Shown in pieces: positions 1 through 64,000 of a DNA stretch of 64,000 nt. Positions within the stretch are counted from its first letter, which is position 1. Each line of letters opens with the position of its first letter. Origin of the DNA: Verrucomicrobiia bacterium (GTDB taxonomy: Bacteria > Verrucomicrobiota > Verrucomicrobiia > Limisphaerales > UBA8199); NCBI GenBank assembly GCA_035934555.1, contig DASYXT010000096.1, forward strand, positions 1 through 64,000, written 5' to 3'. The notes beneath the pieces are model-generated. The model searched no databases and had not been told where the DNA came from. It worked only from the letters and a program-made list of their open reading frames with translations. The position numbers were made by a program, and so were the translations under genes.

Positions 1-147
1 TCTTCGTCCGATCATGCCGGGCTCAACCCGCGCGGCAGCCGAGTCATCGTGTGGTTTGATGATGACAGCAGTGTGACCATTTCGGGGCTCCACATCGCTG
101 CCATCGAGAAAGGGCTCTCGAACGGCGGTGGGAACGGCGAACCCTGA
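1..147 (+). CDS. Possible 3' end of a gene running off the window start (…VIVWFDDDSSVTISGLHIAAIEKGLSNGGGNGEP*)
   Basis: Frame 1 stays open from base 1 to TGA at 145-147. I recognise no domain. Confidence 0.2.
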   Translation, partial: SSSDHAGLNPRGSRVIVWFDDDSSVTISGLHIAAIEKGLSNGGGNGEP

Positions 148-520
148 AGGGTGCGGAGCGCGCCGGGGAGAGGGCATCCAAGTGGCAAATAAAGATGGTT
201 GGCGCGCGGAGCGAGCAAATACACCCCTGGTTGAACAAGCCGCTAACCGTCCGCCAGCGCGCGGTTTCTCGTTTCCACGCAGGGCAGATGCGGGTTTATG
301 AGCGCCGCCCTGAAGCTGGAGTCGCTTATATGAAGAGGGCGTTAGTACCTAAAATTCCGCCAGGCCTCCCGGATGATTGGAATATCGGGTCTGTAGCAGA
401 ATTTGTGGGTAAATCCATTTGAGAAATGGCGGCCTGCCGGCCGGGGAGACGATGAGTTTTTCGCTTTGACCATGGCTTGCGGAGGCATCCGAAAAGCAAA
501 CACCCGACCCAAGCGAGTGC

Positions 521-886
521 TTGGACCGGGCGGGATGCAGTCTCTGCAATCCATGGACGGTCCGGTGCTCGGGTTGCACTCCTGCAGAGCCCTATCCCCC
601 GGACCGCGAGGTAAACAGCATTGTGGGTACGTTTTGGGACGGGGTGGGCTGGCATGGATTTCTCGCCACCCTGGCCACACCGCCGCAGCTAGCTATTACG
701 AAAGCGGGGGGTGCGGTTAAAATCTCCTGGCCTTATCCTTCCACAGGCTGGAGCCTCCAGCAGAACGCGGACTTTGGCACAACGAACTGGGTGGCCAGCA
801 CCGGGGTTTCCAACGACGGGACGAATAATTTGCTAACGGTCGCCTTGCCATCGGGTACGAAGTTTTTCCGCCTGACCCATCCATAG
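521..886 (+). pseudogene. Short ORF or remnant encoding a C-terminal beta-sandwich-like tail (…TNWVASTGVSNDGTNNLLTVALPSGTKFFRLTHP*)
   Basis: Ends in an xFFRL-type motif similar to the C-terminus of the Ig-repeat protein at 50813-52153 (…RFYRVVTQ). Upstream ORFs at 195-422 and 403-720 sit in the other two frames and do not look protein-like, which is consistent with a frameshifted remnant. Confidence 0.25.
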
Positions 887-1034
887 TTGAATGGCGGCGG
901 TCGACTTCGCTGTTCCGGGCGGGAGGCAATGCCCAAAGCAAATCGTAGGAAATCGCATTATGTTGCAACGAAAGCGTGACGCACTGAGCGCTCCGCGGGG
1001 TGTTCAGGATGAACTACTTTAGACATAGGACGTG

Positions 1035-2963
1035 TCAGTTGACGAGTACATCGATATGGGTGCCTTGGGGGCCGCCGCGATAAACGCGCTCGGTGGCCTT
1101 CTGAAAGTCGGAAGCTTTTGCCTTGGTGATATCGACAAACGTCTGCGGGTTGCGATCCGTCAGCGGGAACCACGAGCTTTGGATCTGCAGCATGATCCGG
1201 TGTCCGGTGCGGAAGGTGTGGAGGACGTCGGGCATCACGAACTCGATTTTGGTTGGCTGGCCGGGTGTAAAAGGCTCCGGCCGTGAGAAGCTGTTGCGGA
1301 ATTTGCCGCGAAATGGTTCCCCGCGCAGCATCTGCTGGTAACCCGCCAAGTGCACCCCCGGCGGATTGGCAGGCGAGTCGGGATAGTCGTTAGGATAAAC
1401 ATCGATCAACTTCACCACGAAATCCGAATCGGTCCCCGATGTCGAGACGCGCAACACCGGCGTGACCGGTCCGGCGATGGTGACCTCGGCCTCGAGGGGT
1501 TCGGTCTGATAAGTGAGCACGTCGGTGCGGCGCGAGGCGAAGCGCTGGTCGCACGTCATGTAATCACCGGGCATGCCCGAGCCGATGTCGCCCGTGACCG
1601 GGACCGGTTTGGCGGGGTCGCTTACATATTCGTCGAATTGGTTCGCCGCGCCTGGGGCGGGAGCGAAGGCAAGGCCACCGTCTGCGTGCAGATAAAGAGA
1701 GCGACGGACGGCCTGCTTCGGTGGCCAGGCGTCGAAGCGCCGCCAGGTATCGGTGCCGGTCTCGAAGACCCAGGCCTTGGGCATGCGGGTTTGGTTGGCG
1801 TTCCGGCGGCGGCCCGCACCCTTCGGCTTGAGATGTTGCAGGAAGAACTGCAGCTCGATGTGTTCACGGAAGTACTTGGCCGTCTTCAATTCAAAGCTCA
1901 AATTGCCCAACCGGTCGCCGTCGCCGTGCGACCAACCGCCGTGCGACCACGGCCCCATCACGAGGGTGTTGGCGGGGGCATGCCCATCCTGTTCCACGGC
2001 GCGGAAAAGCTTCAACGGACCGGACAGGTCTTCGGCATCGAACCAGCCCCCGACAAACAACACGGCCGAGGTGAGGTTGTGCATGTGCGGGGCCAGAGCG
2101 CGCGAAGACCAGAAGTTGTCGTAAGTCCAATGGTTCACCATATCGGTCCAATATTGGTTTTCGTGCTTGAGATAGAGGTCGTCGGCGTTGGCCAGCGGCC
2201 CCATGCGCAGGTAAAAGTCGTAAGCATCCGGCGTCCCGAAATCGAACCGGAGCCCTTGCTTGGGCCGTTCGGGTTTCGGCCCACGCGGCTTGAAGCCGGT
2301 GTAGAATCCAAAGTTAGCAGCCAAATAAAAAGCGCCGTTATGATAAGCGTCGTCGCCGTTGCCCACGTCGGCCATGGGTGCCTGGGGCGAAGCCGCCTTC
2401 AGGGCCGGATGGGAATGGATCAAGGCGAACGCCGTGTAGAATCCGGGATAGGAAATCCCCCACATTCCGACACGGCCATTGTTATGCGGGATGTTCTTCA
2501 GGAGCCAATCGATGGTGTCATAAGTGTCGGTGCTCTCGTCGGTGTCCTTTGGGCCGTCGAAATGAGTCTTGTGCACCGGCACATCCTCGAAAACCCCTTC
2601 CGAAAGGTAGCGGCCGCGCACGTCCTGGTAAACGTAGATGAAGTCCTCGTTGGCGAAAGCTTCCGACGGCCCGAGCTGCGCGCGGTAATTGTCGATGCCG
2701 TAGGGGCCCACTGAGTAAGGCGTGCGCTGCATCAGGATGGGGCAAGGCTGACTGCTTTCCTTCGGCACATAGACGGAAGTGAACAGCTTGACTCCGTCCC
2801 GCATCGGAATCCGATATTCGAATTTCGTGAACCGTTCGCGCACCGATTCGGAGGACGGAGCAGCATGGTCCAGCCGGACCTGGGCCAGGGACCCGTTGGC
2901 GAAAAGCACGGAAGCAACCAAAAGAAGCAAGACGGGACGAAAACACTTCGAACTCAGGTTCAT
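1035..2963 (-). CDS. Secreted CocE/NonD-family alpha/beta hydrolase (S15 Xaa-Pro dipeptidyl-peptidase-like)
   Basis: 642 aa. N-terminal signal peptide (LLLLVASVLFANGSLAQ). Family motifs GMWGISYPGFY, VGGWFDAEDLSGPLKLF and MGPWSHGGW, and a C-terminal beta-sandwich. Confidence 0.8.
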   Translation of the reverse strand: MNLSSKCFRPVLLLLVASVLFANGSLAQVRLDHAAPSSESVRERFTKFEYRIPMRDGVKLFTSVYVPKESSQPCPILMQRTPYSVGPYGIDNYRAQLGPSEAFANEDFIYVYQDVRGRYLSEGVFEDVPVHKTHFDGPKDTDESTDTYDTIDWLLKNIPHNNGRVGMWGISYPGFYTAFALIHSHPALKAASPQAPMADVGNGDDAYHNGAFYLAANFGFYTGFKPRGPKPERPKQGLRFDFGTPDAYDFYLRMGPLANADDLYLKHENQYWTDMVNHWTYDNFWSSRALAPHMHNLTSAVLFVGGWFDAEDLSGPLKLFRAVEQDGHAPANTLVMGPWSHGGWSHGDGDRLGNLSFELKTAKYFREHIELQFFLQHLKPKGAGRRRNANQTRMPKAWVFETGTDTWRRFDAWPPKQAVRRSLYLHADGGLAFAPAPGAANQFDEYVSDPAKPVPVTGDIGSGMPGDYMTCDQRFASRRTDVLTYQTEPLEAEVTIAGPVTPVLRVSTSGTDSDFVVKLIDVYPNDYPDSPANPPGVHLAGYQQMLRGEPFRGKFRNSFSRPEPFTPGQPTKIEFVMPDVLHTFRTGHRIMLQIQSSWFPLTDRNPQTFVDITKAKASDFQKATERVYRGGPQGTHIDVLVN

Positions 2964-3487
2964 GCACGCTGAGCTAACTCAACCCCGAGCTAAGTCCAGT
3001 CAAAAATTCCAGGCGGTCCCGCTGAGAGTGAGCGAACTCCTCAAGGAAATGCGCGTGTCCAAACAAGCCGCCGGCCATTTATTAATAGGCACTTACGGTG
3101 GCTTGACACCTGCCGTTTTTGTGAGATTGATCGATCAGCAGTTGAAGCAGCCTAAGCTGGCTTTCCTTCCTGAGGGCCAGCGCGGGGGACCCAGATTCCC
3201 CGGACTGATGTGGCGCTGTGAAACGGGCGGCTGGAAAGCCGCCCACGGGCGGACAAGAAGGTCTGGCCTGCCAGGCTACAGGTGTTCGGGGACGGGGCGA
3301 AGGGCGGCGAGTAATCGTCGCCCAGGTCACTTCCTGGACCGAGCCCGTCAGCTAACCTCGTCGGCATCGGGAAGGGCGATCCTCCAGGAGCCCGCGAGTG
3401 CGGTCTTCTATGTTCACCCCGATAAAAAACGCGCTGGGCTTGGCGCGGCGATACCGCTCTGTGCCCATGCCACATCGGAGTAACGAT

Positions 3488-5290
3488 ATGAAACTGTTAT
3501 TCCTGTTTATGTCGGAGCACCCGGTGCTGACCGGGATGCTGTTAATCCTGTTCTTTCTCATAATGAGCCCAACGCTGCTGGGGGCGGTGTTAATCCGCGA
3601 GCGGCAGGTCGGGGTCGTGATAAAGAAGTTCGGCGCGCGTTCCTTGCCGCCGGGGCGCTTGATTGCTCTGGCCGGCGAGGCGGGCTACCAGGCCGACACT
3701 TTGGCGCCGGGATTGCACTTCGGTCTGTTCCGCTGGCAATACCGGATTCTGAAAATGCCCGTGGTGGTGGTGCCGCAGGGCGAGATTGCCCTGGTGGTGG
3801 CGGCCGATGGAGCGCCCATTCCGACGGAGCGCATCCTGGGAAAGGTTGTCGAGTGCGACAATTACCAGGACGCGCGGAAGTTCCTGGCCAACGGCGGTGA
3901 GAAAGGCCGGCAGTTGGGCATTCTGACGGCGGGCACTTACCGCATCAACCTGGCGTTGTTCACGGTGATTACCGCGGCCGACGCGCAGGAGCACGGGATG
4001 GAGATGTGGCAATTGCGCCTGCAACGGGTCGAACCGGACATGGTGGGGATCGTGACCACCCTGGACGGCAAGGCGATTGACGCGGGTGAAATTGCCGGGG
4101 CGATGGTGGCCGGGCACGACAACTTCCAGAACGCACAGGCGTTCCTGGACGGCGACGGCCGGCGCGGATTGCAGGAGCAGATCCTGTTGTCCGGCACGTG
4201 GAACCTGAACCCATGGTTCGTCCAGGTCGAACAGGTGCCCATGGTGCAGATCCCGATCGGCTACGTTGGGGTGGTCATCTCGTTCGTGGGGAAGGCGCAC
4301 GTCGATGTCAGCGGCCTCGAATTCAAGCACGGGGATTTGGTCGAAGCGGGTCACAAAGGCGTGTGGGTGACGCCGTTGTATCCGGGCAAACACCCGATCA
4401 ATACCCGCGTGATGAAAGTCGAGCCGGTGCCCACGACCAACATCGTCCTGAACTGGGCGACGCGGACCGAAGCGCACAAGTACGACGAGAAGTTGCAGTC
4501 GATCACCGTGCGCTCGAAAGATGGGTTTGCGTTCAACCTGGACGTGGCCCAGATCATCCACGTCGGCGCGCTGGATGCGCCCAAGGTGATCTCGAGGGTC
4601 GGGTCGATGCAGAACCTCGTCGATCACGTCCTGCAACCGATTGTTGGAAATTATTTCCGCAATTCGGCGCAGGATTACACGGTCCTGGACTTCCTCAGCG
4701 CGCGCAGTCAGCGCCAGGAAGAAGCCGCCGCGCACATTCGCGAAGCCATCGGCGCTTACGATGTGCAGGCCATCGACACGCTGATTGGCGACATCAATCC
4801 GCCGGCGGAGCTGATGCACACCCAGACGGACCGCAAGATCGCCGAAGAGCAGAAGCAGACCTACGAGATGCAGGAAGCCGCGCAGAAACAGCGGCAGCAA
4901 CTCGTGCGGCAGACCTCCCTGGCGGACATTCAGCAGCAGGTCGTCGGCGCCGAGCAAGGGGTGAACATCGCCGAGCTCCACGCCAACGCGCAGGTCAAGC
5001 AGGCGACGGGCGAAGCCGAAGCGGTGCGGTTGCGCGCGCACGGCGAGGCCGAGGCGATCCGCGCGACCGGCGCGGCGAAGGCCGACGCCTATAAGGTCGG
5101 CGTCGAGTCGCTGGGCGCGCAGCCTTACACGTTGATGCAGTTGATGCAAATCGTGGGGGAACGCAACGTGCGGATCGTGCCGGACGTGTCGGTGAGCGGC
5201 GCCAGCGCCAACCCCGGCTTGGTGGATGGGCTGCTGGGCATCATGCTGCGCGGGCAGGGCAACGCCCACGCGCCGGTAAAGAGCTCGTAG
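3488..5290 (+). CDS. Flotillin-like SPFH/band-7 protein
   Basis: Start MKLLFLF…, an N-terminal TM helix, a PHB/SPFH domain, and a long C-terminal coiled coil with EA-rich repeats (EAEAVRLRAHGEAEAIRATGAAKADAYKV) typical of flotillins. Confidence 0.8.
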   Translation: MKLLFLFMSEHPVLTGMLLILFFLIMSPTLLGAVLIRERQVGVVIKKFGARSLPPGRLIALAGEAGYQADTLAPGLHFGLFRWQYRILKMPVVVVPQGEIALVVAADGAPIPTERILGKVVECDNYQDARKFLANGGEKGRQLGILTAGTYRINLALFTVITAADAQEHGMEMWQLRLQRVEPDMVGIVTTLDGKAIDAGEIAGAMVAGHDNFQNAQAFLDGDGRRGLQEQILLSGTWNLNPWFVQVEQVPMVQIPIGYVGVVISFVGKAHVDVSGLEFKHGDLVEAGHKGVWVTPLYPGKHPINTRVMKVEPVPTTNIVLNWATRTEAHKYDEKLQSITVRSKDGFAFNLDVAQIIHVGALDAPKVISRVGSMQNLVDHVLQPIVGNYFRNSAQDYTVLDFLSARSQRQEEAAAHIREAIGAYDVQAIDTLIGDINPPAELMHTQTDRKIAEEQKQTYEMQEAAQKQRQQLVRQTSLADIQQQVVGAEQGVNIAELHANAQVKQATGEAEAVRLRAHGEAEAIRATGAAKADAYKVGVESLGAQPYTLMQLMQIVGERNVRIVPDVSVSGASANPGLVDGLLGIMLRGQGNAHAPVKSS

Positions 5291-5309
5291 TGAGGAACAG
5301 TAGAAACAT

Positions 5310-5344
5310 GCGTAGCGGCGCCACAAGCGCCGCTACGCCTTTCG
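5310..5344 (+). terminator. Stem-loop just after the flotillin stop codon
   Basis: gcgtagcggcgc-cacaa-gcgccgctacgc forms a 12-bp perfect stem and is followed by cTTTcg. Confidence 0.5.
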
Positions 5345-5549
5345 CATGAGTTGGAACAGCAGTTCCACCTTCCCATGAACCTGAAGGCAGGGCCGCAGTC
5401 CTCTGCGCGCCGTGTTCGCATGCCGCGGCGGGCAGGGACTGCCCGCCCTGGTGTGTCAGGCAGGCGCGGCCCTGCCTGACCTAAATCGTCAACGTTTCTT
5501 CTGGACAGTATCCTGCCAGTCAGGTAAGAATGAAGGCATTGGAGCTGAG

Positions 5550-6158
5550 ATGGCCAAGCTCTTGATTAAGTCTGAAGGGTTCAATAACCAGGTACTGCAC
5601 CTTAAACTGGGGCGCAATCTGATTGGTCGCAGCCCGATCAATGACATCCAGGTGGATCACCCGACGGTATCGGCGCAGCATTGTGAATTGATCCTGGATG
5701 GCAATGGCGTGGCAGCGCATGACTGCGATTCTACCAACGGCACGTTCCTGGATGGCGAACCGATAACGCATGCCACGTTAAGCGCCGGGCAAATTCTCAG
5801 GCTGGGCGACGTCGAAATGTTGGTAGAAACCACCGAGGTTAAAGTTGCCATTCCCAAATTTGACCTGCCCCGCCCTGCCCCGCCGGTTGCGCTGGCCGAT
5901 GGAGGCCTGATGTGCAATCGCCATCCCCGCGCCCGAGCGACGTACCAGTGCACCCATTGCCTGGAGGTGTTGTGCGAGGCATGTGTGCACCGGCTGCGCC
6001 GGCGGGGGGGCAAGGTGCTTAAACTGTGCCCGCTCTGCAGCCACAAATGCGAGTTGCTGGGCGGCGAGAAAAAGAAGAAGAAATCGTTGCTCGGCTTTCT
6101 TCAAAAGACGGTCAAACTGCCCTTCGTCCATACATCGAAACGGACCGACTCCGAGTAG
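5550..6158 (+). CDS. FHA-domain protein with a C-terminal Cys-rich zinc-ribbon/B-box-like motif
   Basis: FHA core LGRNLIGRSPINDIQVDHPTVSAQHCELILDGNG…STNGTFLDGEPI. C-terminus CNRHPRARATYQCTHCLEVLCEACVHRL…CPLCSHKC (about 8 Cys/His), then a poly-Lys tail. Confidence 0.75.
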   Translation: MAKLLIKSEGFNNQVLHLKLGRNLIGRSPINDIQVDHPTVSAQHCELILDGNGVAAHDCDSTNGTFLDGEPITHATLSAGQILRLGDVEMLVETTEVKVAIPKFDLPRPAPPVALADGGLMCNRHPRARATYQCTHCLEVLCEACVHRLRRRGGKVLKLCPLCSHKCELLGGEKKKKKSLLGFLQKTVKLPFVHTSKRTDSE

Positions 6159-6199
6159 CTGAGGTTTTTGAAATCTGACTGGGGTAACAACTTCGGCGC

Positions 6200-7852
6200 T
6201 TAAGCCGGCGCCCCCACCAGTTGTTCCTCGGCTTGCGGCAGCGGGTGAACCAGTTTGCCGTAGTCCAGCTTGAGCAACCGATCGGCGAGGTGGAAATAAT
6301 GGTCGTCGTGGGTAATCACGAGAACCGTTTTGCCGCGCGCTTTAAGGTCCGGAAGCAATTGGGAGTAAAAGACGCGTTTGAAGTGGGGGTCCTGGTCTGC
6401 AGCCCATTCATCAAACAGGTAGAAGGGGCGGTCTTCCAGGTAGGCGGTAAGCAGAGCCAGGCGCTTGCGCTGGCCTTGCGATAGGGCGGTCGTGGAGAGG
6501 GCGCCGTTGTTGATTTTTACTTTGTACTGGAGGTGGAGGGCTTCCAGGTACTCGGCCGCTTGAGCGTCCAGCCCGGGGCTTTCCAAGCCGAGAAGCTGAT
6601 CAAACAGGTAAAAGTCGGAAAAAACCGCGGCAAACAGTTGCCGGTACTGGTCGCGGTTTTCATTGGTGATCGGGCGGCCGTCGAGCCGGATTTCGCCCTG
6701 CTCCGGCACATACAAACCTGCAATCAACTTGGCGAGGGTGGATTTACCGCTGCCATTGCCGCCGACCAGAAAGACGAGTTCGCCGCGCCGGAATGCGAGG
6801 TTTATCGGGCCGAGCACAAAGTGGCTGTCGTCCTTCTCGGAGTGGTAGGAGTGCAGGACACCAATCAATTGGAGGCGCTCGAAAGTCAGCGGTGTCTCCT
6901 GCTGCTCGAACGAACAGGACTCGTTGGAGTGTTCGGCGAGCGAAATCCCAAGGTGCTGAACTTTTTGCAGGGCGATGCTCGCGCGGCCGAAGAGGGAAAA
7001 GCTGCTCATGACGCCAGCCAGCGGACCCATCAGATAGAGTGTGGTGACGACGTAGCCGGTCAGGGTGTGTCGGCTAAGGGCGGCCAGATGAGGCACAAGG
7101 AACAGGATTAAACCGATTAAAGCGAAGTACAGGAAGTGATTCCAGCTTTGCGCGATAATGAAACAGTTTTCCGCGGTGACATTGTGCCGCTGATAGATGT
7201 CAGTGGTCGATTCGACGTTGGCATAGTAGGCGCCGCGCCGGCGCCGGTGCAGTTTCAATTCCTTGATCCCCTCGGTCAAGGCGCGGAACGAAGTGAATAA
7301 TCTATCTTCGGCTTCGCGCGCCAGGTTCAGGTATCGAAAAGCCCGGCCGACGACCAACCGATAGCCGAACCCACCGACGAGGATCAAGCCGCCGACGCAA
7401 AGCAGGATTCTCCAGGAGAGCCAGCCGAGGTAAGCCGCCCCCCCCAATAACATGGCTATGTTGACGGTAATGACGGGAATCCCCAAGAGGGCCTGAGTGA
7501 TATTGAATACATCATCGGTTAGCGCGACCAGGATGCGGGCAGAGCCAAGTTCTTCCAATTGCCTAAGCGGAACAGCCAGGACCTGGCGGATCAAATCACG
7601 CCGCAACCTGGCAATGGCGCCTTGCGAAAACCGCACCAGCATGACCTGGGATGCGTAATTGCTGAGCAGCTTCCCCAGCCCAACGGCGATAAAGGGCCAC
7701 ATGAGCGAGCTGAAAGCCGACCGCGGCTCGGTGAGGGCGGTGCTGACCAGGGCCACGAGGGCGGCGTTACACGCGCCGCTAAAAATGGCCGCCAGCGTGG
7801 TGAAGACGACCATTCGGCGACAACTGCGGAAAACGAATTTAAGCAGCAGCAT
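6200..7852 (-). CDS. ABC transporter (fused permease + ATPase) of the cyclic-peptide exporter family (SyrD/PvdE/YojI-like)
   Basis: Six TM segments, then Walker A GGNGSGKST, signature LSQGQRKRLAL and Walker B FYLFDEWAADQD. The start MLLLKF at 7852 overlaps the NRPS2 stop at 7839-7841 by ~14 nt. The ORF extends to 7939 only through an unlikely N-terminal extension. Confidence 0.8.
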   Translation of the reverse strand: MLLLKFVFRSCRRMVVFTTLAAIFSGACNAALVALVSTALTEPRSAFSSLMWPFIAVGLGKLLSNYASQVMLVRFSQGAIARLRRDLIRQVLAVPLRQLEELGSARILVALTDDVFNITQALLGIPVITVNIAMLLGGAAYLGWLSWRILLCVGGLILVGGFGYRLVVGRAFRYLNLAREAEDRLFTSFRALTEGIKELKLHRRRRGAYYANVESTTDIYQRHNVTAENCFIIAQSWNHFLYFALIGLILFLVPHLAALSRHTLTGYVVTTLYLMGPLAGVMSSFSLFGRASIALQKVQHLGISLAEHSNESCSFEQQETPLTFERLQLIGVLHSYHSEKDDSHFVLGPINLAFRRGELVFLVGGNGSGKSTLAKLIAGLYVPEQGEIRLDGRPITNENRDQYRQLFAAVFSDFYLFDQLLGLESPGLDAQAAEYLEALHLQYKVKINNGALSTTALSQGQRKRLALLTAYLEDRPFYLFDEWAADQDPHFKRVFYSQLLPDLKARGKTVLVITHDDHYFHLADRLLKLDYGKLVHPLPQAEEQLVGAPA

Positions 7853-10800
7853 AGGTATGTGACGGAACTGAAGTTGGCTCAGAGCCCAACTGTGCCTCGG
7901 CCAGCGCAGCGGCCAATGCCCGGCCAAGGTCCTGAACATTGGGCTCGATAAAGATGTTCTCGTGCGACCCAGGGATGTAATTGATGGTCACGCCGCCGAG
8001 AGCCAGGCTGCCCCAGCAAAAATCCTCCTGCAGCGAACAAAACAGCGGCTGGCCCTGGGTGCGCAGCAGCGTCACGCGGCCGATATAAGCCTGGTCAACG
8101 TGCCTGACCAACGCTTGCAAGTGAGCCTGCCAAAGCTTGAGTTCGGTTTCAGGGAAATGCCGTGTGTCGATCACTTCCTCAAGGTCCACCATCTCCGAGC
8201 CGGCCGAGCCGAAACAGCGACTTTTGAACTTGCGCCCCAGCGCGCGCGCCTTACGCCTGACGAAGGCATGGCGCTCGCCCCAGGACAGTGCGGCAAAATC
8301 TCTCAACCAGTGTGCGGCGTTGCGGGCGAAGCGCCAGGCGTAGTCCGGGCGCCACCAGGTGACGGTTTCATAGCCGGCATTGGAGGGGGCGCTGTCGAGC
8401 AGTGCCACCAGGGCAACCCGCTGCCCATCAAACTGAAGTTGCCGGGCCATTTCGTATGCGACGTTGCCCCCAAAACAGTAGCCGCCCAGGTAATACGGCC
8501 CCTGCGGCTGGTGCGCGCGCACGGCTTCGAGATACAAACGGGCCATCTCTTCGAGGTTATCCGGTTCTTTCAGACCGAGTTGGCCGCGTGATTTGATCCC
8601 ATATACCGGCTGGTCGGGCGGCAAGTGCACCGCCAGGTTGGCGTAGCCCCACAAAACATCGCCGCCAGCCCCGTGGACCAGGAATAGGGGCGGCTTGGCC
8701 CCATGCGGCTGGATCGGGACGAGCAATGAATCGGACTGCGTGGCTTGTTCGCGGCAGAGCACCTCAGCGAGGGCTTTGACTGTGGGCGCCTGAAAGACGG
8801 TGACGAGCGGCAGCTTGCGGCCGGTGCTTTTCTCGATTTCCGCAAACAACCGCACCGCGAGCAGCGAATGGCCGCCCAACTTGAAGAAGTCGTCGTCAAT
8901 GCCGACCCGCTCGATGCGCAGCAATTCCTGCCAAAGCACGCACAACCGACGTTCCATCTCGGTGCCCGGCGGTGAATACGTTTCACCCTGCCGCGCGCGT
9001 GATGGTTTTTCGGCTTCAAACCGGTGGTGGACGGCGGCGATGTCGCTGGCCTGGTCGGCAATGGTTTGGTACATGGCCAGCTTGCGCGCCGAAACTGGGT
9101 TGGCTGCCGGAAGTATCGGAGTCGCAGCGGCTGCGACCGGTGCCGAGCGGGACTTGGGCGGAACAAAATGAACCTGCGCCGCGAACGCACTCGGAAACCG
9201 AAATACGAACCCGCCATTTAGAGGCTGCTTGAAGGCAGCACCAACGTTTTCGAGGAACTCCTCGACGGGTTTGTTCTTTGCCGTGCGGACAAAATGCACG
9301 CTGACCCATTCCAATTGTTGCTGGCGGGCGATCTGCCCCAACCGGGCCAGCATTTGGTGCTCGACTCCTCTGCCCAGCACTCGACAGCTCAAAAGGAACA
9401 GCTCGACCTGCAGCGTGTTGTTCCGGCGTTCGCATTGAATGGCACCAACCACGCCGTAATCGCCAAAGCGATCCCGGACCTCCACCGTCAACACCTGGCC
9501 CTTGCCCAGCAATTGCTGGGTCTCGGGTGGGGAGAGCCGGCGCGGGTGGGCATTGAATTGGTTGGTGCGCTGCGTTAACTGCGAAACCCGCCCCACCTGC
9601 TCGCCTGGCATCGGCTGAATTGTCACCTGCAGGTCCAATCCCGCAACGAAATCGGCCAGGCTCGGCGTCGCCGCGCGGAGTTGTTCTCGCTTTTTTTCCT
9701 CTTGATACAACTCGGCCCGGCGCCGGTCCTCGGTTGTCAGTTCCAACTGATCGAATGCCCAGCAATGCTGCAGAAAGTTTTCGAGCTCCTCCGGCTCCGC
9801 CGGGGTTTGCAAGACGAGCACTTCCGGACAGTTAGCGCGCACTTCCGCGCATTCGACCGGGTTATCATCCAGGAAAATGAAACTGTCCAAGCCGAGGTTC
9901 AGTTCCCTGGCGAGGTCTTTCAAGTTCTCAGATTTAGGCGACCAGTTTAATCGCATCGCCGTCAGGTGCTCACGTCGCAGCGGCATGTCGAGCCGACGCG
10001 CAAAGACTTCCAGCGCATCCTCCTGGTTGTTTTTGCTGCAGAGGCAAAGCAACTTCCCCGCTTCGCGTTGGCTCAGGAGGAATTTCTGCAACCCCTGGCG
10101 GCCGGGTTCCAAACGAACGCCGGCGGGGCCATCTTCGCCACAAACCCCCGACCACAGGGTCTGGTCGCAATCCAGCGCGATGACCTTGAACCGGGGGCGG
10201 TTCAGCGCGTCATATTTGCGAACAACCGCGGTAGCCAGCGCGGTGAAGAACTGCGGCGTATAAGGCACGTGCCCCAATTCCTCGCTTCGACTATCGGCAT
10301 ATTCCGCGACAGGATACCAGCGGGCCAGTTCTTCGGACCGAAGTAGATACACGCCGGCGATGTTCGCCAACTCCTCGGCTAAGCGGGTTTCGGCGGCTGC
10401 CAGCGCCTGCGCGCTGGGGGCATCACGCAAAAGCGCTGGTGATGCCGGGCAAAAGCAAACCAAGTAGCGGGAGGCAGAGCACGCCGCAGCGGCTTTCAAC
10501 GCCCCAGCGAACTCATTCACCGTCCGGTCGAGCCCCTCTAGTGCGCCGTACGCGCCGGAGCCGGCCACGGCCGTATCCGTGCCCAGCCAATCTTGCAGGC
10601 GCAGCAACAGCACATTCAAGCCGCGCGAGTTCCCGGACAACAGGCTGTCGGGAGCCAGCAGTTGTTGAAAGAGCTGATTATATGGAGCGAAAGTTACGGC
10701 AGCGGGCAGACCTAGTTCCCTCAACCAGAAACTGAGCGGGTCAGCCAAAGGCTCCCCGGTGAAGGTGGCGGCAATGGCTAGCGTAGGTTTTTCTTGCGAC

Positions 10801-13800
10801 GCAGCCGGCGCCTTGCTCGTTTGCACCAAATTGTCCGGAAGAACCCATTCGCGCAGTGGCGCTTGGGGCTGGTGGATTAACTGCTCGAGAATTCCCAGAT
10901 ATCCAGCGACCACCTGTTGGATTGTCGCGGGAGTGAACAAATCTGTCCGGTACTCGCAGGCCAGAACCGCCCCCTCGGGTGTATCTTCGATCTCGAATCG
11001 CAAATCGAGCAGAGCCGCGTCGAGCGTGACCGGCTCGGCGCGGCTGCGGAGTTGGTCGGTGTGAAAGGGGTCTCGGGGAAAGCTCTGTAAGAGCAGCGCC
11101 ACATTATAGAGTGGGTTTTGATTGAAGCCGCGTTGCGGGTTGACCGCTTCGACGATTTTCTCGAACGGGCATTCCTGGTGTGCCTGGGCCTCCAGTACGC
11201 TGGCCCTGACGCGGCGCAGCACTTCCAGGCCGTTTACATCCTCATTCAGTTGCGCCCGAATCGGCAGGAAATTCATGAAACAGCCCTGAACTTGCTCCAC
11301 TTCCCGCCGCGTGCGCCCGGCCACCACGGTGCCGATGACAAGGTCCTGCTGCCCTGTCCACTTTTCCAGCGTGATCGCCAGGGACGTCATATGCAGCATA
11401 AACGCGGTGCAACCCTCGCGGTGTCCCAATTGGGCCATCCCCTGCGCCACCGCTTCAGGAATGAGTTGCGTGTAGCGAGCCGCTTTGCCCGACCACCCTG
11501 CCGCGGGCGCGAAATCGGCCGGCAACCGAACCATAGGCGGCGCGCCGGTGAGGGTTCGTGTCCAATAATCCAGCTCGCGCTGGAGAACGCTTCCGTGCAG
11601 ATGCTCACGTTGCCAGTAAACAAAATCCACGTACTCAATTGGCAGCGGCGGCAGCGCGGGAGCGGGCTGGCCAGCGGCAAAGGCCGAATAGAAACTTTGC
11701 AATTCCTGCAACAACAGCGCGACCGACCAGCCATCGGAGATGATGTGGTGCAGAACCAGCGCAAACACGTGTTCGGTTTCGCTTAAGCGGGCCAATCCGG
11801 CGCGGAGCAAGGGTCCCCGCGACAGTTCGAAGGGCTGCTGCGCCAGGGCCTGGAGCCATTGCCGGTTCTGGGACTCCTGATCGGCGGGTGCCAGCGCTTG
11901 AAAGTCAGCCGCAGGCTTTTGGATGAGGATTGGCAGGCGCGGCGCGACCATTTGGCTCAGCGCGCCATTTTCGAAATGGAACGTAGCGCGTAACTGCTCG
12001 TGGCGACTGACCACACTTTGGAGCGCGCGATGCAGGGCTGCTTCGTCCAAGTGGCCCGTCAGCCGGATTGCTTGAACAACGTGATAAGCATGGCTGCCGG
12101 GTTGAAGTTGGTCCAGGAACCACAGCCGTTCCTGCACGAACGAGAGCGGATTGCGGGCGGGTCGCTGCCTGCGGCGCAAGGGATGGCCCGGCAGTTGCTC
12201 GCTCCAGCGGTGTTCTGCCAAACCTGCTGCCAAACCCTCAACTGTTGGCGTGGCAAACAGCGCTTCCAGCGGCAGCTCCACTTCGAATTGCTCGCGAATG
12301 CGCGAAATCACTCGCGCCGCCAGCAACGAATGCCCCCCGTACTCGAAAAAGTTATCCTGCACGCCAATTTTCGTGCGACCGAGCACCTCGCGCCAGATGC
12401 CCAGTAACTGTTCCTCAAGGTCGGTGCGGGGGCCGGCAATAAGAGCGCCGTCAGTGCGTGTATCCAGTTCCGGCGGCGGCAGCGCTTTGCGATCCACTTT
12501 CCCGTTAGGCGTGAGCGGAAATTTCTCGAGCACCACATACGCCGAGGGCACCATGAACTCGGGCAAACGCGCCGCGGCGACGCGGCTCAGCTCCTCCAAA
12601 GGCGGCTTTGCCTCCGGGCAACCGACGTAACCCACCAGCCGTTTATCCCCAGGCCGATCTTCCCGCACCATCACGAGCGCTTCGCGTACCAAAGGATGCC
12701 GCTTGAGCACGGCCTCGATCTCGCCAGGTTCAATGCGGAACCCGCGCAACTTCACCTGATGATCCAAACGGCCTAAGTACTCGAGATAGCCATCCGCCCG
12801 CCACCGCGCCAGGTCGCCGGTACAGTAAAGCCGTGCCCCGGGCTGCCAGGGATGGGCGATGAACTTTTGCTCGGTCAATTCCGGCTGGTGCAGATACCCG
12901 CGTGCCACCCCGGCGCCCCCGATACACAGCTCCCCGGGAATGCCGATGGGTACCGGCTGCCGATTAGCGTCCAGCACGTAAACCTGCTCATTGGCCAGCG
13001 GCCGGCCGATGGTGGCGGGTGCGCCAGGCTGTCGCAGAGTGAACGTTGAGTAGGTGGTGGTCTCCGTAGGGCCGTAGAGATCGTAAACCTTCTTGACCGC
13101 TGTTTCGCGATAAATCTGGTCCACCAACGGTGTCGGCAAGGGTTCTCCGGCCAGGTTGATAACCCGCACTTTGGCCGGCACCGATTTCAACCGCAGACAC
13201 TCGCGAATCGCCGAGGGGACCGTGTTGATCAACGTGATTTCGTCAGCGGCGGGCAAAGTGGACGGCGTTAGCGCATTCTCAGCGATGATGATTTTCCCAC
13301 CCCAACTCAGCGGCGCGAACATCTCGAACACCGAAAGATCAAAGCCGATCGAGGTGGCGGCCAAAACCCCTGCGAGTTCCTCCGCGCTGTAAGTCTCCTT
13401 TGCCCAATGCAGCAACGCCACCGCATTACGCTGCTCGATTGCGACTCCTTTAGGCCGGCCAGTCGAGCCGGAGGTATAAATTACATAAGCCAGGTTCTCT
13501 GGCGACGCTGTGCAAGTTATGGGGTTGACTGTTTCCTCGCTGGAAACACCGCCGACCTCGGGCAACTCCTCCAGCCAAACAACCGCGGATTGCCCTTCTG
13601 GAACCAGATGCGAGAACTTGCGCTGGGTAATCAGCATGGCAGCGCGGGCATCTTCCACGATCCCACGCAGGCGCTCAGTGGGATAACCAGGGTCCAGCGG
13701 TACGTAAGCGGCCCCCGCTAACATTGTGCCCAACAGGGCCGCCACGAGGTCGGGCCCGCGTTCCAGGCAGACGCCCACCAGGCGCTCCGGTCCCGCTCCG

Positions 13801-16800
13801 AAGCGCTGCAAATAAGCCGCAATTTGACGGCTGCGCGTTTCCAACTGCTGGTAAGTCCAGCGCGCCTCCCCGGCCACGAGCGCCTCAGCCTTGGGCGTGC
13901 GCGTCGCCTGTGCCAGAAACAGCCCGGGAATCGTCTGTTCCCGCGAGAAGGGCCGTTGCGTCTGATTCCATTCTACCAGCACGCGAGTGGTCTCGGCCGA
14001 AGCCATCAACGGCAACGTCGAAATGCTTTGCTCCGGGTTGGCCGCGGCTGCGGCTAGCAGCGTCAGCCAGTGCTCGATCAGCCGGGAAATCCGGGCCGGT
14101 TCAAAAAGATTATTGCGATACTCGATCCAGCCCGACACCTGCCCCGCTGCGCCGACCAGGTGTAGCAGCAAGTCCAACTTGGATGTGCGATTGTCAACTG
14201 CCAGCGGCTGAAATTGAAGCGGCGCGGAAGACGATTCCGGAACCAGCTCCGGCTCGAGCACCAACGCGGTCTGAAAGACCCGTGCATAGCCGGGTTGACA
14301 CCGCGGGTTGACGCGGCGCACCACCTCGAAGAAAGGCACCTCACTATGGGCCATCGCCTCGGTAGTCGTTTGATTGATGCGACGCAGCACTTCCCGGAAG
14401 GTTGGGTTGCCTTCCAGCCGGCAACGCAGTGCCAGCAGGTTGTCCGCATTAAAGACCAGGTCTTCGGGCACGTCCGCCATGGCGCCGGCGGCAACGGTGC
14501 CGATCACCAGATCGCTGCAGCGGGTGTACCGGTGCAGCAGCACGGCAAAACCACTCAGCAACGTCACAAACAAACTGCAGTTATCTCTCCGACTCACCTC
14601 TTCCAATCGCGCGACGAGTTCGGGCGGTACCGTCAGTGGCATGCGCGCGCCCTCGCCGTTTCGTTGTGCCGGGCGCGGATGGTCTGCAGGCAACTCCAGC
14701 ACGGGAGGCACCCCAGCCAGTTGCTCGAGCCAATATTGGCACTGCTGCTCCTGTTTAACAGAAACCGCGGCGCCCCGCGCGACCACCTCTTCGTACTGGT
14801 CTGGAGACGATACCACCTCAGGAATGCCCTCTGCGGCCGCCTGGCCATAGAGAGTTGCAAGTTCTCGTAGCAGTAGGCGCACCGAGCGGCCATCAACCGC
14901 TAACTCGTGCAGGACCAATAACAGCCAGTGTTCATCCGGACCGAGCCGAGCGAGCACGGGCCGCAAGACCTGGTGGGTGCCGACATAGGGCCGGCGCGAC
15001 TCCTGTTCCAACCGGGCCATGGCTTGTCGTTCCCGCTGTCCCTGAGGCACCGAAGAGAAATCGAGCATCGGAACGGCTACCTCGGCCGGTTCACAGATGT
15101 ATTGGAACGGCTCGCCAGAACCAGCGGGAAACACCGCCCGCAAAGCGGTATGCCGCGCTGCCAGAACAGCCAGGCTTTGGTTGAGCGCCTCAAGGTTCAG
15201 CGGCCCGGAGAGGCGAACCCCCACCGGACGATTTTGCGGGGCGCGTCCTTTATAGAATTGCTCGGCAACCCACAGCCGCTGCTGACTAAGGGACAACGGC
15301 AGCCGCCGCGCGCCGTCCAGCAGTGCGGGCGTCATCTCCAGGTGGATTGGGCACCCGGTCTCCCTCAAAAAAGCGGCCAATTCGGCAACCGTCGGATGGG
15401 CAAGGAAATCGCCAAGAGAAACGTCGCATTGCAAAGTCTCGCGAATGCGCGACAGGATCTGGGTTGCCGCAAGGGAATGGCCGCCGAGATCGAAGAAATT
15501 GTCGTGCCGCCCAATCGGTTGCACACCGAGAACTTCACTCAGCATCTGCGCGAGCTTCTCTTCCAGCGGCGACTGCACCGGCGCAAACTCCTGCTCGAGC
15601 ACCGGGCGTGCGTTGCCCGGCATAGGCAACGCACGACGGTCCACCTTCCCAGCGGGCGTCATTGGCAAACTGGTCATTCGCACGAGCCCTGCCGGAACCA
15701 TATAAGCCGGTAACTTCTTCTTGAGGTAGCTCAACAGCTCGTTGAAACCGGGCGAGTGTGGTGGACGCTCGACGTAATACCCTACGAGCCGCTTTTGACC
15801 CGGCGCGTCTTCCCGGGCTACCACAACGGCCTCTTTGACTCCCGGGTGGCCGGCGAGCACCGACTCGATCTCGCCTACCTCGATCCGGAACCCCCGCAGC
15901 TTGACCTGTTCATCCACTCGCCCGAGGAATTCAAAATTCCCATCGGGCCGGAGCCGGGCAAGGTCACCTGTCTTATATAACCGCGGCGAATCCACCTGGC
16001 CTTTAAACGGATTGGGGATAAACCGCTGCGCCGTCAACTCTGGTCGGTGCCGGTAGCCGCGCGCCAACCCCGCCCCGCCGAGATACAATTCCCCTTGCTC
16101 ACCCGGCGGCACCGGCTCCAACCGATCGGTTAAAAGCACCACCTGCGTATTGGCGATCGGACGCCCAATTGGTAGCCCCGCCTCTTCGCCGACGGCAGTA
16201 AAGACAGTTGAAGTCACGGTGGCCTCGGTTGCGCCATACGCATTCATCAGCATCACCGCGCCACCCACGCAATGCTTCCACTTCGCATGGGCGGTTTCGG
16301 ATGCCTTTTCCCCACCGATGATCATCAACCGCACTGAATGAGGTAGTTCGCTGCCCGAACGGTCCAGGTAATCGGTCAGTTCGTGCCAATAGGCCGTCGG
16401 TAGATTCAGCACGGTAATCTGTTCCTGCGCGACGAATTCCAGGAAACGCTCCGGCGTGCTGATGAGTTCGTCCGTGCGCAACACCAGCGTGGCGCCCCTG
16501 AGCCAGGTAGGGAAGATTTCCTCAACCGAGATATCAAAACTCAACGGAGTGAACTGCAGCACCCGGTCCACTGGTTGCAGCCCATACAAGCGCGCCACCG
16601 CCAGGTTATGATTCAACAATGAGCGGTGGGTCACTTCCACACCCTTCGGCGCTCCCGTTGAACCGGAGGTGTAAATGACGTAAGCCAGCGTATCAGCGGT
16701 GACCGTGGCGGCCGGCGCCCCCATCGCGCACGCATCGATAGCCGCCTTGCTCAGCGGGTCGTCCAGGCAAACCATACGGCGCCCGCCGTTATTCCAGACC

Positions 16801-19800
16801 CCCGCCAGATTCTGTTGGGTCAGCAAGAGCGGGGCGCGGCTGTCCGCCAGCATATAGTTAAGCCGCTCTGTCGGGTAAGTAGGATCCAACGGCAGATACG
16901 CCCCACCTGCTTTCCACACGCCCAGTAAAGCGGCCATCAATTCGGGCGTTCGCTCCAAACAAACCGCTACCAGCACCTCGGGCCCCACTCCCAATGTCTG
17001 CAGGTAATGCGCCAGTTGGTTGGACCGCTGATTGAGTTCGGCATAGCTCACCTCCTGGCCAGCGAAGCGCAGGGCCTTTCCCGAAGGCGTCTGCAATGCT
17101 TGACGCACAAAGCATTCCACGTAAGTGCTGGGCCCGCTAACCGGAGAGCGCGGCCCCAGGCCGGCCGATGGGATTGCCGGGCGCGCGGTCTCGACCAGGT
17201 TGGCTGATTCTAAACAGCCGGCGTGTTCCTCACTCGAACCATTCCCGCTGTTAGTTGCCGCGGCACCGGCATCAGGCGCAGGGGGTTGCAAGCTCGCCAG
17301 GGAATCGAGCCGCTTCGGCGGCTGAGGCATTCGACCGCGGTTCAAGACCTCGCTAAGGCTGACGGCCAGTGCTTGGACGCAAGGCTCCTCGAGGATCTTC
17401 TCGTGGGCCCCGCTCACCACCGTCACCGTCACCCCGGCCTTCGCCAGGTCGCGCCAGCCATAGTCCGGATCAAACGAGCACCAGAGCGGGTGACCCGGGC
17501 TCCGGAACAGGTGAACACGGCCGGGATAGGGACGGGGATGAAATTGGACCAGCGCGCGCACGTGTGCCTCCCACATTTTTCGCTGCTCCTCGTCGAAGGC
17601 AGACAGGTCCACCAGGTCGCCCGGTTCCACGCCTGTCGGCATTTGGCCGCGGGCACTTCCACGCAAGCGCTTTTTAAGGAGTCTCCATTTCCACCGAAAG
17701 AACTCACGCCGTTGGGGCCTGCTCCAGGAACAGACATAAGTGACCCAGTACAGCAGGTTCCGCAGCAAGCGCAGCCACCAAAGACCAGTCCAGGGAATGC
17801 GCGTATAGGTTGAGTTCGGCGGTGAACAATTGAAAAGGGCGAGTAACCCGACCTCCTCATTGAGCTCGGCAAGCTGGCGCGCCATCTCATACGCCACCAC
17901 CCCACCAAAGCAGTACCCGCCCAGATAGTAGGGACCTTGCGGTTGGACGCGCCGTAAGTCGGCCAGATAGGCGGCAGCCATCTCCTCGATGCTGTTATGT
18001 TCCTTTTCTCCTTCCAGGCCGCGGCTCTTGAACCCATAGACCGGTTGCTCGGGACCCAGGCGTCGCGCCAGATTGACATAGCCCCAGAACATCCCCCCGC
18101 CCGCTCCGTGCACCAGGAACAGCGGCGGCAATGAGCCCTTGGCCTGGATCTCGACGACTGAGGTCCCGGAAGAGCCCTGGCGCTGGTCTTGATGCAACGC
18201 CACGCACAACTGTGCCACAGTGGGCGCCTGGAACACAGTAGCCAGCCGCAGCTTCTTGCCGAAAACTTTTTCAACCTGCGCCAGCAGCCGCACTGCCAAA
18301 AACGAATGGCCTCCCAGCTCAAAAAATTTGTCTTCCACACCGATGGGCCTGACGCCCAAAACGCTCTCCCAAATCTGCACCATCTGCGTTTCGGCCTCGG
18401 TGCGCGGCGCGGTATATTGTTTCTCAAGCTCCGGGCGGGCTTGCTCAGGCGCCGGCAGTGCCTTGCGGTCCACCTTGCCGTTGGGCGTCAGCGGCAGCTT
18501 TTCCAAGCGGATGAAAGCCGCCGGCAACATAAACTCGGGTAATTTCCGGCTTAGAAAATTCCGAAGTTCGCTGGTGTTCGGGGCGGCCGGCCCGGCCGGA
18601 ACAAAATAGGCCAGCAACCGGCGATTGGCCGCGCTCTCCCCCCAGAGTCTCGTCACGCAATCCTTAACCCCCGGGTGGCTGCTCAATACCGTTTCCAATT
18701 CCCCAAGCTCAACCCTGAACCCCCGGATTTTGACCTGCTGATCGATTCGCCCAAGAAACTCGATGGTCCCGTCCGTCCGGTACCTCGCCAGGTCACCCGT
18801 TTTGTACAGTTTCTGGCCCGGGATAAATGGATTGGACACGAACCTCTCGGCCGTCAATTCCGGCCGGTTCCAATAACCGCGCGCGAGGCCATCGCCCCCG
18901 GCGTACAGCTCGCCCGCCACACCGCTCGGAACGGGGTTGCGATGCCGATCCAGAATGTACACTTGAGTGTTGGCAATGGGGCGTCCGATGGGAACTGAAA
19001 CGGCGCCCTCGTTGAGCTCCTGCACCCGGTAGCAGCAAGTGAAGGTCGTGTTTTCGGTCGGACCATAACCGTTCAGCAAGCGCTCCGGCGGCCCTTCTCG
19101 CAGCACCGAGCGAACCCATTTCGGATCGAGCGCTTCACCACCGGCCAGCACCGTGCCCACACCCGCCAGACTGCCTGGCGCTTCTGCGGCCAATTGATTG
19201 AACAGCGCCGCTGTCAAAAACATCGCGGTAATCTTCTGCTCGCGCAAAGCGCGCCCCAGCAACCTCGGCGAGAGCAGGACCTCCTGGCTAATCCCCACCA
19301 ATTGCCCACCGTTCAACAACGCACCCCAAATCTCAAATGTCGCGGCATCGAACGACACATTGGAAATTTGCGCGAGCCGGTCCCGCGCGCCCAGGTGGAT
19401 GAAATCGGTGTTCAGGACCAGGCGATTAATGGCCCGGTGCGGCACGGCCACGCCTTTGGGTTGGCCGGTCGAACCCGACGTGTACATGATATACGCGAGG
19501 TTCTCCGGCTCCGCCAGCCCCGCCGGGTTCTCCCTGCTCTCTTTGGCGGCCATCTCCCAGTCGCTGTCCAGGCACACGACTTTGGTCGGCTCCGAGGTGA
19601 ACCGACTCAGCAATCCTTGCCGGGTCAGAACCACGGGTGCGCCCGTGTCTCGAAGCATGAACTGCAGCCGCTCACCAGGATAACCTGGATCCAGCGGTAC
19701 GTACGCACCACCCGCTTTGAGAATTCCCAACAAGCCGACAATCAGTTCCTCCGAAGGTTCCAGCGCCACTCCCACCGGCACGTCCGGCCCAATCTTTAAA

Positions 19801-21407
19801 CGGCGCAAATAGTGAGCCAGTTGGTTGGCCCGGTGGTTGAGTTCGCTATAGCTCAAACTGCGCCCGCCATAAACGACCGCCGGGGCAGACGGCGTCCTGG
19901 CCACTTGCGCCTCGAATACCTGATGAACGGTGCATTGGCGCGGATAATCTGATTGCGTTTGGTTCCATTCCACGAGCAGCCGGTCCTCTTGCGCCGGAGT
20001 AAGCAAGGGCAATTCCAAGACAGGCCGCTGCGGCCGCGCAATAATTCCCTCCAGCAGAACCTGAAAACTCTCCAGCAGTTGCTCAATGGTGGCTGCCTCG
20101 AACAGCTCCCTCCTATACTCGGCGCTCAGCAGCAAGCCTTGACCGGTCTCGCGCGCTACCAGCGTCAGGTCAAACTTTGCCGTATCGGTCCTGACGGGAA
20201 GGAACTCCACACTTAGGCCAGGCCAATCGAGTTTGTCCCGGGATTGGTTCTGCAGCACAAACATGACCCGCGTGAAAGGCAGATGATCGAGCGACCGCTC
20301 AGGCCGCAGGTGCTCGACCAATTTCTCGAACGGCAAATCCTGATGCGCATAGGCGCCCAGTGTCGTCTCGCGAATGCGCCCAAGCAGGTTGAGGAAGTTC
20401 GGGTTATCCGCCACGTTGCTGCGGAAAAGCAGCGTGTTGACGAAAAAGCCTATCAAAGGTTCGATTTCAGCGCGCGTGCGCCCGGCAATCGGCGAGGCTA
20501 CGGTCAGCTCGTCCTGGCCAGTGTATCGATGCAGCAACGTTGCCAGAGCTGCCTGCAGCGTCATGAACAACGTCGTCTCCTGTTTTTTTGCCAGTTCAAC
20601 TATTTGCCCCGTCAGTTCCGGGTTTAGGAGACGGGATCGTTCAGCTCCACGAAACGAGGGGGTCGCCGGGCGCGGCTTGTCCGTCAGCAACTCCGTCATT
20701 GGGGCGTTTCCGCCTAACTCCTCTTTCCAATAGGCCAAGAGCGATTGCAGGCGCGTGCCCGTGAGCCATTGCCGCTGCCAGGCTGAATAGTCGGCATATT
20801 GAATCGCGAGTTTCGGCAATCGGCTCTCATTGCCTGAGGCGGCCGCGGTGTAAAAAAACTCCAATTCCCGGAAAAGGATATTCAACGACCATTCGTCAGC
20901 CACGATGTGGTGGAGAGTAAGGATTAACCAGTGCTGGTCGGCATCCAATCGCAGCAACAAACCGCGTATCAACGGCGCGGTGCGCAGATCGAACGGCCGA
21001 TTGACTTCGGAACGCACGAGTCGCCGCGCCTCAGCTTCGCGATCAGCCTCAGGATGCCGGGTCAAATCGACCTGGACCAGCTTCAGCTCCGCGCGTGCCT
21101 CGACGAGCTGCATCGGCGTATCATTCAAAGAGACAAACCGCGTACGCAGTGTCTCGTGTCGCTGCTGACAAAGATAGAGCGCCTGCTGCAAAGCCTCGAC
21201 GGCGAGTGTTCCCCGAAGCCGCAATAAGGTCGGAACATTGTACAGCGCGCTATTGGATTCCAGTTGGTCCAGAAACCAAAGCCGTTCCTGGCCAAACGAT
21301 AATGGGCTGAGGGGCAACGGTCCTGCGCCGTTGCGCCATTTGTCCGCCAAAGCCGCGCGTTTGGCTGCAATCGTGTCAGCCATCGAAGGGTGGTTGCCTT
21401 TCATCAT
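7839..21407 (-). CDS. Giant NRPS (4522 aa). Domain order C-A-T-TE-A-T-C-A-T-C-FkbH(HAD-IIIC)-T-TE
   Basis: Read from the translation. C motifs HHIVADEWS and HHIISDGWS, plus a variant HELAVDGRS. Three A domains ([48 protein letters not shown]; [20 protein letters not shown]). Four carrier domains (GGHSFLA, GGHSLAA, GGHSLLA, GGHSLLA). Two alpha/beta-hydrolase TE domains with GGYCFGG nucleophile elbows. An FkbH-like HAD domain with [20 protein letters not shown]. Confidence 0.95.
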
Positions 21408-24400
21408 GTAGAAACTGTGCGAACGGGTCGGACCGCCAGAAGGTCGTCAAGTTCCTCGGGCGTTAATTGTTCCAGCAGCGTGTTCAGCTCCGAGCTATCT
21501 GCCGGCTGACGCGGCCGGATGACAGCCCCCGCGGCCGGCTCTTGCTGCTCAAGGCGCCCCAACTGCTCAGCTAATCCGGCCACCGTCGGCGCATCAAAGA
21601 GCAACCGCACCGACAGCTCCAATTCCAATGCAGCGCCCAGACGCGCGATCGCCTGGGTCGCCATCAATGAGTGTCCGCCCAGGTGGAAAAAATTTTCCTG
21701 AATGCCGATTTCCTTGCGGCCCAGTAGTGCGCACCAGGTTTCTGCCACCAGCTTTTCCAAACGGTTTCGCGGCCCGCCCCCGGCGTCTTGGTGGTCCGGC
21801 TCTTCGGTGGCCAGCCTGGCCAGGGCGCGCCGGTCCACCTTGCCGTTGGTCGTCAGCGGTAACTCCTTCAGCAGAATGAACCGCCCCGGCACCATGTAAT
21901 CCGGCAGCTTTTCGCACAAATACGCGCGCCAATGGTCCGCTCGGCGTGCTTCGCCGGCCGTCACGATATAGGCCAGGAGCGTCTTGCCACCGCCGGCCTC
22001 GGGCTGCGCCAGGACAACACTTTGCTTCACATCCACATGGCGGTTCAGCCATGCCTCGATCTCCCCTAGTTCCACACGGTGGCCGCGAACCTTCACCTGA
22101 TCGTCCAGGCGGCCCAGGTATTCCAATTCCCCCTTTGAAGTGTAGCGGCCGAGGTCGCCGCTCCGATACAATCGGCCACCGGTCGTCGGCGCGAAAGGAT
22201 CAGGAACAAAGCGCTTTTCCGTCAATTCCGGGCGGTTGAGGTACCCGCGCGCTACTCCGGCTCCGCCGACGCATATTTCGCCTGCCACACCCGGCGGAAC
22301 GTGCCGCAAGCTCTCATCCAGCAGGTACAATCGAAGGTCAGGAATGGGCACGCCAATGACGCTGCCCAAACCGCGCTCCAGATCGCTTTGGCGAAGCGGG
22401 CGGTACGTCACATGCACGGTCGTCTCTGTGATGCCGTACATATTAACGAGCCGCGGGCGCTCATCCCCGTGCCGCTCGAACCATGGCCGCAAACTTTGCA
22501 GTTCGAGCGCCTCGCCGCCAAAGATCACATACCGCAGGTTCAGGGACCGGGCCGCTCGCGCATTGGTCTCAGCCCATATAAGTTGCCGGAACGCTGAGGG
22601 TGTTTGGTTCAGCACGGTCACGTTTTGGCCAGCCAGCAATTGCAGAAACTCGTTGGGCGAACGGCTGACCAAATAAGGCACTACCACCAGCCGCCCGCCG
22701 TAAAGCAGCGCTCCCCACAGTTCCCAGACGGAGAAATCGAAAGTGTAGGAATGGAACAGAGTCCAGACATCGTGCGAGCCGAATTCGAACCAGGGCTGGG
22801 TTTGCTGAAACAGGCGCGCGACATTTCGGTGCGTCACCAGCACACCCTTGGGCTGGCCCGTCGAGCCCGAGGTGTAAATGACGTAAGCGGTTTGGCCCGG
22901 GTTTACTTTCGTCCCCAGGTTGTCTGCGGACTCCTCTCCAATTTTATCTTGCTCCAAATCTACACAGAGGACGCCAGCGCTCTCGGCCGGTAAAACCGTC
23001 CGGAGGTGTTGCTGAGTGATCAGCACCGGTGCGTGGGTGTCCTGCAGCACGAAGCGAATCCGCTCGACCGGGGCGGCTGGCTCGAGCGGCACGTAATAGC
23101 CTCCCGCTTTTAAGACCGCCAGAATGGCGATAACCATCTCAAGGGATCGCTCCAGGCACAGCGCCACAGGTGTTTCAGGTCCGACCCCGCGCTGTTGCAG
23201 GTAATGCGCCAACTGATTTGCGCGGCGATTCAGCTCCTCGTAGGTCAAACGGGTGTCCCCGCATACCAGCGCCACCGCGGTTGGCGTGCGAGCGGCCTGT
23301 TGTTCAAACCAGTCGGTCAGGGCCACGTCGGATGCGACGCACGGCGTCTTGGGGTTTAACTCAGTTATGAACCTCTGTCGCTCGAGGTCGCTCAACAGCT
23401 CGAACTCCGAGAGCTTGCGCTGCGGCTCGGCCACAATCCCGCGCAGAAGCGCTTCGAATTGGCCAACCCACTGGCGCACGGTGCCAGCCTCGAACAAATC
23501 GGTCGAATATTCTGAGCGAACCGCCAGGCCCTGCCGTGTCTCAGTCACCAGCAAGCTCCAATCGAACTTCGAACCGCCGTTATCCACTTCGACCCGGCTG
23601 ACGCTCACTCCCGGCAATTCCCAATCTTCCAATTGGGCCGGTTGCAACGCCAGTACTGTCTGGAACAGCGGGTGGCGGTCGGCCTGGCGCTCGGGGCGCA
23701 GGCGCTCCAGAATCTTGTCCACGGTCACCTCTTGATGCGCATACGCCCCCAGGACGTTTTCCCGGACACGGCTCAACAGCTCGGTGAATGCGGGGTCTCC
23801 GCTCAAATCTGTTCGCAAGGCGTGTGTGTTAGCGAAAAAGCCAAGCAGCCCCTCGGTTTCGAGCCGGCCACGGCCGGCCATTGGTGTCCCAACAATGACG
23901 TCTTCCTGGCGTGTGTAGCGATGCAGTAAAGTCTGATACGCGGCCAAGAGCGTTATGAACAACGTCGCCCCGTGCCGCTGGCTTACTCCTTTGAGTCCCT
24001 CCGTCAATTCCCGATCAAAATGGAAAAACTCACTCGCCCCAGCCAGTGTGTTCGCGGCCGGCCGCGTCCGGTCGGTGGGCAATGCCAGAACCGGCAGTGG
24101 CTGGGCCAGTTTGGTTTCCCAATAGGAAAGCTGCTTCTGGATCCATTCACTGCCCAGCACATCACGCTGCCACACGGCAAAATCGGCGTATTGGATGGGC
24201 AACTCGGGCAAAGCCACCGGCCGCGTTGTCAGCTTCGCCGTATAAACCTCCGCCAATTCGCGCCGAAAAACTTCGAATGACCACTCATCCGAAATGATGT
24301 GGTGCATCGCTAACAGCAGCACATGATCATCTTCAGCCAGGCGAAAGAGGGTGGCTCGGGCCAATGGACCGCGGCGCAAGTCAAATGGGCGGCGCGCCTC

Positions 24401-24778
24401 GAGGGCAAAACGCCCTTCCCATTCACCCGCCTGCCGGCTCTCTCTTAGATCGGCTATTTCCAGCGCAAACCTGCCGGACGGTCTGATGACTTGCACCGGG
24501 CGGCCATCAGTTATCCCCATAACCGTTCGCAACACCTCGTGGCGGCGCACCAACGTGTCCAGCGCGGCCTGCAAGCTGGCGGGGTCGAGTTGTCCACGCA
24601 GGCGCCAGCCTTCGGCGAGGTTATAGGCCGAACTACCGGGGACCATCTGCTCGACGAGCCAGAGTGTCTCTTGCAGAAACGAGAGTGGGAACAGGTCCAC
24701 CGTGGCCGTGGGCCCGGTGTCCAGGCGCGAACTGCCGGCGAGCTCAGGTTGGCCTGCTCGCATTTGGAGGGGATTCAT
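21404..24778 (-). CDS. NRPS initiation module C-A-T (1124 aa) with a short C-terminal docking-like tail
   Basis: C domain (HHIISDEWS), A domain ([52 protein letters not shown]) and carrier domain (LGGHSLMATQ). Its stop overlaps the NRPS2 start as ATGA (21404-21407). Confidence 0.95.
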   Translation of the reverse strand: MNPLQMRAGQPELAGSSRLDTGPTATVDLFPLSFLQETLWLVEQMVPGSSAYNLAEGWRLRGQLDPASLQAALDTLVRRHEVLRTVMGITDGRPVQVIRPSGRFALEIADLRESRQAGEWEGRFALEARRPFDLRRGPLARATLFRLAEDDHVLLLAMHHIISDEWSFEVFRRELAEVYTAKLTTRPVALPELPIQYADFAVWQRDVLGSEWIQKQLSYWETKLAQPLPVLALPTDRTRPAANTLAGASEFFHFDRELTEGLKGVSQRHGATLFITLLAAYQTLLHRYTRQEDVIVGTPMAGRGRLETEGLLGFFANTHALRTDLSGDPAFTELLSRVRENVLGAYAHQEVTVDKILERLRPERQADRHPLFQTVLALQPAQLEDWELPGVSVSRVEVDNGGSKFDWSLLVTETRQGLAVRSEYSTDLFEAGTVRQWVGQFEALLRGIVAEPQRKLSEFELLSDLERQRFITELNPKTPCVASDVALTDWFEQQAARTPTAVALVCGDTRLTYEELNRRANQLAHYLQQRGVGPETPVALCLERSLEMVIAILAVLKAGGYYVPLEPAAPVERIRFVLQDTHAPVLITQQHLRTVLPAESAGVLCVDLEQDKIGEESADNLGTKVNPGQTAYVIYTSGSTGQPKGVLVTHRNVARLFQQTQPWFEFGSHDVWTLFHSYTFDFSVWELWGALLYGGRLVVVPYLVSRSPNEFLQLLAGQNVTVLNQTPSAFRQLIWAETNARAARSLNLRYVIFGGEALELQSLRPWFERHGDERPRLVNMYGITETTVHVTYRPLRQSDLERGLGSVIGVPIPDLRLYLLDESLRHVPPGVAGEICVGGAGVARGYLNRPELTEKRFVPDPFAPTTGGRLYRSGDLGRYTSKGELEYLGRLDDQVKVRGHRVELGEIEAWLNRHVDVKQSVVLAQPEAGGGKTLLAYIVTAGEARRADHWRAYLCEKLPDYMVPGRFILLKELPLTTNGKVDRRALARLATEEPDHQDAGGGPRNRLEKLVAETWCALLGRKEIGIQENFFHLGGHSLMATQAIARLGAALELELSVRLLFDAPTVAGLAEQLGRLEQQEPAAGAVIRPRQPADSSELNTLLEQLTPEELDDLLAVRPVRTVST

Positions 24779-25255
24779 CGTGATGGGTCCTTTGGACTCA
24801 AAGCGGATGCAGCCGGGCGTGGAAAGGCAGCAGTGTTGGCAACCGACTTCACCTCATCCAAGGCGAAGCATATCTGCCATTTGCATGCCCGGCGCAAAGT
24901 GGGTGCGCATACCGCCTCTGGGTGGGTCCTGAATAGACCCCGAGGTGTGCCGGTTTCGACTACTGGGTCGGTTGCCATACGACTCCACCCATCGTAGGCG
25001 CACCCCGCAGGTGCAGTAAGTAGGTGAAGCCCTACACGCTCAATTCACCAATACCTACTGCACGCAATTCCCCACCACTGCCTCCTTAAGCCGAGTTGCC
25101 GTGCCCTCGAATGGCCCTCTCGCATGCCTCGCAAATTCCCTGGAGCCATCCCGGGTTTTTACCCTATTCCGTCGGAGGCGCCGGGGACCTAGATTGGCAA
25201 GCCGTGGGCCAGGCGCCAACTCCAGCGCCCCCCAAAACTGAAACACCTAGATATT

Positions 25256-26794
25256 TTGGCTCTCAGGCTTATCGAAAAGCGGCTGCGCATTTTAATGGTC
25301 GAAGATGAGGCGCATGATGCGACCCTGGTGGAGCACACGCTTAAGGAGGGCGGCTTCGATTTTGTCTTCAAACGCGTCGATACCGAGGTGGATTTCCTCC
25401 GCGAAATAGACCAGTTCCACCCCTCGGTAATCCTCTCGGACCACGGCTTGCCTGCTTTCGACGGCTTTAGCGCGCTGTTCCTGGCGCAGAAGAAAGCCCC
25501 CGATGTGCCTTTTATCTTCGTCACCGGTTCACTCGGCGAAGAAATGACCATCAAAGCACTCAAAAGCGGCGCCAGCGATTTTGTCCTCAAACACCGGCTG
25601 GGCTCCCTGCCGCCGGCCGTCCATCGCGCGCTGCGTCAGGCCGAATTCCGCCTTCAGCGCAAGCAGGCCGAGGAAGCCTTGCTCTCCAGCGAGGAACGGT
25701 ACCGCAGCCTGGTCGAACTTTCTCCCGACGCGTTGTTCGTCCAGATCGACTTTCGCCTGGTGTTCATCAACTCAGCGGGCGTCAAGTTGTTCGGCGCGGA
25801 TAAACCCGAACAGCTCCTGGGCCGCTCCTTGCGGGAACTGGTCCACGCCGATGAATGGAAAGCCGTCCAACAACGCCTGCGCCGGATGGTCGAAGAGGGC
25901 AAACCAACCACCTTCAAGGAACATCGCATGCTGCGCCTGGATGGCGTACCGGTGGATGTGGAACTGGCCGCCGCTCCATTGATCTTCTCAGGCAAGACTG
26001 CGGCCCAGGTGATCGCGCACGATATTACCGAACGCAAGCGGTCTGAAGAGGAAATCCGCCGGCTCAATGTCGGCCTGGAACGCCGCGTCGCCGAACGAAC
26101 CGCCGAGTTGGAAGCCGCCAACCGCGAATTAGAGGCTTTCAGTTACTCCGTTTCGCACGACCTGCGCGCCCCGCTGCGCCATATCGAGGGGTTTGTCGAG
26201 ATCCTCAACGCGACGCAAGCCAACTCCCTCACGGCGGATGCCCGGCGGCACCTGGAAACCATCGCTTGCTCGGCGCGTCAAATGGGCCGGTTGATTGATG
26301 ATCTGCTGGCTTTCTCGCGCACCGCCCGCGCCGAACTCAAACGGCGCCGCGTCCCGCTTGGCGACCTTGTCCGGGCCGTGATCCAGGACCTGCGCCAGGA
26401 TGCACAGGGCCGGCAAATAGACTGGTCCGTCGGCGAGCTTCCCAATGTGGAAGCCGACCCTGCCCTGCTGCGCCAGGTGTTGCTGAATCTGCTCAGTAAC
26501 GCGCTCAAGTACACCCGGACCCGGCCGGTGGCTCGCATCGAAATTGGCTGCCGCCAGTCCGGTCCCGAACAAATTATTTTCGTGCGCGACAACGGCGTCG
26601 GCTTTGACACGCGCTATGCGCACAAGCTGTTTGGCGTCTTCCAACGGCTGCATCGCGCCGCCGATTTCGAGGGCACCGGCGTGGGCCTGGCCAACGTTCG
26701 CCGGATTATTGCTCGCCATGGCGGACGCACCTGGGCCGAAGGCGAGCTCAACCAGGGCGCCACGTTCTATTTCTCACTCCCGCTGCAGGATTGA
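25256..26794 (+). CDS. Hybrid response-regulator/histidine-kinase (REC-PAS-HisKA-HATPase)
   Basis: REC (RILMVEDEAHD…SDHGLPAFDG…FIFVTG…KSGASDFVLK), PAS, H-box FSYSVSHDLRAPLRHI, and N/G boxes LLNLLSNALKYT and GTGVGLANV. Probable TTG start at 25256; ATG at 25295 is an alternative. Confidence 0.85.
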   Translation: MALRLIEKRLRILMVEDEAHDATLVEHTLKEGGFDFVFKRVDTEVDFLREIDQFHPSVILSDHGLPAFDGFSALFLAQKKAPDVPFIFVTGSLGEEMTIKALKSGASDFVLKHRLGSLPPAVHRALRQAEFRLQRKQAEEALLSSEERYRSLVELSPDALFVQIDFRLVFINSAGVKLFGADKPEQLLGRSLRELVHADEWKAVQQRLRRMVEEGKPTTFKEHRMLRLDGVPVDVELAAAPLIFSGKTAAQVIAHDITERKRSEEEIRRLNVGLERRVAERTAELEAANRELEAFSYSVSHDLRAPLRHIEGFVEILNATQANSLTADARRHLETIACSARQMGRLIDDLLAFSRTARAELKRRRVPLGDLVRAVIQDLRQDAQGRQIDWSVGELPNVEADPALLRQVLLNLLSNALKYTRTRPVARIEIGCRQSGPEQIIFVRDNGVGFDTRYAHKLFGVFQRLHRAADFEGTGVGLANVRRIIARHGGRTWAEGELNQGATFYFSLPLQD

Positions 26795-26862
26795 TGGCAC
26801 AGGAAGCCTGAAGGAAACTGCTTCAGGCACTGGGCAAGCGCGGAGGATTTTACCCTTTTCCA

Positions 26863-26891
26863 TTGCCAGGACACGAACCGTGTGGTTGAAT
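26863..26891 (+). promoter_or_regulatory. Candidate sigma70-like promoter TTGCCA-N17-TTGAAT with an embedded palindrome ACACGaacCGTGT, upstream of the beta-helix operon
   Basis: Hexamers at 26863-26868 and 26886-26891. GGAG Shine-Dalgarno 8 nt before the ATG at 26916. The palindrome lies in the spacer, operator-like. Confidence 0.3.
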
Positions 26892-26915
26892 CTTTACAGA
26901 ACCCGGAGACCCATT

Positions 26916-29630
26916 ATGTCGCTGATGGATGCGTTCCTGCTAGACCCGCTTCCGGTGGACGTCTGGCTTGCGCTCCGGACCGACGGCGCGGTGGGCTCGG
27001 GCACACAGGATGACCCATTTGACGGCAGCACAGTGAGCATCCCGGGGCCCACCGTCTCTTCAATCACAGCACCAAGCGCCCCAGGCCAACCACCTGGGCT
27101 GACAGCAATCGTTACCACCTCGTCAAGCCACGGCTTCCAAAACGGTGCGCTGGTTCTGATCGACGGAGCCGACGAGGGACCGTCCTATTCACCCGCTTAC
27201 TCCAAATACTACAATGGCACCTTTGTTATCACGGTCCTGACGTCCACCACGTTTTCGTACCAGATGATTGGAGCACCGAGCACCTCTCCGGCCAGCGGCA
27301 CGATCACCTGCCGCCTGGATCCTTACCGGTTCGATGCGGTCATGTACTCGTTCCAGAGCAGTGTGTTGCCGGTTACCGTCCATTTGGGGCCGGGGACGTT
27401 TCAGACCAAGGGCTACACGCCGACGGTTGGGGACATGCCGAACCTGGGTGCCTCCTGGACCCCGCCCACCGCCGGCATGAAGATTCTCGGTTCGGGAATC
27501 AATGTCACAACCTTGCAGCTTGTCCGGGCGGTGGTTGGCGATTCAGGCAACGACTATTTTGCCATCGGCGGCCCGTACAACCTCTCGGTCAGCGCCTTCG
27601 AAGCCGCCGATTTCACCGTGGACTGCAATATGGCCGGTCAGCCCTCGCAAACAACCACTTGCGCGGCCATTGCCATCGGCGGCAACCATGTTCGTTTGCG
27701 CCGCATCCGGGCCATTAACTTCGGCACGCAGTGCGTCCTCACCTCCACAGAGTGCTTCGCTTTGGCCAGTGGCGGTCTTTTCCCGGTGGAAAGCGAACCA
27801 CGGCAAGGAATCGATTGCATCATCGAGGATTGCATCGTCGAGCAACCCTCATTCAATAATACAGTCGAGACCACCTGCATTGGCCTCGGCGGCAGTGAAA
27901 ACGATGGCGATGGCCGGATGAACTTTATTCTGGCGCCGGCCATACGCCGGTGCCACGTCAACTGCGAATATCGGGACAGGCCGGTGCCCATCGCCAGCCT
28001 CACGATTTCCGCTGGGGTGGCGACGGTCACCACAAGCCTCCCTCACGGCCGGGCGGCGAACGATTGGGTGCGTATCAGCGGCGCTGAGGTCAACGGCAAC
28101 ACCAACAACTCTTTCAACGGAGCCTACAAGATTTCCAACGTCTCGACGTATACATTTCAGTACACTCCGAACCCATCGCAAACTACTGCCCCAACTGGCG
28201 GGGATATGTGGGTCGGACGTTGGCCAAGCTTGCCCAATGGAATCGTGGGCATTTCAGGAAGTGGCACCGTTACCGTTCAAACGGCGGCCCCTCACTTCCT
28301 TGCCCCGGGGAGCACCGTACAGATCGGCGGAACGACCCCTGGGGACTACGGCGGCGCTTATCAAGTCAACGTCATCCCCACCAGCCCCACTGGCCAGGCT
28401 TACGAATTTACCTACACCCCAAGCGGCAATCCGGGGTGGATCTCCGGCGGCTTCATTGGCGTTTCGTTTTTCGTCCTGACGGGCGGGGGCAGCACTGCCT
28501 CGGTGGTTGAAGGCAATATTGTACTCAATGCCAAGTACGGCGGCCCGCATCACGACACCTTTACCACCCGCGACCAAACCGTGCGCAACAATTACTTCCG
28601 GGCCGTGATGACTGGTTCGGATGAGGACCTGGAAACCCTAAGTTACAGCAGGACGACCGGGGTGGTTCCACTCGCCTCGGTGTATAACGGTGGCAGCGGC
28701 TCCATCGCGACTGCGACCACAAAGACGGGATATGGGAATCATGGGTTTGTCGCGGGCAACTCGGTCGTGATTTCCGGGGCCAGCGGCTCGGATGGGGAAC
28801 AGTACTACAACAGTCCTCTAGACGCCAACGGCGTGCCTAAAGCCTGGACCGTCTTGGCTAGTCCGGCCCCCACAGCCACAACGTTTGCGTACGACCTAAG
28901 CCAGTGGGAGACGAGCTTTCCCACTGCGGAGGCCACAAACGCTTCATACGTGCCGCCGGACAACCAGCGATTGCTGTACTCGTTGACCTATGACCCCACG
29001 ACGCTAATTGCGACAGCCACGGTAGACCCAAACCTTTTCTCAAATGGCCACGGTCTTTCTATTGGAGACGCGGTTCTCATCAGCAAGGCCCCCATGGCGG
29101 TCAACGCTTACAACGGGAGATTTATTATCACGTGGGTCTCGGCTAGCCAGTTCCAATATCAGCTCACGAGCAATCCGGGAGCGAACTCCACGGCTGGCTA
29201 TTACGGTAGGGTTTGGCAGACGCACAATATGGCGCTCGAAGCGAATATCCTCGAACTCATCCCGACGCCTTCGGCCCAGGCGCAACCAATTGCTCTGAAC
29301 TTCGGCTCGCCCCCGGCTGGTTCCCCCCCAATCTTCGTGATTTTGCTCGCTCGGAGGAACGTGGTCAGGCACGTTGACGGGCTGACCGATTCCGGGGGTT
29401 ACGCGGCGCTCGCCATTTCGGTGGTTGGCTGCGGCGGTCTTACGGTCGAAGACAACGTCGTGGACCTCCAAGCGACAAATCCCATCGCATATAACCAAAC
29501 GCAGAATGCAGAATTCTTTGCTAATGCGGCTCCAGGTGGCAGCCTTGTGCAGGGATACAACGCGGGGTCGTCGGAGTTGGTCGACGAGATTTCAACCACC
29601 ATTCAAGATGGTCTCCTTCTAGGATTATGA
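26916..29630 (+). CDS. Right-handed beta-helix (pectate-lyase/DUF1565-like) repeat protein, 904 aa, with about five inserted ~60-aa repeat modules
   Basis: N-terminus MSLMDAFLLDP…RTDGAVGSGTQDDPFDGST. Its paralog at 30603-32162 starts MSLLDALLLDP…RTDGRAGSGTLNDPYDGST. Shared blocks: HLGPGTFQTKGY, MKILGSGINVTTLQL, IRRIRAINFGT. Repeated inserts of the form …HG.…G..V.ISGA……NG.…V.SV.…F.Y… No signal peptide. Confidence 0.6.
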   Translation: MSLMDAFLLDPLPVDVWLALRTDGAVGSGTQDDPFDGSTVSIPGPTVSSITAPSAPGQPPGLTAIVTTSSSHGFQNGALVLIDGADEGPSYSPAYSKYYNGTFVITVLTSTTFSYQMIGAPSTSPASGTITCRLDPYRFDAVMYSFQSSVLPVTVHLGPGTFQTKGYTPTVGDMPNLGASWTPPTAGMKILGSGINVTTLQLVRAVVGDSGNDYFAIGGPYNLSVSAFEAADFTVDCNMAGQPSQTTTCAAIAIGGNHVRLRRIRAINFGTQCVLTSTECFALASGGLFPVESEPRQGIDCIIEDCIVEQPSFNNTVETTCIGLGGSENDGDGRMNFILAPAIRRCHVNCEYRDRPVPIASLTISAGVATVTTSLPHGRAANDWVRISGAEVNGNTNNSFNGAYKISNVSTYTFQYTPNPSQTTAPTGGDMWVGRWPSLPNGIVGISGSGTVTVQTAAPHFLAPGSTVQIGGTTPGDYGGAYQVNVIPTSPTGQAYEFTYTPSGNPGWISGGFIGVSFFVLTGGGSTASVVEGNIVLNAKYGGPHHDTFTTRDQTVRNNYFRAVMTGSDEDLETLSYSRTTGVVPLASVYNGGSGSIATATTKTGYGNHGFVAGNSVVISGASGSDGEQYYNSPLDANGVPKAWTVLASPAPTATTFAYDLSQWETSFPTAEATNASYVPPDNQRLLYSLTYDPTTLIATATVDPNLFSNGHGLSIGDAVLISKAPMAVNAYNGRFIITWVSASQFQYQLTSNPGANSTAGYYGRVWQTHNMALEANILELIPTPSAQAQPIALNFGSPPAGSPPIFVILLARRNVVRHVDGLTDSGGYAALAISVVGCGGLTVEDNVVDLQATNPIAYNQTQNAEFFANAAPGGSLVQGYNAGSSELVDEISTTIQDGLLLGL

Positions 29631-30598
29631 AGGAGAACTTAATACGTCCGACGAGGTTGCTTCTGCTGTTTGCATTGCTTACTGCGGTGATGGAATGCTG
29701 CCAATGGTGCCGAGCGGAATCGTTTGTGCTTGCGCCTACGCCGGGAACAACCTACCTCTCCAATGCGCTGCCTTTTCTGGTAAAGGATTCGGGCTACCCT
29801 TCGTTGCGGTACCAGCAGGTTTATAATTCCTCCCTATTCACAAATGTCGACCCGGCCTGCATTTACGTGACTACGATGACGTTCTACCTCGACTTCTACG
29901 GCCAGGGAGCCCAGTACTGGGTCGTCACCAATATGCAGATCAGTCTGTCCACCACCAGCAATCGTGCGGATCACTTGAGCCCGGTCTTCTCCGAAAACGT
30001 CGGTGCTGATGACACGGTAGTTTTCGGTCCTGGCTCATTCTACTTCCCAGGAGGCAGCGCAGGTGACAGCCAGGAGGTCCCGTTCACACGACCGTTTCGA
30101 TATGATCCTACCCACGGAAACCTGCTGCTTGATGTCCGGATTTTTGTAAGTATTGGGGCATTTGATTCTAGGTACCCCACTTTTGAGGCCTACAGCTCGA
30201 CAACCGACCAGTGCTCTCGTGTTTGGGCACCGGCTGTTAACTCGCTCATGGCCACCAACCTTGACAGCATAGGGTTGTTCACGACTATACAATTGAGCCC
30301 CATCCCATCGCTTACGGCCCAATTCTTCCCAGCGTACGGAAGCCTGTCTAACATCACGCAGATCACCTGGCCTCCGCAGCCGAGCGTTTTTCGACTGCAA
30401 AGAAGCGACCGGCTCGGGCTGGGAGCCAACTGGAGGTTTGTGACCAACGGCATTTCCGGCTCACTTATAACTGTAACCAACAGCTCTGCCGGCACCGCCG
30501 GCTTTTACCGGCTGATTTGGACGAATGGATATGGAGCCGCCGCTCGATGTGGTGGCCCTCCAGCCGCCACGTCGCCCCCACAACCTTTTCCAAGGTGA
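29627..30598 (+). CDS. Secreted hypothetical protein (323 aa)
   Basis: ATGA overlap with the upstream gene. Signal peptide MKENLIRPTRLLLLFALLTAVME. Ser/Thr/Gly-rich. I recognise no domain. Confidence 0.55.
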   Translation: MKENLIRPTRLLLLFALLTAVMECCQWCRAESFVLAPTPGTTYLSNALPFLVKDSGYPSLRYQQVYNSSLFTNVDPACIYVTTMTFYLDFYGQGAQYWVVTNMQISLSTTSNRADHLSPVFSENVGADDTVVFGPGSFYFPGGSAGDSQEVPFTRPFRYDPTHGNLLLDVRIFVSIGAFDSRYPTFEAYSSTTDQCSRVWAPAVNSLMATNLDSIGLFTTIQLSPIPSLTAQFFPAYGSLSNITQITWPPQPSVFRLQRSDRLGLGANWRFVTNGISGSLITVTNSSAGTAGFYRLIWTNGYGAAARCGGPPAATSPPQPFPR

Positions 30599-30602
30599 TT
30601 TC

Positions 30603-32162
30603 ATGTCTCTACTCGATGCACTTCTCCTGGATCCCGTTCGAACGAATATCTGGATTGCCGTTCGGACGGACGGGCGCGCTGGTTCAGGTACGCTTAATGA
30701 CCCTTATGACGGCAGCACGGCCACGAAGTTCGATGCCGTGATGAGTTCTTTGTCCCAATACACTCGAGTCCATTTAGGCCCGGGAACATTCCAGACCAAC
30801 GGGTACGCCGACGGAGTTGGCGGTGGATGGCAGCCGCCGATTGGAATGAAAATTGTTGGGTCAGGAATTGACGTCACGATTCTCCAGCTCGCCGGGTCAG
30901 CTTCTGCTGCGCATTTCTACGCAATAGGTCACGCTCTCACGACGGGCAGTTCTCCGAATTCAATCGACTTTTTCGAAGTGTCGGACCTCACGGTTGACTC
31001 CAATCTTGGAGCGTTTTCCGCAGGATCCGCTGCGGCCGGGGCGGTTAGGGTTATGGGAAATCACGCCAAGATACGGCGGATTCGGGTCAAGAATTGGGGG
31101 ACCAAGTCGACGAGCAGACCCTGCTTTGTGGCAGCGGTAATTACCGCGAACCCCGGTGTCACGGGCGGTTTGAATGGTGTTGAGGACTGCGGGATAGAAG
31201 GGTGCATCGCGGATACACCCTACAGTATCAGCAACACTGGACCCGTAACGATTTTCCATGCGGGCGGCATCGAGACTGCCAGCGAGAATGTGACCGGTTA
31301 TGGGGTCGCCCCCTACATACGCAATTGCTTCGCCGACGCTGGTCAAACGCCGCCCTCGGCCGTGATCGAGATACAGGGCCTTTCGATTGCCTGGTGCAAG
31401 GCCGGAATCGTCGAGGGTAACCAGATGCACAACATGACCTATGGGGGTCCCTTCCAACAGACAACGAGTGCCCAAGATATTATCGCCCGAAACAACTGGT
31501 GCAGGAACGTCAATAAAGGCGTCGTGCTTGGGAGCATGGGAGCTTCGCGCGGATCCGGCGCACTTAGCGTTACGGCTGGAGTTGCGACTGTAGGCCTCAC
31601 TAACAGCCAACTGGCGGTCGGTGACATCGTTGTACTGAGCTCGTCATCGGGCGGTGGCATCTTCAATGGGATAGTCGTTACCGTTGCAAGTGTGAACTCG
31701 AGTCAGTTTACATTCAACACTACCCTCTCTGGAGCTGATACAGTCACCGTGTACAAGGTCTTTGGCGTGACTGAAAGCGTCCTCATTGAAGGAAACACGG
31801 TTGAGCTCGCAACTGCAACAACTGGCGTACTCATAGGGATCCATAACCAGGATTTCGCAGCAACTGGGGTTCTCCAAGGCACACCACCTGCCTACGTGTT
31901 CCAAGATGTCATTGTTCGCGATAACAAAGTGCGGTACTTGGACGGCACGCCGCCTGCGCCTGGATACGTGGGCTACGGCATCCAGGTAAATAGTGCGGCG
32001 AACCTGATCGTTCGGAACAATGTCGTTGATTCGGAGCCGGCGAACCCGATCCGCAATAACAGGTGCGGGTCGGTTACGTACTTCAATGATTTAACCTCAA
32101 ACGGAACTTTGATTCAGGGATTTAACGCCGATACCAATACTATTGAGTGCCGTATAATATAG
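30603..32162 (+). CDS. Right-handed beta-helix protein, paralog of 26916-29630 (519 aa)
   Basis: Paralogy as described for 26916-29630. The last codons and the TAG stop (…ECRII*) lie inside or at the left terminal repeat of the IS630 element. Confidence 0.6.
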   Translation: MSLLDALLLDPVRTNIWIAVRTDGRAGSGTLNDPYDGSTATKFDAVMSSLSQYTRVHLGPGTFQTNGYADGVGGGWQPPIGMKIVGSGIDVTILQLAGSASAAHFYAIGHALTTGSSPNSIDFFEVSDLTVDSNLGAFSAGSAAAGAVRVMGNHAKIRRIRVKNWGTKSTSRPCFVAAVITANPGVTGGLNGVEDCGIEGCIADTPYSISNTGPVTIFHAGGIETASENVTGYGVAPYIRNCFADAGQTPPSAVIEIQGLSIAWCKAGIVEGNQMHNMTYGGPFQQTTSAQDIIARNNWCRNVNKGVVLGSMGASRGSGALSVTAGVATVGLTNSQLAVGDIVVLSSSSGGGIFNGIVVTVASVNSSQFTFNTTLSGADTVTVYKVFGVTESVLIEGNTVELATATTGVLIGIHNQDFAATGVLQGTPPAYVFQDVIVRDNKVRYLDGTPPAPGYVGYGIQVNSAANLIVRNNVVDSEPANPIRNNRCGSVTYFNDLTSNGTLIQGFNADTNTIECRII

Positions 32163-32190
32163 TGACACACTGTGGGTTTGGTGCTAGTCT

Positions 32191-32700
32191 TTGGGCATGG
32201 GCAACCCAAAAGGCGTAAAACGCGATTTCGACAGCTTGGAACGGCGGCGACTCAAGGCTGCCAGCCTCTTTGACCGGGGCCTCAGTCAGGGGGAGGTGTC
32301 CCGACAACTTGGGGTTCACCGCCAATCGGTCAGTCGATGGCACCAAGCGTGGAGAAAGCAAGGCACCAAAGCGCTCTTTAAGGCTGGCCGGGCCGGTCGC
32401 AAAGCGCGGTTGCAGCCCTCTCAACTGGAGCAATTGAGTTGTGGATTGAAAGAAGGCCCCGAGGTCTTGGGCTATGGCACCAGCCTGTGGACGGCCTGGC
32501 GCGTGGCTGACCTGATCGAACGACAAACGGGGCAGAAGTTTCATCCCGGACATGTGTGGCGAATTCTGCGCTCTTTGGGTTGGAGTTGCCAACGCCCTGT
32601 CGGCCGGGCCACGCAGCGCGACGAGCCGGCTATCCGCCGGTGGAAACGGGTCCGCTGGCCGGAACTAAAAAAAAAGCCCGGCAAGAGCGGCGCACGATAG
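32191..32700 (+). CDS. IS630 transposase OrfA (HTH DNA-binding part)
   Basis: LSQGEVSRQLGVHRQSVSRW helix-turn-helix. Ends just after the AAAAAAAAAG run at ~32666-32675. Confidence 0.8.
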   Translation: MGMGNPKGVKRDFDSLERRRLKAASLFDRGLSQGEVSRQLGVHRQSVSRWHQAWRKQGTKALFKAGRAGRKARLQPSQLEQLSCGLKEGPEVLGYGTSLWTAWRVADLIERQTGQKFHPGHVWRILRSLGWSCQRPVGRATQRDEPAIRRWKRVRWPELKKKPGKSGAR

Positions 32701-33206
32701 TGTTTGTGGACGAGAGCGGCTTGAGCGAACGGCCGCACCGCGTTCGCACCTGGGCTCCTCGCGGCCAGACTCCGGTATTGCAGTATTCATTCAATTGGAA
32801 GTGCCTTTCGGCCATCGCCGGAATCACCATCTGGAGCTTCTATTTCCGCCTGTTTCCGGGAAGCATCAAAGCGCCTCAACTGATCGAGTTCTTGGAACAC
32901 CTCCAGCGACATATTAGCTCCAAGCTGCTGGTCATTTGGGATGGGCTGCCAGCGCATCGTAGCCGGGCGGTACGTGAATTTGTGGCCGGCTTGGATGGTC
33001 AAGTCCACCTGGAGTATCTTCCCGCCTACGCTCCGGAACTCAATCCGGTGGAATACATCTGGGGTTATTGCAAACAGCATGAGCTGCCCAATCTCTGCCC
33101 AAAGGACTTCGCTCAATTGACAGGTGCCGCCCGCAGAGCACTGGGCCGGATGCGCCGCCGCCCCACTCTGGTGGAGTCCTTCTGGAAACAGGCGGAACTT
33201 TTCTGA
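32556..33206 (+). CDS. IS630 transposase OrfB (DDE catalytic part), expressed by programmed frameshift from OrfA
   Basis: DDE triad context VFVDESG … IWDGLPAHRS … ELNPVEYIW, the IS630/Tc1 signature. Confidence 0.8.
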   Translation: MANSALFGLELPTPCRPGHAARRAGYPPVETGPLAGTKKKARQERRTIVFVDESGLSERPHRVRTWAPRGQTPVLQYSFNWKCLSAIAGITIWSFYFRLFPGSIKAPQLIEFLEHLQRHISSKLLVIWDGLPAHRSRAVREFVAGLDGQVHLEYLPAYAPELNPVEYIWGYCKQHELPNLCPKDFAQLTGAARRALGRMRRRPTLVESFWKQAELF

Positions 33207-33328
33207 GCCAAATGTCACTATATTATGCGGACATCAGTAGCTATGACGAGCTCTCAACCGAAGCTGACGATGCTCTGCTCATGGGATTTTTCAACCGAAA
33301 GTGAACATCAAAAAACCAAGGAATCAAA

Positions 33329-33658
33329 ATGGCTATACAAGTATTATCCCTGGGAAGTGGGCAATTGAGCACAACCTCCCAGAGCAACCTGTACACGTCA
33401 CCAACATCGCCATCGCTGACAACCGTGGTGAAGAACATTAGCCTAGTAAACGTGAGTAGCTCGCCTGTGACCGTCAACCTTTACTTCAAGCCGAACGGTG
33501 GCTCGGTCCGCCGAATCGCGCCGCAGAACATGAGTTTAGCGGCAGGTGCACTCGCGATTGAGGACCAGGAGGTGACGATGGGCGCCGGGGATCAGATTCT
33601 CGGCGACGCAAGTGCAGTTAGCGCGGTCGATTGGGTCATGAGTGGTATTCAGAGGTGA
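33329..33658 (+). CDS. Hypothetical Ser/Thr-rich small protein (109 aa)
   Basis: ORF with reasonable codon usage, immediately upstream of and coupled to the Gly-rich gene. No recognisable domain. Confidence 0.4.
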   Translation: MAIQVLSLGSGQLSTTSQSNLYTSPTSPSLTTVVKNISLVNVSSSPVTVNLYFKPNGGSVRRIAPQNMSLAAGALAIEDQEVTMGAGDQILGDASAVSAVDWVMSGIQR

Positions 33659-33665
33659 GGTCGTC

Positions 33666-34637
33666 ATGAGAACCACAGACACGCAGGGAAGGACGATTAT
33701 TCTGGAGCGCAGTTTCCTCGAGACGGGGATGTTCGGGGACGGGTCGGATGGCGGGGCCACATTCGACGGAACCGCGACGTTCTCCTTCGCCAGTAAGAAC
33801 GGGTCGGTCTATACCCTTACTCGGTCAATTTTTTGCGGCAGCATAACCGTGAACAGCGGTGTCACTATCCAGACGGCAGGGTTTAAGATCTTTTGCACTG
33901 GGACCCTAACAAATAAGGGGACGATCACGAATGCGGGAGCAACCGGCGGTTCCGGGGTCGGCTCAAGCAGCGGCTCGGGTGGGTCGGCGGTTGCGGCCGC
34001 CGAACTAGGCGGGTCGGTGGGGGGAGGGGCCGGAGCGCCCGGCGGCAGCAGCAGCGTGGCGCCGGCTCAGAACGGGTCCTCGGTTTCGGTGGCCATGGGA
34101 GCGGGCGGCGGGGGAGGAGGGTCGGGTGGCTCGGCTACTGGAGGTGCTGGTGGAAACCCAGGCAGTGGCGGAGCGATCACCAGCAGCCGGCCCCTAAGAG
34201 CTCTGAACCACCACTTAATATCCGGTGTAACCCTCATTTCCGGTGGCGCAGGCGGAGGCGGTGGGGGCGGCGGCAACAACGGAAGCTATCCGGGCGGTGG
34301 AGGTGGTGGGGGAGGAAGCGGCGGAGGTGTGCTAATGATTTTTGCCGCAACCTTGGACAATTCGAGCGGAACGATCACCGCAGCCGGCGGAACTGGAGGG
34401 AGCGGGGCCCAGGGCACGCCCTCTGACAGCGGTACAGGAGGGGGCGGGGGTGGTGGCGGCGGAGGCGTGGTTTACCTCGTGTATAATAGCCTCGTCCCAG
34501 GCGGGCTAAACATTGCTGGCGGCTCTGGCGGCGCTGGCGGCAGCCCCAGCGGCGGAGGTAGCGCCGGCTATGCGGGGTCCCCCGGCGGTTCGGGCACGCT
34601 CCTAAAGTACAACGCGACCCGGAAGCAGTGGGAGTAG
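33666..34637 (+). CDS. Glycine-rich, fibre-like hypothetical protein
   Basis: Good RBS (GGTGAGG). An N-terminal ~100-aa globular part, then long poly-Gly/GGxGG tracts (GGGGGGSGGSATGGAGGNPGSGG…GGGGGGGGGGVVYLVYN), reminiscent of phage tail-fibre or Gly-rich adhesin domains. Confidence 0.5.
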   Translation: MRTTDTQGRTIILERSFLETGMFGDGSDGGATFDGTATFSFASKNGSVYTLTRSIFCGSITVNSGVTIQTAGFKIFCTGTLTNKGTITNAGATGGSGVGSSSGSGGSAVAAAELGGSVGGGAGAPGGSSSVAPAQNGSSVSVAMGAGGGGGGSGGSATGGAGGNPGSGGAITSSRPLRALNHHLISGVTLISGGAGGGGGGGGNNGSYPGGGGGGGGSGGGVLMIFAATLDNSSGTITAAGGTGGSGAQGTPSDSGTGGGGGGGGGGVVYLVYNSLVPGGLNIAGGSGGAGGSPSGGGSAGYAGSPGGSGTLLKYNATRKQWE

Positions 34638-34706
34638 CGCGCTTGAGCAAGGGCCAGAACCGCCTTTGCCTCGCGCCACAGGGCCGCTGAAGCCGAGGCC
34701 AGGCGC

Positions 34707-35939
34707 ATGCCATTGAGTTCAATCTCACCGGAACCAGCAGAAAGCATCCTCAACACCGGAGGGCTCTGTCTGGTGATGGTCGTACGGAACGATGCCCAGG
34801 TGATCACACGCTGTCTGGATTCGGTCAGGCCGATTATCTCCACCTGGGTCATTTGCGATGCTGGATCGACCGACGGCACGCAGGACAAAATCAGAGACAG
34901 TCTGGACGGCATACCGGGAGAACTGCACGTAGTCCCTCGGGTGAACCTCGGACACAACCGCGCGGAAGCCCTGAGGCTTGCATCGGGAAAGGCATCCTAT
35001 CACCTCCTGCTGGATTCAGACATGGCGGTGAACGTGTGCAGTCCACTCGAACACGCCCTCTCGGCGGACTCTTACTTGTTGCGGCAGCAAGGGGACCTGG
35101 AATGCTGGCTCGAATGTCTCCTGAGCGACCGGCATCAATGGCGCTGCGCAGGTTCGGCGCGCCCCTTTTTCCATTCGCGCACAGCCTCTACTCGCCACAA
35201 GCTCGGCAATTTTAGCATCGTTCGCCATCGGGACGCCCCGCGCACTCCCCCGGAAATCCACTGCGAAGTCGAAGCGCTCAAGAGCGAACTTCAACGCGGC
35301 GCGAATGTCGCCCGCTGCACTTTCTATCTGGCCGAATGCTACCGGGAACTCGGAAATCTGCCCCTGGCCATTGAGTATTACGAAACCAGGTCCAAGATGG
35401 CCGGCTGGGAGGAGGAGATATGGTATTCAATTTATCAGGTCGCTCGGTTGCAGCAGCGCCTTGGTATTGCGTGGGTGCTGGTGCTCGATCAATATCTCCG
35501 CGCCTACCAGTTCCGCCCGACAAGAGCAGAACCGCTGTTTCACGTCGCACGCTTCTATCGCCAGAACGCTCAGTATGCGCTGGCGCACATGTTTTCCACA
35601 GCCGGACTCCGCATCCCGCTTCCCGACGACCTTCTGTTTATCGACCGATCGGTCTATGAGTATGGCATGGAATTCGAGCATTGTCTTTCGTGTCAACAGC
35701 TCGGAAAGCAAAAGGAAGCGGCTCACTCCGCCGAACAAATCCTGTCATGCCCCGGCATTCCAGAGGACGTCCGGGTCGCCGCTCAACAGTGCCTCGATCC
35801 GCCTCTCCGGACGCAAGCACTTCTAAATCACCCGCCCAACGGCGCCTCCCGCGAGAGCAGCCGCACCCATCCAAACGGATTCCCGGTCGAGCGCCGTGCC
35901 GCATGTCCACCGATACCTCAAACCCGCCAACCAAGCTGA
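34707..35939 (+). CDS. Family-2 glycosyltransferase with a C-terminal TPR region
   Basis: GT2 DxGSTDGT motif (ICDAGSTDGTQDKI) and a DSD motif (LLLDSDM), followed by TPR-like repeats (FYLAECYRELGNLPLAIEYYETRSKM…). Confidence 0.7.
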   Translation: MPLSSISPEPAESILNTGGLCLVMVVRNDAQVITRCLDSVRPIISTWVICDAGSTDGTQDKIRDSLDGIPGELHVVPRVNLGHNRAEALRLASGKASYHLLLDSDMAVNVCSPLEHALSADSYLLRQQGDLECWLECLLSDRHQWRCAGSARPFFHSRTASTRHKLGNFSIVRHRDAPRTPPEIHCEVEALKSELQRGANVARCTFYLAECYRELGNLPLAIEYYETRSKMAGWEEEIWYSIYQVARLQQRLGIAWVLVLDQYLRAYQFRPTRAEPLFHVARFYRQNAQYALAHMFSTAGLRIPLPDDLLFIDRSVYEYGMEFEHCLSCQQLGKQKEAAHSAEQILSCPGIPEDVRVAAQQCLDPPLRTQALLNHPPNGASRESSRTHPNGFPVERRAACPPIPQTRQPS

Positions 35940-36937
35940 TCCTGAGGAACTGGCTGTCCCCCGGCGACATTATCATGCTCACCGCAGCCGTTCGGGACCT
36001 CCACCGTTGCTACCCGGGGCGCTTCCTGACCGATGTCAAAACACCAAGCCCTCAGCTTTGGGAGAACAATCCCTACCTCACGCCTTTGGACGAGAAAGAC
36101 CCGGAGGTCCGCCTCATCGATTGCGAATACCCGTTGATTCACCAGAGCAACCAGAGGCCCTATCACTTCATTCATGCATTCATCGGCTTTTTGAATGAAA
36201 CTCTGGACCTCGACATTCAGGCCACCGATTTCAGCGGCGACATTCACCTGAGCAGTGAAGAGAAAACCTGGCCATCTCAGGTCCATGAAATCTGCGGCGA
36301 TGATCGGCCATTTTGGCTGCTCACCGCCGGCGGCAAGGACGACTTCACCATCAAATGGTGGGACCCGCACCGCTACCAGGAGGTCATCGATCATTTCAGA
36401 GACAGAATCCTCTTCGTGCAGGTCGGTCTCTCCGAGCACCACCACCCACCGCTCGACGGCGTCATCGACCTCCGCGGCTGCACCGACCTGCGCCACCTAG
36501 TTCGCCTGGTTTATCACGCTCAAGGTGTGCTCTGCCCCGTGACCTCGCTCATGCACCTGGCCGCAGCGGTCCCGACGAAACCCGCCGCGCCGCCCAGAAG
36601 GCCCTGCGTCGTTGTGGCCGGCGGCAGAGAGCCAGCCCATTGGGAAGCCTACCCCGGCCACCAGTTCATTCACACAATCGGCGCGTTACCCTGTTGCCAA
36701 ACCGGCGGCTGCTGGAAATCGCGAGCCGTGCCCCTGGGCGACGGCGACCTCAAAGACCGCCCGCAGGACCTCTGCGTCAATGTTGTAGGGAACCTGCCCA
36801 AGTGCATGGACATGATCACCGCTGACGAAGTCATTCGGCGCATCGAACTCTACTTCACCGGAGAAGCCGTCTCCTATCTCGCCCCCGACTGCCCGCCCAT
36901 CCCCGAGCATTTCCGCCACGGCATCGCGTCCTGCTAG
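35903..36937 (+). CDS. GT9 (heptosyltransferase-like) glycosyltransferase with a C-terminal Cys cluster
   Basis: GT9 N-terminus ILRNWLSPGDIIMLTAAVRDL and a TAGGKDDFTIKWWDPHRYQEVI block. C-terminus PCCQTGGCW…DLCVNVVGNLPKCMD. Overlaps the GT2 gene by 37 nt. Confidence 0.7.
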   Translation: MSTDTSNPPTKLILRNWLSPGDIIMLTAAVRDLHRCYPGRFLTDVKTPSPQLWENNPYLTPLDEKDPEVRLIDCEYPLIHQSNQRPYHFIHAFIGFLNETLDLDIQATDFSGDIHLSSEEKTWPSQVHEICGDDRPFWLLTAGGKDDFTIKWWDPHRYQEVIDHFRDRILFVQVGLSEHHHPPLDGVIDLRGCTDLRHLVRLVYHAQGVLCPVTSLMHLAAAVPTKPAAPPRRPCVVVAGGREPAHWEAYPGHQFIHTIGALPCCQTGGCWKSRAVPLGDGDLKDRPQDLCVNVVGNLPKCMDMITADEVIRRIELYFTGEAVSYLAPDCPPIPEHFRHGIASC

Positions 36938-36950
36938 AGCGGAGGACCGA

Positions 36951-37000
36951 ACAGTCCGGGACAGTCCGAGTTGATCCGAGTTAATCCGAGTTGAAAATCC
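36951..37000. repeat. Five tandem 10-bp units (acagtccggg, acagtccgag, ttgatccgag, ttaatccgag, ttgaaaatcc)
   Basis: Direct tandem repeat with 10-bp (one helical turn) periodicity in the GT9 to Gfo/Idh/MocA intergenic region. A related ATCCGAGT motif recurs at 42751-42778. Confidence 0.6.
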
Positions 37001-37160
37001 AGAAATGACCAATCCTAACCGATCCACTCGAGTTTCGTGCGCATTTCGAGCTTGCCAGGCGGCCCGGCGCACCCTTCCAATCTGCTCGAGCATTTTCAAG
37101 CACGGGGCGACTCGGCCACTCGCGCGCGCCGGAACTCGGGCAAGACAGTTTTCGCAAACT

Positions 37161-38321
37161 ATGAAACAACTCAGAATCGGTCTCGTCGGATACGGCTTCA
37201 TGGGACGCGCTCACTCGAACGCGTTTCGCAAAGCGCCAAACTTTTTCGATCTCCCCTATGAGCCCGTCCTGCAAGCCGTCTGTGGGCGTGACGACGCCAA
37301 GGTCCGGACCTTCGCCCGGAAGTGGGGGTACCAGGATGTGGAAACTGATTGGCGCCAACTCGTCCGCCGCAAGGACATTGACCTGATTGATATCGCCTGC
37401 CCCAATGATGTCCATAAGGACATCGCGCTCGCCGCCGCCAAAGCGGGCAAAATGATTCTGTGTGAGAAACCGCTCGCCCGCGACGCCGCTGAAGGGCGCG
37501 AAATGGTCAAAGCCGTCGAGAAAGCCGGCGTGCCGAACATGGTCTGGTACAATTACCGCCGCATCCCCGCTGTTACGCTGGCCAAACAACTCATCGATGA
37601 GGGCAAGCTCGGGCGCATCTTCCATTACCGCGCAAAGTTCCTCCAGGATTGGACCATTTCCAAAGACCTGCCGCAGGGTGGCGCGGGTTTGTGGCGCCTC
37701 GATGCCAAGGTAGCCGGCAGCGGCGTCACCGGCGACTTGCTCGCGCATTGCATTGATACGGCGCTCTGGCTTAACGGCCCGATGCAACGGGTCACGGCCA
37801 TGACCGAAACCTTTATTAAACAGCGCAAGCATACTCTGACAGGTAAAGTGGAGAAAGTTGGCATCGACGACGCCTGCGCGTTCCTGGCCCGGTTCGAGAA
37901 CGGGTCGCTGGCGACCTTCGAATCGACCCGCTACGCCCGCGGGCATAAAGCGCTCTACACCTTCGAAATCAACGGCGAACATGCCTCGATTTTCTGGGAC
38001 CTGCACGACCTGCACCGGCTGCAGTTTTTCGATCACCGCGACGAGGGACGGCTGCGCGGGTGGCGCTCGATTCATGTTTCCGATGGCGACCATCCCTATA
38101 TGAGCCACTGGTGGGTGCCGGGCCTGCAGATCGGTTACGAACACAGCTTCGTGCACCAATTCGCCGACTTCCTGACGGCTTTGGACAAGGGCCAGCCCGC
38201 TTCCCCCACCTTTCGAGAAGCACTGGAGACCCAATACGTTTGCGACGCCGTGCTTAAATCAGCCAGGACTGGCCGTTGGGAAAAGATGACGAAAGCGTTC
38301 CAGCTTGCGCCGCCCAAATAG
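37161..38321 (+). CDS. Gfo/Idh/MocA-family NAD(P)-dependent oxidoreductase
   Basis: Rossmann start [22 protein letters not shown], and EKP motif ILCEKPLA. Confidence 0.85.
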
Positions 38322-38338
38322 AGCGCGTATGTATCGGC

Positions 38339-38821
38339 ATGACATGGGCGGAAATCTGCGACGATAAAACCTTGGCGTCCTTGCCTTACCGGATCGAAAC
38401 CGATCGCTGGGGCAACATTGTTATGAGCCCTCCGCCCAGAAGCCGCCATGCTGAGTATCAAACCGAAATCGCCGTGCTTCTGCGCGAAAAGCTCAGCGGC
38501 GGTCGCAGTATTACTGAATGCCCGGTCCAAACTGACGAAGGCGTGAAGGCTGTAGATGTGGCCTGGGTCTCACAGCAACGCCGCGCTTCTCGCGCGAATG
38601 ATCCGGTCTATTTGATCGCCCCGGAGATTTGCGTTGAGGTCCTTTCGCCTTCCGATGCCCAAGGGGCACTGGAGGAGCGCAAGCGCTTGTTCTTCGCCAA
38701 AGGCGCGCTGGAATTCTGGTTGTGCGACCTGAACGGCCAGATCAGCTTTTTCGATCCCGCCGGTCCTATCCCGCAATCCAGACTCTGCCCCGCGTTCCCC
38801 GCCCGGCTCGTGCTCGACTGA
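38339..38821 (+). CDS. Uma2-family (DUF820) putative endonuclease
   Basis: Characteristic block VYLIAPEICVEVLSPSD…ERKRLFFAKGALEFWL. Confidence 0.75.
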   Translation: MTWAEICDDKTLASLPYRIETDRWGNIVMSPPPRSRHAEYQTEIAVLLREKLSGGRSITECPVQTDEGVKAVDVAWVSQQRRASRANDPVYLIAPEICVEVLSPSDAQGALEERKRLFFAKGALEFWLCDLNGQISFFDPAGPIPQSRLCPAFPARLVLD

Positions 38822-38824
38822 GCC

Positions 38825-38856
38825 GGAGCGCGGACTTTAGCTTTAGTCCGCGCTCC
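38825..38856. repeat. REP-like palindromic element (head-to-head copy): GGAGCGCGGACTTTAG|CTTTAGTCCGCGCTCC
   Basis: 12-bp GC-rich stem GGAGCGCGGACT/AGTCCGCGCTCC immediately after the Uma2 stop codon. Same family as the elements at 42915, 43555-43640 and 60806. Confidence 0.6.
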
Positions 38857-38955
38857 AATAACATATCAACGCATCAAGATATGTTGATTTTTTTCTTGCA
38901 TCCTCCTGCCGCCGCGCCTACCTTCCAGTCCATCAGCAGTTAAGCAAAACATAAC

Positions 38956-41900
38956 GTGAGTGCCGGAAGCAACAGAATCGCCGAATTGGAACGGCTGCTG
39001 CGCGAGCGGATCGTCGTGCTGGACGGGGCTATGGGCACGATGATCCAGGCCCAGCACCTGACGGAGGCCGATTTCCGCGGCGAGCGTTTCAAGGATTGGC
39101 AGCAGGACTTGAAGGGCAATAACGACCTGCTGAACCTGACTCTGCCGGCGCTGATTCAAGCGATTCATAGGCAGTATTTCGAGGCCGGGGCGGACTTGAT
39201 TGAGACCAATACGTTCAACTCCACTTCCATCAGCCTGGCCGATTATCATCTGCAGGAGCTGGCTTACGAATTGAACGTGGCGGGGGCCCGCAACGGGCGG
39301 GCAGCCGCCGACGCGTTCATGAGAGAGCGACCTGGGCGCACGTGCTTCGTCGCCGGCGCGCTCGGGCCGACCAGTAAGACGGCGTCGTTGTCGCCCGACG
39401 TGCAGAACCCCGGTTTCCGCGCGATTACGTTTGATCAACTGGCGGCGGCTTACCGCGAGCAGGCGCGGGGACTGCTCGAAGGAGGAGTGGACCTGCTGCT
39501 GGTCGAGACGGTTTTTGATTCGCTCAACTCCAAAGCCGCCCTGTTCGCGATTGACCAGCTTTTCGATGAGACGGGGCGCAGAGTGCCGCTGATGTTGTCG
39601 TTTACGATTACCGATCTGAGCGGGCGCACACTTTCCGGACAGACGGTCGAAGCCTATTGGAACTCGGTTTCCAACCACCGGCTGTTGAGCATCGGGATCA
39701 ATTGCGCACTGGGACCGAAGGAAATGCGCCCTTTCATCGAGGAGTTGGCCGGCCTGGCAAATATCTATGTAAGCGCCTATCCGAATGCCGGTCTCCCCAA
39801 CCCGATGCTCCCAACCGGGTTTCCAGAGACTCCGGAAACTCTCGCCCCACAGTTGCGCGAATGGGCCCAGAATGGCTGGCTGAACATTGTCGGCGGTTGT
39901 TGCGGCACCACCCCGGGCCACATCCGCGCGATCGCGGAAGCCGTCCGCGGGTTGCCAGCGCGTGTGCCGCCGAAAATCGAGCCTTACACCCGGCTGAGCG
40001 GTTTGGAGGCGCTTACCATTCGCCCGGAAACCAACTTCGTCAACGTCGGCGAACGCACCAATGTGACCGGCTCGCCCAAATTTTCCAAGTTAGTGCTCGG
40101 TGGAGATTACGAAGCGGCCCTGGCGGTTGCGAAACAGCAGGTCGAAAACGGCGCGCAGATCATCGACGTCAATATGGACGAAGCGATGCTGGATTCGGAG
40201 AAGGCGATGACAACTTTTCTGAACCTGGTGGCGTCGGAACCGGATATTGCGCGAGTGCCGATTATGATCGACAGCTCGAAGTGGTCGGTGATCGAAGCCG
40301 GGTTAAAATGCGTTCAGGGCAAGGGCGTCGTCAATTCCATCAGCCTCAAAGAGGGCGAGGTAAAATTCAAAGAGCAGGCGCGGCTGGTGCGCCGCTACGG
40401 CGCTGCGGCGGTCGTGATGGCCTTTGACGAGCGCGGCCAGGCCGACTCGTTTGAACGGCGCATCGAGGTCTGCGAGCGGTCGTACCGGCTGCTGACCGGC
40501 GAGGTGGGCTTTCCGCCGCAGGACATCATCTTCGATCCGAACGTGCTGACGGTTGGCACCGGGATCGAGGAACACAATAATTATGCGGTGGATTTCCTGC
40601 GCGCGACGCATTGGATTAAAGCGCACTTGCCGCATGCGCGGGTCAGCGGCGGCATCAGCAATGTTTCGTTTTCGTTTCGCGGCAACAACGCGGTGCGCGA
40701 GGCGATGCACACCGCCTTTTTGTATCATGCGATCAAGGCGGGCCTGGACATGGGTATCGTCAACGCGGGCATGCTCGGCGTGTACGAAGAGATTCCCAAA
40801 GACCTGCTCGAGCGGGTCGAGGACGTGCTGCTCAACCGTCGGCCAGATGCCACCGAACGACTGGTGGCGTTTGCGGACAGCGTCAAAGCGAAAACGCAGA
40901 CCGACTCGGTGGAGGAGGAGTGGCGTCAGGGCTCGGTTGAAGAACGGCTCAGCCATGCGCTCGTCAAAGGCATCGTGGATTTCATCGACGTCGATACCGA
41001 GGAGGCGCGGCAAAAATATGCGCGCCCGCTTTTGGTCATCGAGGGGCCGCTGATGGCCGGCATGAACGTGGTGGGCGACCTGTTCGGCTCCGGCAAAATG
41101 TTTCTGCCGCAAGTGGTCAAGAGCGCGCGCGTGATGAAAAAGGCGGTAGCGTATTTATTGCCCTTCATGGAGGCGGAGAAAAAGGCGACTGGCAATTACC
41201 AGGCGCAAGGGCGGATTGTGATGGCCACCGTCAAGGGGGACGTGCATGACATCGGCAAGAACATCGTCGGAGTGGTATTGGGCTGCAACAATTACGAAGT
41301 GGTGGACCTCGGGGTGATGGTGCCCGCCGAAAAAATCCTGCAGACGGCGCGGGAGAAGCAGGCTGACCTCATCGGCCTGAGCGGTTTGATCACGCCGTCA
41401 CTGGACGAGATGGTGCACGTGGCCAAGGAGATGGAACGGCAGGGGTTCCAGGTGCCGTTACTGATTGGCGGGGCCACGACCAGCAAAGCGCATACAGCGG
41501 TGAAAATCGCACCAGGCTATTCCCAACCGGTGGTGCACGTGTTGGACGCCTCGCGCGCTGTCGGGGTGGTTGGGAAACTCATCAACCCCGCGTTGAAGTC
41601 GGGATTTGTCGAAGCTCTGGGCGCCGATTACCAAAGGCTGCGCACTACACACGGGGAGGTCAAGGCCCGCCCGTTGTTGTCTCTTGCAGAAGCGCGCCGG
41701 CGTCGCACACCGATCCGCTGGGAAGCTGCCGACATTGCCCGGCCGGATTTGACCGGCCTGCGGTCGCTCTCGACTGAAGACACCGAAAGGTCCAGCGGCC
41801 ATTCCGCTATCAGTTTGGCCGACCTGGTCCCGTTCATTGATTGGTCGCCGTTTTTCCATACGTGGGAAATGCGCGGAAGGTATCCGGTGATTTTGGAAAA

Positions 41901-42717
41901 TCCTGAAGCAAAAAAGCTGTTCACGGAGGCCCAGGCGCTGTTAGACAGGATTGTCAGGGAAAAACTGCTGACCGCCCGCGGCGTTTATGGGTTTTTCCCG
42001 GCCAATGCCGTGGGAGACGACGTCGAGCTCTACACGGATGACACACGGCGGGAAGTCCTGACGAGGCTGCACTTTCTACGTCAGCAGATGGAAAAGCCCG
42101 CCGATCAGTTCAACCACTGCCTGGCCGACTTTGTCGCACCAAAGGCGGAAGGCGCACCGCTGTTGCCGGATTACATCGGGGGTTTTGCCGTGAGCGCCGG
42201 GTTCGGCGTCGAGGAACTCTGCAAACATTTCGAACGGGACCATGACGATTACAACGCGATCATGACCAAGGCGCTGGCGGACCGCCTTGCCGAAGCTTTC
42301 GCCGAGTTCCTCCACAAACGCGCGCGCGAACACTGCGGCTATGGCCGTAGCGAAAACCTTACGCATGACCAACTCATCCACGAGCAGTACCGCGGCATTC
42401 GCCCCGCCGCCGGTTACCCCGCCTGCCCGGACCATACGGAAAAGTGGACGCTATGGAAGCTGCTGGATGCGGAGCGGCGCGCGGGCATCAAACTAACGGA
42501 TAGCGCTGCGATGTGGCCAGGCGCCAGCGTCAGCGGGCTGTACTTCTCACACCCTGGGGCAAAATATTTCGGGGTCGGCAAGATCGGGCGCGACCAGGTT
42601 CTGGATTATCAGCGTCGCAAGCAGATGAGCCTGGCGGAAATCGAGCGCTGGCTCGGTCCTTACCTCAACTACGAGCCCGAACCGAGTAACAGCGTAGGGG
42701 TGATGGCGGGGGCGTAG
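38956..42717 (+). CDS. metH: Cobalamin-dependent methionine synthase
   Basis: 1253 aa. Hcy-binding, pterin-binding, B12-binding ([10 protein letters not shown]) and AdoMet-activation domains are all recognisable. GTG start. Confidence 0.97.
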
Positions 42718-42914
42718 GAGCGCGGACATTGCTCTCGGCAACAACGGGTGAACCCGAGTCGGGTAAATCCGAGTCGCGGTCGCGCCTTGCTCGGCCCCTC
42801 GCGCCTTACTAACGGACCTTCGAATGCCGGTTGAAATTTCCCAATTATTGGGGAACAATTTGGGTGCTGCCACATCATATAGGAAATACCGGCCGAACTG
42901 GGCTTTCGGAAGTA

Positions 42915-42945
42915 GCTGCGGACTAAAGTCCGCGCTCCGTCCTAA
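42915..42945. repeat. REP-like element GCTGCGGACTAAAGTCCGCGCTCCGTCCTAA
   Basis: Stem GCGGACT/AGTCCGC with an AAA loop, in the metH to PEP-CTERM gene intergenic region. Confidence 0.55.
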
Positions 42946-42986
42946 TACAGGCGGCACGTTTGACCGAGACGAAAACCTAGCAACCT

Positions 42987-43568
42987 ATGAAAACTGTAAC
43001 TCTCCTGAAACCTCTCTCACGTCGGGGACTGCGGCTAAGCCTTGGGCTGGCTGGCGGGCTCCTGGCTTGTGCGAGCGCTTATTCTGTGCGCGCCCAGGGA
43101 CAAATCGCCCTGGGTACCATCAGCGGGTCGGGCACTGGACCGTACACCTACAGCCTTGCCTTCAGTGATTCTTCGAGCGCGAGCTCGCCAATTGGCAGCG
43201 TTTGGTACTCGTGGGTGCCTGGGGCCTTCTATTTGCCCGGCACACCGACCAGCGCCATCGCACCTACCGGCTGGACCGCGACGGTCGATGGTCATTCGGT
43301 CCAATTCATCGCGAGTGCCGCCGCGGATGACATTATGCCCGGCCAGTCTCTTTCCGGATTCGGTTATACGGCGGCATTCTCTCCGTCGCAGTTGGCTGCG
43401 GCGCCGAATTCGGGCACATCGGTGGCTTACTCGGGTGGGTTGTTTTCCGACGCCGGCAACACGTTCACGGTGACGATGGTGCCGGAGCCTTCGAGCGGGC
43501 TGCTGATGGGGGTAGCGGCGAGCCTTTGGGCGCTCAGACGGTGGCGTTCGAGAGTTGCTGCGGAGTAA
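42987..43568 (+). CDS. PEP-CTERM sorting-domain protein
   Basis: Signal peptide, then the C-terminal motif VPEPSSGLLMGVAASLWALRRWRSR (PEP + TM + Arg-rich). Its stop codon lies inside a degenerate REP copy. Confidence 0.8.
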   Translation: MKTVTLLKPLSRRGLRLSLGLAGGLLACASAYSVRAQGQIALGTISGSGTGPYTYSLAFSDSSSASSPIGSVWYSWVPGAFYLPGTPTSAIAPTGWTATVDGHSVQFIASAAADDIMPGQSLSGFGYTAAFSPSQLAAAPNSGTSVAYSGGLFSDAGNTFTVTMVPEPSSGLLMGVAASLWALRRWRSRVAAE

Positions 43569-43640
43569 AGTTCGCGCTCCGAACTGCCCCGGTGGTGTTA
43601 GGAAAGGTGCTGCGGACTAAAAGTCCGCGCTCCGTCCTTA
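43555..43640. repeat. Two tandem REP-like copies (degenerate GCTGCGGAGTAAAGTTCGCGCTCCGAACTGCC, then GTGCTGCGGACTAAAAGTCCGCGCTCCGTCCTTA)
   Basis: Same family as the elements at 38825, 42915 and 60806. They lie between the convergent PEP-CTERM and hybrid histidine-kinase genes. Confidence 0.55.
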
Positions 43641-45749
43641 GGGCTGGAACACTTGAGCTCCTTGCGGAAGGTTCCGCGGTGTGTGGTTCGCAGAGCTCTC
43701 GTGCAGGTCGTTCGTCGGAGCATCGAGGCACTCGCGGACTTTCTGAGCCAGTTTACCGATCGAGTACGGCTTGGGCAGAAAGTTCCGTCCTTGGAGCAGA
43801 GAAATGTCTTTGCCGGCCATGCCGGGAGTATAGCCGCTGGTAAAAATTACCTTAAGGTCAGGCCGTTCGCGGACCAGGCGCTCTGCCAACTCACCGCCCA
43901 GAATTCCGCCCGGCATTACCATATCGGTGAGCAACAGGTCGATCGGAGTTTCAGCCTTCTTCCAAAGTTCAAGCGCCTCCTGGCCGGAGGCGGCTTCCAA
44001 AACCGTGTAACCCTGACCCTGGAGCACCTGCACGACCATTTCCCGCAGCGGCTCTTCATCCTCCGCGACCAGGACTGTCTCCCGCCCGCGCTGCAATGAG
44101 GTTTCCTGGACGGCCGCCCGCCGCTCGATGGGCTCGTCGCTCTGTGGGAGAAAAACCTTAAAAGTAGTGCCCTGCTGGGGTTTGCTCTCAACCTCCACCC
44201 AACCGTGGTGCTGGCGGACGATCCCGAAAACCGTCGATAACCCCAGGCCGGTGCCTTTCCCGACCGGTTTGGTCGTAAAGAACGGTTCAAAAACCCGGCT
44301 GAGCACCTGGGTGTCCATGCCGATGCCAGTGTCGCTAAACTCGAGGCAGACGAATTGACCCTTTCGCGGCTCCGGGTCCATGGGCGTGGGCTGCCGGTCG
44401 AGGCTGTGCACGGCCGTCGAAATTGAGATTCGTCCACCGTTGGGCATGGCATCCCGAGCATTCACAGCCAGGTTCATCACTATTTGCTCCAGCATGCTGG
44501 GATCGGCATGAATGGCGCCGAGGGTTGAATCCGGATGGAACAGGATTTCGACGTGTTCACCAACCAGCCGCTTCAACATATCCAGGATGTCGCGCAGCAG
44601 CGCATTGAGGTCCAGATACCGGAACTGCATCACTTGCTTGCGACTGAACATCAGGAGTTGCCGGATGAGGGTTGCGGCACGCGACGCCGCGTTGGAAATT
44701 TCCCGGGCTGACTTGGCTTGCAGCTCGGCAGAGGAGGCGCGGTACTGCAGCAGGCCGGCGTGGCCCTGGATGACTGTTAAAATGTTATTGAAATCGTGGG
44801 CGACGCCCGCCGCCAATTGCCCGATGGCTTCCATCTTCTGGGCCTGCCGCAATTGCCGCTCGAGGGTTGCGCGCTCCGAAACGTCCTGCGCCAACAACAG
44901 CGCGTGCGGCTGGTCCCCTAAAATAATGGAAGTGACGCTGACGCGCATCTCGCGCAAAGCTCCCCGGCGCTGCCGCAGCTTGGCCGGGCAATCGCGAACC
45001 AACTCCTGCCGTTGCAGCGCGTCATACCATTCGTTCGCCAACCCCGGCTGGTCCCAAAGGAAAAGTTCGTCGGGCGTGCGGCCAATCATTTCCTGACATT
45101 GGTAGCCGGTGACCGCCGCCAGTCGCTGATTCACATCGATGAAACGCAGGCTGGGCAGGTGCTGGATACCGCTCGGCACCGGGCTCTCATGGAAGGCTTT
45201 GGCGAAGCGCTCCTCCGAGAGCGCCAATTCGGCCATCTGCAATCGGGTCTGAAAAGTGAGCACCCATTTTCGGGCGAGGGCATGAGCAAGCTGCCTGACC
45301 TCGATGTTATCAAAAGGTTTTTTGAGCACCAGCAGACTATCGGGCTGCCCCACCTTGGCTCGCATTTCTTCCCACGAATAGTCCGCGTAAGCGGTGCAGA
45401 CGACGACCTGAAGATCGGGGTCGGCTTCCCAAATGCGCGCGATCGTCTCGATACCGTCCCAACCCGGCGGCATGCGCACATCGACGAACGCCAAGGCGTA
45501 GGGCTGCTGGCGCGCGCGCGCCTGTTTGACTAATTCCAGGGCCTCCTGGCCCTGGTAGGCCGAACTCAACTCAAAACACGTTTGCGCCAGCGCGGGCCGT
45601 TCGCCATCGAATAGCGTTTTTTCCATCTCGTTGAGCACGGCATCCGCTGCGGTATCCGGACAAAGGATTTCACGGAAATCCTCGTGAATGCTCGGGTTAT
45701 CATCGACGATGAGAACGCGCAGATTAGGTTTTAAATCCTGGTCATTCAT
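43638..45749 (-). CDS. Hybrid sensor histidine kinase (REC-PAS-HisKA-HATPase-REC)
   Basis: N-terminal REC (LRVLIVDDNPSIHEDF), H-box AGVAHDFNNILTVI, HATPase (GTGLGLSTVFGIV), C-terminal REC (VLVAEDEEPLR…LLLTDMVMPG…KVIFTSGY). Confidence 0.85.
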   Translation of the reverse strand: MNDQDLKPNLRVLIVDDNPSIHEDFREILCPDTAADAVLNEMEKTLFDGERPALAQTCFELSSAYQGQEALELVKQARARQQPYALAFVDVRMPPGWDGIETIARIWEADPDLQVVVCTAYADYSWEEMRAKVGQPDSLLVLKKPFDNIEVRQLAHALARKWVLTFQTRLQMAELALSEERFAKAFHESPVPSGIQHLPSLRFIDVNQRLAAVTGYQCQEMIGRTPDELFLWDQPGLANEWYDALQRQELVRDCPAKLRQRRGALREMRVSVTSIILGDQPHALLLAQDVSERATLERQLRQAQKMEAIGQLAAGVAHDFNNILTVIQGHAGLLQYRASSAELQAKSAREISNAASRAATLIRQLLMFSRKQVMQFRYLDLNALLRDILDMLKRLVGEHVEILFHPDSTLGAIHADPSMLEQIVMNLAVNARDAMPNGGRISISTAVHSLDRQPTPMDPEPRKGQFVCLEFSDTGIGMDTQVLSRVFEPFFTTKPVGKGTGLGLSTVFGIVRQHHGWVEVESKPQQGTTFKVFLPQSDEPIERRAAVQETSLQRGRETVLVAEDEEPLREMVVQVLQGQGYTVLEAASGQEALELWKKAETPIDLLLTDMVMPGGILGGELAERLVRERPDLKVIFTSGYTPGMAGKDISLLQGRNFLPKPYSIGKLAQKVRECLDAPTNDLHESSANHTPRNLPQGAQVFQP

Positions 45750-47797
45750 ATGGTGTGCTGTAATGGCCGCAACGGCTCGGGCCGCGCGGCAGCGGCGGCG
45801 GGCAACTCCAAAATGAACTCGGCGCCACGACCGGGGCCCTCACTGCGGGCGGTGAGGCTGCCTCCCATTTCCCTAGCCGCGTTGGCGCCGCTGTGCAGAC
45901 CAAAACCGTGCCCCTCCCGCTTGGTGGTGAACCCGTGGTTAAAAATCCGCGTGAGATGTTCGGGGGCGATCCCAACCCCGTTATCCAGGATGCTAATGCT
46001 GATTCGGCCCGTGCCTGGTGTTTTGATTTGCACTAGCAGCCGTTTAGAGGCATCGCCGCGGGATTCCATTGCGTACTTCGCGTTGCGCAGGAGGTTAATA
46101 AGAATCTGGAGAATTTTGTGCCGATCGACACAAACCGCCGGCACGTTCTCCTCGTATTGGCGCACCAGCTCAATGCCGTGCCGATCAAAGGCCGCGGCAT
46201 TCATCCGCAACGCGTCTTCCACCAGATTGACCACCGCCAGATTCTCATACACGCCGGAGACCTTCGCGTAATTCTGCTGCATCGCGACGATTTCCTTGAT
46301 GTGCTCGATGTGTTCGCCCAACGAATCCATCTTCGCGAGGACCCCCGCATGTTCGTTTGCCACCTGTTCGGCCACCGAGCTGAGATATTCAGGCAGGATC
46401 TTCCCTTTCGGATCGGAGGTGAGAAATTCAGCCAGCCGGCCGTTGTGGTCCGAAAGCAGCCTGGCGGCACGCTTTAAGTTGGACACCTTCGCGCGCCGCA
46501 ACCGCTCCGCGACGGCGGTGGCCGAAACGCTAACACTGTTGAGCACGTTGCCGACGTTGTGCAACACGCCCGTGGCTACCTCCGCCATTCCCGCCAGCCG
46601 CGACGTGCTCATCAGTTGCCGGTTCAATTTGTCCAATTGTTCGGCGTCGAGCTTTTGCCGCGTGACATCCAGAAAGATGCCTCGCACGGCTGACGCGCGG
46701 CCGTTTTCCACTAAAATCGTGCCACTTTCCCGAATCCAAACCGTGCGGCCATCCGCGGCCGTCATACGATACTCATGGGTGTAGGGTTGCCCGGCGGCCG
46801 CCAGTTCCCGCACCTCGCGGGTGGCTTTGGTCGCATCGTGGGGATCGAGTTTCTGTTCCCAAAAATCCGCGGCCGCCAGCCACGCTTCTGGGGGATACCC
46901 CAGGATCTGTGCGCTCTGCCGGCTGACGAAGGTAAAACGAAAGGTGGCCGGCTCCCGTTCCCACACAATGCCGTCGATGGAATTGATCAAGGCCTCCATC
47001 TTCTGCTGGGAAAGGCTCAAGGCCGCATCCTGGGTTTGGATGCGATTGAGCATCTCGTTGAAGGATTCCGTCAGGTGACCCACTTCATCTGCCCGGTGAC
47101 TTACCGGGGCACGAAGCGAGTAATCTTTGTTTTCGCCGACGATGCGGGCTGTCTGCGCGAGCTGGAGGACCGGATCGGTAATGCTGCGGCCAAGCCGGCT
47201 GGAAAGATAGGCTGCCAGGATAATTGAGGCGAGCATGATGCCGACGATGACCTTGCCAAAGAAAAACAGCAGCCCAATAAAACTGTGCCGATAATCCGCG
47301 CGCAGGAAAAGGGTGCCTACCTGTTCGCCCTTTACTTTGGCGGCCTGGGTTACCAGCAGGTCTCCTCCAAAGAACCGGTACGTGCCCGCGGCGGGAAACT
47401 CTGACAGGCTCTGAGCCGTTTCGGGCTTGCCGTAATGAGCGAACACCGTGCCGTTAGGCAGAAGCAGGGTGGCGGCGGTGACGTTCGGCTGAGCTTTCAG
47501 TGCGCCTACCTGTTCAGCGGCGTCCCGATCATAATTGAATGCAATCGCAGCGGTGCTGTTGTTGGCGATGATCTCTGCCAACGTTGAAACCTCCCGCTGG
47601 AAATTGGCTCGGAAACTGAGAACCTGGAAAGCAATGAGTGCTGCAATGGCGACACACAACACCGCGCCGCAAATGAGCAACGTCATCCCGAGCATCTTCT
47701 GTCGTATGGGAAGATCCCGAATGTTTCTCATGAGCTTGCCATCCCATTCTCTGATATGGGTAACGGCCCGGGCGCAAACTGTTCCAAAAAAGGACAC
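45746..47797 (-). CDS. Membrane sensor histidine kinase (TM-HAMP-PAS-HisKA-HATPase)
   Basis: Two TM helices, HAMP (HLTESFNEMLNRIQ), PAS, and HATPase (LINLLRNAKYAM, GHGFGLHS). ATGA overlap with the downstream hybrid kinase. An alternative start at MRNIRDLP is at 47731. Confidence 0.85.
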   Translation of the reverse strand: MSFFGTVCARAVTHIREWDGKLMRNIRDLPIRQKMLGMTLLICGAVLCVAIAALIAFQVLSFRANFQREVSTLAEIIANNSTAAIAFNYDRDAAEQVGALKAQPNVTAATLLLPNGTVFAHYGKPETAQSLSEFPAAGTYRFFGGDLLVTQAAKVKGEQVGTLFLRADYRHSFIGLLFFFGKVIVGIMLASIILAAYLSSRLGRSITDPVLQLAQTARIVGENKDYSLRAPVSHRADEVGHLTESFNEMLNRIQTQDAALSLSQQKMEALINSIDGIVWEREPATFRFTFVSRQSAQILGYPPEAWLAAADFWEQKLDPHDATKATREVRELAAAGQPYTHEYRMTAADGRTVWIRESGTILVENGRASAVRGIFLDVTRQKLDAEQLDKLNRQLMSTSRLAGMAEVATGVLHNVGNVLNSVSVSATAVAERLRRAKVSNLKRAARLLSDHNGRLAEFLTSDPKGKILPEYLSSVAEQVANEHAGVLAKMDSLGEHIEHIKEIVAMQQNYAKVSGVYENLAVVNLVEDALRMNAAAFDRHGIELVRQYEENVPAVCVDRHKILQILINLLRNAKYAMESRGDASKRLLVQIKTPGTGRISISILDNGVGIAPEHLTRIFNHGFTTKREGHGFGLHSGANAAREMGGSLTARSEGPGRGAEFILELPAAAAARPEPLRPLQHTI

Positions 47798-47914
47798 ACC
47801 GCATCTATTGCGGGCTTTGCGCTTATGCCGGATGCCATAAAAGGCTTAGGGCGGTGCAGTTGACATGCCAATTAAACCGCACAGCGCACTAGTGCTGGGA
47901 ACTCCTCCCACCGA

Positions 47915-48466
47915 TCAGCTATCGGGCCGCAGCGCAAGGCCCAGCAGCTTGGAACTGACCTTCAGTCCACCGCTCGTCGCGGCAGACTTGTTTATCTGAA
48001 ATCGGATTTTCGTCCCCTCCACCAACACAAAATTGATCATTCCGCCAGCTTCAGTAAAACCGTCCATTTCGCCCACGGTCAGCACAGCAGCCCCTTTAAG
48101 GAGCTTGAGAATATCCGGCAACTGCCTCCTTTCAGAGGTGCTAATGAAGAGAATGTGGCATGCACCGACCTCCTTGAGCGAGCGCAACTCTTTGACTCTC
48201 AATGGGTGCCCGTCAATGGTTTTGCCTTCAACCACCTGTCGCAAAGTGTCGTGGAATGGATTTTCACCCAAAACCCCAATGACCAGGGGCGCCGAGGCAG
48301 TGGCAAAGGCCTGGGTGGGCCACTCGACAAACTTGGCAAAATTATACAGAAACGCAGCTTTGACCTGGTACTCCTCGGCCTGCACGCCTTGTCCAAGTGC
48401 ACCATGACCGGCAAAGGCCAGCAAAAACAGAATCAAAAAAACCTGTGATGGTGCCCAACAAAACAT
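47915..48466 (-). CDS. YfiR/DUF4154-family periplasmic protein
   Basis: Signal peptide, then the VKAAFLYNFAKFVEWP signature. Sits directly upstream of the kinase pair, as this family typically does. Confidence 0.7.
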   Translation of the reverse strand: MFCWAPSQVFLILFLLAFAGHGALGQGVQAEEYQVKAAFLYNFAKFVEWPTQAFATASAPLVIGVLGENPFHDTLRQVVEGKTIDGHPLRVKELRSLKEVGACHILFISTSERRQLPDILKLLKGAAVLTVGEMDGFTEAGGMINFVLVEGTKIRFQINKSAATSGGLKVSSKLLGLALRPDS

Positions 48467-48681
48467 AAACGTCCGGACCAGTGAGACGCCTCATTTGGTC
48501 GCAGGGAGCGCTGCGGTCATTTCCCCCTAACATGGCGCAAAACTCAAGCGAAAGTTTGGCATTCTGAACCAAATGGGTTTGAGAGGTTTGGCCAAAATCA
48601 GGGCACAAATTATTGTAATTGTCCCAAGCTAACTACCACAGCCAGAACTGGCTTGGAAGTTGCTCGACTACTCCCTACCGA

Positions 48682-50772
48682 ATGATTGTTTCTGCGCGGA
48701 AATCACTCGTCCGCTCTCGTCGCACCCAAACTGCGGGTGCGCGTTGGCTGCTGCCGTGGTTGGGCCACGCATGGATCCTTCCTTTGCTAGCGGGGGTGTT
48801 GATTACGGCTCCAGCGAGCGCCGATACCCAAACCAATCAGGTTGACCTTACAGCCCTGCCACTGGAAGCGTTGATGAACCTCGATGTTCACGTGGTCTAT
48901 GGCGCCTCCAGGCTCGAACAGAAAACCACAGAAGCTCCTTCCTCCGTGACGATCGTCACGGCTGACGAAATCAAAAAGTATGGCTATCGGACGCTGGCGG
49001 ATGTGCTGGCCAGCGTCCAGGGGTTTTACGTCTCGTACGACCGCAATTACGCGTTTCTGGGGACGCGCGGGATCAACCTGGGGGACTTTAATGATCGAAT
49101 TCTGCTGCTGGTAAATGGGCACCGAGTCAATAACGACTTCACGGATGGCGCGTTCATTGGCACCGCGTTCATCCTCGATATCGACTTGATCGATCGCGTC
49201 GAGATCATTCGCGGCCCCGGCTCGGCCATCTATGGCAACAACGCCTTTCTTGGCGTGATCAACGTGATCACCCGCACTGGGAAACAGTTGAACGGATTCG
49301 AGACCTCAGGCGAGTACGGCGCTTTCGACACCTACAAAGGCCGGGTGAGTTTTGGCAAGCTGTTCGACAATGGGGTGCAACTGCTGCTCTCGGGCACGTA
49401 TTACGACAGCGGCGGCCAGGATGAACTGTTCTATAAACAATTTGATACTCCTGCCCAAAATAACGGCGTCGCCGACGATATGGACGCCGATCGCGCCGGG
49501 AGCGCCTTTGGCTCCGTGAGCTACGGCGATTTTGCGCTCGAAGGCGCCTTCAATGACCGCGAAAAGATTAATCCAACGGCGCAGTTCAACCTCACCACCT
49601 TCAATGATCCCCGGCTGCGTACCACCGATGAGCGCAGCTACGTCGAGTTGAAATACACCCATAATTTCGCCGATATTGTCGATGTCGCCGCGCAGGTGTA
49701 TTACGACAGTTATTCGCACCAGATTGGCTATCCCCAGTCCCTGCTCTCGGGAACGAACGTGCTGTTCAGCAGGTTTTCCTCTGAACGGGACCTGGGTGAA
49801 TGGTGGGGCACCCAACTTCAGCTCAACAAGAAGCTGTGGGACCGCCACATCCTCACCCTGGGCGCGGAATATCGCGACGACTTCCTTCAGGATTCGCGGT
49901 TGGTGGTCGAAGGCGCGCCTGAACAAGGCTTCTACAGCCGCACCAACCGAACCAGCTACGGCATTTATGGGCAGGGCGATTTCGAGATTATCACCAATCT
50001 TCATCTGGTTGCCGGCGTCCGATACGACCAATATGGCGAGTTTAGTCCTTCAACCGACCCGCGCGTCGCTTTGATTTACCACCCCTTTACCACTTCAACG
50101 CTCAAAGCGATCTACGGCACCGCGTTCCGCGCCCCGAGTTTTTATGAACTGTCCACTTCGGACCAACCGCTCAGGCCGGAACGCATCACCGGTTATGAGC
50201 TGGTCTATGAACAGGAACTGGGGCCGCACCTGCGGTCCTCATTGTCGGGTTTCTACAACGATATGAGCGACCTGCTCGTGTTCAGCAGCGGGAGTTTCAC
50301 CAATTTCAACGCGCAAACCAAAGGCGTCGAATTGGCCTTCGAGGGCAATTGGGCAAACGGTGTTCGCGGCCGTGCCAGTTATTCCTTTCAGGACACCCGC
50401 AATTCGTCCGTCGGTTGGCAGATGCCCGACTCCCCCAACCACCTGCTTAAGTTCGATCTGAGTGTGCCGGTGGTCAGCGACAAGCTGTTTGCCGGTCTCG
50501 AATTTCAATACACCAGCGATCGTCGCAGCTTGCACTCGACCACTGATATCGACGGACAACCCATCACGGTGCAAGGCGAGGAAGCGGGTGGCTTTGGGGT
50601 GATTAATTTCACTTTGTTCAGTCAGAAGCTAATCAAAAACCTCGAAATCTCAGCGAGCGTGTACAACCTGCTGGACCGGCATTATGTTGACCCGGCGTCG
50701 CAGTTTCACGTGCAGGACGTGATCGTGCAGGACGGGCGCAGCTTTCGGGTAAAACTGACGTATCGTTTCTAG
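48682..50772 (+). CDS. TonB-dependent outer-membrane receptor
   Basis: Signal peptide, plug domain (TEAPSSVTIVTADEI…RGPGSAIYG), 22-strand barrel, and the C-terminal …VKLTYRF. Confidence 0.85.
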   Translation: MIVSARKSLVRSRRTQTAGARWLLPWLGHAWILPLLAGVLITAPASADTQTNQVDLTALPLEALMNLDVHVVYGASRLEQKTTEAPSSVTIVTADEIKKYGYRTLADVLASVQGFYVSYDRNYAFLGTRGINLGDFNDRILLLVNGHRVNNDFTDGAFIGTAFILDIDLIDRVEIIRGPGSAIYGNNAFLGVINVITRTGKQLNGFETSGEYGAFDTYKGRVSFGKLFDNGVQLLLSGTYYDSGGQDELFYKQFDTPAQNNGVADDMDADRAGSAFGSVSYGDFALEGAFNDREKINPTAQFNLTTFNDPRLRTTDERSYVELKYTHNFADIVDVAAQVYYDSYSHQIGYPQSLLSGTNVLFSRFSSERDLGEWWGTQLQLNKKLWDRHILTLGAEYRDDFLQDSRLVVEGAPEQGFYSRTNRTSYGIYGQGDFEIITNLHLVAGVRYDQYGEFSPSTDPRVALIYHPFTTSTLKAIYGTAFRAPSFYELSTSDQPLRPERITGYELVYEQELGPHLRSSLSGFYNDMSDLLVFSSGSFTNFNAQTKGVELAFEGNWANGVRGRASYSFQDTRNSSVGWQMPDSPNHLLKFDLSVPVVSDKLFAGLEFQYTSDRRSLHSTTDIDGQPITVQGEEAGGFGVINFTLFSQKLIKNLEISASVYNLLDRHYVDPASQFHVQDVIVQDGRSFRVKLTYRF

Positions 50773-50812
50773 ACAATGGCACGACAGGTGCTCTGTCTTT
50801 GGGCAGAAGTAT

Positions 50813-52153
50813 ATGCGGTTCGGACAATTTTTGCTAACACGGCTGCAAAGGATGCTCAGATGCGGCCTGTTGCTGGCGCTTTTTGCGCAACGCCTTTGCC
50901 TCGCCACCGGGCCGCCCCCGGTCATAACTGTCCAACCTCAGAGCTTGGATGTCCCATTATTGGGCGTTGCCACATTCTCAGTCACTGCGTCCAGCGGCAC
51001 GACTATGAGTTATCAATGGTACCAAAACGGCAATCCCATCGCTGGGGCCAACTCCAGTAGTTACTCGATCCTTACAGTCTTAGGGCTCAGTGCCGGAACC
51101 TACTGCGTGCTAGTGAGCAATGCGGGCGGCTCGGTGATGAGCGCCAACGCAACTTTGAATCTCGCACAGGCACCTGTCATTTACACGCAACCGCAGTCGC
51201 AGCCCGTCATTCAGGGTCAAAGCGCCTCGTTTTCCGTTGGGGCCAACGCCTTGCCCAGCCCCTCCTACCAATGGTACTTCAACAGCTCCAGGCTCGCCAG
51301 TGGCACCAGTTCAACTTTAGCCCTGAGCAATGTTGGAGCGAGCCAGGCGGGCAATTATAAGGTCGTCCTGGCCAACAGCGCTGGGACCGTCACTAGTGCC
51401 GTCGCCATACTGACGGTTTATGTGCCGCCCGCCCTGCAAACCCAGCCCACCAATCAGTCGGTCATCGTGGGCCAGAGCACGGCTTTTTCAGTCGTGGTAA
51501 GTAGTCCCCCACCGTTCAACTACCAATGGAATTTCAATGGCGCGGCATTGCCTGGGGCAACCAATGCGGCCTTGATGCTTTCGAACGTGCAAACAAATCA
51601 GGCCGGCGGATACAGCGCCGTGGTGAGCAATCCTGCCGGCAGCATCACCAGCCAGGTCGCCACGCTGACGGTTAATGTTCCCGCTGGAATCGCAACTCAA
51701 CCCCAAAACCAAATTGTACTGCCGGGCCAGCCGGCTTCGTTCTCCGTAGTCGCGACTGGCACCTCACCGATTGTTTATCAATGGTACTTCAATGCGACAC
51801 CAATCGGGGGAGGGACTAACTCAACGTTGATTGTGCTAAATGTTCAGCAAGCCCAGGCGGGCAGTTACACCGTGCGGGTAGCCAACCCGGGAGGCTCGGT
51901 CATCAGCAGTGCCGCCACTTTGACCGTCCAACCCCCGCCTGTGTTGTCGGTGTCCGGGGCCGGCGTGACCACCACTGGCTTCTCTTTCCAATTCTCCGTT
52001 CCTGTGGGGCATACTTTCGTCGTTTTGGCCTCGGGCGATCTGCGTAGCTGGACGTCTATCGGCACCAATGTCGCGGTGTCCAGTACTTCAACCTTTGTAG
52101 ATACCGCCGCGACGAATTATCCCCAGCGGTTTTATCGAGTCGTAACGCAGTAG
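50813..52153 (+). CDS. Secreted protein with about four tandem Ig-like (I-set) repeats
   Basis: Repeats of PxIxxQPQSQxVxxGQSASFSVxA…YQWYFN…AxxGxY. Confidence 0.7.
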   Translation: MRFGQFLLTRLQRMLRCGLLLALFAQRLCLATGPPPVITVQPQSLDVPLLGVATFSVTASSGTTMSYQWYQNGNPIAGANSSSYSILTVLGLSAGTYCVLVSNAGGSVMSANATLNLAQAPVIYTQPQSQPVIQGQSASFSVGANALPSPSYQWYFNSSRLASGTSSTLALSNVGASQAGNYKVVLANSAGTVTSAVAILTVYVPPALQTQPTNQSVIVGQSTAFSVVVSSPPPFNYQWNFNGAALPGATNAALMLSNVQTNQAGGYSAVVSNPAGSITSQVATLTVNVPAGIATQPQNQIVLPGQPASFSVVATGTSPIVYQWYFNATPIGGGTNSTLIVLNVQQAQAGSYTVRVANPGGSVISSAATLTVQPPPVLSVSGAGVTTTGFSFQFSVPVGHTFVVLASGDLRSWTSIGTNVAVSSTSTFVDTAATNYPQRFYRVVTQ

Positions 52154-52158
52154 CGGAT

Positions 52159-53274
52159 CTATTTCTCCGTTGCCTGGATGTCCTGGTTGCCCGTCGAGGT
52201 TTGAGGGATTTTCCAGAACCGCCTGGAAGCAATGCTCTGTTTTCTGTCCTCATCCTGAATGAGGATCAAAGCGGCGGTACGAGGTAACCGATTTACCAAT
52301 GCCAAGCCGCGTTGGGCTCCAAGCACACAGACGGTCGTCGCCAGCGCGTCCGTCATAGTCGCGTTGGGCGCGATGACCGATGCCTGAATGCGGTTGGTCA
52401 ACCCCAACCCCGTTGCCGGATTCAGGATATGCGAGTAACGCGCGCCGCCGATTTCGATAAACTGCTCGGAATCGCCGGAAGTGGAAATGCCCGCATCATG
52501 CAGCAACAATAGTGTGGTGATCTCCTGGTCTTTGGCGTCAATGGCTGCGATGCCGACCTTCCAGCCGGTCTTGCCTGGTGGTGGTTTGCCGATAGCAATA
52601 TCCCCGCTGGCGGCCACCAGCGCGCGCTCAATTCCCCTGCCCCGCAGCAGCTTCAGCGCGTCATCGGCCGCGTAACCTTTGGCGATCCCGCCCAGGTCCA
52701 GCCGCATATGCGGGACCAGCAGTGTCACCGTGCGGGTGCGCGCATCCAGCCGCAGCTTTTGGTATCCCACCGCTTGGCGTGCCTCGGCCAATTGCGCCTC
52801 GGTGGGCAGCACTTTGCGTTTCCGGGCGAACCGCCACAGCCGCACGTACGGGCCCACGGTCACATCGAAGCACCCACCGGACATCGCCGAAATCTTCTGC
52901 GCTGATTCCAGCACGTCGAACAAATCCTTGCTAACCGGGACCGGTTGGCCGCAGGGTTGATCGCACAGGCGCATCAACTCACTGTCGGCTTCATAATCGC
53001 TCATGATGTCCTCGAGCGCTTCGATGCGTTGGAACGCCGCTCCCGCAGCCTCGTTGGCCTTGTCGCTACCTGGCGCATAAAGCGTAATAAAGAACAACGT
53101 CCCCATCGCCGGGTGCTTGAACTCAAACCGCTTCAGCGGCGCTTCCGCCCCATGAGAGCAGAACCCGGATACCAGCAACGCCAGGGCCGTGAATAAGACA
53201 AGGATTAATGGATTTTCGATTTTCGATTTTCGATTTTCGATTAACCCGGAAATCTCACCCTCATTCATGGGCAT
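52159..53274 (-). CDS. apbE: FAD:protein FMN transferase (ApbE family)
   Basis: Signal peptide, then the ApbE core (FDVTVGPYVRLW…LGGIAKGYAAD…SGD). Start chosen at MPMNEGE. The longer ORF to 53430 is a low-complexity extension. Confidence 0.8.
   Translation of the reverse strand: MPMNEGEISGLIENRKSKIENPLILVLFTALALLVSGFCSHGAEAPLKRFEFKHPAMGTLFFITLYAPGSDKANEAAGAAFQRIEALEDIMSDYEADSELMRLCDQPCGQPVPVSKDLFDVLESAQKISAMSGGCFDVTVGPYVRLWRFARKRKVLPTEAQLAEARQAVGYQKLRLDARTRTVTLLVPHMRLDLGGIAKGYAADDALKLLRGRGIERALVAASGDIAIGKPPPGKTGWKVGIAAIDAKDQEITTLLLLHDAGISTSGDSEQFIEIGGARYSHILNPATGLGLTNRIQASVIAPNATMTDALATTVCVLGAQRGLALVNRLPRTAALILIQDEDRKQSIASRRFWKIPQTSTGNQDIQATEK
53211..53242. repeat. Heptanucleotide tandem repeat (GATTTTC)x4.5
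   Basis: Read directly from the sequence. It encodes IENRKSKIENP in the n-region of the apbE signal peptide on the minus strand. Confidence 0.7.
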
Positions 53275-53440
53275 CGTTCGATTGTCCCTGCGCGTTTCCC
53301 CACCCCCATAACTGGTGGTACTGAGAACGTCCCCTGATGCCTCACTCTTGCTATGTGACATCTGACCTTTGACTTCTGATTTCTGACTTCTGCCCTCTGA
53401 CCAATGCTCTCTAATATCCACTCTCATCACTGAACCCTGA

Positions 53441-54802
53441 TTACTGTTTACTGATTACTGCACACTGAACCAGCGCTTGGTCCAATCGTCCCAGCGCCCG
53501 TTCCTTGCCGAGAATGGCGAGCAAATGGTACAGACTCGGCCCGGCGGTTTTGCCACAGCACGCCAAGCGCGTCGGATGCACCAGCACACCGGGTTTGACC
53601 CCAAGTTCCTGCGCGACGGCTTTCAAGGTATTGCCGATGGGGTCCGGTTCGAAGGGTTCAAGCTGGGCCAGCGCGTCCCGCAGCCGAGCCAGGCGCGGCC
53701 GGTTTTCCGGTATGAAATCGCGCGTAACGGCTTCCGGATCATACTCCACTTGCTCTTTGAAATAGAAGCCCGCATACGCCGGCAGTTCACCGAAGAGCTT
53801 GAACTTGCCCTTGCAAGTATCGAGCGCAGCTTTGACATACGCGACCGGGTATTGGTTTGTGTCCAGACCGGCGCGAGCCAGCGCGTGCAGCGACAATTCG
53901 TAGAATCGGTCATCCTGCATCTCGCGGATGTACTCGCCGTTGAGCCAACTGAGCTTGGCCAAGTCGAATCGGGCGTTATGCCGCAGAATCTGTGGTAAAT
54001 CAAACAGCTCGAGCACCTCGCCCAGGGGCATTTTTTCCCGGTTGTTCTTCGGAGACCACCCCAGCAGGCACAGGTAATTGACCAGCGCCTCCGGCGCATA
54101 ACCCTCCTCCATATAGCTCGTCAGCGACGCGCCTTTGTCCCGCTTACTCATTTTGGTCCCGTCAATGTTCAGAATCAGCGGGATGTGCGCATATTTCGGC
54201 GGCTCGACTCCAAACGCGCGGAACAGCGCAATGTGTTTGGCCGTATTGCTGAGGTGGTCTTCGCCTCGGATGACATGGGTAATGTTCATTTCGAGGTCAT
54301 CGACCACATTCACCAGATGGAACACTGGCTGGCCGTCGGAACGAACAATGACGAAATCCGGGTCGGCTTGCTCGCGGTCGGTCAACTCGCGCCGCACATC
54401 GCCCACCACCAGGTCGGGAATGATAATCGCCTCGCGGCCCATCTTGAATTTAATCGCTCCTTCGTGCTCGTAAGCCAGCCCATGCGACAACAACGCCTCC
54501 ACTCGCCGCGTGTAGTTCTCCTTGCGCTGGCTCTGGAAGTAGGGGCCGTAATCCCCTTTGCTCGGCCCGGTGGCGTCGCTGCCCACCGGCCCCTCATCCC
54601 AGTCCAGCCCCAGCCAGCGCAGCCCATCGAGGATCACATTCACCGCCGCCTGCGTGTTCCGGGCCACATCCGTATCCTCGATCCGCAAAATAAAAGTGCC
54701 GCCCGTGTGCCGGGCGTATAGCCAATTGAACAAAGCCGTGCGGGCGCCCCCGATATGCAAGAACCCCGTCGGGCTCGGCGCAAAACGAACTCGTGCCTTC
54801 AT
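53441..54802 (-). CDS. gltX: Glutamate--tRNA ligase
   Basis: Class I HIGH (PSPTGFLHIGG) and KMSK (TKMSKRD) motifs. Start MKARVRFAPSPTG. Confidence 0.9.
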   Translation of the reverse strand: MKARVRFAPSPTGFLHIGGARTALFNWLYARHTGGTFILRIEDTDVARNTQAAVNVILDGLRWLGLDWDEGPVGSDATGPSKGDYGPYFQSQRKENYTRRVEALLSHGLAYEHEGAIKFKMGREAIIIPDLVVGDVRRELTDREQADPDFVIVRSDGQPVFHLVNVVDDLEMNITHVIRGEDHLSNTAKHIALFRAFGVEPPKYAHIPLILNIDGTKMSKRDKGASLTSYMEEGYAPEALVNYLCLLGWSPKNNREKMPLGEVLELFDLPQILRHNARFDLAKLSWLNGEYIREMQDDRFYELSLHALARAGLDTNQYPVAYVKAALDTCKGKFKLFGELPAYAGFYFKEQVEYDPEAVTRDFIPENRPRLARLRDALAQLEPFEPDPIGNTLKAVAQELGVKPGVLVHPTRLACCGKTAGPSLYHLLAILGKERALGRLDQALVQCAVISKQ

Positions 54803-54959
54803 GTTCCGCACAGTATGCCCCAGGCCCTCCTCAATCACCAGCCCTACCGAAGAGCGCGCGGACTCTCGTCGTTCAGGACCCGCCAAACAAACCCAAACAA
54901 GTTCTGTTCAACTCTGTTGAATTGCCGCGTCTGGAACGCCGTTTGCTCTACTCCGGACC

Positions 54960-55127
54960 ATGACAGCAATTTCCTTCACAAACGTTCTGGCTGAGGCCCT
55001 CATAGGGTGGATGGCAGCCATCGCACTCTCAGTGGTCGGCTACTTGTTCTGGCTCGAAATTCGCGAACTGCGCCGCAACCGCCGCATGGACGCTGAGCGC
55101 GTCCGCCTTGGCCTCCGCCGGGCTTAA
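54960..55127 (+). CDS. Possible small membrane protein (55 aa; below the ORF-track cutoff)
   Basis: MTAISFTNVLAEALIGWMAAIALSVVGYLFWLEIRELRRNRRMDAERVRLGLRRA: one TM helix plus an Arg-rich tail. Uncertain. Confidence 0.25.
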   Translation: MTAISFTNVLAEALIGWMAAIALSVVGYLFWLEIRELRRNRRMDAERVRLGLRRA

Positions 55128-55327
55128 CCCAAATCCGAGCCCGCTCACTGGCACCAGACCAGTCGAGCCGCTTCGCCGGGCCCGTTTCAGGCCAGGCTGG
55201 CGTTTGTCTCGGCTGCGGCGGGGCCGTACGCCGCGTTGTCTCCCTTCTGGACACGAGCATTTGGTCCTCTGCCCGGCACAGAACAGTTCGTCGCACACGC
55301 GACACCCCCAGTCTGGCGAGGATTCTG

Positions 55328-55493
55328 CTCTCCCCTTCGCAAGGGGGTATGTGTGTAGCGGAGTGCGCCCGTCCCGGGCGCAGCAGTGTCCGAACCAAGG
55401 CCGGCGTTAGATGAGTCGTAGCCGCCAGTGTTGTTGGACATCGCTGCGCCCGGGACGGGCGCACTCCGCTAAAACAGATACGGAAGGGGAGAG
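55328..55493. repeat. Nested inverted-repeat element: outer 11-bp arms (CTCTCCCCTTC), inner perfect 28-bp arms (AGCGGAGTGCGCCCGTCCCGGGCGCAGC), 58-nt loop
   Basis: Read directly. Inner arms at 55357-55384 and 55443-55470, outer arms at 55328-55338 and 55483-55493. About 60 nt downstream of the panE stop. MITE-like or a large structured RNA/terminator. Confidence 0.45.
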
Positions 55494-55555
55494 GCCCGGG
55501 TGCTTCTTTTTCCCACGGTCCTCTGAATAAGCCCTTCGTTTCCTTCCGTGGCTTT

Positions 55556-56560
55556 TCAGGTCTCTGTTCTCTCTGTTTCCTCCTGTTCGCCCTTAGTTAT
55601 CTCATCCAATTCTTGTAGCACCCGGCACAGCGCCTCGAGTCGCGGCGCCGCCACACCGGCTTGGCGCGCACGCCGTAATGGTTCAAGGAACAGCGCCTCC
55701 AATTCCAAGGCTTGCCGCCGTTCAAAATCGATCAATGTGGACGGTTTGTAGCCGCCCATGGTCCGCGTGCGCGCGATTTGCGTTTGCGCAAGGTCATCCG
55801 GCAGGTCGAACCCCAGCGCTCGCGCGCCCCGAATCACCTCCTCAATCAACTCCAGTACCAGCCGCGCCCAACCCGCATCCGCCAGCAGCCGGTCGGTCGT
55901 CAAACAGCCCGACAGCCCTCGGGCGTCCCCTTCCCAGCGCCCGCTCAACACCGCCTCCAACCCCGCCGCACTAGCCACACCCAACCCGTTGAAGGGAATG
56001 TTCCACGTCAGTTTTTCCCAATGCGCCCGCGCCAGATTGTCCGTCACCGAACAGGGCACACCCGCAGCACGCAACATCCCGGCGATGGTGTGCGTCCGCG
56101 GTTCCGGCCAGCCTTGAAATTCCCCCAAAATAACCTGCCCATGGTCAATGTGGTGCACCAGCCCCGGTTCGAGCCGGTTCAAACAAACAAAGCACAATCC
56201 GCCGAGGATTTGCCCGGGGGCGAACAACTCCGCCAATCGCTCTTCGTTGCCCAAGCCGTTCTGCAACGTCAGCACCGCGGTCCCCGCCCCCACCAGCGGC
56301 CTGAGCAACCGCGCGAACTGCTCGTTGGCCGTCGTCTTTAGCCCGATCAGCACCAAATCGCTTTGCCCGATCTGCTCCGGCGCCTGCGCGCACCGCGGCC
56401 GCACGCGAAAATCCCCTTGCCCGCTGCGCACCAAAAGCCCCTTGCGCCGGACCGCGTCGTAGTCGGACCGCAAGAGGAAATGCACCTCCTGGCCGGCGTG
56501 CGCCAGCTTCGCGCCATAAAAACTGCCGACAGCTCCGCAGCCGACCACGGCGATCTTCAC
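55556..56560 (-). CDS. panE: 2-dehydropantoate 2-reductase (ketopantoate reductase family)
   Basis: MKIAVVGCGAVGSFYGAKLA Rossmann fold and ApbA/PanE C-terminal domain. Confidence 0.8.
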   Translation of the reverse strand: MKIAVVGCGAVGSFYGAKLAHAGQEVHFLLRSDYDAVRRKGLLVRSGQGDFRVRPRCAQAPEQIGQSDLVLIGLKTTANEQFARLLRPLVGAGTAVLTLQNGLGNEERLAELFAPGQILGGLCFVCLNRLEPGLVHHIDHGQVILGEFQGWPEPRTHTIAGMLRAAGVPCSVTDNLARAHWEKLTWNIPFNGLGVASAAGLEAVLSGRWEGDARGLSGCLTTDRLLADAGWARLVLELIEEVIRGARALGFDLPDDLAQTQIARTRTMGGYKPSTLIDFERRQALELEALFLEPLRRARQAGVAAPRLEALCRVLQELDEITKGEQEETERTET

Positions 56561-56565
56561 GCGCC

Positions 56566-56612
56566 AATAAAAAAGGCACCCTGAGGACCTCAGAGTGCCT
56601 TCAGAAAAAAGG
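56566..56612 (-). terminator. Rho-independent terminator of the HU gene
   Basis: ggcaccctgagg/cctcagagtgcc stem. On the minus strand it is followed by UUUUUUAUU (plus-strand aataaaaaa at 56566-56574). Confidence 0.6.
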
Positions 56613-56616
56613 TGGC

Positions 56617-56913
56617 TTACTTCGCGCCCAGGATCGCGTCCTTAGCCGCTTTGGCGACCCGGAATTTCACAACGCGCTTGGCCGGAATCTTGATGGTCTG
56701 GCCCTTCTTCGGCCCGAATTGCATCGTCATCTCGCGCGCGGGACGGTTCACCAACACCAGCTTGCCCAACCCGGGCACCGTAAAGGTGTTCTTGGCCTGT
56801 TTGTATGCCAGCTCGGCGACCGTATCCAGCGCCTGCACCGCCTGCTTCTTGCTGATTCCGGCCTTCTCAGCCACGGTCGCCGCAATTTGGGACTTCGACA
56901 TTGCTTTTGCCAT
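56617..56913 (-). CDS. hup: HU/IHF-family nucleoid-associated DNA-binding protein
   Basis: 98 aa. MAKAMSKSQIAATVAEKAGISKKQA…GKLVLVNRPAR…RVVKFRVAKAAK, plus a Lys/Ala-rich tail. Confidence 0.9.
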   Translation of the reverse strand: MAKAMSKSQIAATVAEKAGISKKQAVQALDTVAELAYKQAKNTFTVPGLGKLVLVNRPAREMTMQFGPKKGQTIKIPAKRVVKFRVAKAAKDAILGAK

Positions 56914-57071
56914 AATAATGTGGTGTGTGTTTTTGTTGTTAATTGGTAACTCAAGTCGTACGACTTGGCCGTATTAAAACCCTTCACTCCGCTCGCGCAA
57001 GTAGAAAATACTACTTTTTTCGAAGAAAAATGAAGTTTTTGGCCCTGCGCGCACCCCGGCCTTGACTTGAA

Positions 57072-58106
57072 ATGCTGATCGTCCAACATCGCACTGTGGC
57101 CGTTTTCACCATCCAGAATGAACTCCGCTACGAAGTTGTCCGCCAACTCTACGAGGGCGGCATGGGGATCGTGTACGAAGCCGAGCAACTCGGCGCTCAC
57201 GGCTTCGTCAAACGCGTCGCCATAAAAGTCATCCGCCAGAATTACGCCAACCAGAAGCAATTCATCGACAATTTTATCGGCGAGGCCAAGCTCGTCGCCG
57301 ACCTCATCCACACCAACATTTGCCAGACCTATCACCTGGCCGAAACCCAGGGCATGTACTTCATGGCGATGGAGTTGATCCGCGGCGCCAACCTGGAACA
57401 ATTCACCCTGCGCCTGGTTGATCGCCACCGCACCTTGCCCAAAGAACTCGCCGTCTTCATCGTCAGCCGCGTCGCCCGCGGCCTGGCCTACGCCCACGCC
57501 AAGACTGACAAAGACGGCCGCCCGCTCGGCATCGTCCATCGCGATGTCAGCTTTAAGAACATCATGATTGCCTTCGAAGGCGACGTGAAACTCACCGATT
57601 TCGGCATCGCTAAAGCCCGCGGTTTTCTCGTGGATAACGAAGGCGAAGTCGTCGCCGGCAAAGCTGATTATATGAGCCCGGAGCAGGCGAACTTTCAAAT
57701 CACCGACAAACGGTCGGATATTTTTTCCGCCGGGGTGGTGCTGGCGCACTTGCTGCTCGGGCGCAACCTGTTCAAAGGTCTCAATGCGGAGGACTCCCGG
57801 CAACGTATGATCAATATGCCCATACCGGATTTCCGCAAAATGGATAATCGGATCGATGACCGGCTCAACATCATCCTGCAGCGCGCGCTGTCTCGCAACC
57901 TTGACAACCGGTATCCTACCGCCGACGAGTTGCTGTATGACTTGGAGCACTACATTTATCACTCCGGTTACGGTCCAACCAACGAAACGATGGGAAAGTT
58001 CATGCGCGAACTTTTCGCCGAGCCTGCGCCCGGGCTGGCTGCCGACCGCGCCCGCTCCAGCGCAGACCTGCTCCAGCCAACCGCTCCACCCCATTCGGCA
58101 AAGTAA
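57072..58106 (+). CDS. Hanks-type Ser/Thr protein kinase (kinase domain only)
   Basis: GxGxxG-like EGGMGIVY, VAIK, HRDVSFKNIM, DFG (KLTDFGIAKA), and an APE-like SPEQ. Confidence 0.85.
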   Translation: MLIVQHRTVAVFTIQNELRYEVVRQLYEGGMGIVYEAEQLGAHGFVKRVAIKVIRQNYANQKQFIDNFIGEAKLVADLIHTNICQTYHLAETQGMYFMAMELIRGANLEQFTLRLVDRHRTLPKELAVFIVSRVARGLAYAHAKTDKDGRPLGIVHRDVSFKNIMIAFEGDVKLTDFGIAKARGFLVDNEGEVVAGKADYMSPEQANFQITDKRSDIFSAGVVLAHLLLGRNLFKGLNAEDSRQRMINMPIPDFRKMDNRIDDRLNIILQRALSRNLDNRYPTADELLYDLEHYIYHSGYGPTNETMGKFMRELFAEPAPGLAADRARSSADLLQPTAPPHSAK

Positions 58107-58166
58107 GACCCCGGGCCCGGTCGGCTGCCCCCGCCGTCCGGCGGCCCATCACGGCTCAGTCCCCTT

Positions 58167-59060
58167 ATGAGCGCCTCTCCCGCTGAGAAAATTGTTAAGA
58201 TCGGTCTGCTGCAATCGGCCTGCTCACCGGACCCGGCGCTGAACCTGGAAAAGACGCTGGTTGCCGCCCAACACGCCGCCGACCAGGGCGCGCAAATCAT
58301 TTGCACCCAGGAACTGTTCCGGTCGCAGTACTTTTGCCAAACTGAAGACCACCGCTTTTTCGACCTGGCCGAACCGATTCCGGGCCCAACTACGGCCGCC
58401 TTTCAACAACTGGCGCGGCAGCGGCAACTGGTGCTCATCGTTTCGCTCTTCGAACGCCGCGCGCCCGGCCTTTACCACAACACCGCCGCGATCATCGACG
58501 CCGATGGTTCTTTGCTCGGGCTCTACCGCAAGATGCATATCCCCGATGACCCGCTTTATTACGAGAAGTTTTATTTCACCCCCGGGGACCTGGGTTTCCG
58601 CGCCTGGCAAACGCGTTATGGCAAAATTGGAGTATTGGTGTGTTGGGACCAATGGTATCCGGAAGCGGCGCGCCTTACCGCTCTGCAGGGAGCCGAGCTC
58701 CTTTTCTATCCCACCGCGATCGGCTGGCACCCCGCTGAAAAAAGCAGCGTGGGCGAGCAGCAACACACTGCCTGGGAGACTATCCAACGCGCACACGCCA
58801 TCGCCAATGGCTGCTATGTTGCTGCTCCCAATCGTGTCGGGCTCGAACAACTCGCAGGCGACGGCATCGAATTCTGGGGCCAAAGCTTCATCGCCGGCAC
58901 CTCCGGCGAAATTCTCGCCCGCGCCAGCAGCGACCGCGAGGAGCTGCTCGTTGTGCCTGTCGATCTCGCCAAAGTCGAGGTCACCCGCAGGCATTGGCCA
59001 TTCTTCCGGGACCGGCGCATCGACGCGTACGGCGACTTGACAAAACGGCTGGTAGATTGA
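58167..59060 (+). CDS. aguB: Carbon-nitrogen hydrolase, N-carbamoylputrescine amidase-like
   Basis: Nitrilase-superfamily E-K-C triad context (CTQELF, YRKMHIPDDPLYYEKFYFTPGD, VLVCWDQWYPE). Confidence 0.75.
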   Translation: MSASPAEKIVKIGLLQSACSPDPALNLEKTLVAAQHAADQGAQIICTQELFRSQYFCQTEDHRFFDLAEPIPGPTTAAFQQLARQRQLVLIVSLFERRAPGLYHNTAAIIDADGSLLGLYRKMHIPDDPLYYEKFYFTPGDLGFRAWQTRYGKIGVLVCWDQWYPEAARLTALQGAELLFYPTAIGWHPAEKSSVGEQQHTAWETIQRAHAIANGCYVAAPNRVGLEQLAGDGIEFWGQSFIAGTSGEILARASSDREELLVVPVDLAKVEVTRRHWPFFRDRRIDAYGDLTKRLVD

Positions 59061-59926
59061 ACGCACGCGCCATCTGGATCACCGGGGCCGGCGGCTTGAT
59101 TGGAAGCTGGTTGGTGAAAACCACGCCTCGATTCCTGCAAGCCACAACCCTCCGCGCCTTGACCCGTGCCCAGGTGGATCTAAGCGACTTCGCTGCGGTT
59201 GCCCGCGAATTCGCGCGGCAACCTCCGCAACTGGTGGTTCATTGCGCAGCGCTCAGCCGCAGCCCCGAATGCGAGCAGCAACCGTCTCTCGCCCGCAAAC
59301 TCAATGTGGACCTCACCGCCCTGCTCGCCGAACTCAGCGCCGCAATCCCGTTCGTCTTCTTCTCCTCGGACCTGGTCTTCGATGGACGCCAGGGCAATTA
59401 TGACGAAGCGGCTCCAGTCAATCCCTTGAGCGTGTATGGCGAGACCAAGGCCGTGGCCGAACAGATTGTCCTGCGTAATCCGCGCCACACCGTCGTGCGC
59501 ACTTCCTTGAATAGCGGAGTTTCGCCAAGCGGCGACCGCGGACTGGAAGAACAACTGCAGCGGAGCTGGGCCGCGGGGCGCCTCACGCGGCTTTTTGTTG
59601 ATGAATTTCGCTGCCCTATACCTGCCGAAGTAACGGCGCGCGCGATCTGGGAACTGGTCGCCCAATCGGCCACCGGCCTTTATCATCTGGCCGGGAGCGA
59701 GCGTCTGTCCCGCTGGCAAATCGGCCAACTCGTCGCGAGTCGTTGTCCCCACCTCAATCCCCAGCTTGAGCCCGCGTCCCTGAAGGATTATCAAGGCGCC
59801 CCTCGCCCGGCCGACAGCTCATTGAAATGCGCAAAAGTCCAATCCTTGCTCTCGTTTCAACTCCCCCGCTGGAGCGAGTGGCTGGCGTCGCACGCCGCTG
59901 CGCAACACGCGGGCGAACCTGCCTGA
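59057..59926 (+). CDS. NAD(P)-dependent sugar epimerase/reductase (RmlD-like short-chain dehydrogenase/reductase)
   Basis: Probable TTG start overlapping the aguB stop. Motifs ITGAGGLIGS and YGETK (the YxxxK catalytic pair). The ORF extends to 58994 through an improbable leader. Confidence 0.65.
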   Translation: MNARAIWITGAGGLIGSWLVKTTPRFLQATTLRALTRAQVDLSDFAAVAREFARQPPQLVVHCAALSRSPECEQQPSLARKLNVDLTALLAELSAAIPFVFFSSDLVFDGRQGNYDEAAPVNPLSVYGETKAVAEQIVLRNPRHTVVRTSLNSGVSPSGDRGLEEQLQRSWAAGRLTRLFVDEFRCPIPAEVTARAIWELVAQSATGLYHLAGSERLSRWQIGQLVASRCPHLNPQLEPASLKDYQGAPRPADSSLKCAKVQSLLSFQLPRWSEWLASHAAAQHAGEPA

Positions 59927-59931
59927 CCGCG

Positions 59932-60819
59932 ATGCCAGGCGCCGAAGCAGCCGTCCATCCCGCTTCCGTAGCGAGCGACTATCGTGGTCGCCTGGCACCC
60001 TCACCCACCGGGTTCCTTCACCTCGGGCACGCCGCCACGTTCTGGACCGCCCAGCACCGCGCCCAAACCCATCACGGAATCCTGGTGCTGAGAAATGAAG
60101 ACTTGGATACCGCCCGCTGCCGCGCGAGCTTTGTCGAAGCCATGTTCGAGGACCTCCGTTGGTTCGGCTTGCGCTGGCAGGAAGGACCGGATTGTGGCGG
60201 ACCATTTGCCCCCTACTCACAAAGCCAGCGGATGACGCTTTATCGCGCCACCTTTGCGCAGTTGCGCCAGACCGGTTTGGTTTATCCCTGTACTTGTTCT
60301 CGCCGTGATGTACTTCAGGCCCTGGGCGCACCGCATGCGGGCGAAGAGGAACCGCTCTATCCAGGCACTTGCCGCCCTGGCCACGGCCATTCCGTCGCAC
60401 TTGGGCCAACCTCAGGTCCCCGCCCGGTCAATTGGCGTTTCCGCGTTCCGGACGGTGAAATCCTTTCGTTCACCGACGGATATTACGGCCGGCAAAAGTT
60501 CGTGGCCGGAACGGATTTTGGCGATTTTGTTGTCTGGCGACACGATGACACTCCCGCCTATCAACTCGCGGTCGTGGCGGACGACGCCGCGATGCGCATC
60601 ACAGAAGTTGTGCGTGGACAGGACCTGCTCAAATCGACCGCCCGCCAACTGCTCCTCTACCGTGCGTTGCGACTCCCTATTCCGGCATTTTATCATTGCC
60701 CTTTGATCACCGACGAATCCGGCGTCCGCCTGGCGAAACGCGACGCCGCGCTGAGCCTCCGTGCGCTGCGCGAACGAGGGGTGACACCTGAAGCTGCTCG
60801 AAAGGCGCGCGGACTTTAG
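59932..60819 (+). CDS. gluQ: Glutamyl-Q tRNA(Asp) synthetase (GluQRS/YadB)
   Basis: Truncated GluRS catalytic domain (RLAPSPTGFLHLGH, YPCTCSRRD Zn site, VRLAKRDAAL). Its stop TAG is formed by the loop of a REP-like element. Confidence 0.85.
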   Translation: MPGAEAAVHPASVASDYRGRLAPSPTGFLHLGHAATFWTAQHRAQTHHGILVLRNEDLDTARCRASFVEAMFEDLRWFGLRWQEGPDCGGPFAPYSQSQRMTLYRATFAQLRQTGLVYPCTCSRRDVLQALGAPHAGEEEPLYPGTCRPGHGHSVALGPTSGPRPVNWRFRVPDGEILSFTDGYYGRQKFVAGTDFGDFVVWRHDDTPAYQLAVVADDAAMRITEVVRGQDLLKSTARQLLLYRALRLPIPAFYHCPLITDESGVRLAKRDAALSLRALRERGVTPEAARKARGL

Positions 60820-60827
60820 TCCGCAGC
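60806..60827. repeat. REP-like element GCGCGCGGACTTTAGTCCGCAGC (reverse orientation)
   Basis: Same family as the elements at 38825, 42915 and 43555-43640. It contains the gluQ stop codon. Confidence 0.55.
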
Positions 60828-61002
60828 AACAATGAAAGGGAAAGTGGGCTCTGTCATGGGTCGCACGCGGTCGGGCGTTTGGTCCAATGCCCAATGTCAC
60901 ATCATACTGAAAGGCTTTCCGCTTGTGTTTGCTCCGCATTCCGGTTTACTCGCTCAAGAACGATGTCGGTCCCGAACCTCATCACCAAACCTAAACCCTC
61001 CT

Positions 61003-61860
61003 ATGTTAACGTCCTCCTGCCCCGAACAAACGCGTCGTGAGTTCCTCCGTCACAGTGCTTTGGCCGCTGCCGGAACCGCCATGGCATTTAACCTTGGCAG
61101 CGCCGCCGCCGCGGCCGAGCGCACCAAAATCCCCGTCGGCGTGCAACTTTATTCACTGCGGGAACAATGCAAGACGGATTTGGCGGGCATGCTGACCGCG
61201 GTCGGTAAGATTGGTTATAAAGGCGTCGAATTCGCTGGTTATCACAACCACAGCGCGAAGGAATTGCGGCAGATGCTCGATGACAACGGCTTGGTCGCCT
61301 GCGGTACCCACACGCCTTACGAATCCGTGCTGGAGGACAAGCTCAAGGAAACCGTCGAGTTCAACCACACCATCGGCAATAAGTTCCTGATCGTCCCCTG
61401 GAGGACCGGCAAGTCCCAGGCCGAATGGCTCGAGAAGGCCAGCCTGTTCAATACGCTCGCTGAGAAACTCAAGCCGGAGGGGATGTGGATTGGCTACCAC
61501 GCGCATTCCCATGATTTCGAGAAATTTGACGGTGTCTCTGCGTGGGACCTGTTTTTTGGCAACACCAAAACGGACGTGATCATGCAATTGGACACCAGCA
61601 ATTGTTGTGAGGGGGGCGCCGACCCTGTTGCGGTCCTGCACAAGTATCCGGGCCGCGCCCGCAGCATTCATATCAAAGCGTATGGCGCGGGCCCCGAGGC
61701 CGTTATTGGCGAGGACAAAGTGAACTGGCCGGAAGTCTTTGCCTGGTGTGAAACCAAAGGTGGAACGCAATGGTACGTCCTGGAACATGAGACCAGCAAA
61801 GACCCGCTCGGCACCGTAAAGAGAAGCTTTGCCGCCCTCCAGCGGCTCGGGAAGGTCTGA
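61003..61860 (+). CDS. Tat-secreted sugar-phosphate isomerase/epimerase (xylose-isomerase-like TIM barrel)
   Basis: Twin-arginine signal TRREFLRHSALAAAGTAMA, then PVGVQLYSLRE…GYKGVEFAGYH. Confidence 0.8.
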   Translation: MLTSSCPEQTRREFLRHSALAAAGTAMAFNLGSAAAAAERTKIPVGVQLYSLREQCKTDLAGMLTAVGKIGYKGVEFAGYHNHSAKELRQMLDDNGLVACGTHTPYESVLEDKLKETVEFNHTIGNKFLIVPWRTGKSQAEWLEKASLFNTLAEKLKPEGMWIGYHAHSHDFEKFDGVSAWDLFFGNTKTDVIMQLDTSNCCEGGADPVAVLHKYPGRARSIHIKAYGAGPEAVIGEDKVNWPEVFAWCETKGGTQWYVLEHETSKDPLGTVKRSFAALQRLGKV

Positions 61861-61866
61861 ACGCCG

Positions 61867-63927
61867 ATGAAACAGGACCTTGCTGGCGCGCCGGTGCGAA
61901 TCACTCTGCCGCAAGAGGACCCTGGCTTACGCCAACGGGTCCGCGATGCGGTAGCTAGTGCGGGCGTGGCCTGCGAGTTCGTTGCGGAGCAGGAGCTACG
62001 GGAAAGCGAAGAGCGCTTGCGGTTGGTGTGGGACAACTCCCTGGACGGGATGCGGCTCACGGACCCTCGTGGACGAATCATCGCAGTCAACCCTGCGTAT
62101 TGCCGATTATTCAAGCTGCCGCAGGAACGGCTGCTGGGCGAGTTGTTCACAGCCACCTACGCACCCGAAACGGCCGAATCACTACTGGAAGCATACCACC
62201 GCCGCTTCGAAAGCGGGGGAGTCCATCCTCCACTAACCACCCGCGTCACGCTCTGGAATGGCACCCTGCTTGACCTTGATATTTCGACCTGTTTCATCGA
62301 GGTAGGCGTGCGGGGGAAGATGGCGCTGACCATTTTCCGTGATGTTTCCGAGCGGTGCCGCACTGAAGCCGCCTTGCAGGCAGCGCAGCAACGGCTCCAG
62401 TATCTGCTGGCGCAAAGCCCAGCAGTGATTTACTCCCTGCGCATTGAGCAAAACACCCTCGTCCCCGATTGGGTCAGCAATTACGTTCAGCACCTGTTGG
62501 GGTTTACTCCCGAGGAATGCTGCCAGCGCGACTGGTGGGTGCAACAGATCCACGCGGATGATCGGGCGGTGCTGGAACGCAGCTTGCCCGAACTGCTCCG
62601 TGGCCGGCAGCTCGTGTTCGCCTACCGTATTCGACACAAACAGGGCGAATACCGCTGGGTGCGCGACGAACGGCGCCTGGTTTGCGATGAACTCGGCGAG
62701 CCTCGCGAGGTCTTAGGCTCATGGGTCGATATCACCGAGCGGAAAGCGCTGGAAGAGCTGTTGCGCCATTCGCAGAAAATGGAAGCCGTCGGCCTGCTCG
62801 CCGGGGGTGTGGCTCACGATTTCAACAATCTGCTCCTGGTCATGCGCGGCAACGCCGAACTCATGCTGATGGATGCGGACCAATACTCCGTTGAAGCCCG
62901 CGAATGCCTGCGCCAAATTACCGCCGCCGCCGAGCGGGCGGCCAATCTCACCCGCCAGTTGCTCGTGTTCAGCCGTAAACAAGTGCTTCAGTCCAAACCC
63001 CTCAGTCTGAACGAAGTCATCGCAAATCTCACCAAAATGCTCAAACGCATCATCGGCGAGCACATTGATCTCCAGTGCCGCTACGGCGCCGGGTTGCCCG
63101 CCGTCCAGGCCGACGCGGGCATGATGGAGCAAGTGCTGCTGAACCTGGTCGTCAATGCCCGGGATGCCATGCCTCGCGGCGGGAAAATGGAAATTAGCAC
63201 CGACCAGGTTTTTCTGAATGAAGCGGCGATCCGCACTAATCCGGAAGCACGAGCAGGCCAATTCGTTCGCCTGACCGTACGGGATTCGGGCACCGGCATC
63301 GCACCGCAAATCCTTTCGCACGTTTTTGAGCCGTTCTTCACCACCAAAGAACATGGAAAGGGCACCGGCCTGGGCCTGGCCACAGTGTATGGCATCGTCA
63401 AACAGCACGAAGGCTGGATCGAGGTCAACAGCCAACTCGGCCAGGGTACTGTCTTTACGATTTTTCTGCCCGCCCTGAGCGGCGCTGCCCTTGCCGAGGC
63501 TGCTGCGCGCCCGGAAACCCCGCCCCTGGGCGGCACCGAACCCATCCTGCTCGTCGAAGACGAGTCGGCCGTGCGCCTGGTCACCCGCCGCGTCCTCGAA
63601 AGCTTCGGTTATAAAGTCGAGGAAGCTGCCCACGCCCACGAGGCCCTGGAACTCTGGGGCGCGCGCCCGGAATATTTCCGGTTACTGCTCACCGACATGG
63701 TAATGCCGCAGGGGATTACCGGCCGCGAACTGGCCGAGCGGCTCCGCCGTGAAAATCCGCAATTGCGCATTATTTTTATGAGCGGTTACAGCGCCGAGGT
63801 TGCCGGAAGAGATACCGAGTTTTTCCGGCGCCACGGCTGCTATTTTATCCAGAAACCGTGTTCGTCGCGGCTACTGCTGGACACTGTCAGGACGTGCCTG
63901 GACGAACCGCTCCCGGCCCAACCGTGA
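61867..63927 (+). CDS. Hybrid sensor histidine kinase (PAS-PAS-HisKA-HATPase-REC)
   Basis: H-box GGVAHDFNNLLLVM, HATPase (GTGLGLATVYGIV), C-terminal REC (ILLVEDESAVR…LLLTDMVMPQ…RIIFMSGY). Confidence 0.85.
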   Translation: MKQDLAGAPVRITLPQEDPGLRQRVRDAVASAGVACEFVAEQELRESEERLRLVWDNSLDGMRLTDPRGRIIAVNPAYCRLFKLPQERLLGELFTATYAPETAESLLEAYHRRFESGGVHPPLTTRVTLWNGTLLDLDISTCFIEVGVRGKMALTIFRDVSERCRTEAALQAAQQRLQYLLAQSPAVIYSLRIEQNTLVPDWVSNYVQHLLGFTPEECCQRDWWVQQIHADDRAVLERSLPELLRGRQLVFAYRIRHKQGEYRWVRDERRLVCDELGEPREVLGSWVDITERKALEELLRHSQKMEAVGLLAGGVAHDFNNLLLVMRGNAELMLMDADQYSVEARECLRQITAAAERAANLTRQLLVFSRKQVLQSKPLSLNEVIANLTKMLKRIIGEHIDLQCRYGAGLPAVQADAGMMEQVLLNLVVNARDAMPRGGKMEISTDQVFLNEAAIRTNPEARAGQFVRLTVRDSGTGIAPQILSHVFEPFFTTKEHGKGTGLGLATVYGIVKQHEGWIEVNSQLGQGTVFTIFLPALSGAALAEAAARPETPPLGGTEPILLVEDESAVRLVTRRVLESFGYKVEEAAHAHEALELWGARPEYFRLLLTDMVMPQGITGRELAERLRRENPQLRIIFMSGYSAEVAGRDTEFFRRHGCYFIQKPCSSRLLLDTVRTCLDEPLPAQP

Positions 63928-64000
63928 TGGTAGCAGGACCTCTCTGAAGCTCACTGGTTTGGGCTCTCGGCGCATTCTTTTCGCCACCACCTCCACCACC

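Follow-up and report, generated by a model that had tools for sequence, protein, structure and literature searches.

FkbH modules are among the few routes by which an NRPS places a non-amino-acid C3 diol acid in a peptide. In the vioprolide and corramycin lines, module 2 has the order FAAL-ACP-C-FkbH-T (PMC8949500, PMC10099666): FkbH occupies the place of an A domain, flanked by C and T, and a hydroxyl of the T-bound glycerate is acylated by the preceding C domain with a fatty acyl group from FAAL-ACP, near the start of a line in which more modules follow. In module 4 of cystomanamide (C-FkbH-PCP; product Asn-Asn-Phe-GA-Tyr), the C domain passes a peptidyl chain to FkbH-loaded glycerate within the NRPS, and the glycerate is internal, a Tyr module and then a TE following it (PMC9581180). 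The only described terminal case that we found is that of foxicin, for which FoxBII and FoxBIII (...ACP-C-FkbH and PCP-TE, respectively) have a proposed biosynthetic role (PMC5318452). The stand-alone proteins OzmB, ZmaN, and FkbH, of ~360 aa, work in trans with a discrete ACP, and their products enter the synthesis of methoxymalonyl or hydroxymalonyl extender units (PMC9057759). Finally, BurF of malleicyprol (C-NEX-T-Red) has a terminal module whose LCL-like C domain links a separately made chain, through an ester, to the hydroxy acid that the final carrier domain bears; it has NEX, while its phosphatase and acyltransferase subdomains are lost, the hydroxy acid arrives via BurH, and release is reductive (PMC12304814).

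NRPS2 and its neighborhood

Here, we analyzed a window of 64,000 nucleotides from an uncultured Verrucomicrobium. NRPS2 was called as a single unbroken ORF that, with A domain specificity included, reads C-A-T-TE-A-T-C*-A(Ala)-T-C-FkbH-T-TE (Table 1). The domain map was drawn with HMMs made from the window's own domains, and the A domain codes were read off an alignment for which the Thr-type domain served as the anchor; Pfam counted three C, three A, four PP-binding, and two Thioesterase domains. This module type is already known; here it is the terminal module of a conserved and unusual NRPS with a thioesterase in mid-protein. While the vioprolide and corramycin modules receive their acyl group from FAAL-ACP, the FkbH module of NRPS2 is the last one, follows an Ala-type A-T donor, and is followed by a Cys thioesterase; no FAAL was found in the window, and A(DLFNNALTYK)-T takes the upstream position. 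In contrast to cystomanamide, nothing follows the predicted glycerate. Foxicin shares the terminal C-FkbH, carrier, and TE with NRPS2, except that it is made by a Streptomyces PKS-NRPS hybrid distributed over two proteins, with a polyketide donor.

The stop codon of the NRPS1 gene overlaps the start of NRPS2 (ATGA), and NRPS1 is also syntenic beside the relative P0121. The start of the exporter gene is probably Met30 at ~7852. The divergent regulator/kinase gene likewise adjoins the NRPS genes in L003/L004 and on the P0121 contig.

Table 1. Genes, modules, and domains at the NRPS2 locus (positions in the window)
Feature	Position	Strand	Description and basis
Cyclic-peptide export ABC transporter gene	6200..7939	minus	TIGR01194, 498.7 bits vs cut-off of 286.2
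NRPS2 gene	7839..21407	minus	4522 aa; ORF; C-A-T-TE_N-A-T-C*-A-T-C-FkbH-T-TE_D
TE_D, terminal thioesterase	7908..8717	minus	Pfam Thioesterase and alignment; Cys4311, Asp4338, His4482
T4, carrier after FkbH	8721..8960	minus	Pfam PP-binding; Ser4181 (8865-8867), LGGHS motif
FkbH unit, long type	9183..10775	minus	aa 3545-4075; TIGR01686 match
GNAT-fold acyltransferase subdomain	9177..9629	minus	aa 3927-4077; holds Cys4008
HAD-IIIC phosphatase subdomain	9771..10184	minus	aa 3742-3879; D3746, D3748, T3750, S3791, K3825, D3847, D3848
NEX subdomain	10200..10784	minus	aa 3542-3736; GDSL/SGNH-like fold
C3, condensation domain ahead of FkbH	10812..12161	minus	HHIISDG intact, His3221
A3-T3, donor module for C3	12183..13925	minus	Code DLFNNALTYK, Ala-type
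C*, condensation-like, full length	13971..15317	minus	Second His missing: H2167-E2168, HELAVDG
A2-T2 module, C-less, directly after TE_N	15330..17117	minus	Code DIENIGAVTK, no substrate call
TE_N, internal thioesterase	17349..18152	minus	Pfam Thioesterase, aa 1095-1198; Cys1166, Asn1193, His1335
C1-A1-T1 module	18159..21320	minus	A code DAFFLGGTFK, Val/Ile-type; HMM domain map and code alignment
NRPS1 gene	21404..24778	minus	1124 aa; C-A(Thr, DFWNIGMVHK)-T; profile and code reading
Response-regulator/PAS/histidine-kinase gene, divergent	25256..26794	plus	Pfam

Identity, motifs, and fold of the FkbH unit

The original prediction placed an FkbH/HAD-IIIC domain at positions 9108-10775, which correspond exactly to residues 3545-4100, and its quoted peptide strings are present in the translation of the NRPS2 ORF. 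Our analyses confirm that this stretch is a genuine, intact FkbH domain of the long type. TIGR01686 (NCBIfam, FkbH domain) matched residues 3740-4060 (E 3.3e-94) at a score of 315.6 bits (curated cut-off, 146.65) and over profile positions 3-322 of 323, a match that, judged by profile score, lies far beyond chance; TIGR01681 (HAD-IIIC) scored 61.8 bits, also above its cut-off (35.75). NCBIfam was needed for this assignment, as Pfam gave no model between the Condensation and PP-binding matches, the sole hit being a sub-threshold one to DACND. The predicted order C-FkbH-T-TE was recovered, with Condensation extending to ~aa 3525 and followed by FkbH, PP-binding, and Thioesterase. Relatives align over 97-99% of the query. 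The conserved unit begins at ~3545, as predicted, and stops at ~4075 and not at 4100.

The alignments also show that the catalytic residues are kept, in agreement with the prediction of an intact DxDxT signature. HAD motif I (D3746-C-D3748-Q-T3750; D3746 codon at 10170-10172) keeps its DxDxT residues unchanged throughout sets of 97 homologs and 16 diverse homologs, and reads DCDQT here and DCDNT in most relatives. Motifs II-IV are represented by S3791 (SKNN), K3825, and D3847-D3848, all of which also align with the protein that served as our reference for stand-alone FkbH proteins. This protein is encoded in a zwittermicin-like plasmid cluster (L036), and we take it to be of the ZmaN type based on gene order; the FkbH unit is 28% identical to it over the HAD and acyltransferase parts. 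Cys4008 (codon 9384-9386) in the SCR motif is the sole conserved Cys (16/16 diverse homologs and 97/97 homologs) and immediately precedes R4009-x-x-G4012-x-G4014. Because of this conservation, we consider it the candidate catalytic Cys, and by sequence it would be the glyceryl-carrying site.

An AlphaFold2 model of the FkbH unit (mean pLDDT 92.5) has three subdomains, i.e., NEX, a HAD-IIIC phosphatase, and a GNAT-like acyltransferase, so that the phosphatase fold and the acyltransferase are joined in one unit as in the family. NEX is the N-terminal extension typical of long FkbH proteins. The N-terminal part of BF1531 (PDB 3slr) differs in that it belongs to an uncharacterized Bacteroides protein that is not part of an NRPS, and the crystallized fragment lacks the acyltransferase subdomain. 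The HAD motifs, the SCR Cys, and the expected overall mechanism are common to NRPS2 and OzmB, ZmaN, and FkbH, which differ by the absence of the ~200-aa NEX (PMC9057759).

Predicted glycerate loading, ester formation, and release

By analogy with the characterized enzymes, the FkbH unit most likely puts glycerate on T4, the last carrier. T4 lies directly downstream (PP-binding, 54.9 bits), and FkbH stands between C and T where an A domain would be. Following OzmB, Cys4008 would take the acyl group from 1,3-bisphosphoglycerate to form a thioester, an S-enzyme intermediate of the kind reported for this enzyme type (PMC9057759). The 3-phosphate would be removed at the HAD site with Asp3746 as the nucleophile, and the glyceryl group would move to the phosphopantetheine arm on Ser4181 of T4, with the arm lying in the GNAT CoA-type groove beside Cys4008. 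The intact C3 would then transfer the Ala-terminated chain from T3 to one of the glycerate hydroxyls, giving an ester, and the product would be freed by the Cys-type TE_D and secreted by the adjoining ABC exporter. Our analyses directly show family membership, intact motifs, the fold, the order of the domains, and the conservation of this architecture, and we infer the substrate, the ester bond, the mode of release, and the existence of two lines (see below). Taken together, OzmB-like loading of T4, esterification to the Ala chain by C3, release by TE_D, and a donor that starts after TE_N in a two-line logic form the reading that we favor with some confidence.

The predicted ester formation agrees with the properties of C3. 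By motif (HHIISDG), C3 is catalytically intact, and it is LCL-like, as are the characterized ester formers, among which the VioA C domain is listed as characterized in vitro (PMC12304814). The closest solved C domains are those of Txo2, Txo1, and TycC (279-199 bits). We considered an ester-forming clade of pre-FkbH C domains; in a small neighbor-joining tree of 31 C domains, they fell into at least three groups, and because they do not form one clade, we claim no sequence signature for ester formation. The ester to a glycerate hydroxyl in the original prediction fits the characterized C-FkbH-T modules (PMC8949500, PMC9581180, PMC12304814), and loading together with ester formation is consistent with vioprolide, cystomanamide, corramycin, and foxicin.

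It is improbable that FkbH loads something other than glycerate, such as another phosphorylated hydroxy acid, or that the glyceryl group is further modified before release. Substrate choice is not readable from sequence, motif I is DCDQT rather than DCDNT, and the vioprolide FkbH domain has been reported to activate D-3-phosphoglycerate (PMC10099666); yet every motif in common with the ZmaN/OzmB type is intact, and no dehydrogenase or methyltransferase tailoring genes lie beside the NRPS genes. Still less plausible is that TE_D closes a β-lactone from the 3-OH of 2-O-acyl-glycerate as ObiF does in obafluorin. Glycerate offers a β-hydroxyl, the nucleophile motif of TE_D is GYC4311FGG, i.e., Tyr-Cys-Phe, and the Cys thioesterases ObiF and SulM make four-membered rings (PMC11298585). 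In these two enzymes, however, the triad Asp is at position II, after strand β7, and the SulM motif is Gln-Cys-Asn (PMC11298585). In TE_D, Asp4338 is 27 residues past Cys4311 and aligns, at the sequence level only, with the position-I Asp of 7crn, which together with 4zxh (AB3403), NocB, and EntF is among its nearest PDB chains. Moreover, GYCFGG occurs across the TE subfamily as a whole, also in lines whose last residue is an ordinary amino acid. Based on the Asp position, the motif, and this subfamily-wide Cys, we rejected β-lactone release.

A chain-ending FkbH module would yield peptides capped with esterified glycerate that carry a free carboxylate or an extra ring. We know of no such compound characterized for this cluster family, and, to our knowledge, almost no natural products are known from the source phylum.

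The internal thioesterase and the donor chain

The tripeptidyl donor of the original prediction was not supported; that reading had missed TE_N, the upstream gene encoding C-A(Thr)-T, and the absence of the catalytic His from C* (HELAVDG). The donor comprises four residues if the line is continuous, and never three. Because the cassette that recurs in relatives is A(Ala)-T-C-FkbH-T-TE, with the Ala-type code DLFNNALTYK also preceding C-FkbH in L001, L005, P0121, P0122, P0125, and P0164, we propose that the donor reaching C3 has Ala as its last residue and probably consists of one or two residues in all. Most likely, this chain starts after TE_N, and NRPS1 and NRPS2 would then represent two fused lines: C-A(Thr)-T plus C-A(Val/Ile)-T-TE_N, and A-T-C*-A(Ala)-T-C-FkbH-T-TE_D. 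A misassembly or chimera as the origin of the internal TE was rejected as the same order is present in the independent assemblies L002, L005, and P0121. TE_N is 48% identical to TE_D; its Cys/Asn/His triad, with Asn1193 where Asp is expected, is conserved in the ortholog group. Lipo-initiation by the first C domain was not supported, this domain being LCL-like; against the N-terminal C domain of NRPS1, Txo2 gave 345 bits, compared with ~60 bits for the starter C domains of CDA and rhizomide.

That, close to the original prediction, a single continuous line joins Thr-Val/Ile-X-Ala in order, with C* active even though it lacks the second His and TE_N in a tailoring or proofreading role, and passes a tetrapeptidyl chain to glycerate as an ester appears unlikely to us. 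NRPS2 is one ORF translationally coupled to NRPS1, C* is full length with its first His and Asp in place, and in L001 and P0122 the domains right after TE_N are C*-A-T, resembling a T-C junction with an insert. In contrast, the catalytic-His position of C* varies among relatives (E, T, G, or A; HELACD in L005, HELVTD in L001, HGVASD in L002, and HTIIAD in P0121) and is therefore not under catalytic constraint; P0122, P0135, and P0173 have only the C-terminal half of the post-TE C domain; a C-less A-T after TE_N is the signature of a loading module; and TE_N-type domains terminate other lines. The two-line reading has difficulties of its own, because A2-T2 has no onward route if C* is dead, while L001 and P0122 look like one continuous line if it is alive. 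No model fits all architectures without an extra assumption.

A third possibility, which we regard as doubtful and base on analogy, is that the two fused lines converge on alanyl-glycerate. TE_N would hold the line-1 Thr-Val/Ile chain on Cys1166 and, as a cis chain-ligating transacylase in place of the decayed C*, would pass it to a line-2 nucleophile (the second, free glycerate hydroxyl, or else a free amine, belonging to Ala or to the A2 residue), much as oligomerizing thioesterases or the thioesterase of FrsA (FR900359) do. FrsA forms a small line of its own (C-A-T-TE) next to another NRPS line, and its TE hands the product to a hydroxyl of that other line's product, as shown in vitro (PMC7794379). 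At least 10 clusters at 50% identity have C-A-T-TE_N fused to a second line, the conserved Cys/Asn/His set implies that TE_N is under selection, the decay of the following C domain agrees with its function having been replaced, and EntF-like and Vlm2-like ligating thioesterases are among the PDB relatives of the TE family. FrsA, however, is a protein in its own right and contains a starter C domain (PMC7794379), whereas the TE_N unit, known here from sequence, is fused, has LCL-like N-terminal C domains, and carries a Cys/Asn/His triad. In addition, two of the six complete internal-TE proteins (P0123 and P0127) are without FkbH, and glycerate is thus not an obligatory acceptor. If such ligation does occur, it would be an undescribed way of joining NRPS modules, kept in uncultured Verrucomicrobiota and relatives. 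The recurring A(Ala)-T-C-FkbH-T-TE(Cys) cassette, alone or joined to the C-A-T-TE(Cys/Asn/His) unit ahead of it, offers small units for in vitro work, and such constructs might reveal how a mid-NRPS thioesterase functions.

A related module is present in a C-FkbH-T protein of the cultivable Ralstonia pseudosolanacearum (NZ_CP051172.1), whose core is 52% identical. A literature search on Verrucomicrobia or Ralstonia together with FkbH returned nothing relevant. The rarity ascribed to terminal glycerate modules holds for characterized chemistry and not for sequence data, in which C-FkbH-T-TE forms the end of at least nine distinct database sequences, in addition to foxicin. We note that NRPS2 has a low-complexity linker at aa ~1345-1430.

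The FkbH domain of NRPS2

ORF calling and translation placed NRPS2 at 7839..21407 on the minus strand (4522 aa). The protein strings quoted in the original prediction of an FkbH domain are found in this translation, and window positions 9108-10775 correspond exactly to residues 3545-4100. Pfam identified three Condensation, three AMP-binding, four PP-binding, and two Thioesterase domains in NRPS2 and had no model for the stretch of ~600 residues that separates the final Condensation domain from the final PP-binding domain. Using NCBIfam, we found that TIGR01686 matches residues 3740-4060 (E 3.3e-94; 315.6 bits versus a curated cut-off of 146.65) and that TIGR01681 scores 61.8 bits (cut-off, 35.75) in NRPS2, as predicted for an FkbH and a HAD-IIIC domain, respectively. 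Judged by sequence, the FkbH domain is confirmed and a chance match is impossible; it clearly belongs to the FkbH family and to NRPS modules of the C-FkbH-T class.

A search of a large protein collection with a 607-aa FkbH query gave 5,397 matches at E ≤ 1e-20. Because the best matches span 97-99% of the query, the ~200 residues before the TIGR01686 match are part of the conserved unit; the top match (94% identity) is from a Limisphaerales genome fragment. The layout of an N-terminal extension of long FkbH proteins (NEX), a phosphatase, and an acyltransferase has been described (PMC12304814, citing Sun et al., ChemBioChem 2008), while OzmB (366 aa) is of the short type without NEX (PMC9057759). 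An AlphaFold2 model of the unit, with a 97-sequence alignment as input, is confident (mean pLDDT 92.5; pTM 0.77). NEX lacks the GDS(L) serine despite its fold, and its invariant residues (Q3578, Q3581, N3593, G3596, N3598, D3606, and C3653-P3654) suggest a defined function.

In the 97-sequence alignment, the predicted DxDxT signature (D3746, D3748, and T3750; motif I) is invariant, as are K3825, D3847-D3848, and S4007-C4008-R4009, all with verified codons. Cys4008 is the sole cysteine kept in 16 of 16 family members, at identities down to 27%. For comparison with known FkbH types, we used a 359-aa protein from a Bacillus thuringiensis plasmid, where its gene is part of a zwittermicin-like cluster; from gene order, we take this protein to be of the ZmaN type. 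The pairwise alignment (28% identity; E 2e-32) is limited to the HAD and C-terminal parts and has all of these motifs, including the conserved cysteine, in register.

Features of the cluster referred to in the text
Feature	Window position	NRPS2 residues	Strand	Remarks
CocE/NonD-family serine hydrolase	1035-2963		minus	TIGR00976, 283 bits; signal-like N-terminus
Cyclic-peptide ABC exporter	6200-7939		minus	TIGR01194; after NRPS2
NEX subdomain	10200-10784	3542-3736	minus	GDSL/SGNH-like fold
C*	13971-15317	about 2030-2480	minus	condensation domain
A2	15579-17117		minus	A domain after TE_N; code DIENIGAVTK
TE_N	17349-18152	about 1085-1345	minus	mid-NRPS2 thioesterase

Proposed glycerate loading and ester formation

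Cys4008 directly precedes R4009-x-x-G4012-x-G4014, which matches the pattern of the GNAT CoA-pyrophosphate-binding motif. The OzmB route runs from 1,3-bisphosphoglycerate via phosphoglyceryl-S-enzyme and glyceryl-S-enzyme to glyceryl-ACP (PMC9057759), and all requirements of this scheme are present in NRPS2, including a carrier domain (T4) with Ser4181 directly after FkbH. The glyceryl thioester on Cys4008 would occupy the position that the acetyl-CoA acetyl group has in GNATs, with the T4 phosphopantetheine arm replacing CoA.

Using HMMs built on the window's own domains, we mapped NRPS1, the upstream protein, as C-A-T and NRPS2 as C-A-T-TE-A-T-C*-A-T-C-FkbH-T-TE, in agreement with the predicted C-terminal order C-FkbH-T-TE. 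The C domain before FkbH (C3; motif HHIISDG) has as its closest solved relatives the ordinary LCL-type domains of Txo2, Txo1, and TycC. Characterized ester-forming C domains, including that of vioprolide, are likewise reported to resemble the ordinary LCL type (PMC12304814), and the C-FkbH-T modules of vioprolide, corramycin, and cystomanamide make a glycerate to which the upstream chain is attached as an ester (PMC8949500, PMC10099666, PMC9581180). On these grounds, a predicted ester between the upstream chain and a glycerate hydroxyl is the best-supported reading. In a neighbor-joining tree, the C domains that precede FkbH at eight loci form no fewer than three groups; thus, no sequence signature backs this reading.

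The internal thioesterase and the donor chain

TE_N has Cys1166, His1335, and, at the expected triad-Asp position, Asn1193; the terminal thioesterase (TE_D; 48% identity) has Cys4311, Asp4338, and His4482. C* reads HELAVDG and lacks the catalytic second histidine, which is E, T, G, or A across orthologs. The domain order recurs in a Verrucomicrobiia genome (L005), an ENA assembly (L002), and the 4515-aa database protein P0121, whose contig also has neighboring genes as in the window. When TE_N was run against the complete set of 1.84 billion representative proteins, 2,693 matched at E ≤ 1e-30. Among the 22 inspected, internal thioesterases always have GYCFGG, Asn, and His. TE_N is directly followed by a C-less A-T module in P0121, P0124, P0125, P0127, P0141, and P0145, by a C domain without the second histidine in L001 and P0123, by one reduced to its C-terminal half in P0122, P0135, and P0173, and by a hardly recognizable one in P0142. 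The internal thioesterase, its Cys/Asn/His set, and the degenerate C domain are conserved and no accidents. In P0154 and L034, a TE_N-type thioesterase genuinely ends a different PKS/NRPS line, after which come an exporter and a PPTase.

A-domain codes, read from an alignment anchored on the Thr-type A domain, are, in NRPS1/NRPS2 order, DFWNIGMVHK, DAFFLGGTFK, DIENIGAVTK, and DLFNNALTYK; we take the first to be Thr, the second Val/Ile-like, and the last Ala-type. L005 shares the code DIENIGAVTK, and L002, P0121, P0129, and P0173 have codes close to it; the Glu at position 239 of DIENIGAVTK may, at a guess, indicate a basic substrate. DLFNNALTYK feeds C-FkbH in seven of eight code-read sequences ending in C-FkbH-T-TE (window, L001, L005, P0121, P0122, P0125, and P0164), the exception being P0124, whose code is Pro-type. 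P0125 has the smallest form, C-A-T-TE_N-A(Ala)-T-C-FkbH-T-TE_D.

The simplest account is that NRPS2 combines two fused assembly lines in a single polypeptide and that A(Ala)-T-C-FkbH-T-TE is an end cassette that recurs; the chain donated to the glycerate ester would then end in Ala and comprise one or two residues. A line that is continuous after all would give a donor of four residues; the tripeptidyl donor originally predicted fits neither. The position of the degenerate C* between A2-T2 and A3-T3 in the window is hard to explain: if C* is inactive, the A2 residue would be stranded, and if it is active, L001 and P0122 would resemble a single line. A putative transacylase role of TE_N, with the FrsA thioesterase as precedent (PMC7794379), would reconcile much of this. 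Since FkbH is absent in two of six complete internal-TE proteins, glycerate is no obligatory partner of TE_N.

The nearest solved relatives of TE_D are a skyllamycin-type thioesterase (7crn), AB3403, NocB, and EntF. Its Cys nucleophile next to a β-hydroxy acid could point to ObiF-like β-lactone formation, but we consider this very improbable: TE_D lacks the ObiF/SulM hallmarks, i.e., Asp at position II and the SulM Gln-Cys-Asn motif (PMC11298585), and GYCFGG is common to the whole TE subfamily, whatever the final building block.

Occurrence and neighboring genes

In sequence data, a terminal C-FkbH-T-TE is not rare: at least nine sequences end in this way (window, L001, L002, L005, P0121, P0122, P0124, P0125, and P0164). 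One terminal precedent has been described, foxicin, with ...C-FkbH and PCP-TE on two proteins (PMC5318452). BurF (C-NEX-T-Red) is a functional analogue: its C domain links two chains through an ester, using a hydroxy acid bound to the carrier (PMC12304814). What is new is that, in uncultured Verrucomicrobiota, a terminal C-FkbH-T-TE is combined with a donor module of the Ala type, thioesterases of the Cys type, and a fused internal-TE architecture.

Stand-alone FkbH-T-TE (~1000 aa) and FkbH-T (~730 aa) proteins are abundant in the database matches and in environmental bacteria (L018, L008, L009, L012, L031, and many more); no NRPS domain lies closer to them than 10 kb, and the FkbH-T-TE proteins have Ser or Cys thioesterases. 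The megaplasmid NZ_CP051172.1 of Ralstonia pseudosolanacearum, a cultivable plant pathogen, encodes an unannotated 1188-aa C-FkbH(long)-T protein (L035; 12991-16557), the FkbH core of which is 52% identical to that of the window; a literature search on this protein found nothing.

The exporter ORF as called begins upstream of the NRPS2 stop; because the TIGR01194 match begins at residue 32, the true start is probably Met30 (about 7852), giving an ~14-nt overlap with the NRPS2 stop. The CocE/NonD-family hydrolase, three genes from the exporter, is possibly linked to the predicted depsipeptide product. The cluster also includes a divergent response-regulator/PAS/kinase gene. Three large ORFs (1028, 323, and 545 aa) followed by a Gly-rich 331-aa ORF (26544-32162 and 33642-34637, plus strand) adjoin the sensor kinase gene. 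The 1028-aa ORF, the one scanned, had no significant Pfam match, and two of the three large ORFs share the N-terminal motif LDPxxxxxWxAxRTDG...GTxxDP[FY]DGST.

Follow-up and report, generated by a model that had tools for sequence, protein, structure and literature searches.

Genes A and C of the window (the whole 64,000-nucleotide stretch of Verrucomicrobiia DNA analysed here) encode uncharacterised β-helix "spike" proteins. They belong to a conserved cassette that has the build of a phage tail-fibre module and probably binds or cuts polysaccharide. We tentatively read them as the two spike genes of a glycan-targeting cassette of phage-receptor-binding type that is not a prophage. An earlier note on this DNA described an operon of two genes; A and C instead belong to a cassette of seven to eight genes, which begins at 26916, extends to 36937 or beyond and measures about 10 kb (Table 1). 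Its order is long β-helix, B (jelly-roll), short β-helix, D, E (glycine-rich), then glycosyltransferases. GGAGA lies 7 nt 5' of the ATG of A; the ATG of B overlaps the stop of A, bearing out the ATGA coupling that had been proposed for this secreted protein; C starts 4 nt past the stop of B with AGGTGA ahead; and E, which also has an RBS, has its ATG 8 nt past the stop of D. The G+C content of the cassette region is lower, at 0.56-0.57 against about 0.60-0.62.

Table 1. Positions in the window of the cassette genes, their modules and the inserted element
Feature	Position	Strand	Description and basis
Gene A	26916..29630	+	Long β-helix paralog, 904 aa; ORF and RBS
A residues 1-11 (MSLMDAFLLDP)	26916..26948	+	Short conserved N-terminal helix, common to paralogs
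A module 1, aa 42-131	27039..27308	+	FCCH-type β-barrel; module HMM E 3.7e-13
A modules 2 and 3, aa 355-431 and 437-512	27978..28451	+	Tandem; module HMM E 2.6e-12 and 1.1e-9
A modules 4 and 5, aa 574-675 and 683-763	28635..29204	+	Module HMM E 1.3e-5 and 1.5e-15
Gene B	29627..30598	+	323 aa, Sec-type secreted, jelly-roll and C-terminal β-sandwich
Gene C, 5' part	30603..32142	+	Short paralog; codes for aa 1-513 of 534 in the native protein
C module, aa 313-386	31539..31760	+	The one FCCH-type β-barrel module of C; strands in model, profile matches
Insertion sequence splitting C	32143..33237	+	IS630/Tc1-mariner type; repeats, TA, transposase domains
Displaced 3' end of C	33240..33304	+	SYDELSTEADDALLMGFFNRK and stop, the conserved C-terminal helix; in-frame restoration
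Gene D	33329..33658	+	109 aa; domain family of phage tail-fibre N-termini
Gene E	33666..34637	+	323 aa, glycine-rich; conserved N-terminal motif (MRTTDTQGR...)
GT2 glycosyltransferase	34707..35939	+	C-terminal TPR repeats; Pfam Glycos_transf_2 and TPR families
GT9-like glycosyltransferase	35903..36937	+	Pfam Glyco_transf_9; start codon picked via alignment
GFO/IDH/MocA oxidoreductase	37005..38321	+	Pfam; uncertain last operon gene

A and C are right-handed parallel β-helices of the pectin-lyase/tailspike fold, with three sheets and stacked rungs; the earlier note had supposed β-helices. Neither protein matches a Pfam β-helix model even at E ≤ 1; of the 120 homologs listed, about 20 have PF13229 (Beta_helix) on record, and locus L045 shows it as a "faint" match. 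The two are colinear paralogs, as proposed, with four aligned blocks (E 2e-33, 2e-15, 2e-14 and 6e-8), of which the first covers the N-terminal half of the helix at 40% identity and the third the head at 48%; BLASTP pairs A 714-892 with C 337-518, and every shared block quoted in that note is found in both proteins. The helical bodies, there called divergent, are conserved, with 28-40% identity between paralogs across the entire helix. The supposed conserved N-terminal anchor survives as a free conserved helix of residues 1-11, the remainder being part of the β-helix fold: in the model of C, the first strand, GSGT..DP loop and cap helix follow from residue ~12, and the helix at residues 3-7 has low pLDDT. 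Within the 71-sequence C-type alignment, M1, L3, A6, L7, L8, L9, D10 and P11 are at least 90% conserved, and M1 and L3 reach at least 86% over 111 long and short paralogs. A and C also share a C-terminal helix of ~20 residues (family consensus KYxELETxAEDALVLAL; ELVDEISTTIQDGLLLGL in A). Only the 11 N-terminal residues stand ahead of the fold, where tailspikes have a particle-binding or anchor domain. So short a peptide may still dock to a partner, as it does in some multi-depolymerase phages. Orthologs of A, of 750-1050 residues, fill the first slot of the cassette at other loci.

The N-termini of A and C are acidic and without a hydrophobic core, which agrees with the earlier view that neither has a signal peptide; those of D and E are alike. 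No catalytic constellation was identified in A or C, and the conserved polar residues (D128, T130, D132, R159, R240, E271 and R296, plus an Asn column) may be structural PbH1 features. The NTD, DD, GHG and RIK series of glycoside hydrolase family 28 is absent; the lone GHG of A falls inside module 5, and C has none. The catalytic DPH(D/E) motif of mannuronan C5-epimerases and alginate epimerase-lyases is likewise missing: A and C lack DPH, and only one of the 111 paralogs has DPH[DE]. Nine cassette proteins compared with PADLOC models of known anti-phage defence gave no match at E ≤ 0.01. The family is indeed uncharacterised: every homolog is labelled "hypothetical", and no relative is solved or represented in NCBIfam or PADLOC.

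An HMM was made from an alignment of 70 C-type homologs, restricted to the columns of the module. It recognises five copies in A, with domain E values of 1e-5 to 1.5e-15, and one in C, four fewer. Repeated inserts in the larger protein and a single one in the smaller had been noticed before, and this holds; their number and size (about five insertions of ~60 residues) give way to five modules in total, of 76-102 residues. Long paralogs differ in module number, from 0 to 5, and the modules follow the motif HG(L/F)..GD.V.(I/F)SG....NG...V..V....F.(Y/F). Module 1 of A is inserted after the GSGT..DP..DGST loop and ahead of the cap helix, matches phrog_9998 and is 39.5% identical to a "tail assembly protein" of Pseudomonas phage 8P, while module 5 is the counterpart of the sole module of C. 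Residues 366-415 of A match Pfam E1_FCCH (PF16190) at 22.5 bits, below the cut-off of 29.5. The module of C, modelled with six strands within residues 311-387, matches phrog_584 "major tail protein" at tail-tube positions 31-79, and the family profile matches stretch 178-253 of the phage phi92 endosialidase (4hiz) at E 0.013. FCCH domains are six-stranded barrels that face outward on tail tubes (PMC13576161), and the modules are likewise small six-stranded β-barrels placed as outward accessory domains. They resemble the E1_FCCH barrels of siphovirus tail tubes and the phi92 stretch in strand number, size and motif, but occur in one to five copies in or beside a β-helix, whereas the latter belong to tail-tube or β-propeller proteins.

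D is homologous to the N-terminal domains of phage tail fibres. It comes after the short β-helix gene wherever loci are readable there, and its family (1021 cluster representatives at E ≤ 1e-3) comprises standalone proteins and N-terminal domains of longer ones, several of which match tail-fibre PHROGs, SO2946-like_C or DUF5907, or bear collagen-like repeats. For one member the match is to gp123 of Bordetella phage PHB04, a product encoded between tail-fibre genes. E has orthologs at L001/L007, L003 and L045 and no match in Pfam, PHROG or NCBIfam; proteins in this slot share an N-terminal motif, with unrelated bodies behind. B comprises a jelly-roll (aa ~32-225) and a small β-sandwich (aa ~230-298), and its secretion, seen earlier, is supported by a basic n-region, a hydropathy of 2.9 over a 12-residue window and a C-R-A|E site. 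The B slot also holds some proteins with PEP-CTERM anchors. Such a Sec signal and PEP-CTERM variants among signal-less proteins are not typical of phage modules.

Three unrelated kinds of glycosyltransferase trail the cassettes across loci: GT2-TPR with GT9 in the window and at L001/L007, GT4 at L009, L013, L016, L018 and L044, and GT_PLOD at L010 and L011. There are none at L008, L014 and L020, and at some loci these enzymes could be unrelated neighbours. The GT2-TPR and GT9-like proteins of the window have syntenic orthologs at L001 (47% and 72% identity, respectively), and the latter scores 26.6 bits with Glyco_transf_9 (cut-off 22). The GT2 N-terminus matches a solved chain named GmaR weakly, over about 40 residues only (E 0.006). 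GmaR, the Listeria flagellin O-GlcNAc transferase, has a GT2 domain followed by TPR repeats, a layout common to the cassette enzyme; the cassette enzymes may likewise glycosylate proteins. The oxidoreductase, on the same strand 67 nt past GT9, is possibly the final operon gene, although this is uncertain; a homolog was found 3.6 kb 5' of the cassette at L012 only.

The cassette core recurs at roughly 20 loci of uncultured genomes, nearly all labelled Verrucomicrobiota. The same order with full-length ORFs is found in several taxonomic orders at 40-65% identity, and one genome holds at least six loci. Chromosomal sites are unrelated, and the flanks are housekeeping genes that differ at every locus; the L045 island, for example, has lpxC-fabZ/lpxA on one side and purA-uppS-cdsA-dxr on the other. 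Many copies elsewhere are fragmentary or internally deleted. One locus adjoins a TrwC relaxase. A prophage was rejected, as capsid, terminase, portal, tail and integrase genes are absent from the window and from those related loci that were inspected; A and C thus lie outside any phage or prophage structural module, where virion-associated tailspike genes are found. Relatives are also absent from 50,697 GenBank phage records and from IMG/VR, and phage ancestry therefore rests on domain- and fold-level similarity. The likeness to phage tailspikes or depolymerases raised in the earlier note stands in the module matches to phage tail proteins and in tail-fibre-like D; the locus itself is not a prophage.

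On the receptor-binding reading, the cassette would have descended from, or share a common origin with, a phage receptor-binding module. The A and C helices would bind, and possibly cleave, polysaccharide along the helix groove, while the FCCH-type barrels would raise avidity or bind carbohydrate. As oligomerisation or docking elements, the conserved helices at the two ends may let interchangeable paralogs plug into a common partner; the obvious candidate is D, alone or joined with E in a split fibre. The cytoplasmic glycosyltransferases may act on the Ser/Thr-rich cassette proteins, glycosylating them ahead of their release, or on the target glycan, and B would be a lectin-like accessory protein outside the cytoplasm. 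Against this, A, C, D and E have no evident export route, whereas B has its Sec signal. Compared with known tailspikes and depolymerases (K5 lyase 2x3h, Det7 6f7k, HK620 2vji, phi29 gp12 3gq7 and CBA120 TSP1-4), A and C are 9-14% identical, lack the particle-binding N-terminal domain of 100-300 residues, and are encoded outside phage genomes; genes for Sec-secreted proteins lie in between, and glycosyltransferase genes come after. The bolder proposal that Verrucomicrobiota have domesticated a viral receptor-binding cassette (interchangeable β-helix spikes, a split D and E fibre and dedicated glycosyltransferases) that works in the absence of a virion strikes us as unlikely. If true, it would mean either glycosylated surface spikes with an unrecognised, signal-peptide-independent export via the conserved N- or C-terminal helices, or a cassette that arms an undescribed phage-derived particle of this phylum.

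The precedent for a distant particle is TspA (rcc02623) of RcGTA, a single tailspike gene among housekeeping genes and away from the particle cluster, with its own β-sandwich N-terminal domain and linked to the particle through the regulator GafA (bioRxiv 10.64898/2026.07.19.739414). Both systems are tailspike-type, in housekeeping surroundings with no particle cluster adjacent, but TspA is one gene tied to a known particle and GafA, whereas no particle or regulator is known for the multi-gene cassette here. By this precedent of co-regulation at a distance, the cassette would supply the receptor-binding proteins of a phage-derived particle (a tailocin, contractile injection system or gene transfer agent) whose own genes lie at another place in the genome. 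Synthesis of A, C, D and E would be cytoplasmic; they would join the particle via their conserved N-termini and be freed by lysis. This would account for their missing signal peptides and for conserved N-terminal peptides on variable bodies, and agrees with the tail-fibre affinity of D. It leaves the Sec signal of B, the PEP-CTERM variants and the glycosyltransferases unexplained, and the at least six loci of one genome are many for one particle. Nor were particle genes found in the 64-kb window and the 10-kb flanks read, and we know of no such particles in this phylum; we regard this explanation as improbable.

We give a similarly low probability to exopolysaccharide or glycocalyx modification, in which A and C would be a host lyase, hydrolase or epimerase that trims a polymer made with the adjacent glycosyltransferases, on the models of AlgG/AlgE, RbmB and WceF, and B a matrix lectin. 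WceF of Pantoea stewartii has a Tat signal and is encoded in the stewartan EPS synthesis cluster, which includes wzc (PMC7949094). The cassette resembles it as a chromosomal tailspike-like β-helix adjoining glycan-synthesis genes, but A and C have neither a Sec nor a Tat signal and lie outside any EPS synthesis cluster: no annotated polymerisation or export protein was found in the window, and Pfam matches in the window and the flanks read include no EPS flippase, polymerase, export protein or priming transferase. Identity to the AlgE4 A-module (2pyg), RbmB (9ozd) and alginate epimerase/lyase 8ja4 is 12-15%; unlike these, A and C lack DPH(D/E), and no RTX or secretion signal is seen in them. 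Tail-fibre-type D and glycine-rich E do not fit an EPS pathway either.

More doubtful still are ordinary nutritional carbohydrate-active enzymes, in which case A and C would be polysaccharide lyases or hydrolases, equipped with CBM-like accessory domains and secreted by a verrucomicrobium that degrades such polymers. The scanned proteins match no Pfam glycoside-hydrolase or polysaccharide-lyase family, A and C lack the signal peptide, the cassette has no conserved transporter or regulator beside it and its flanks vary by locus, D and E are tail-fibre-like, and the termini are conserved among paralogs. Least likely is a decaying prophage remnant without present function: its domain-level phage links, the insertion in C, the damaged copies at other loci, the low G+C and the relaxase beside one locus are outweighed by full-length ORFs in the same order and at the stated identity across several taxonomic orders, strong motif conservation over 111 paralogs, translational coupling of adjacent genes, annotated flanks in which no integrase or phage genes were seen, and two phage collections that lack these genes.

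Gene C itself is truncated, and its native product is 534 residues long rather than the 519 of the open reading frame reported before. An IS630-like element, present once in the window, has cut away its last 21 codons at 32141/32142; it is bounded by imperfect inverted repeats (32140-32167 and 33213-33240) and a TA target duplication (32141-42 and 33238-39), and encodes HTH domains and a DDE_3 transposase in two overlapping ORFs, as is characteristic of IS630/Tc1-mariner elements with their N-terminal HTH. C may be impaired in this genome because its C-terminal helix was lost to the insertion. Excision of the element in silico restores ...GFNADTNT-SYDELSTEADDALLMGFFNRK with a stop at 33302-33304, an ending that agrees with the family C-terminal consensus.

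Genes A and C encode a long and a short β-helix protein (the spikes), two paralogs that both carry FCCH-type β-barrels; together with gene B, which encodes a secreted jelly-roll protein, they are closely packed on the forward strand. Comparison of A with C by BLASTP returned four ordered blocks (E 2e-33, 2e-15, 2e-14 and 6e-8). The block at 2e-33 covers the N-terminal half of the helix at 40% identity, and that at 2e-14 the first 61 residues at 48% identity. These blocks bear out the colinear paralogy proposed in the earlier note, whose overall observation on the three genes is confirmed, with corrections; the motifs it quoted were all found (HLGPGTFQT[KN]GY, MKI[LV]GSGI[ND]VT[TI]LQL and IRRIR...N[FW]GT). 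Recent gene conversion between the heads of A and C was rejected, because their first 129 nt are only 62% identical.

The predicted targeting signals also agree with the initial reading that A and C lack a signal peptide and that B is secreted. The N-termini of A, C, the 109-aa protein D and the glycine-rich protein E are all acidic, and a hydrophobic core was found in none of the four. In B, a basic n-region leads into a strongly hydrophobic h-region and then a C-R-A↓E site, and its residues 8-27 are modeled as a helix preceding the folded domains. Translational coupling to a Sec-exported protein is seen for each spike gene. A database record identical in sequence to B is named a hypothetical protein of a Verrucomicrobiae bacterium.

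Features of the cassette and related loci (nucleotide positions in the window unless a locus or aa is given)
Feature	Position	Strand	Remarks
Gene A	26916-29630	+	904 aa; GGAGA 7 nt ahead of ATG
A modules (module HMM)	aa 42-131, 355-431, 437-512, 574-675, 683-763
Gene B	29627-30598	+	323 aa; ATG overlaps A stop as ATGA
Gene C	start 30603	+	4 nt past B stop, behind AGGTGA
C module (module HMM)	aa 313-386		single
IS630/Tc1-mariner-type element	32143-33237		inside 3' end of gene C; single copy in the window
Transposase ORFs	32191-32700 and 32556-33206		overlapping; HTH + DDE_3
Gene D	33329-33658	+	109 aa
Gene E	true start 33666	+	glycine-rich
E-slot motif	window 33666-33695; L007 11929; L003 11933; L008 11944; L045 11956; L043 12611
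GT2-TPR enzyme	34707-35939	+	in cassette
GT9-like enzyme	35903-36937	+	in cassette
MANEIN.Q... protein	L010 15141-15596; L011 11689-12075; L043 11766-12167

The shared N-terminal 'head' had been described as a conserved anchor; in the model of C it mostly belongs to the β-helix fold. Residues 15-19 are predicted to form the first strand, followed by the GSGT..DP..DGST loop and a cap helix at 40-49, and a separate N-terminal helix is modeled, at low confidence, for residues 1-11 only. Module 1 of A sits between the loop and the cap helix. Polar residues D128, T130, D132, R159, R240, E271 and R296 (C numbering), together with a column of Asn, are retained by 86% or more of 111 paralogs. A motif check found neither the DPH(D/E) motif nor the GH28 motif set, and no catalytic signature was found. 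Searches of A-E against Pfam, NCBIfam and PADLOC returned only a sub-threshold E1_FCCH match and one chance-level NCBIfam match, while matches in PHROGs were domain-level and confined to the module and D; A and C, each searched as a single sequence, had no useful match among PDB sequences. The proteins represent new families of a known fold.

The repeats reported as about five inserted modules of about 60 residues are real, with one in C, though their number and size required revision. An HMM trained solely on the alignment columns of the module in 70 C-type homologs detects five copies in A (domain E-values 1e-5 to 1.5e-15), each of 76-102 residues, and A thus exceeds C by four modules. In the 111 paralogs, the module count ranges from 0 to 5 for long proteins and is exactly one for 80 of the 90 short proteins. 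In the model of C, the module is predicted to comprise six strands between residues 311 and 387. Its match to Pfam E1_FCCH scores 22.5 bits, below the cut-off of 29.5; it also matches phrog_584 ('major tail protein'), phrog_9998 and a 'tail assembly protein' of Pseudomonas phage 8P. The only PDB match of the C-family profile is an endosialidase stretch over the module, residues 178-253 of the phage phi92 enzyme (4hiz, E 0.013). The FCCH domain has been described as a barrel of six strands that points outward from siphovirus tail tubes (2026 paper, PMC13576161). Ser + Thr content is 0.20-0.30 in the modules versus 0.19 in A as a whole. A kinship between the module and D was rejected (hhalign probability 6%).

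The annotated C of 519 residues is not the native protein. The family consensus runs about 20 residues past its end (KYxELETxAEDALVLAL), and the C-terminus of A resembles this consensus (ELVDEISTTIQDGLLLGL). An IS630/Tc1-mariner-type element, bounded by imperfect 28-nt inverted repeats (32140-32167 and 33213-33240) and flanked on either side by a duplicated TA, severs the last 21 codons. Deleting 32143-33239 rejoins C in frame (...GFNADTNT-SYDELSTEADDALLMGFFNRK, then stop at 33302-33304) as a protein of 534 residues; the 519-aa ORF is therefore the truncation product of an IS630-type insertion. Degenerate paralogs occur elsewhere (L040 9950-10603, L037 10001-10411, L032 6148-6561 and L035 6428-6904, the L numbers denoting related loci in other genomes). 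At L040 the N-terminal head runs straight into the C-terminal part of the helix, in what looks like an internal deletion, and other degenerate loci preserve just the head or just the tail; frameshifts introduced by metagenome assembly may account for some of these cases.

The cassette also includes a tail-fibre-type domain protein, D. As a word-indexed search found only four relatives, family size was taken from an exhaustive HMMER search, which gave 1021 cluster representatives at E <= 1e-3; members of the family stand alone, with about 110 residues, or form the N-terminal domain of a longer protein. The C-terminal parts of several D-fused proteins match tail-fibre PHROGs, SO2946-like_C or DUF5907, or collagen-like/fibre-type repeats, and one family member matches gp123 of Bordetella phage PHB04, a 106-residue protein whose gene has four genes annotated as tail fibre around it. 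Against the PDB, the D profile did not rise above chance-level matches; the SO2946 structure spans the fused C-terminal domain only, not D. The E-slot proteins all begin with a common motif, M(R/K)I.D(T/A)(Q/N)G, and diverge after it, with glycine-rich bodies in the window, L007, L003 and L045, a different, non-glycine-rich body in L008, and one in L043 whose sequence is repeat-rich and possibly β-helical. Twice in the cassette, then, a constant N-terminal peptide precedes a body that can be exchanged, the arrangement by which phage receptor-binding modules work. Comparison of E with the C-terminal parts of proteins fused to D detected no similarity, and the idea that D and E form a 'split fibre' therefore draws solely on gene order and translational coupling. 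In some loci a small conserved protein (128-151 aa, beginning MANEIN.Q...) lies between the short β-helix gene and D; it has no Pfam or PHROG match and is absent from the window.

All seven cassette genes, from A to the GT9-like enzyme, have same-order counterparts in a 558-kb Verrucomicrobiae contig (L001/L007), and the core order of long helix, B-like, short helix and D recurs in L003, L008, L009, L010, L011, L013, L014, L015, L017, L020, L023 and L043-L045, among others. The flanks are housekeeping genes that differ at each locus: the L045 island lies between lpxC-fabZ/lpxA and purA-uppS-cdsA-dxr-rseP, and the window's cassette between a hybrid histidine kinase with NRPS genes upstream and metH downstream. 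Among the annotated flanks, none showed a gene for a capsid, terminase, portal, tail or integrase protein. These loci are chromosomal islands, and a prophage context is excluded for the window and the related loci read. Neither C nor D had a tblastn match in 50,697 phage records, and IMG/VR scans with their profiles were likewise empty; A matched one phage protein, over a single module only. G+C falls to 0.56-0.57 across 28000-34000 from ~0.60-0.62 on either side, consistent with an acquired island. At L011, a TrwC relaxase/helicase gene (2171-5155) precedes the cassette by ~0.8 kb and is read in the same direction; this copy of the cassette may be carried on a conjugative element.

A scan of species-representative genomes yielded 35 loci, all from records titled as metagenome-assembled genomes, with at least six in one genome. 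Most are labeled Limisphaerales, Verrucomicrobiales, Verrucomicrobiae or Chthoniobacterales, and a few Methylomirabilota, Terriglobia or 'Bifidobacterium'. The title 'Bifidobacterium sp.' (L010, CAZBIC010000001.1) is probably wrong, because genes around the cassette match other verrucomicrobial loci; the CAMAVD01 contigs (L018, L022) are titled 'Akkermansia muciniphila'.

In loci whose downstream region can be read, the next gene is usually for a glycosyltransferase, and three unrelated kinds occur: GT2-TPR with GT9 in the window and L007, GT4 in L009, L013, L016, L018 and L044, and GT_PLOD in L010 and L011. The layout of the GT2-TPR enzyme recalls GmaR, the Listeria flagellin O-GlcNAc transferase, though the match to a chain of that name is weak and N-terminal (E 0.006). 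A sequence search found no solved relative of the GT9-like protein.

The tailspike-like reading of these genes stands in part: the kinship of the barrels and of D with phage tail proteins favors it, and the prophage setting does not hold for the window and the related loci read. We suggest that the cassette is of phage receptor-binding ancestry and may target a glycan, with the terminal helices of the spikes perhaps used for assembly or docking, and the glycosyltransferases acting on cassette proteins or on the target glycan. Two known systems frame the alternatives, each an incomplete fit. RcGTA TspA, a tailspike whose gene stands by itself in a housekeeping neighborhood, serves a particle encoded elsewhere (bioRxiv 10.64898/2026.07.19.739414), and Pantoea WceF is a tailspike-like hydrolase within an EPS locus that possesses a Tat signal (PMC7949094). 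The complete cassette is uncharacterised. Should it prove to be a working receptor-binding module independent of phage, it would clearly illustrate how bacteria retain and diversify viral host-recognition hardware. It would then imply that this poorly cultured phylum has a novel export pathway or a novel phage-like particle, and would add a new glycan-binding or depolymerising β-helix family with modular barrel decoration. Were it merely an unusual polysaccharide enzyme set, the modest gain would be annotation of several large 'hypothetical' families (>190 C-type, >385 B-type and >1000 D-type cluster representatives).

Rfam elements were absent from 24.5-39.5 kb, and promoter and terminator scans gave background levels. 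Beyond the cassette, two long ORFs overlap on opposite strands (36981-38234, -; 37005-38321, +); the forward one is the real gene, because it has GFO/IDH/MocA oxidoreductase domains and an L012 homolog, while the reverse one lacks a family match. A secondary-metabolite locus, separate from the cassette, borders it upstream and consists of a very large NRPS pair (7839-24778, -, 4522 aa; 6200-7939, -, 1124 aa) whose translation shows condensation, adenylation and carrier motifs, with an ABC exporter (ABC_membrane + ABC_tran) downstream. In a 248-aa protein (5412-6158, +), an FHA domain is accompanied by a B-box-type zinc finger match (E 7e-5, just under the Pfam cut-off), a pairing unusual in bacteria. 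Of two glutamyl/glutaminyl-tRNA-synthetase-type genes (53441-54886, -; 59827-60819, +), one is full length with an anticodon-binding domain and the other encodes 330 residues with the catalytic domain only, the layout of glutamyl-Q tRNA(Asp) synthetases. At 48619-52153 (+), the gene after that of a TonB-dependent receptor encodes 446 residues made up of at least four immunoglobulin-type domains (Ig_3, I-set).
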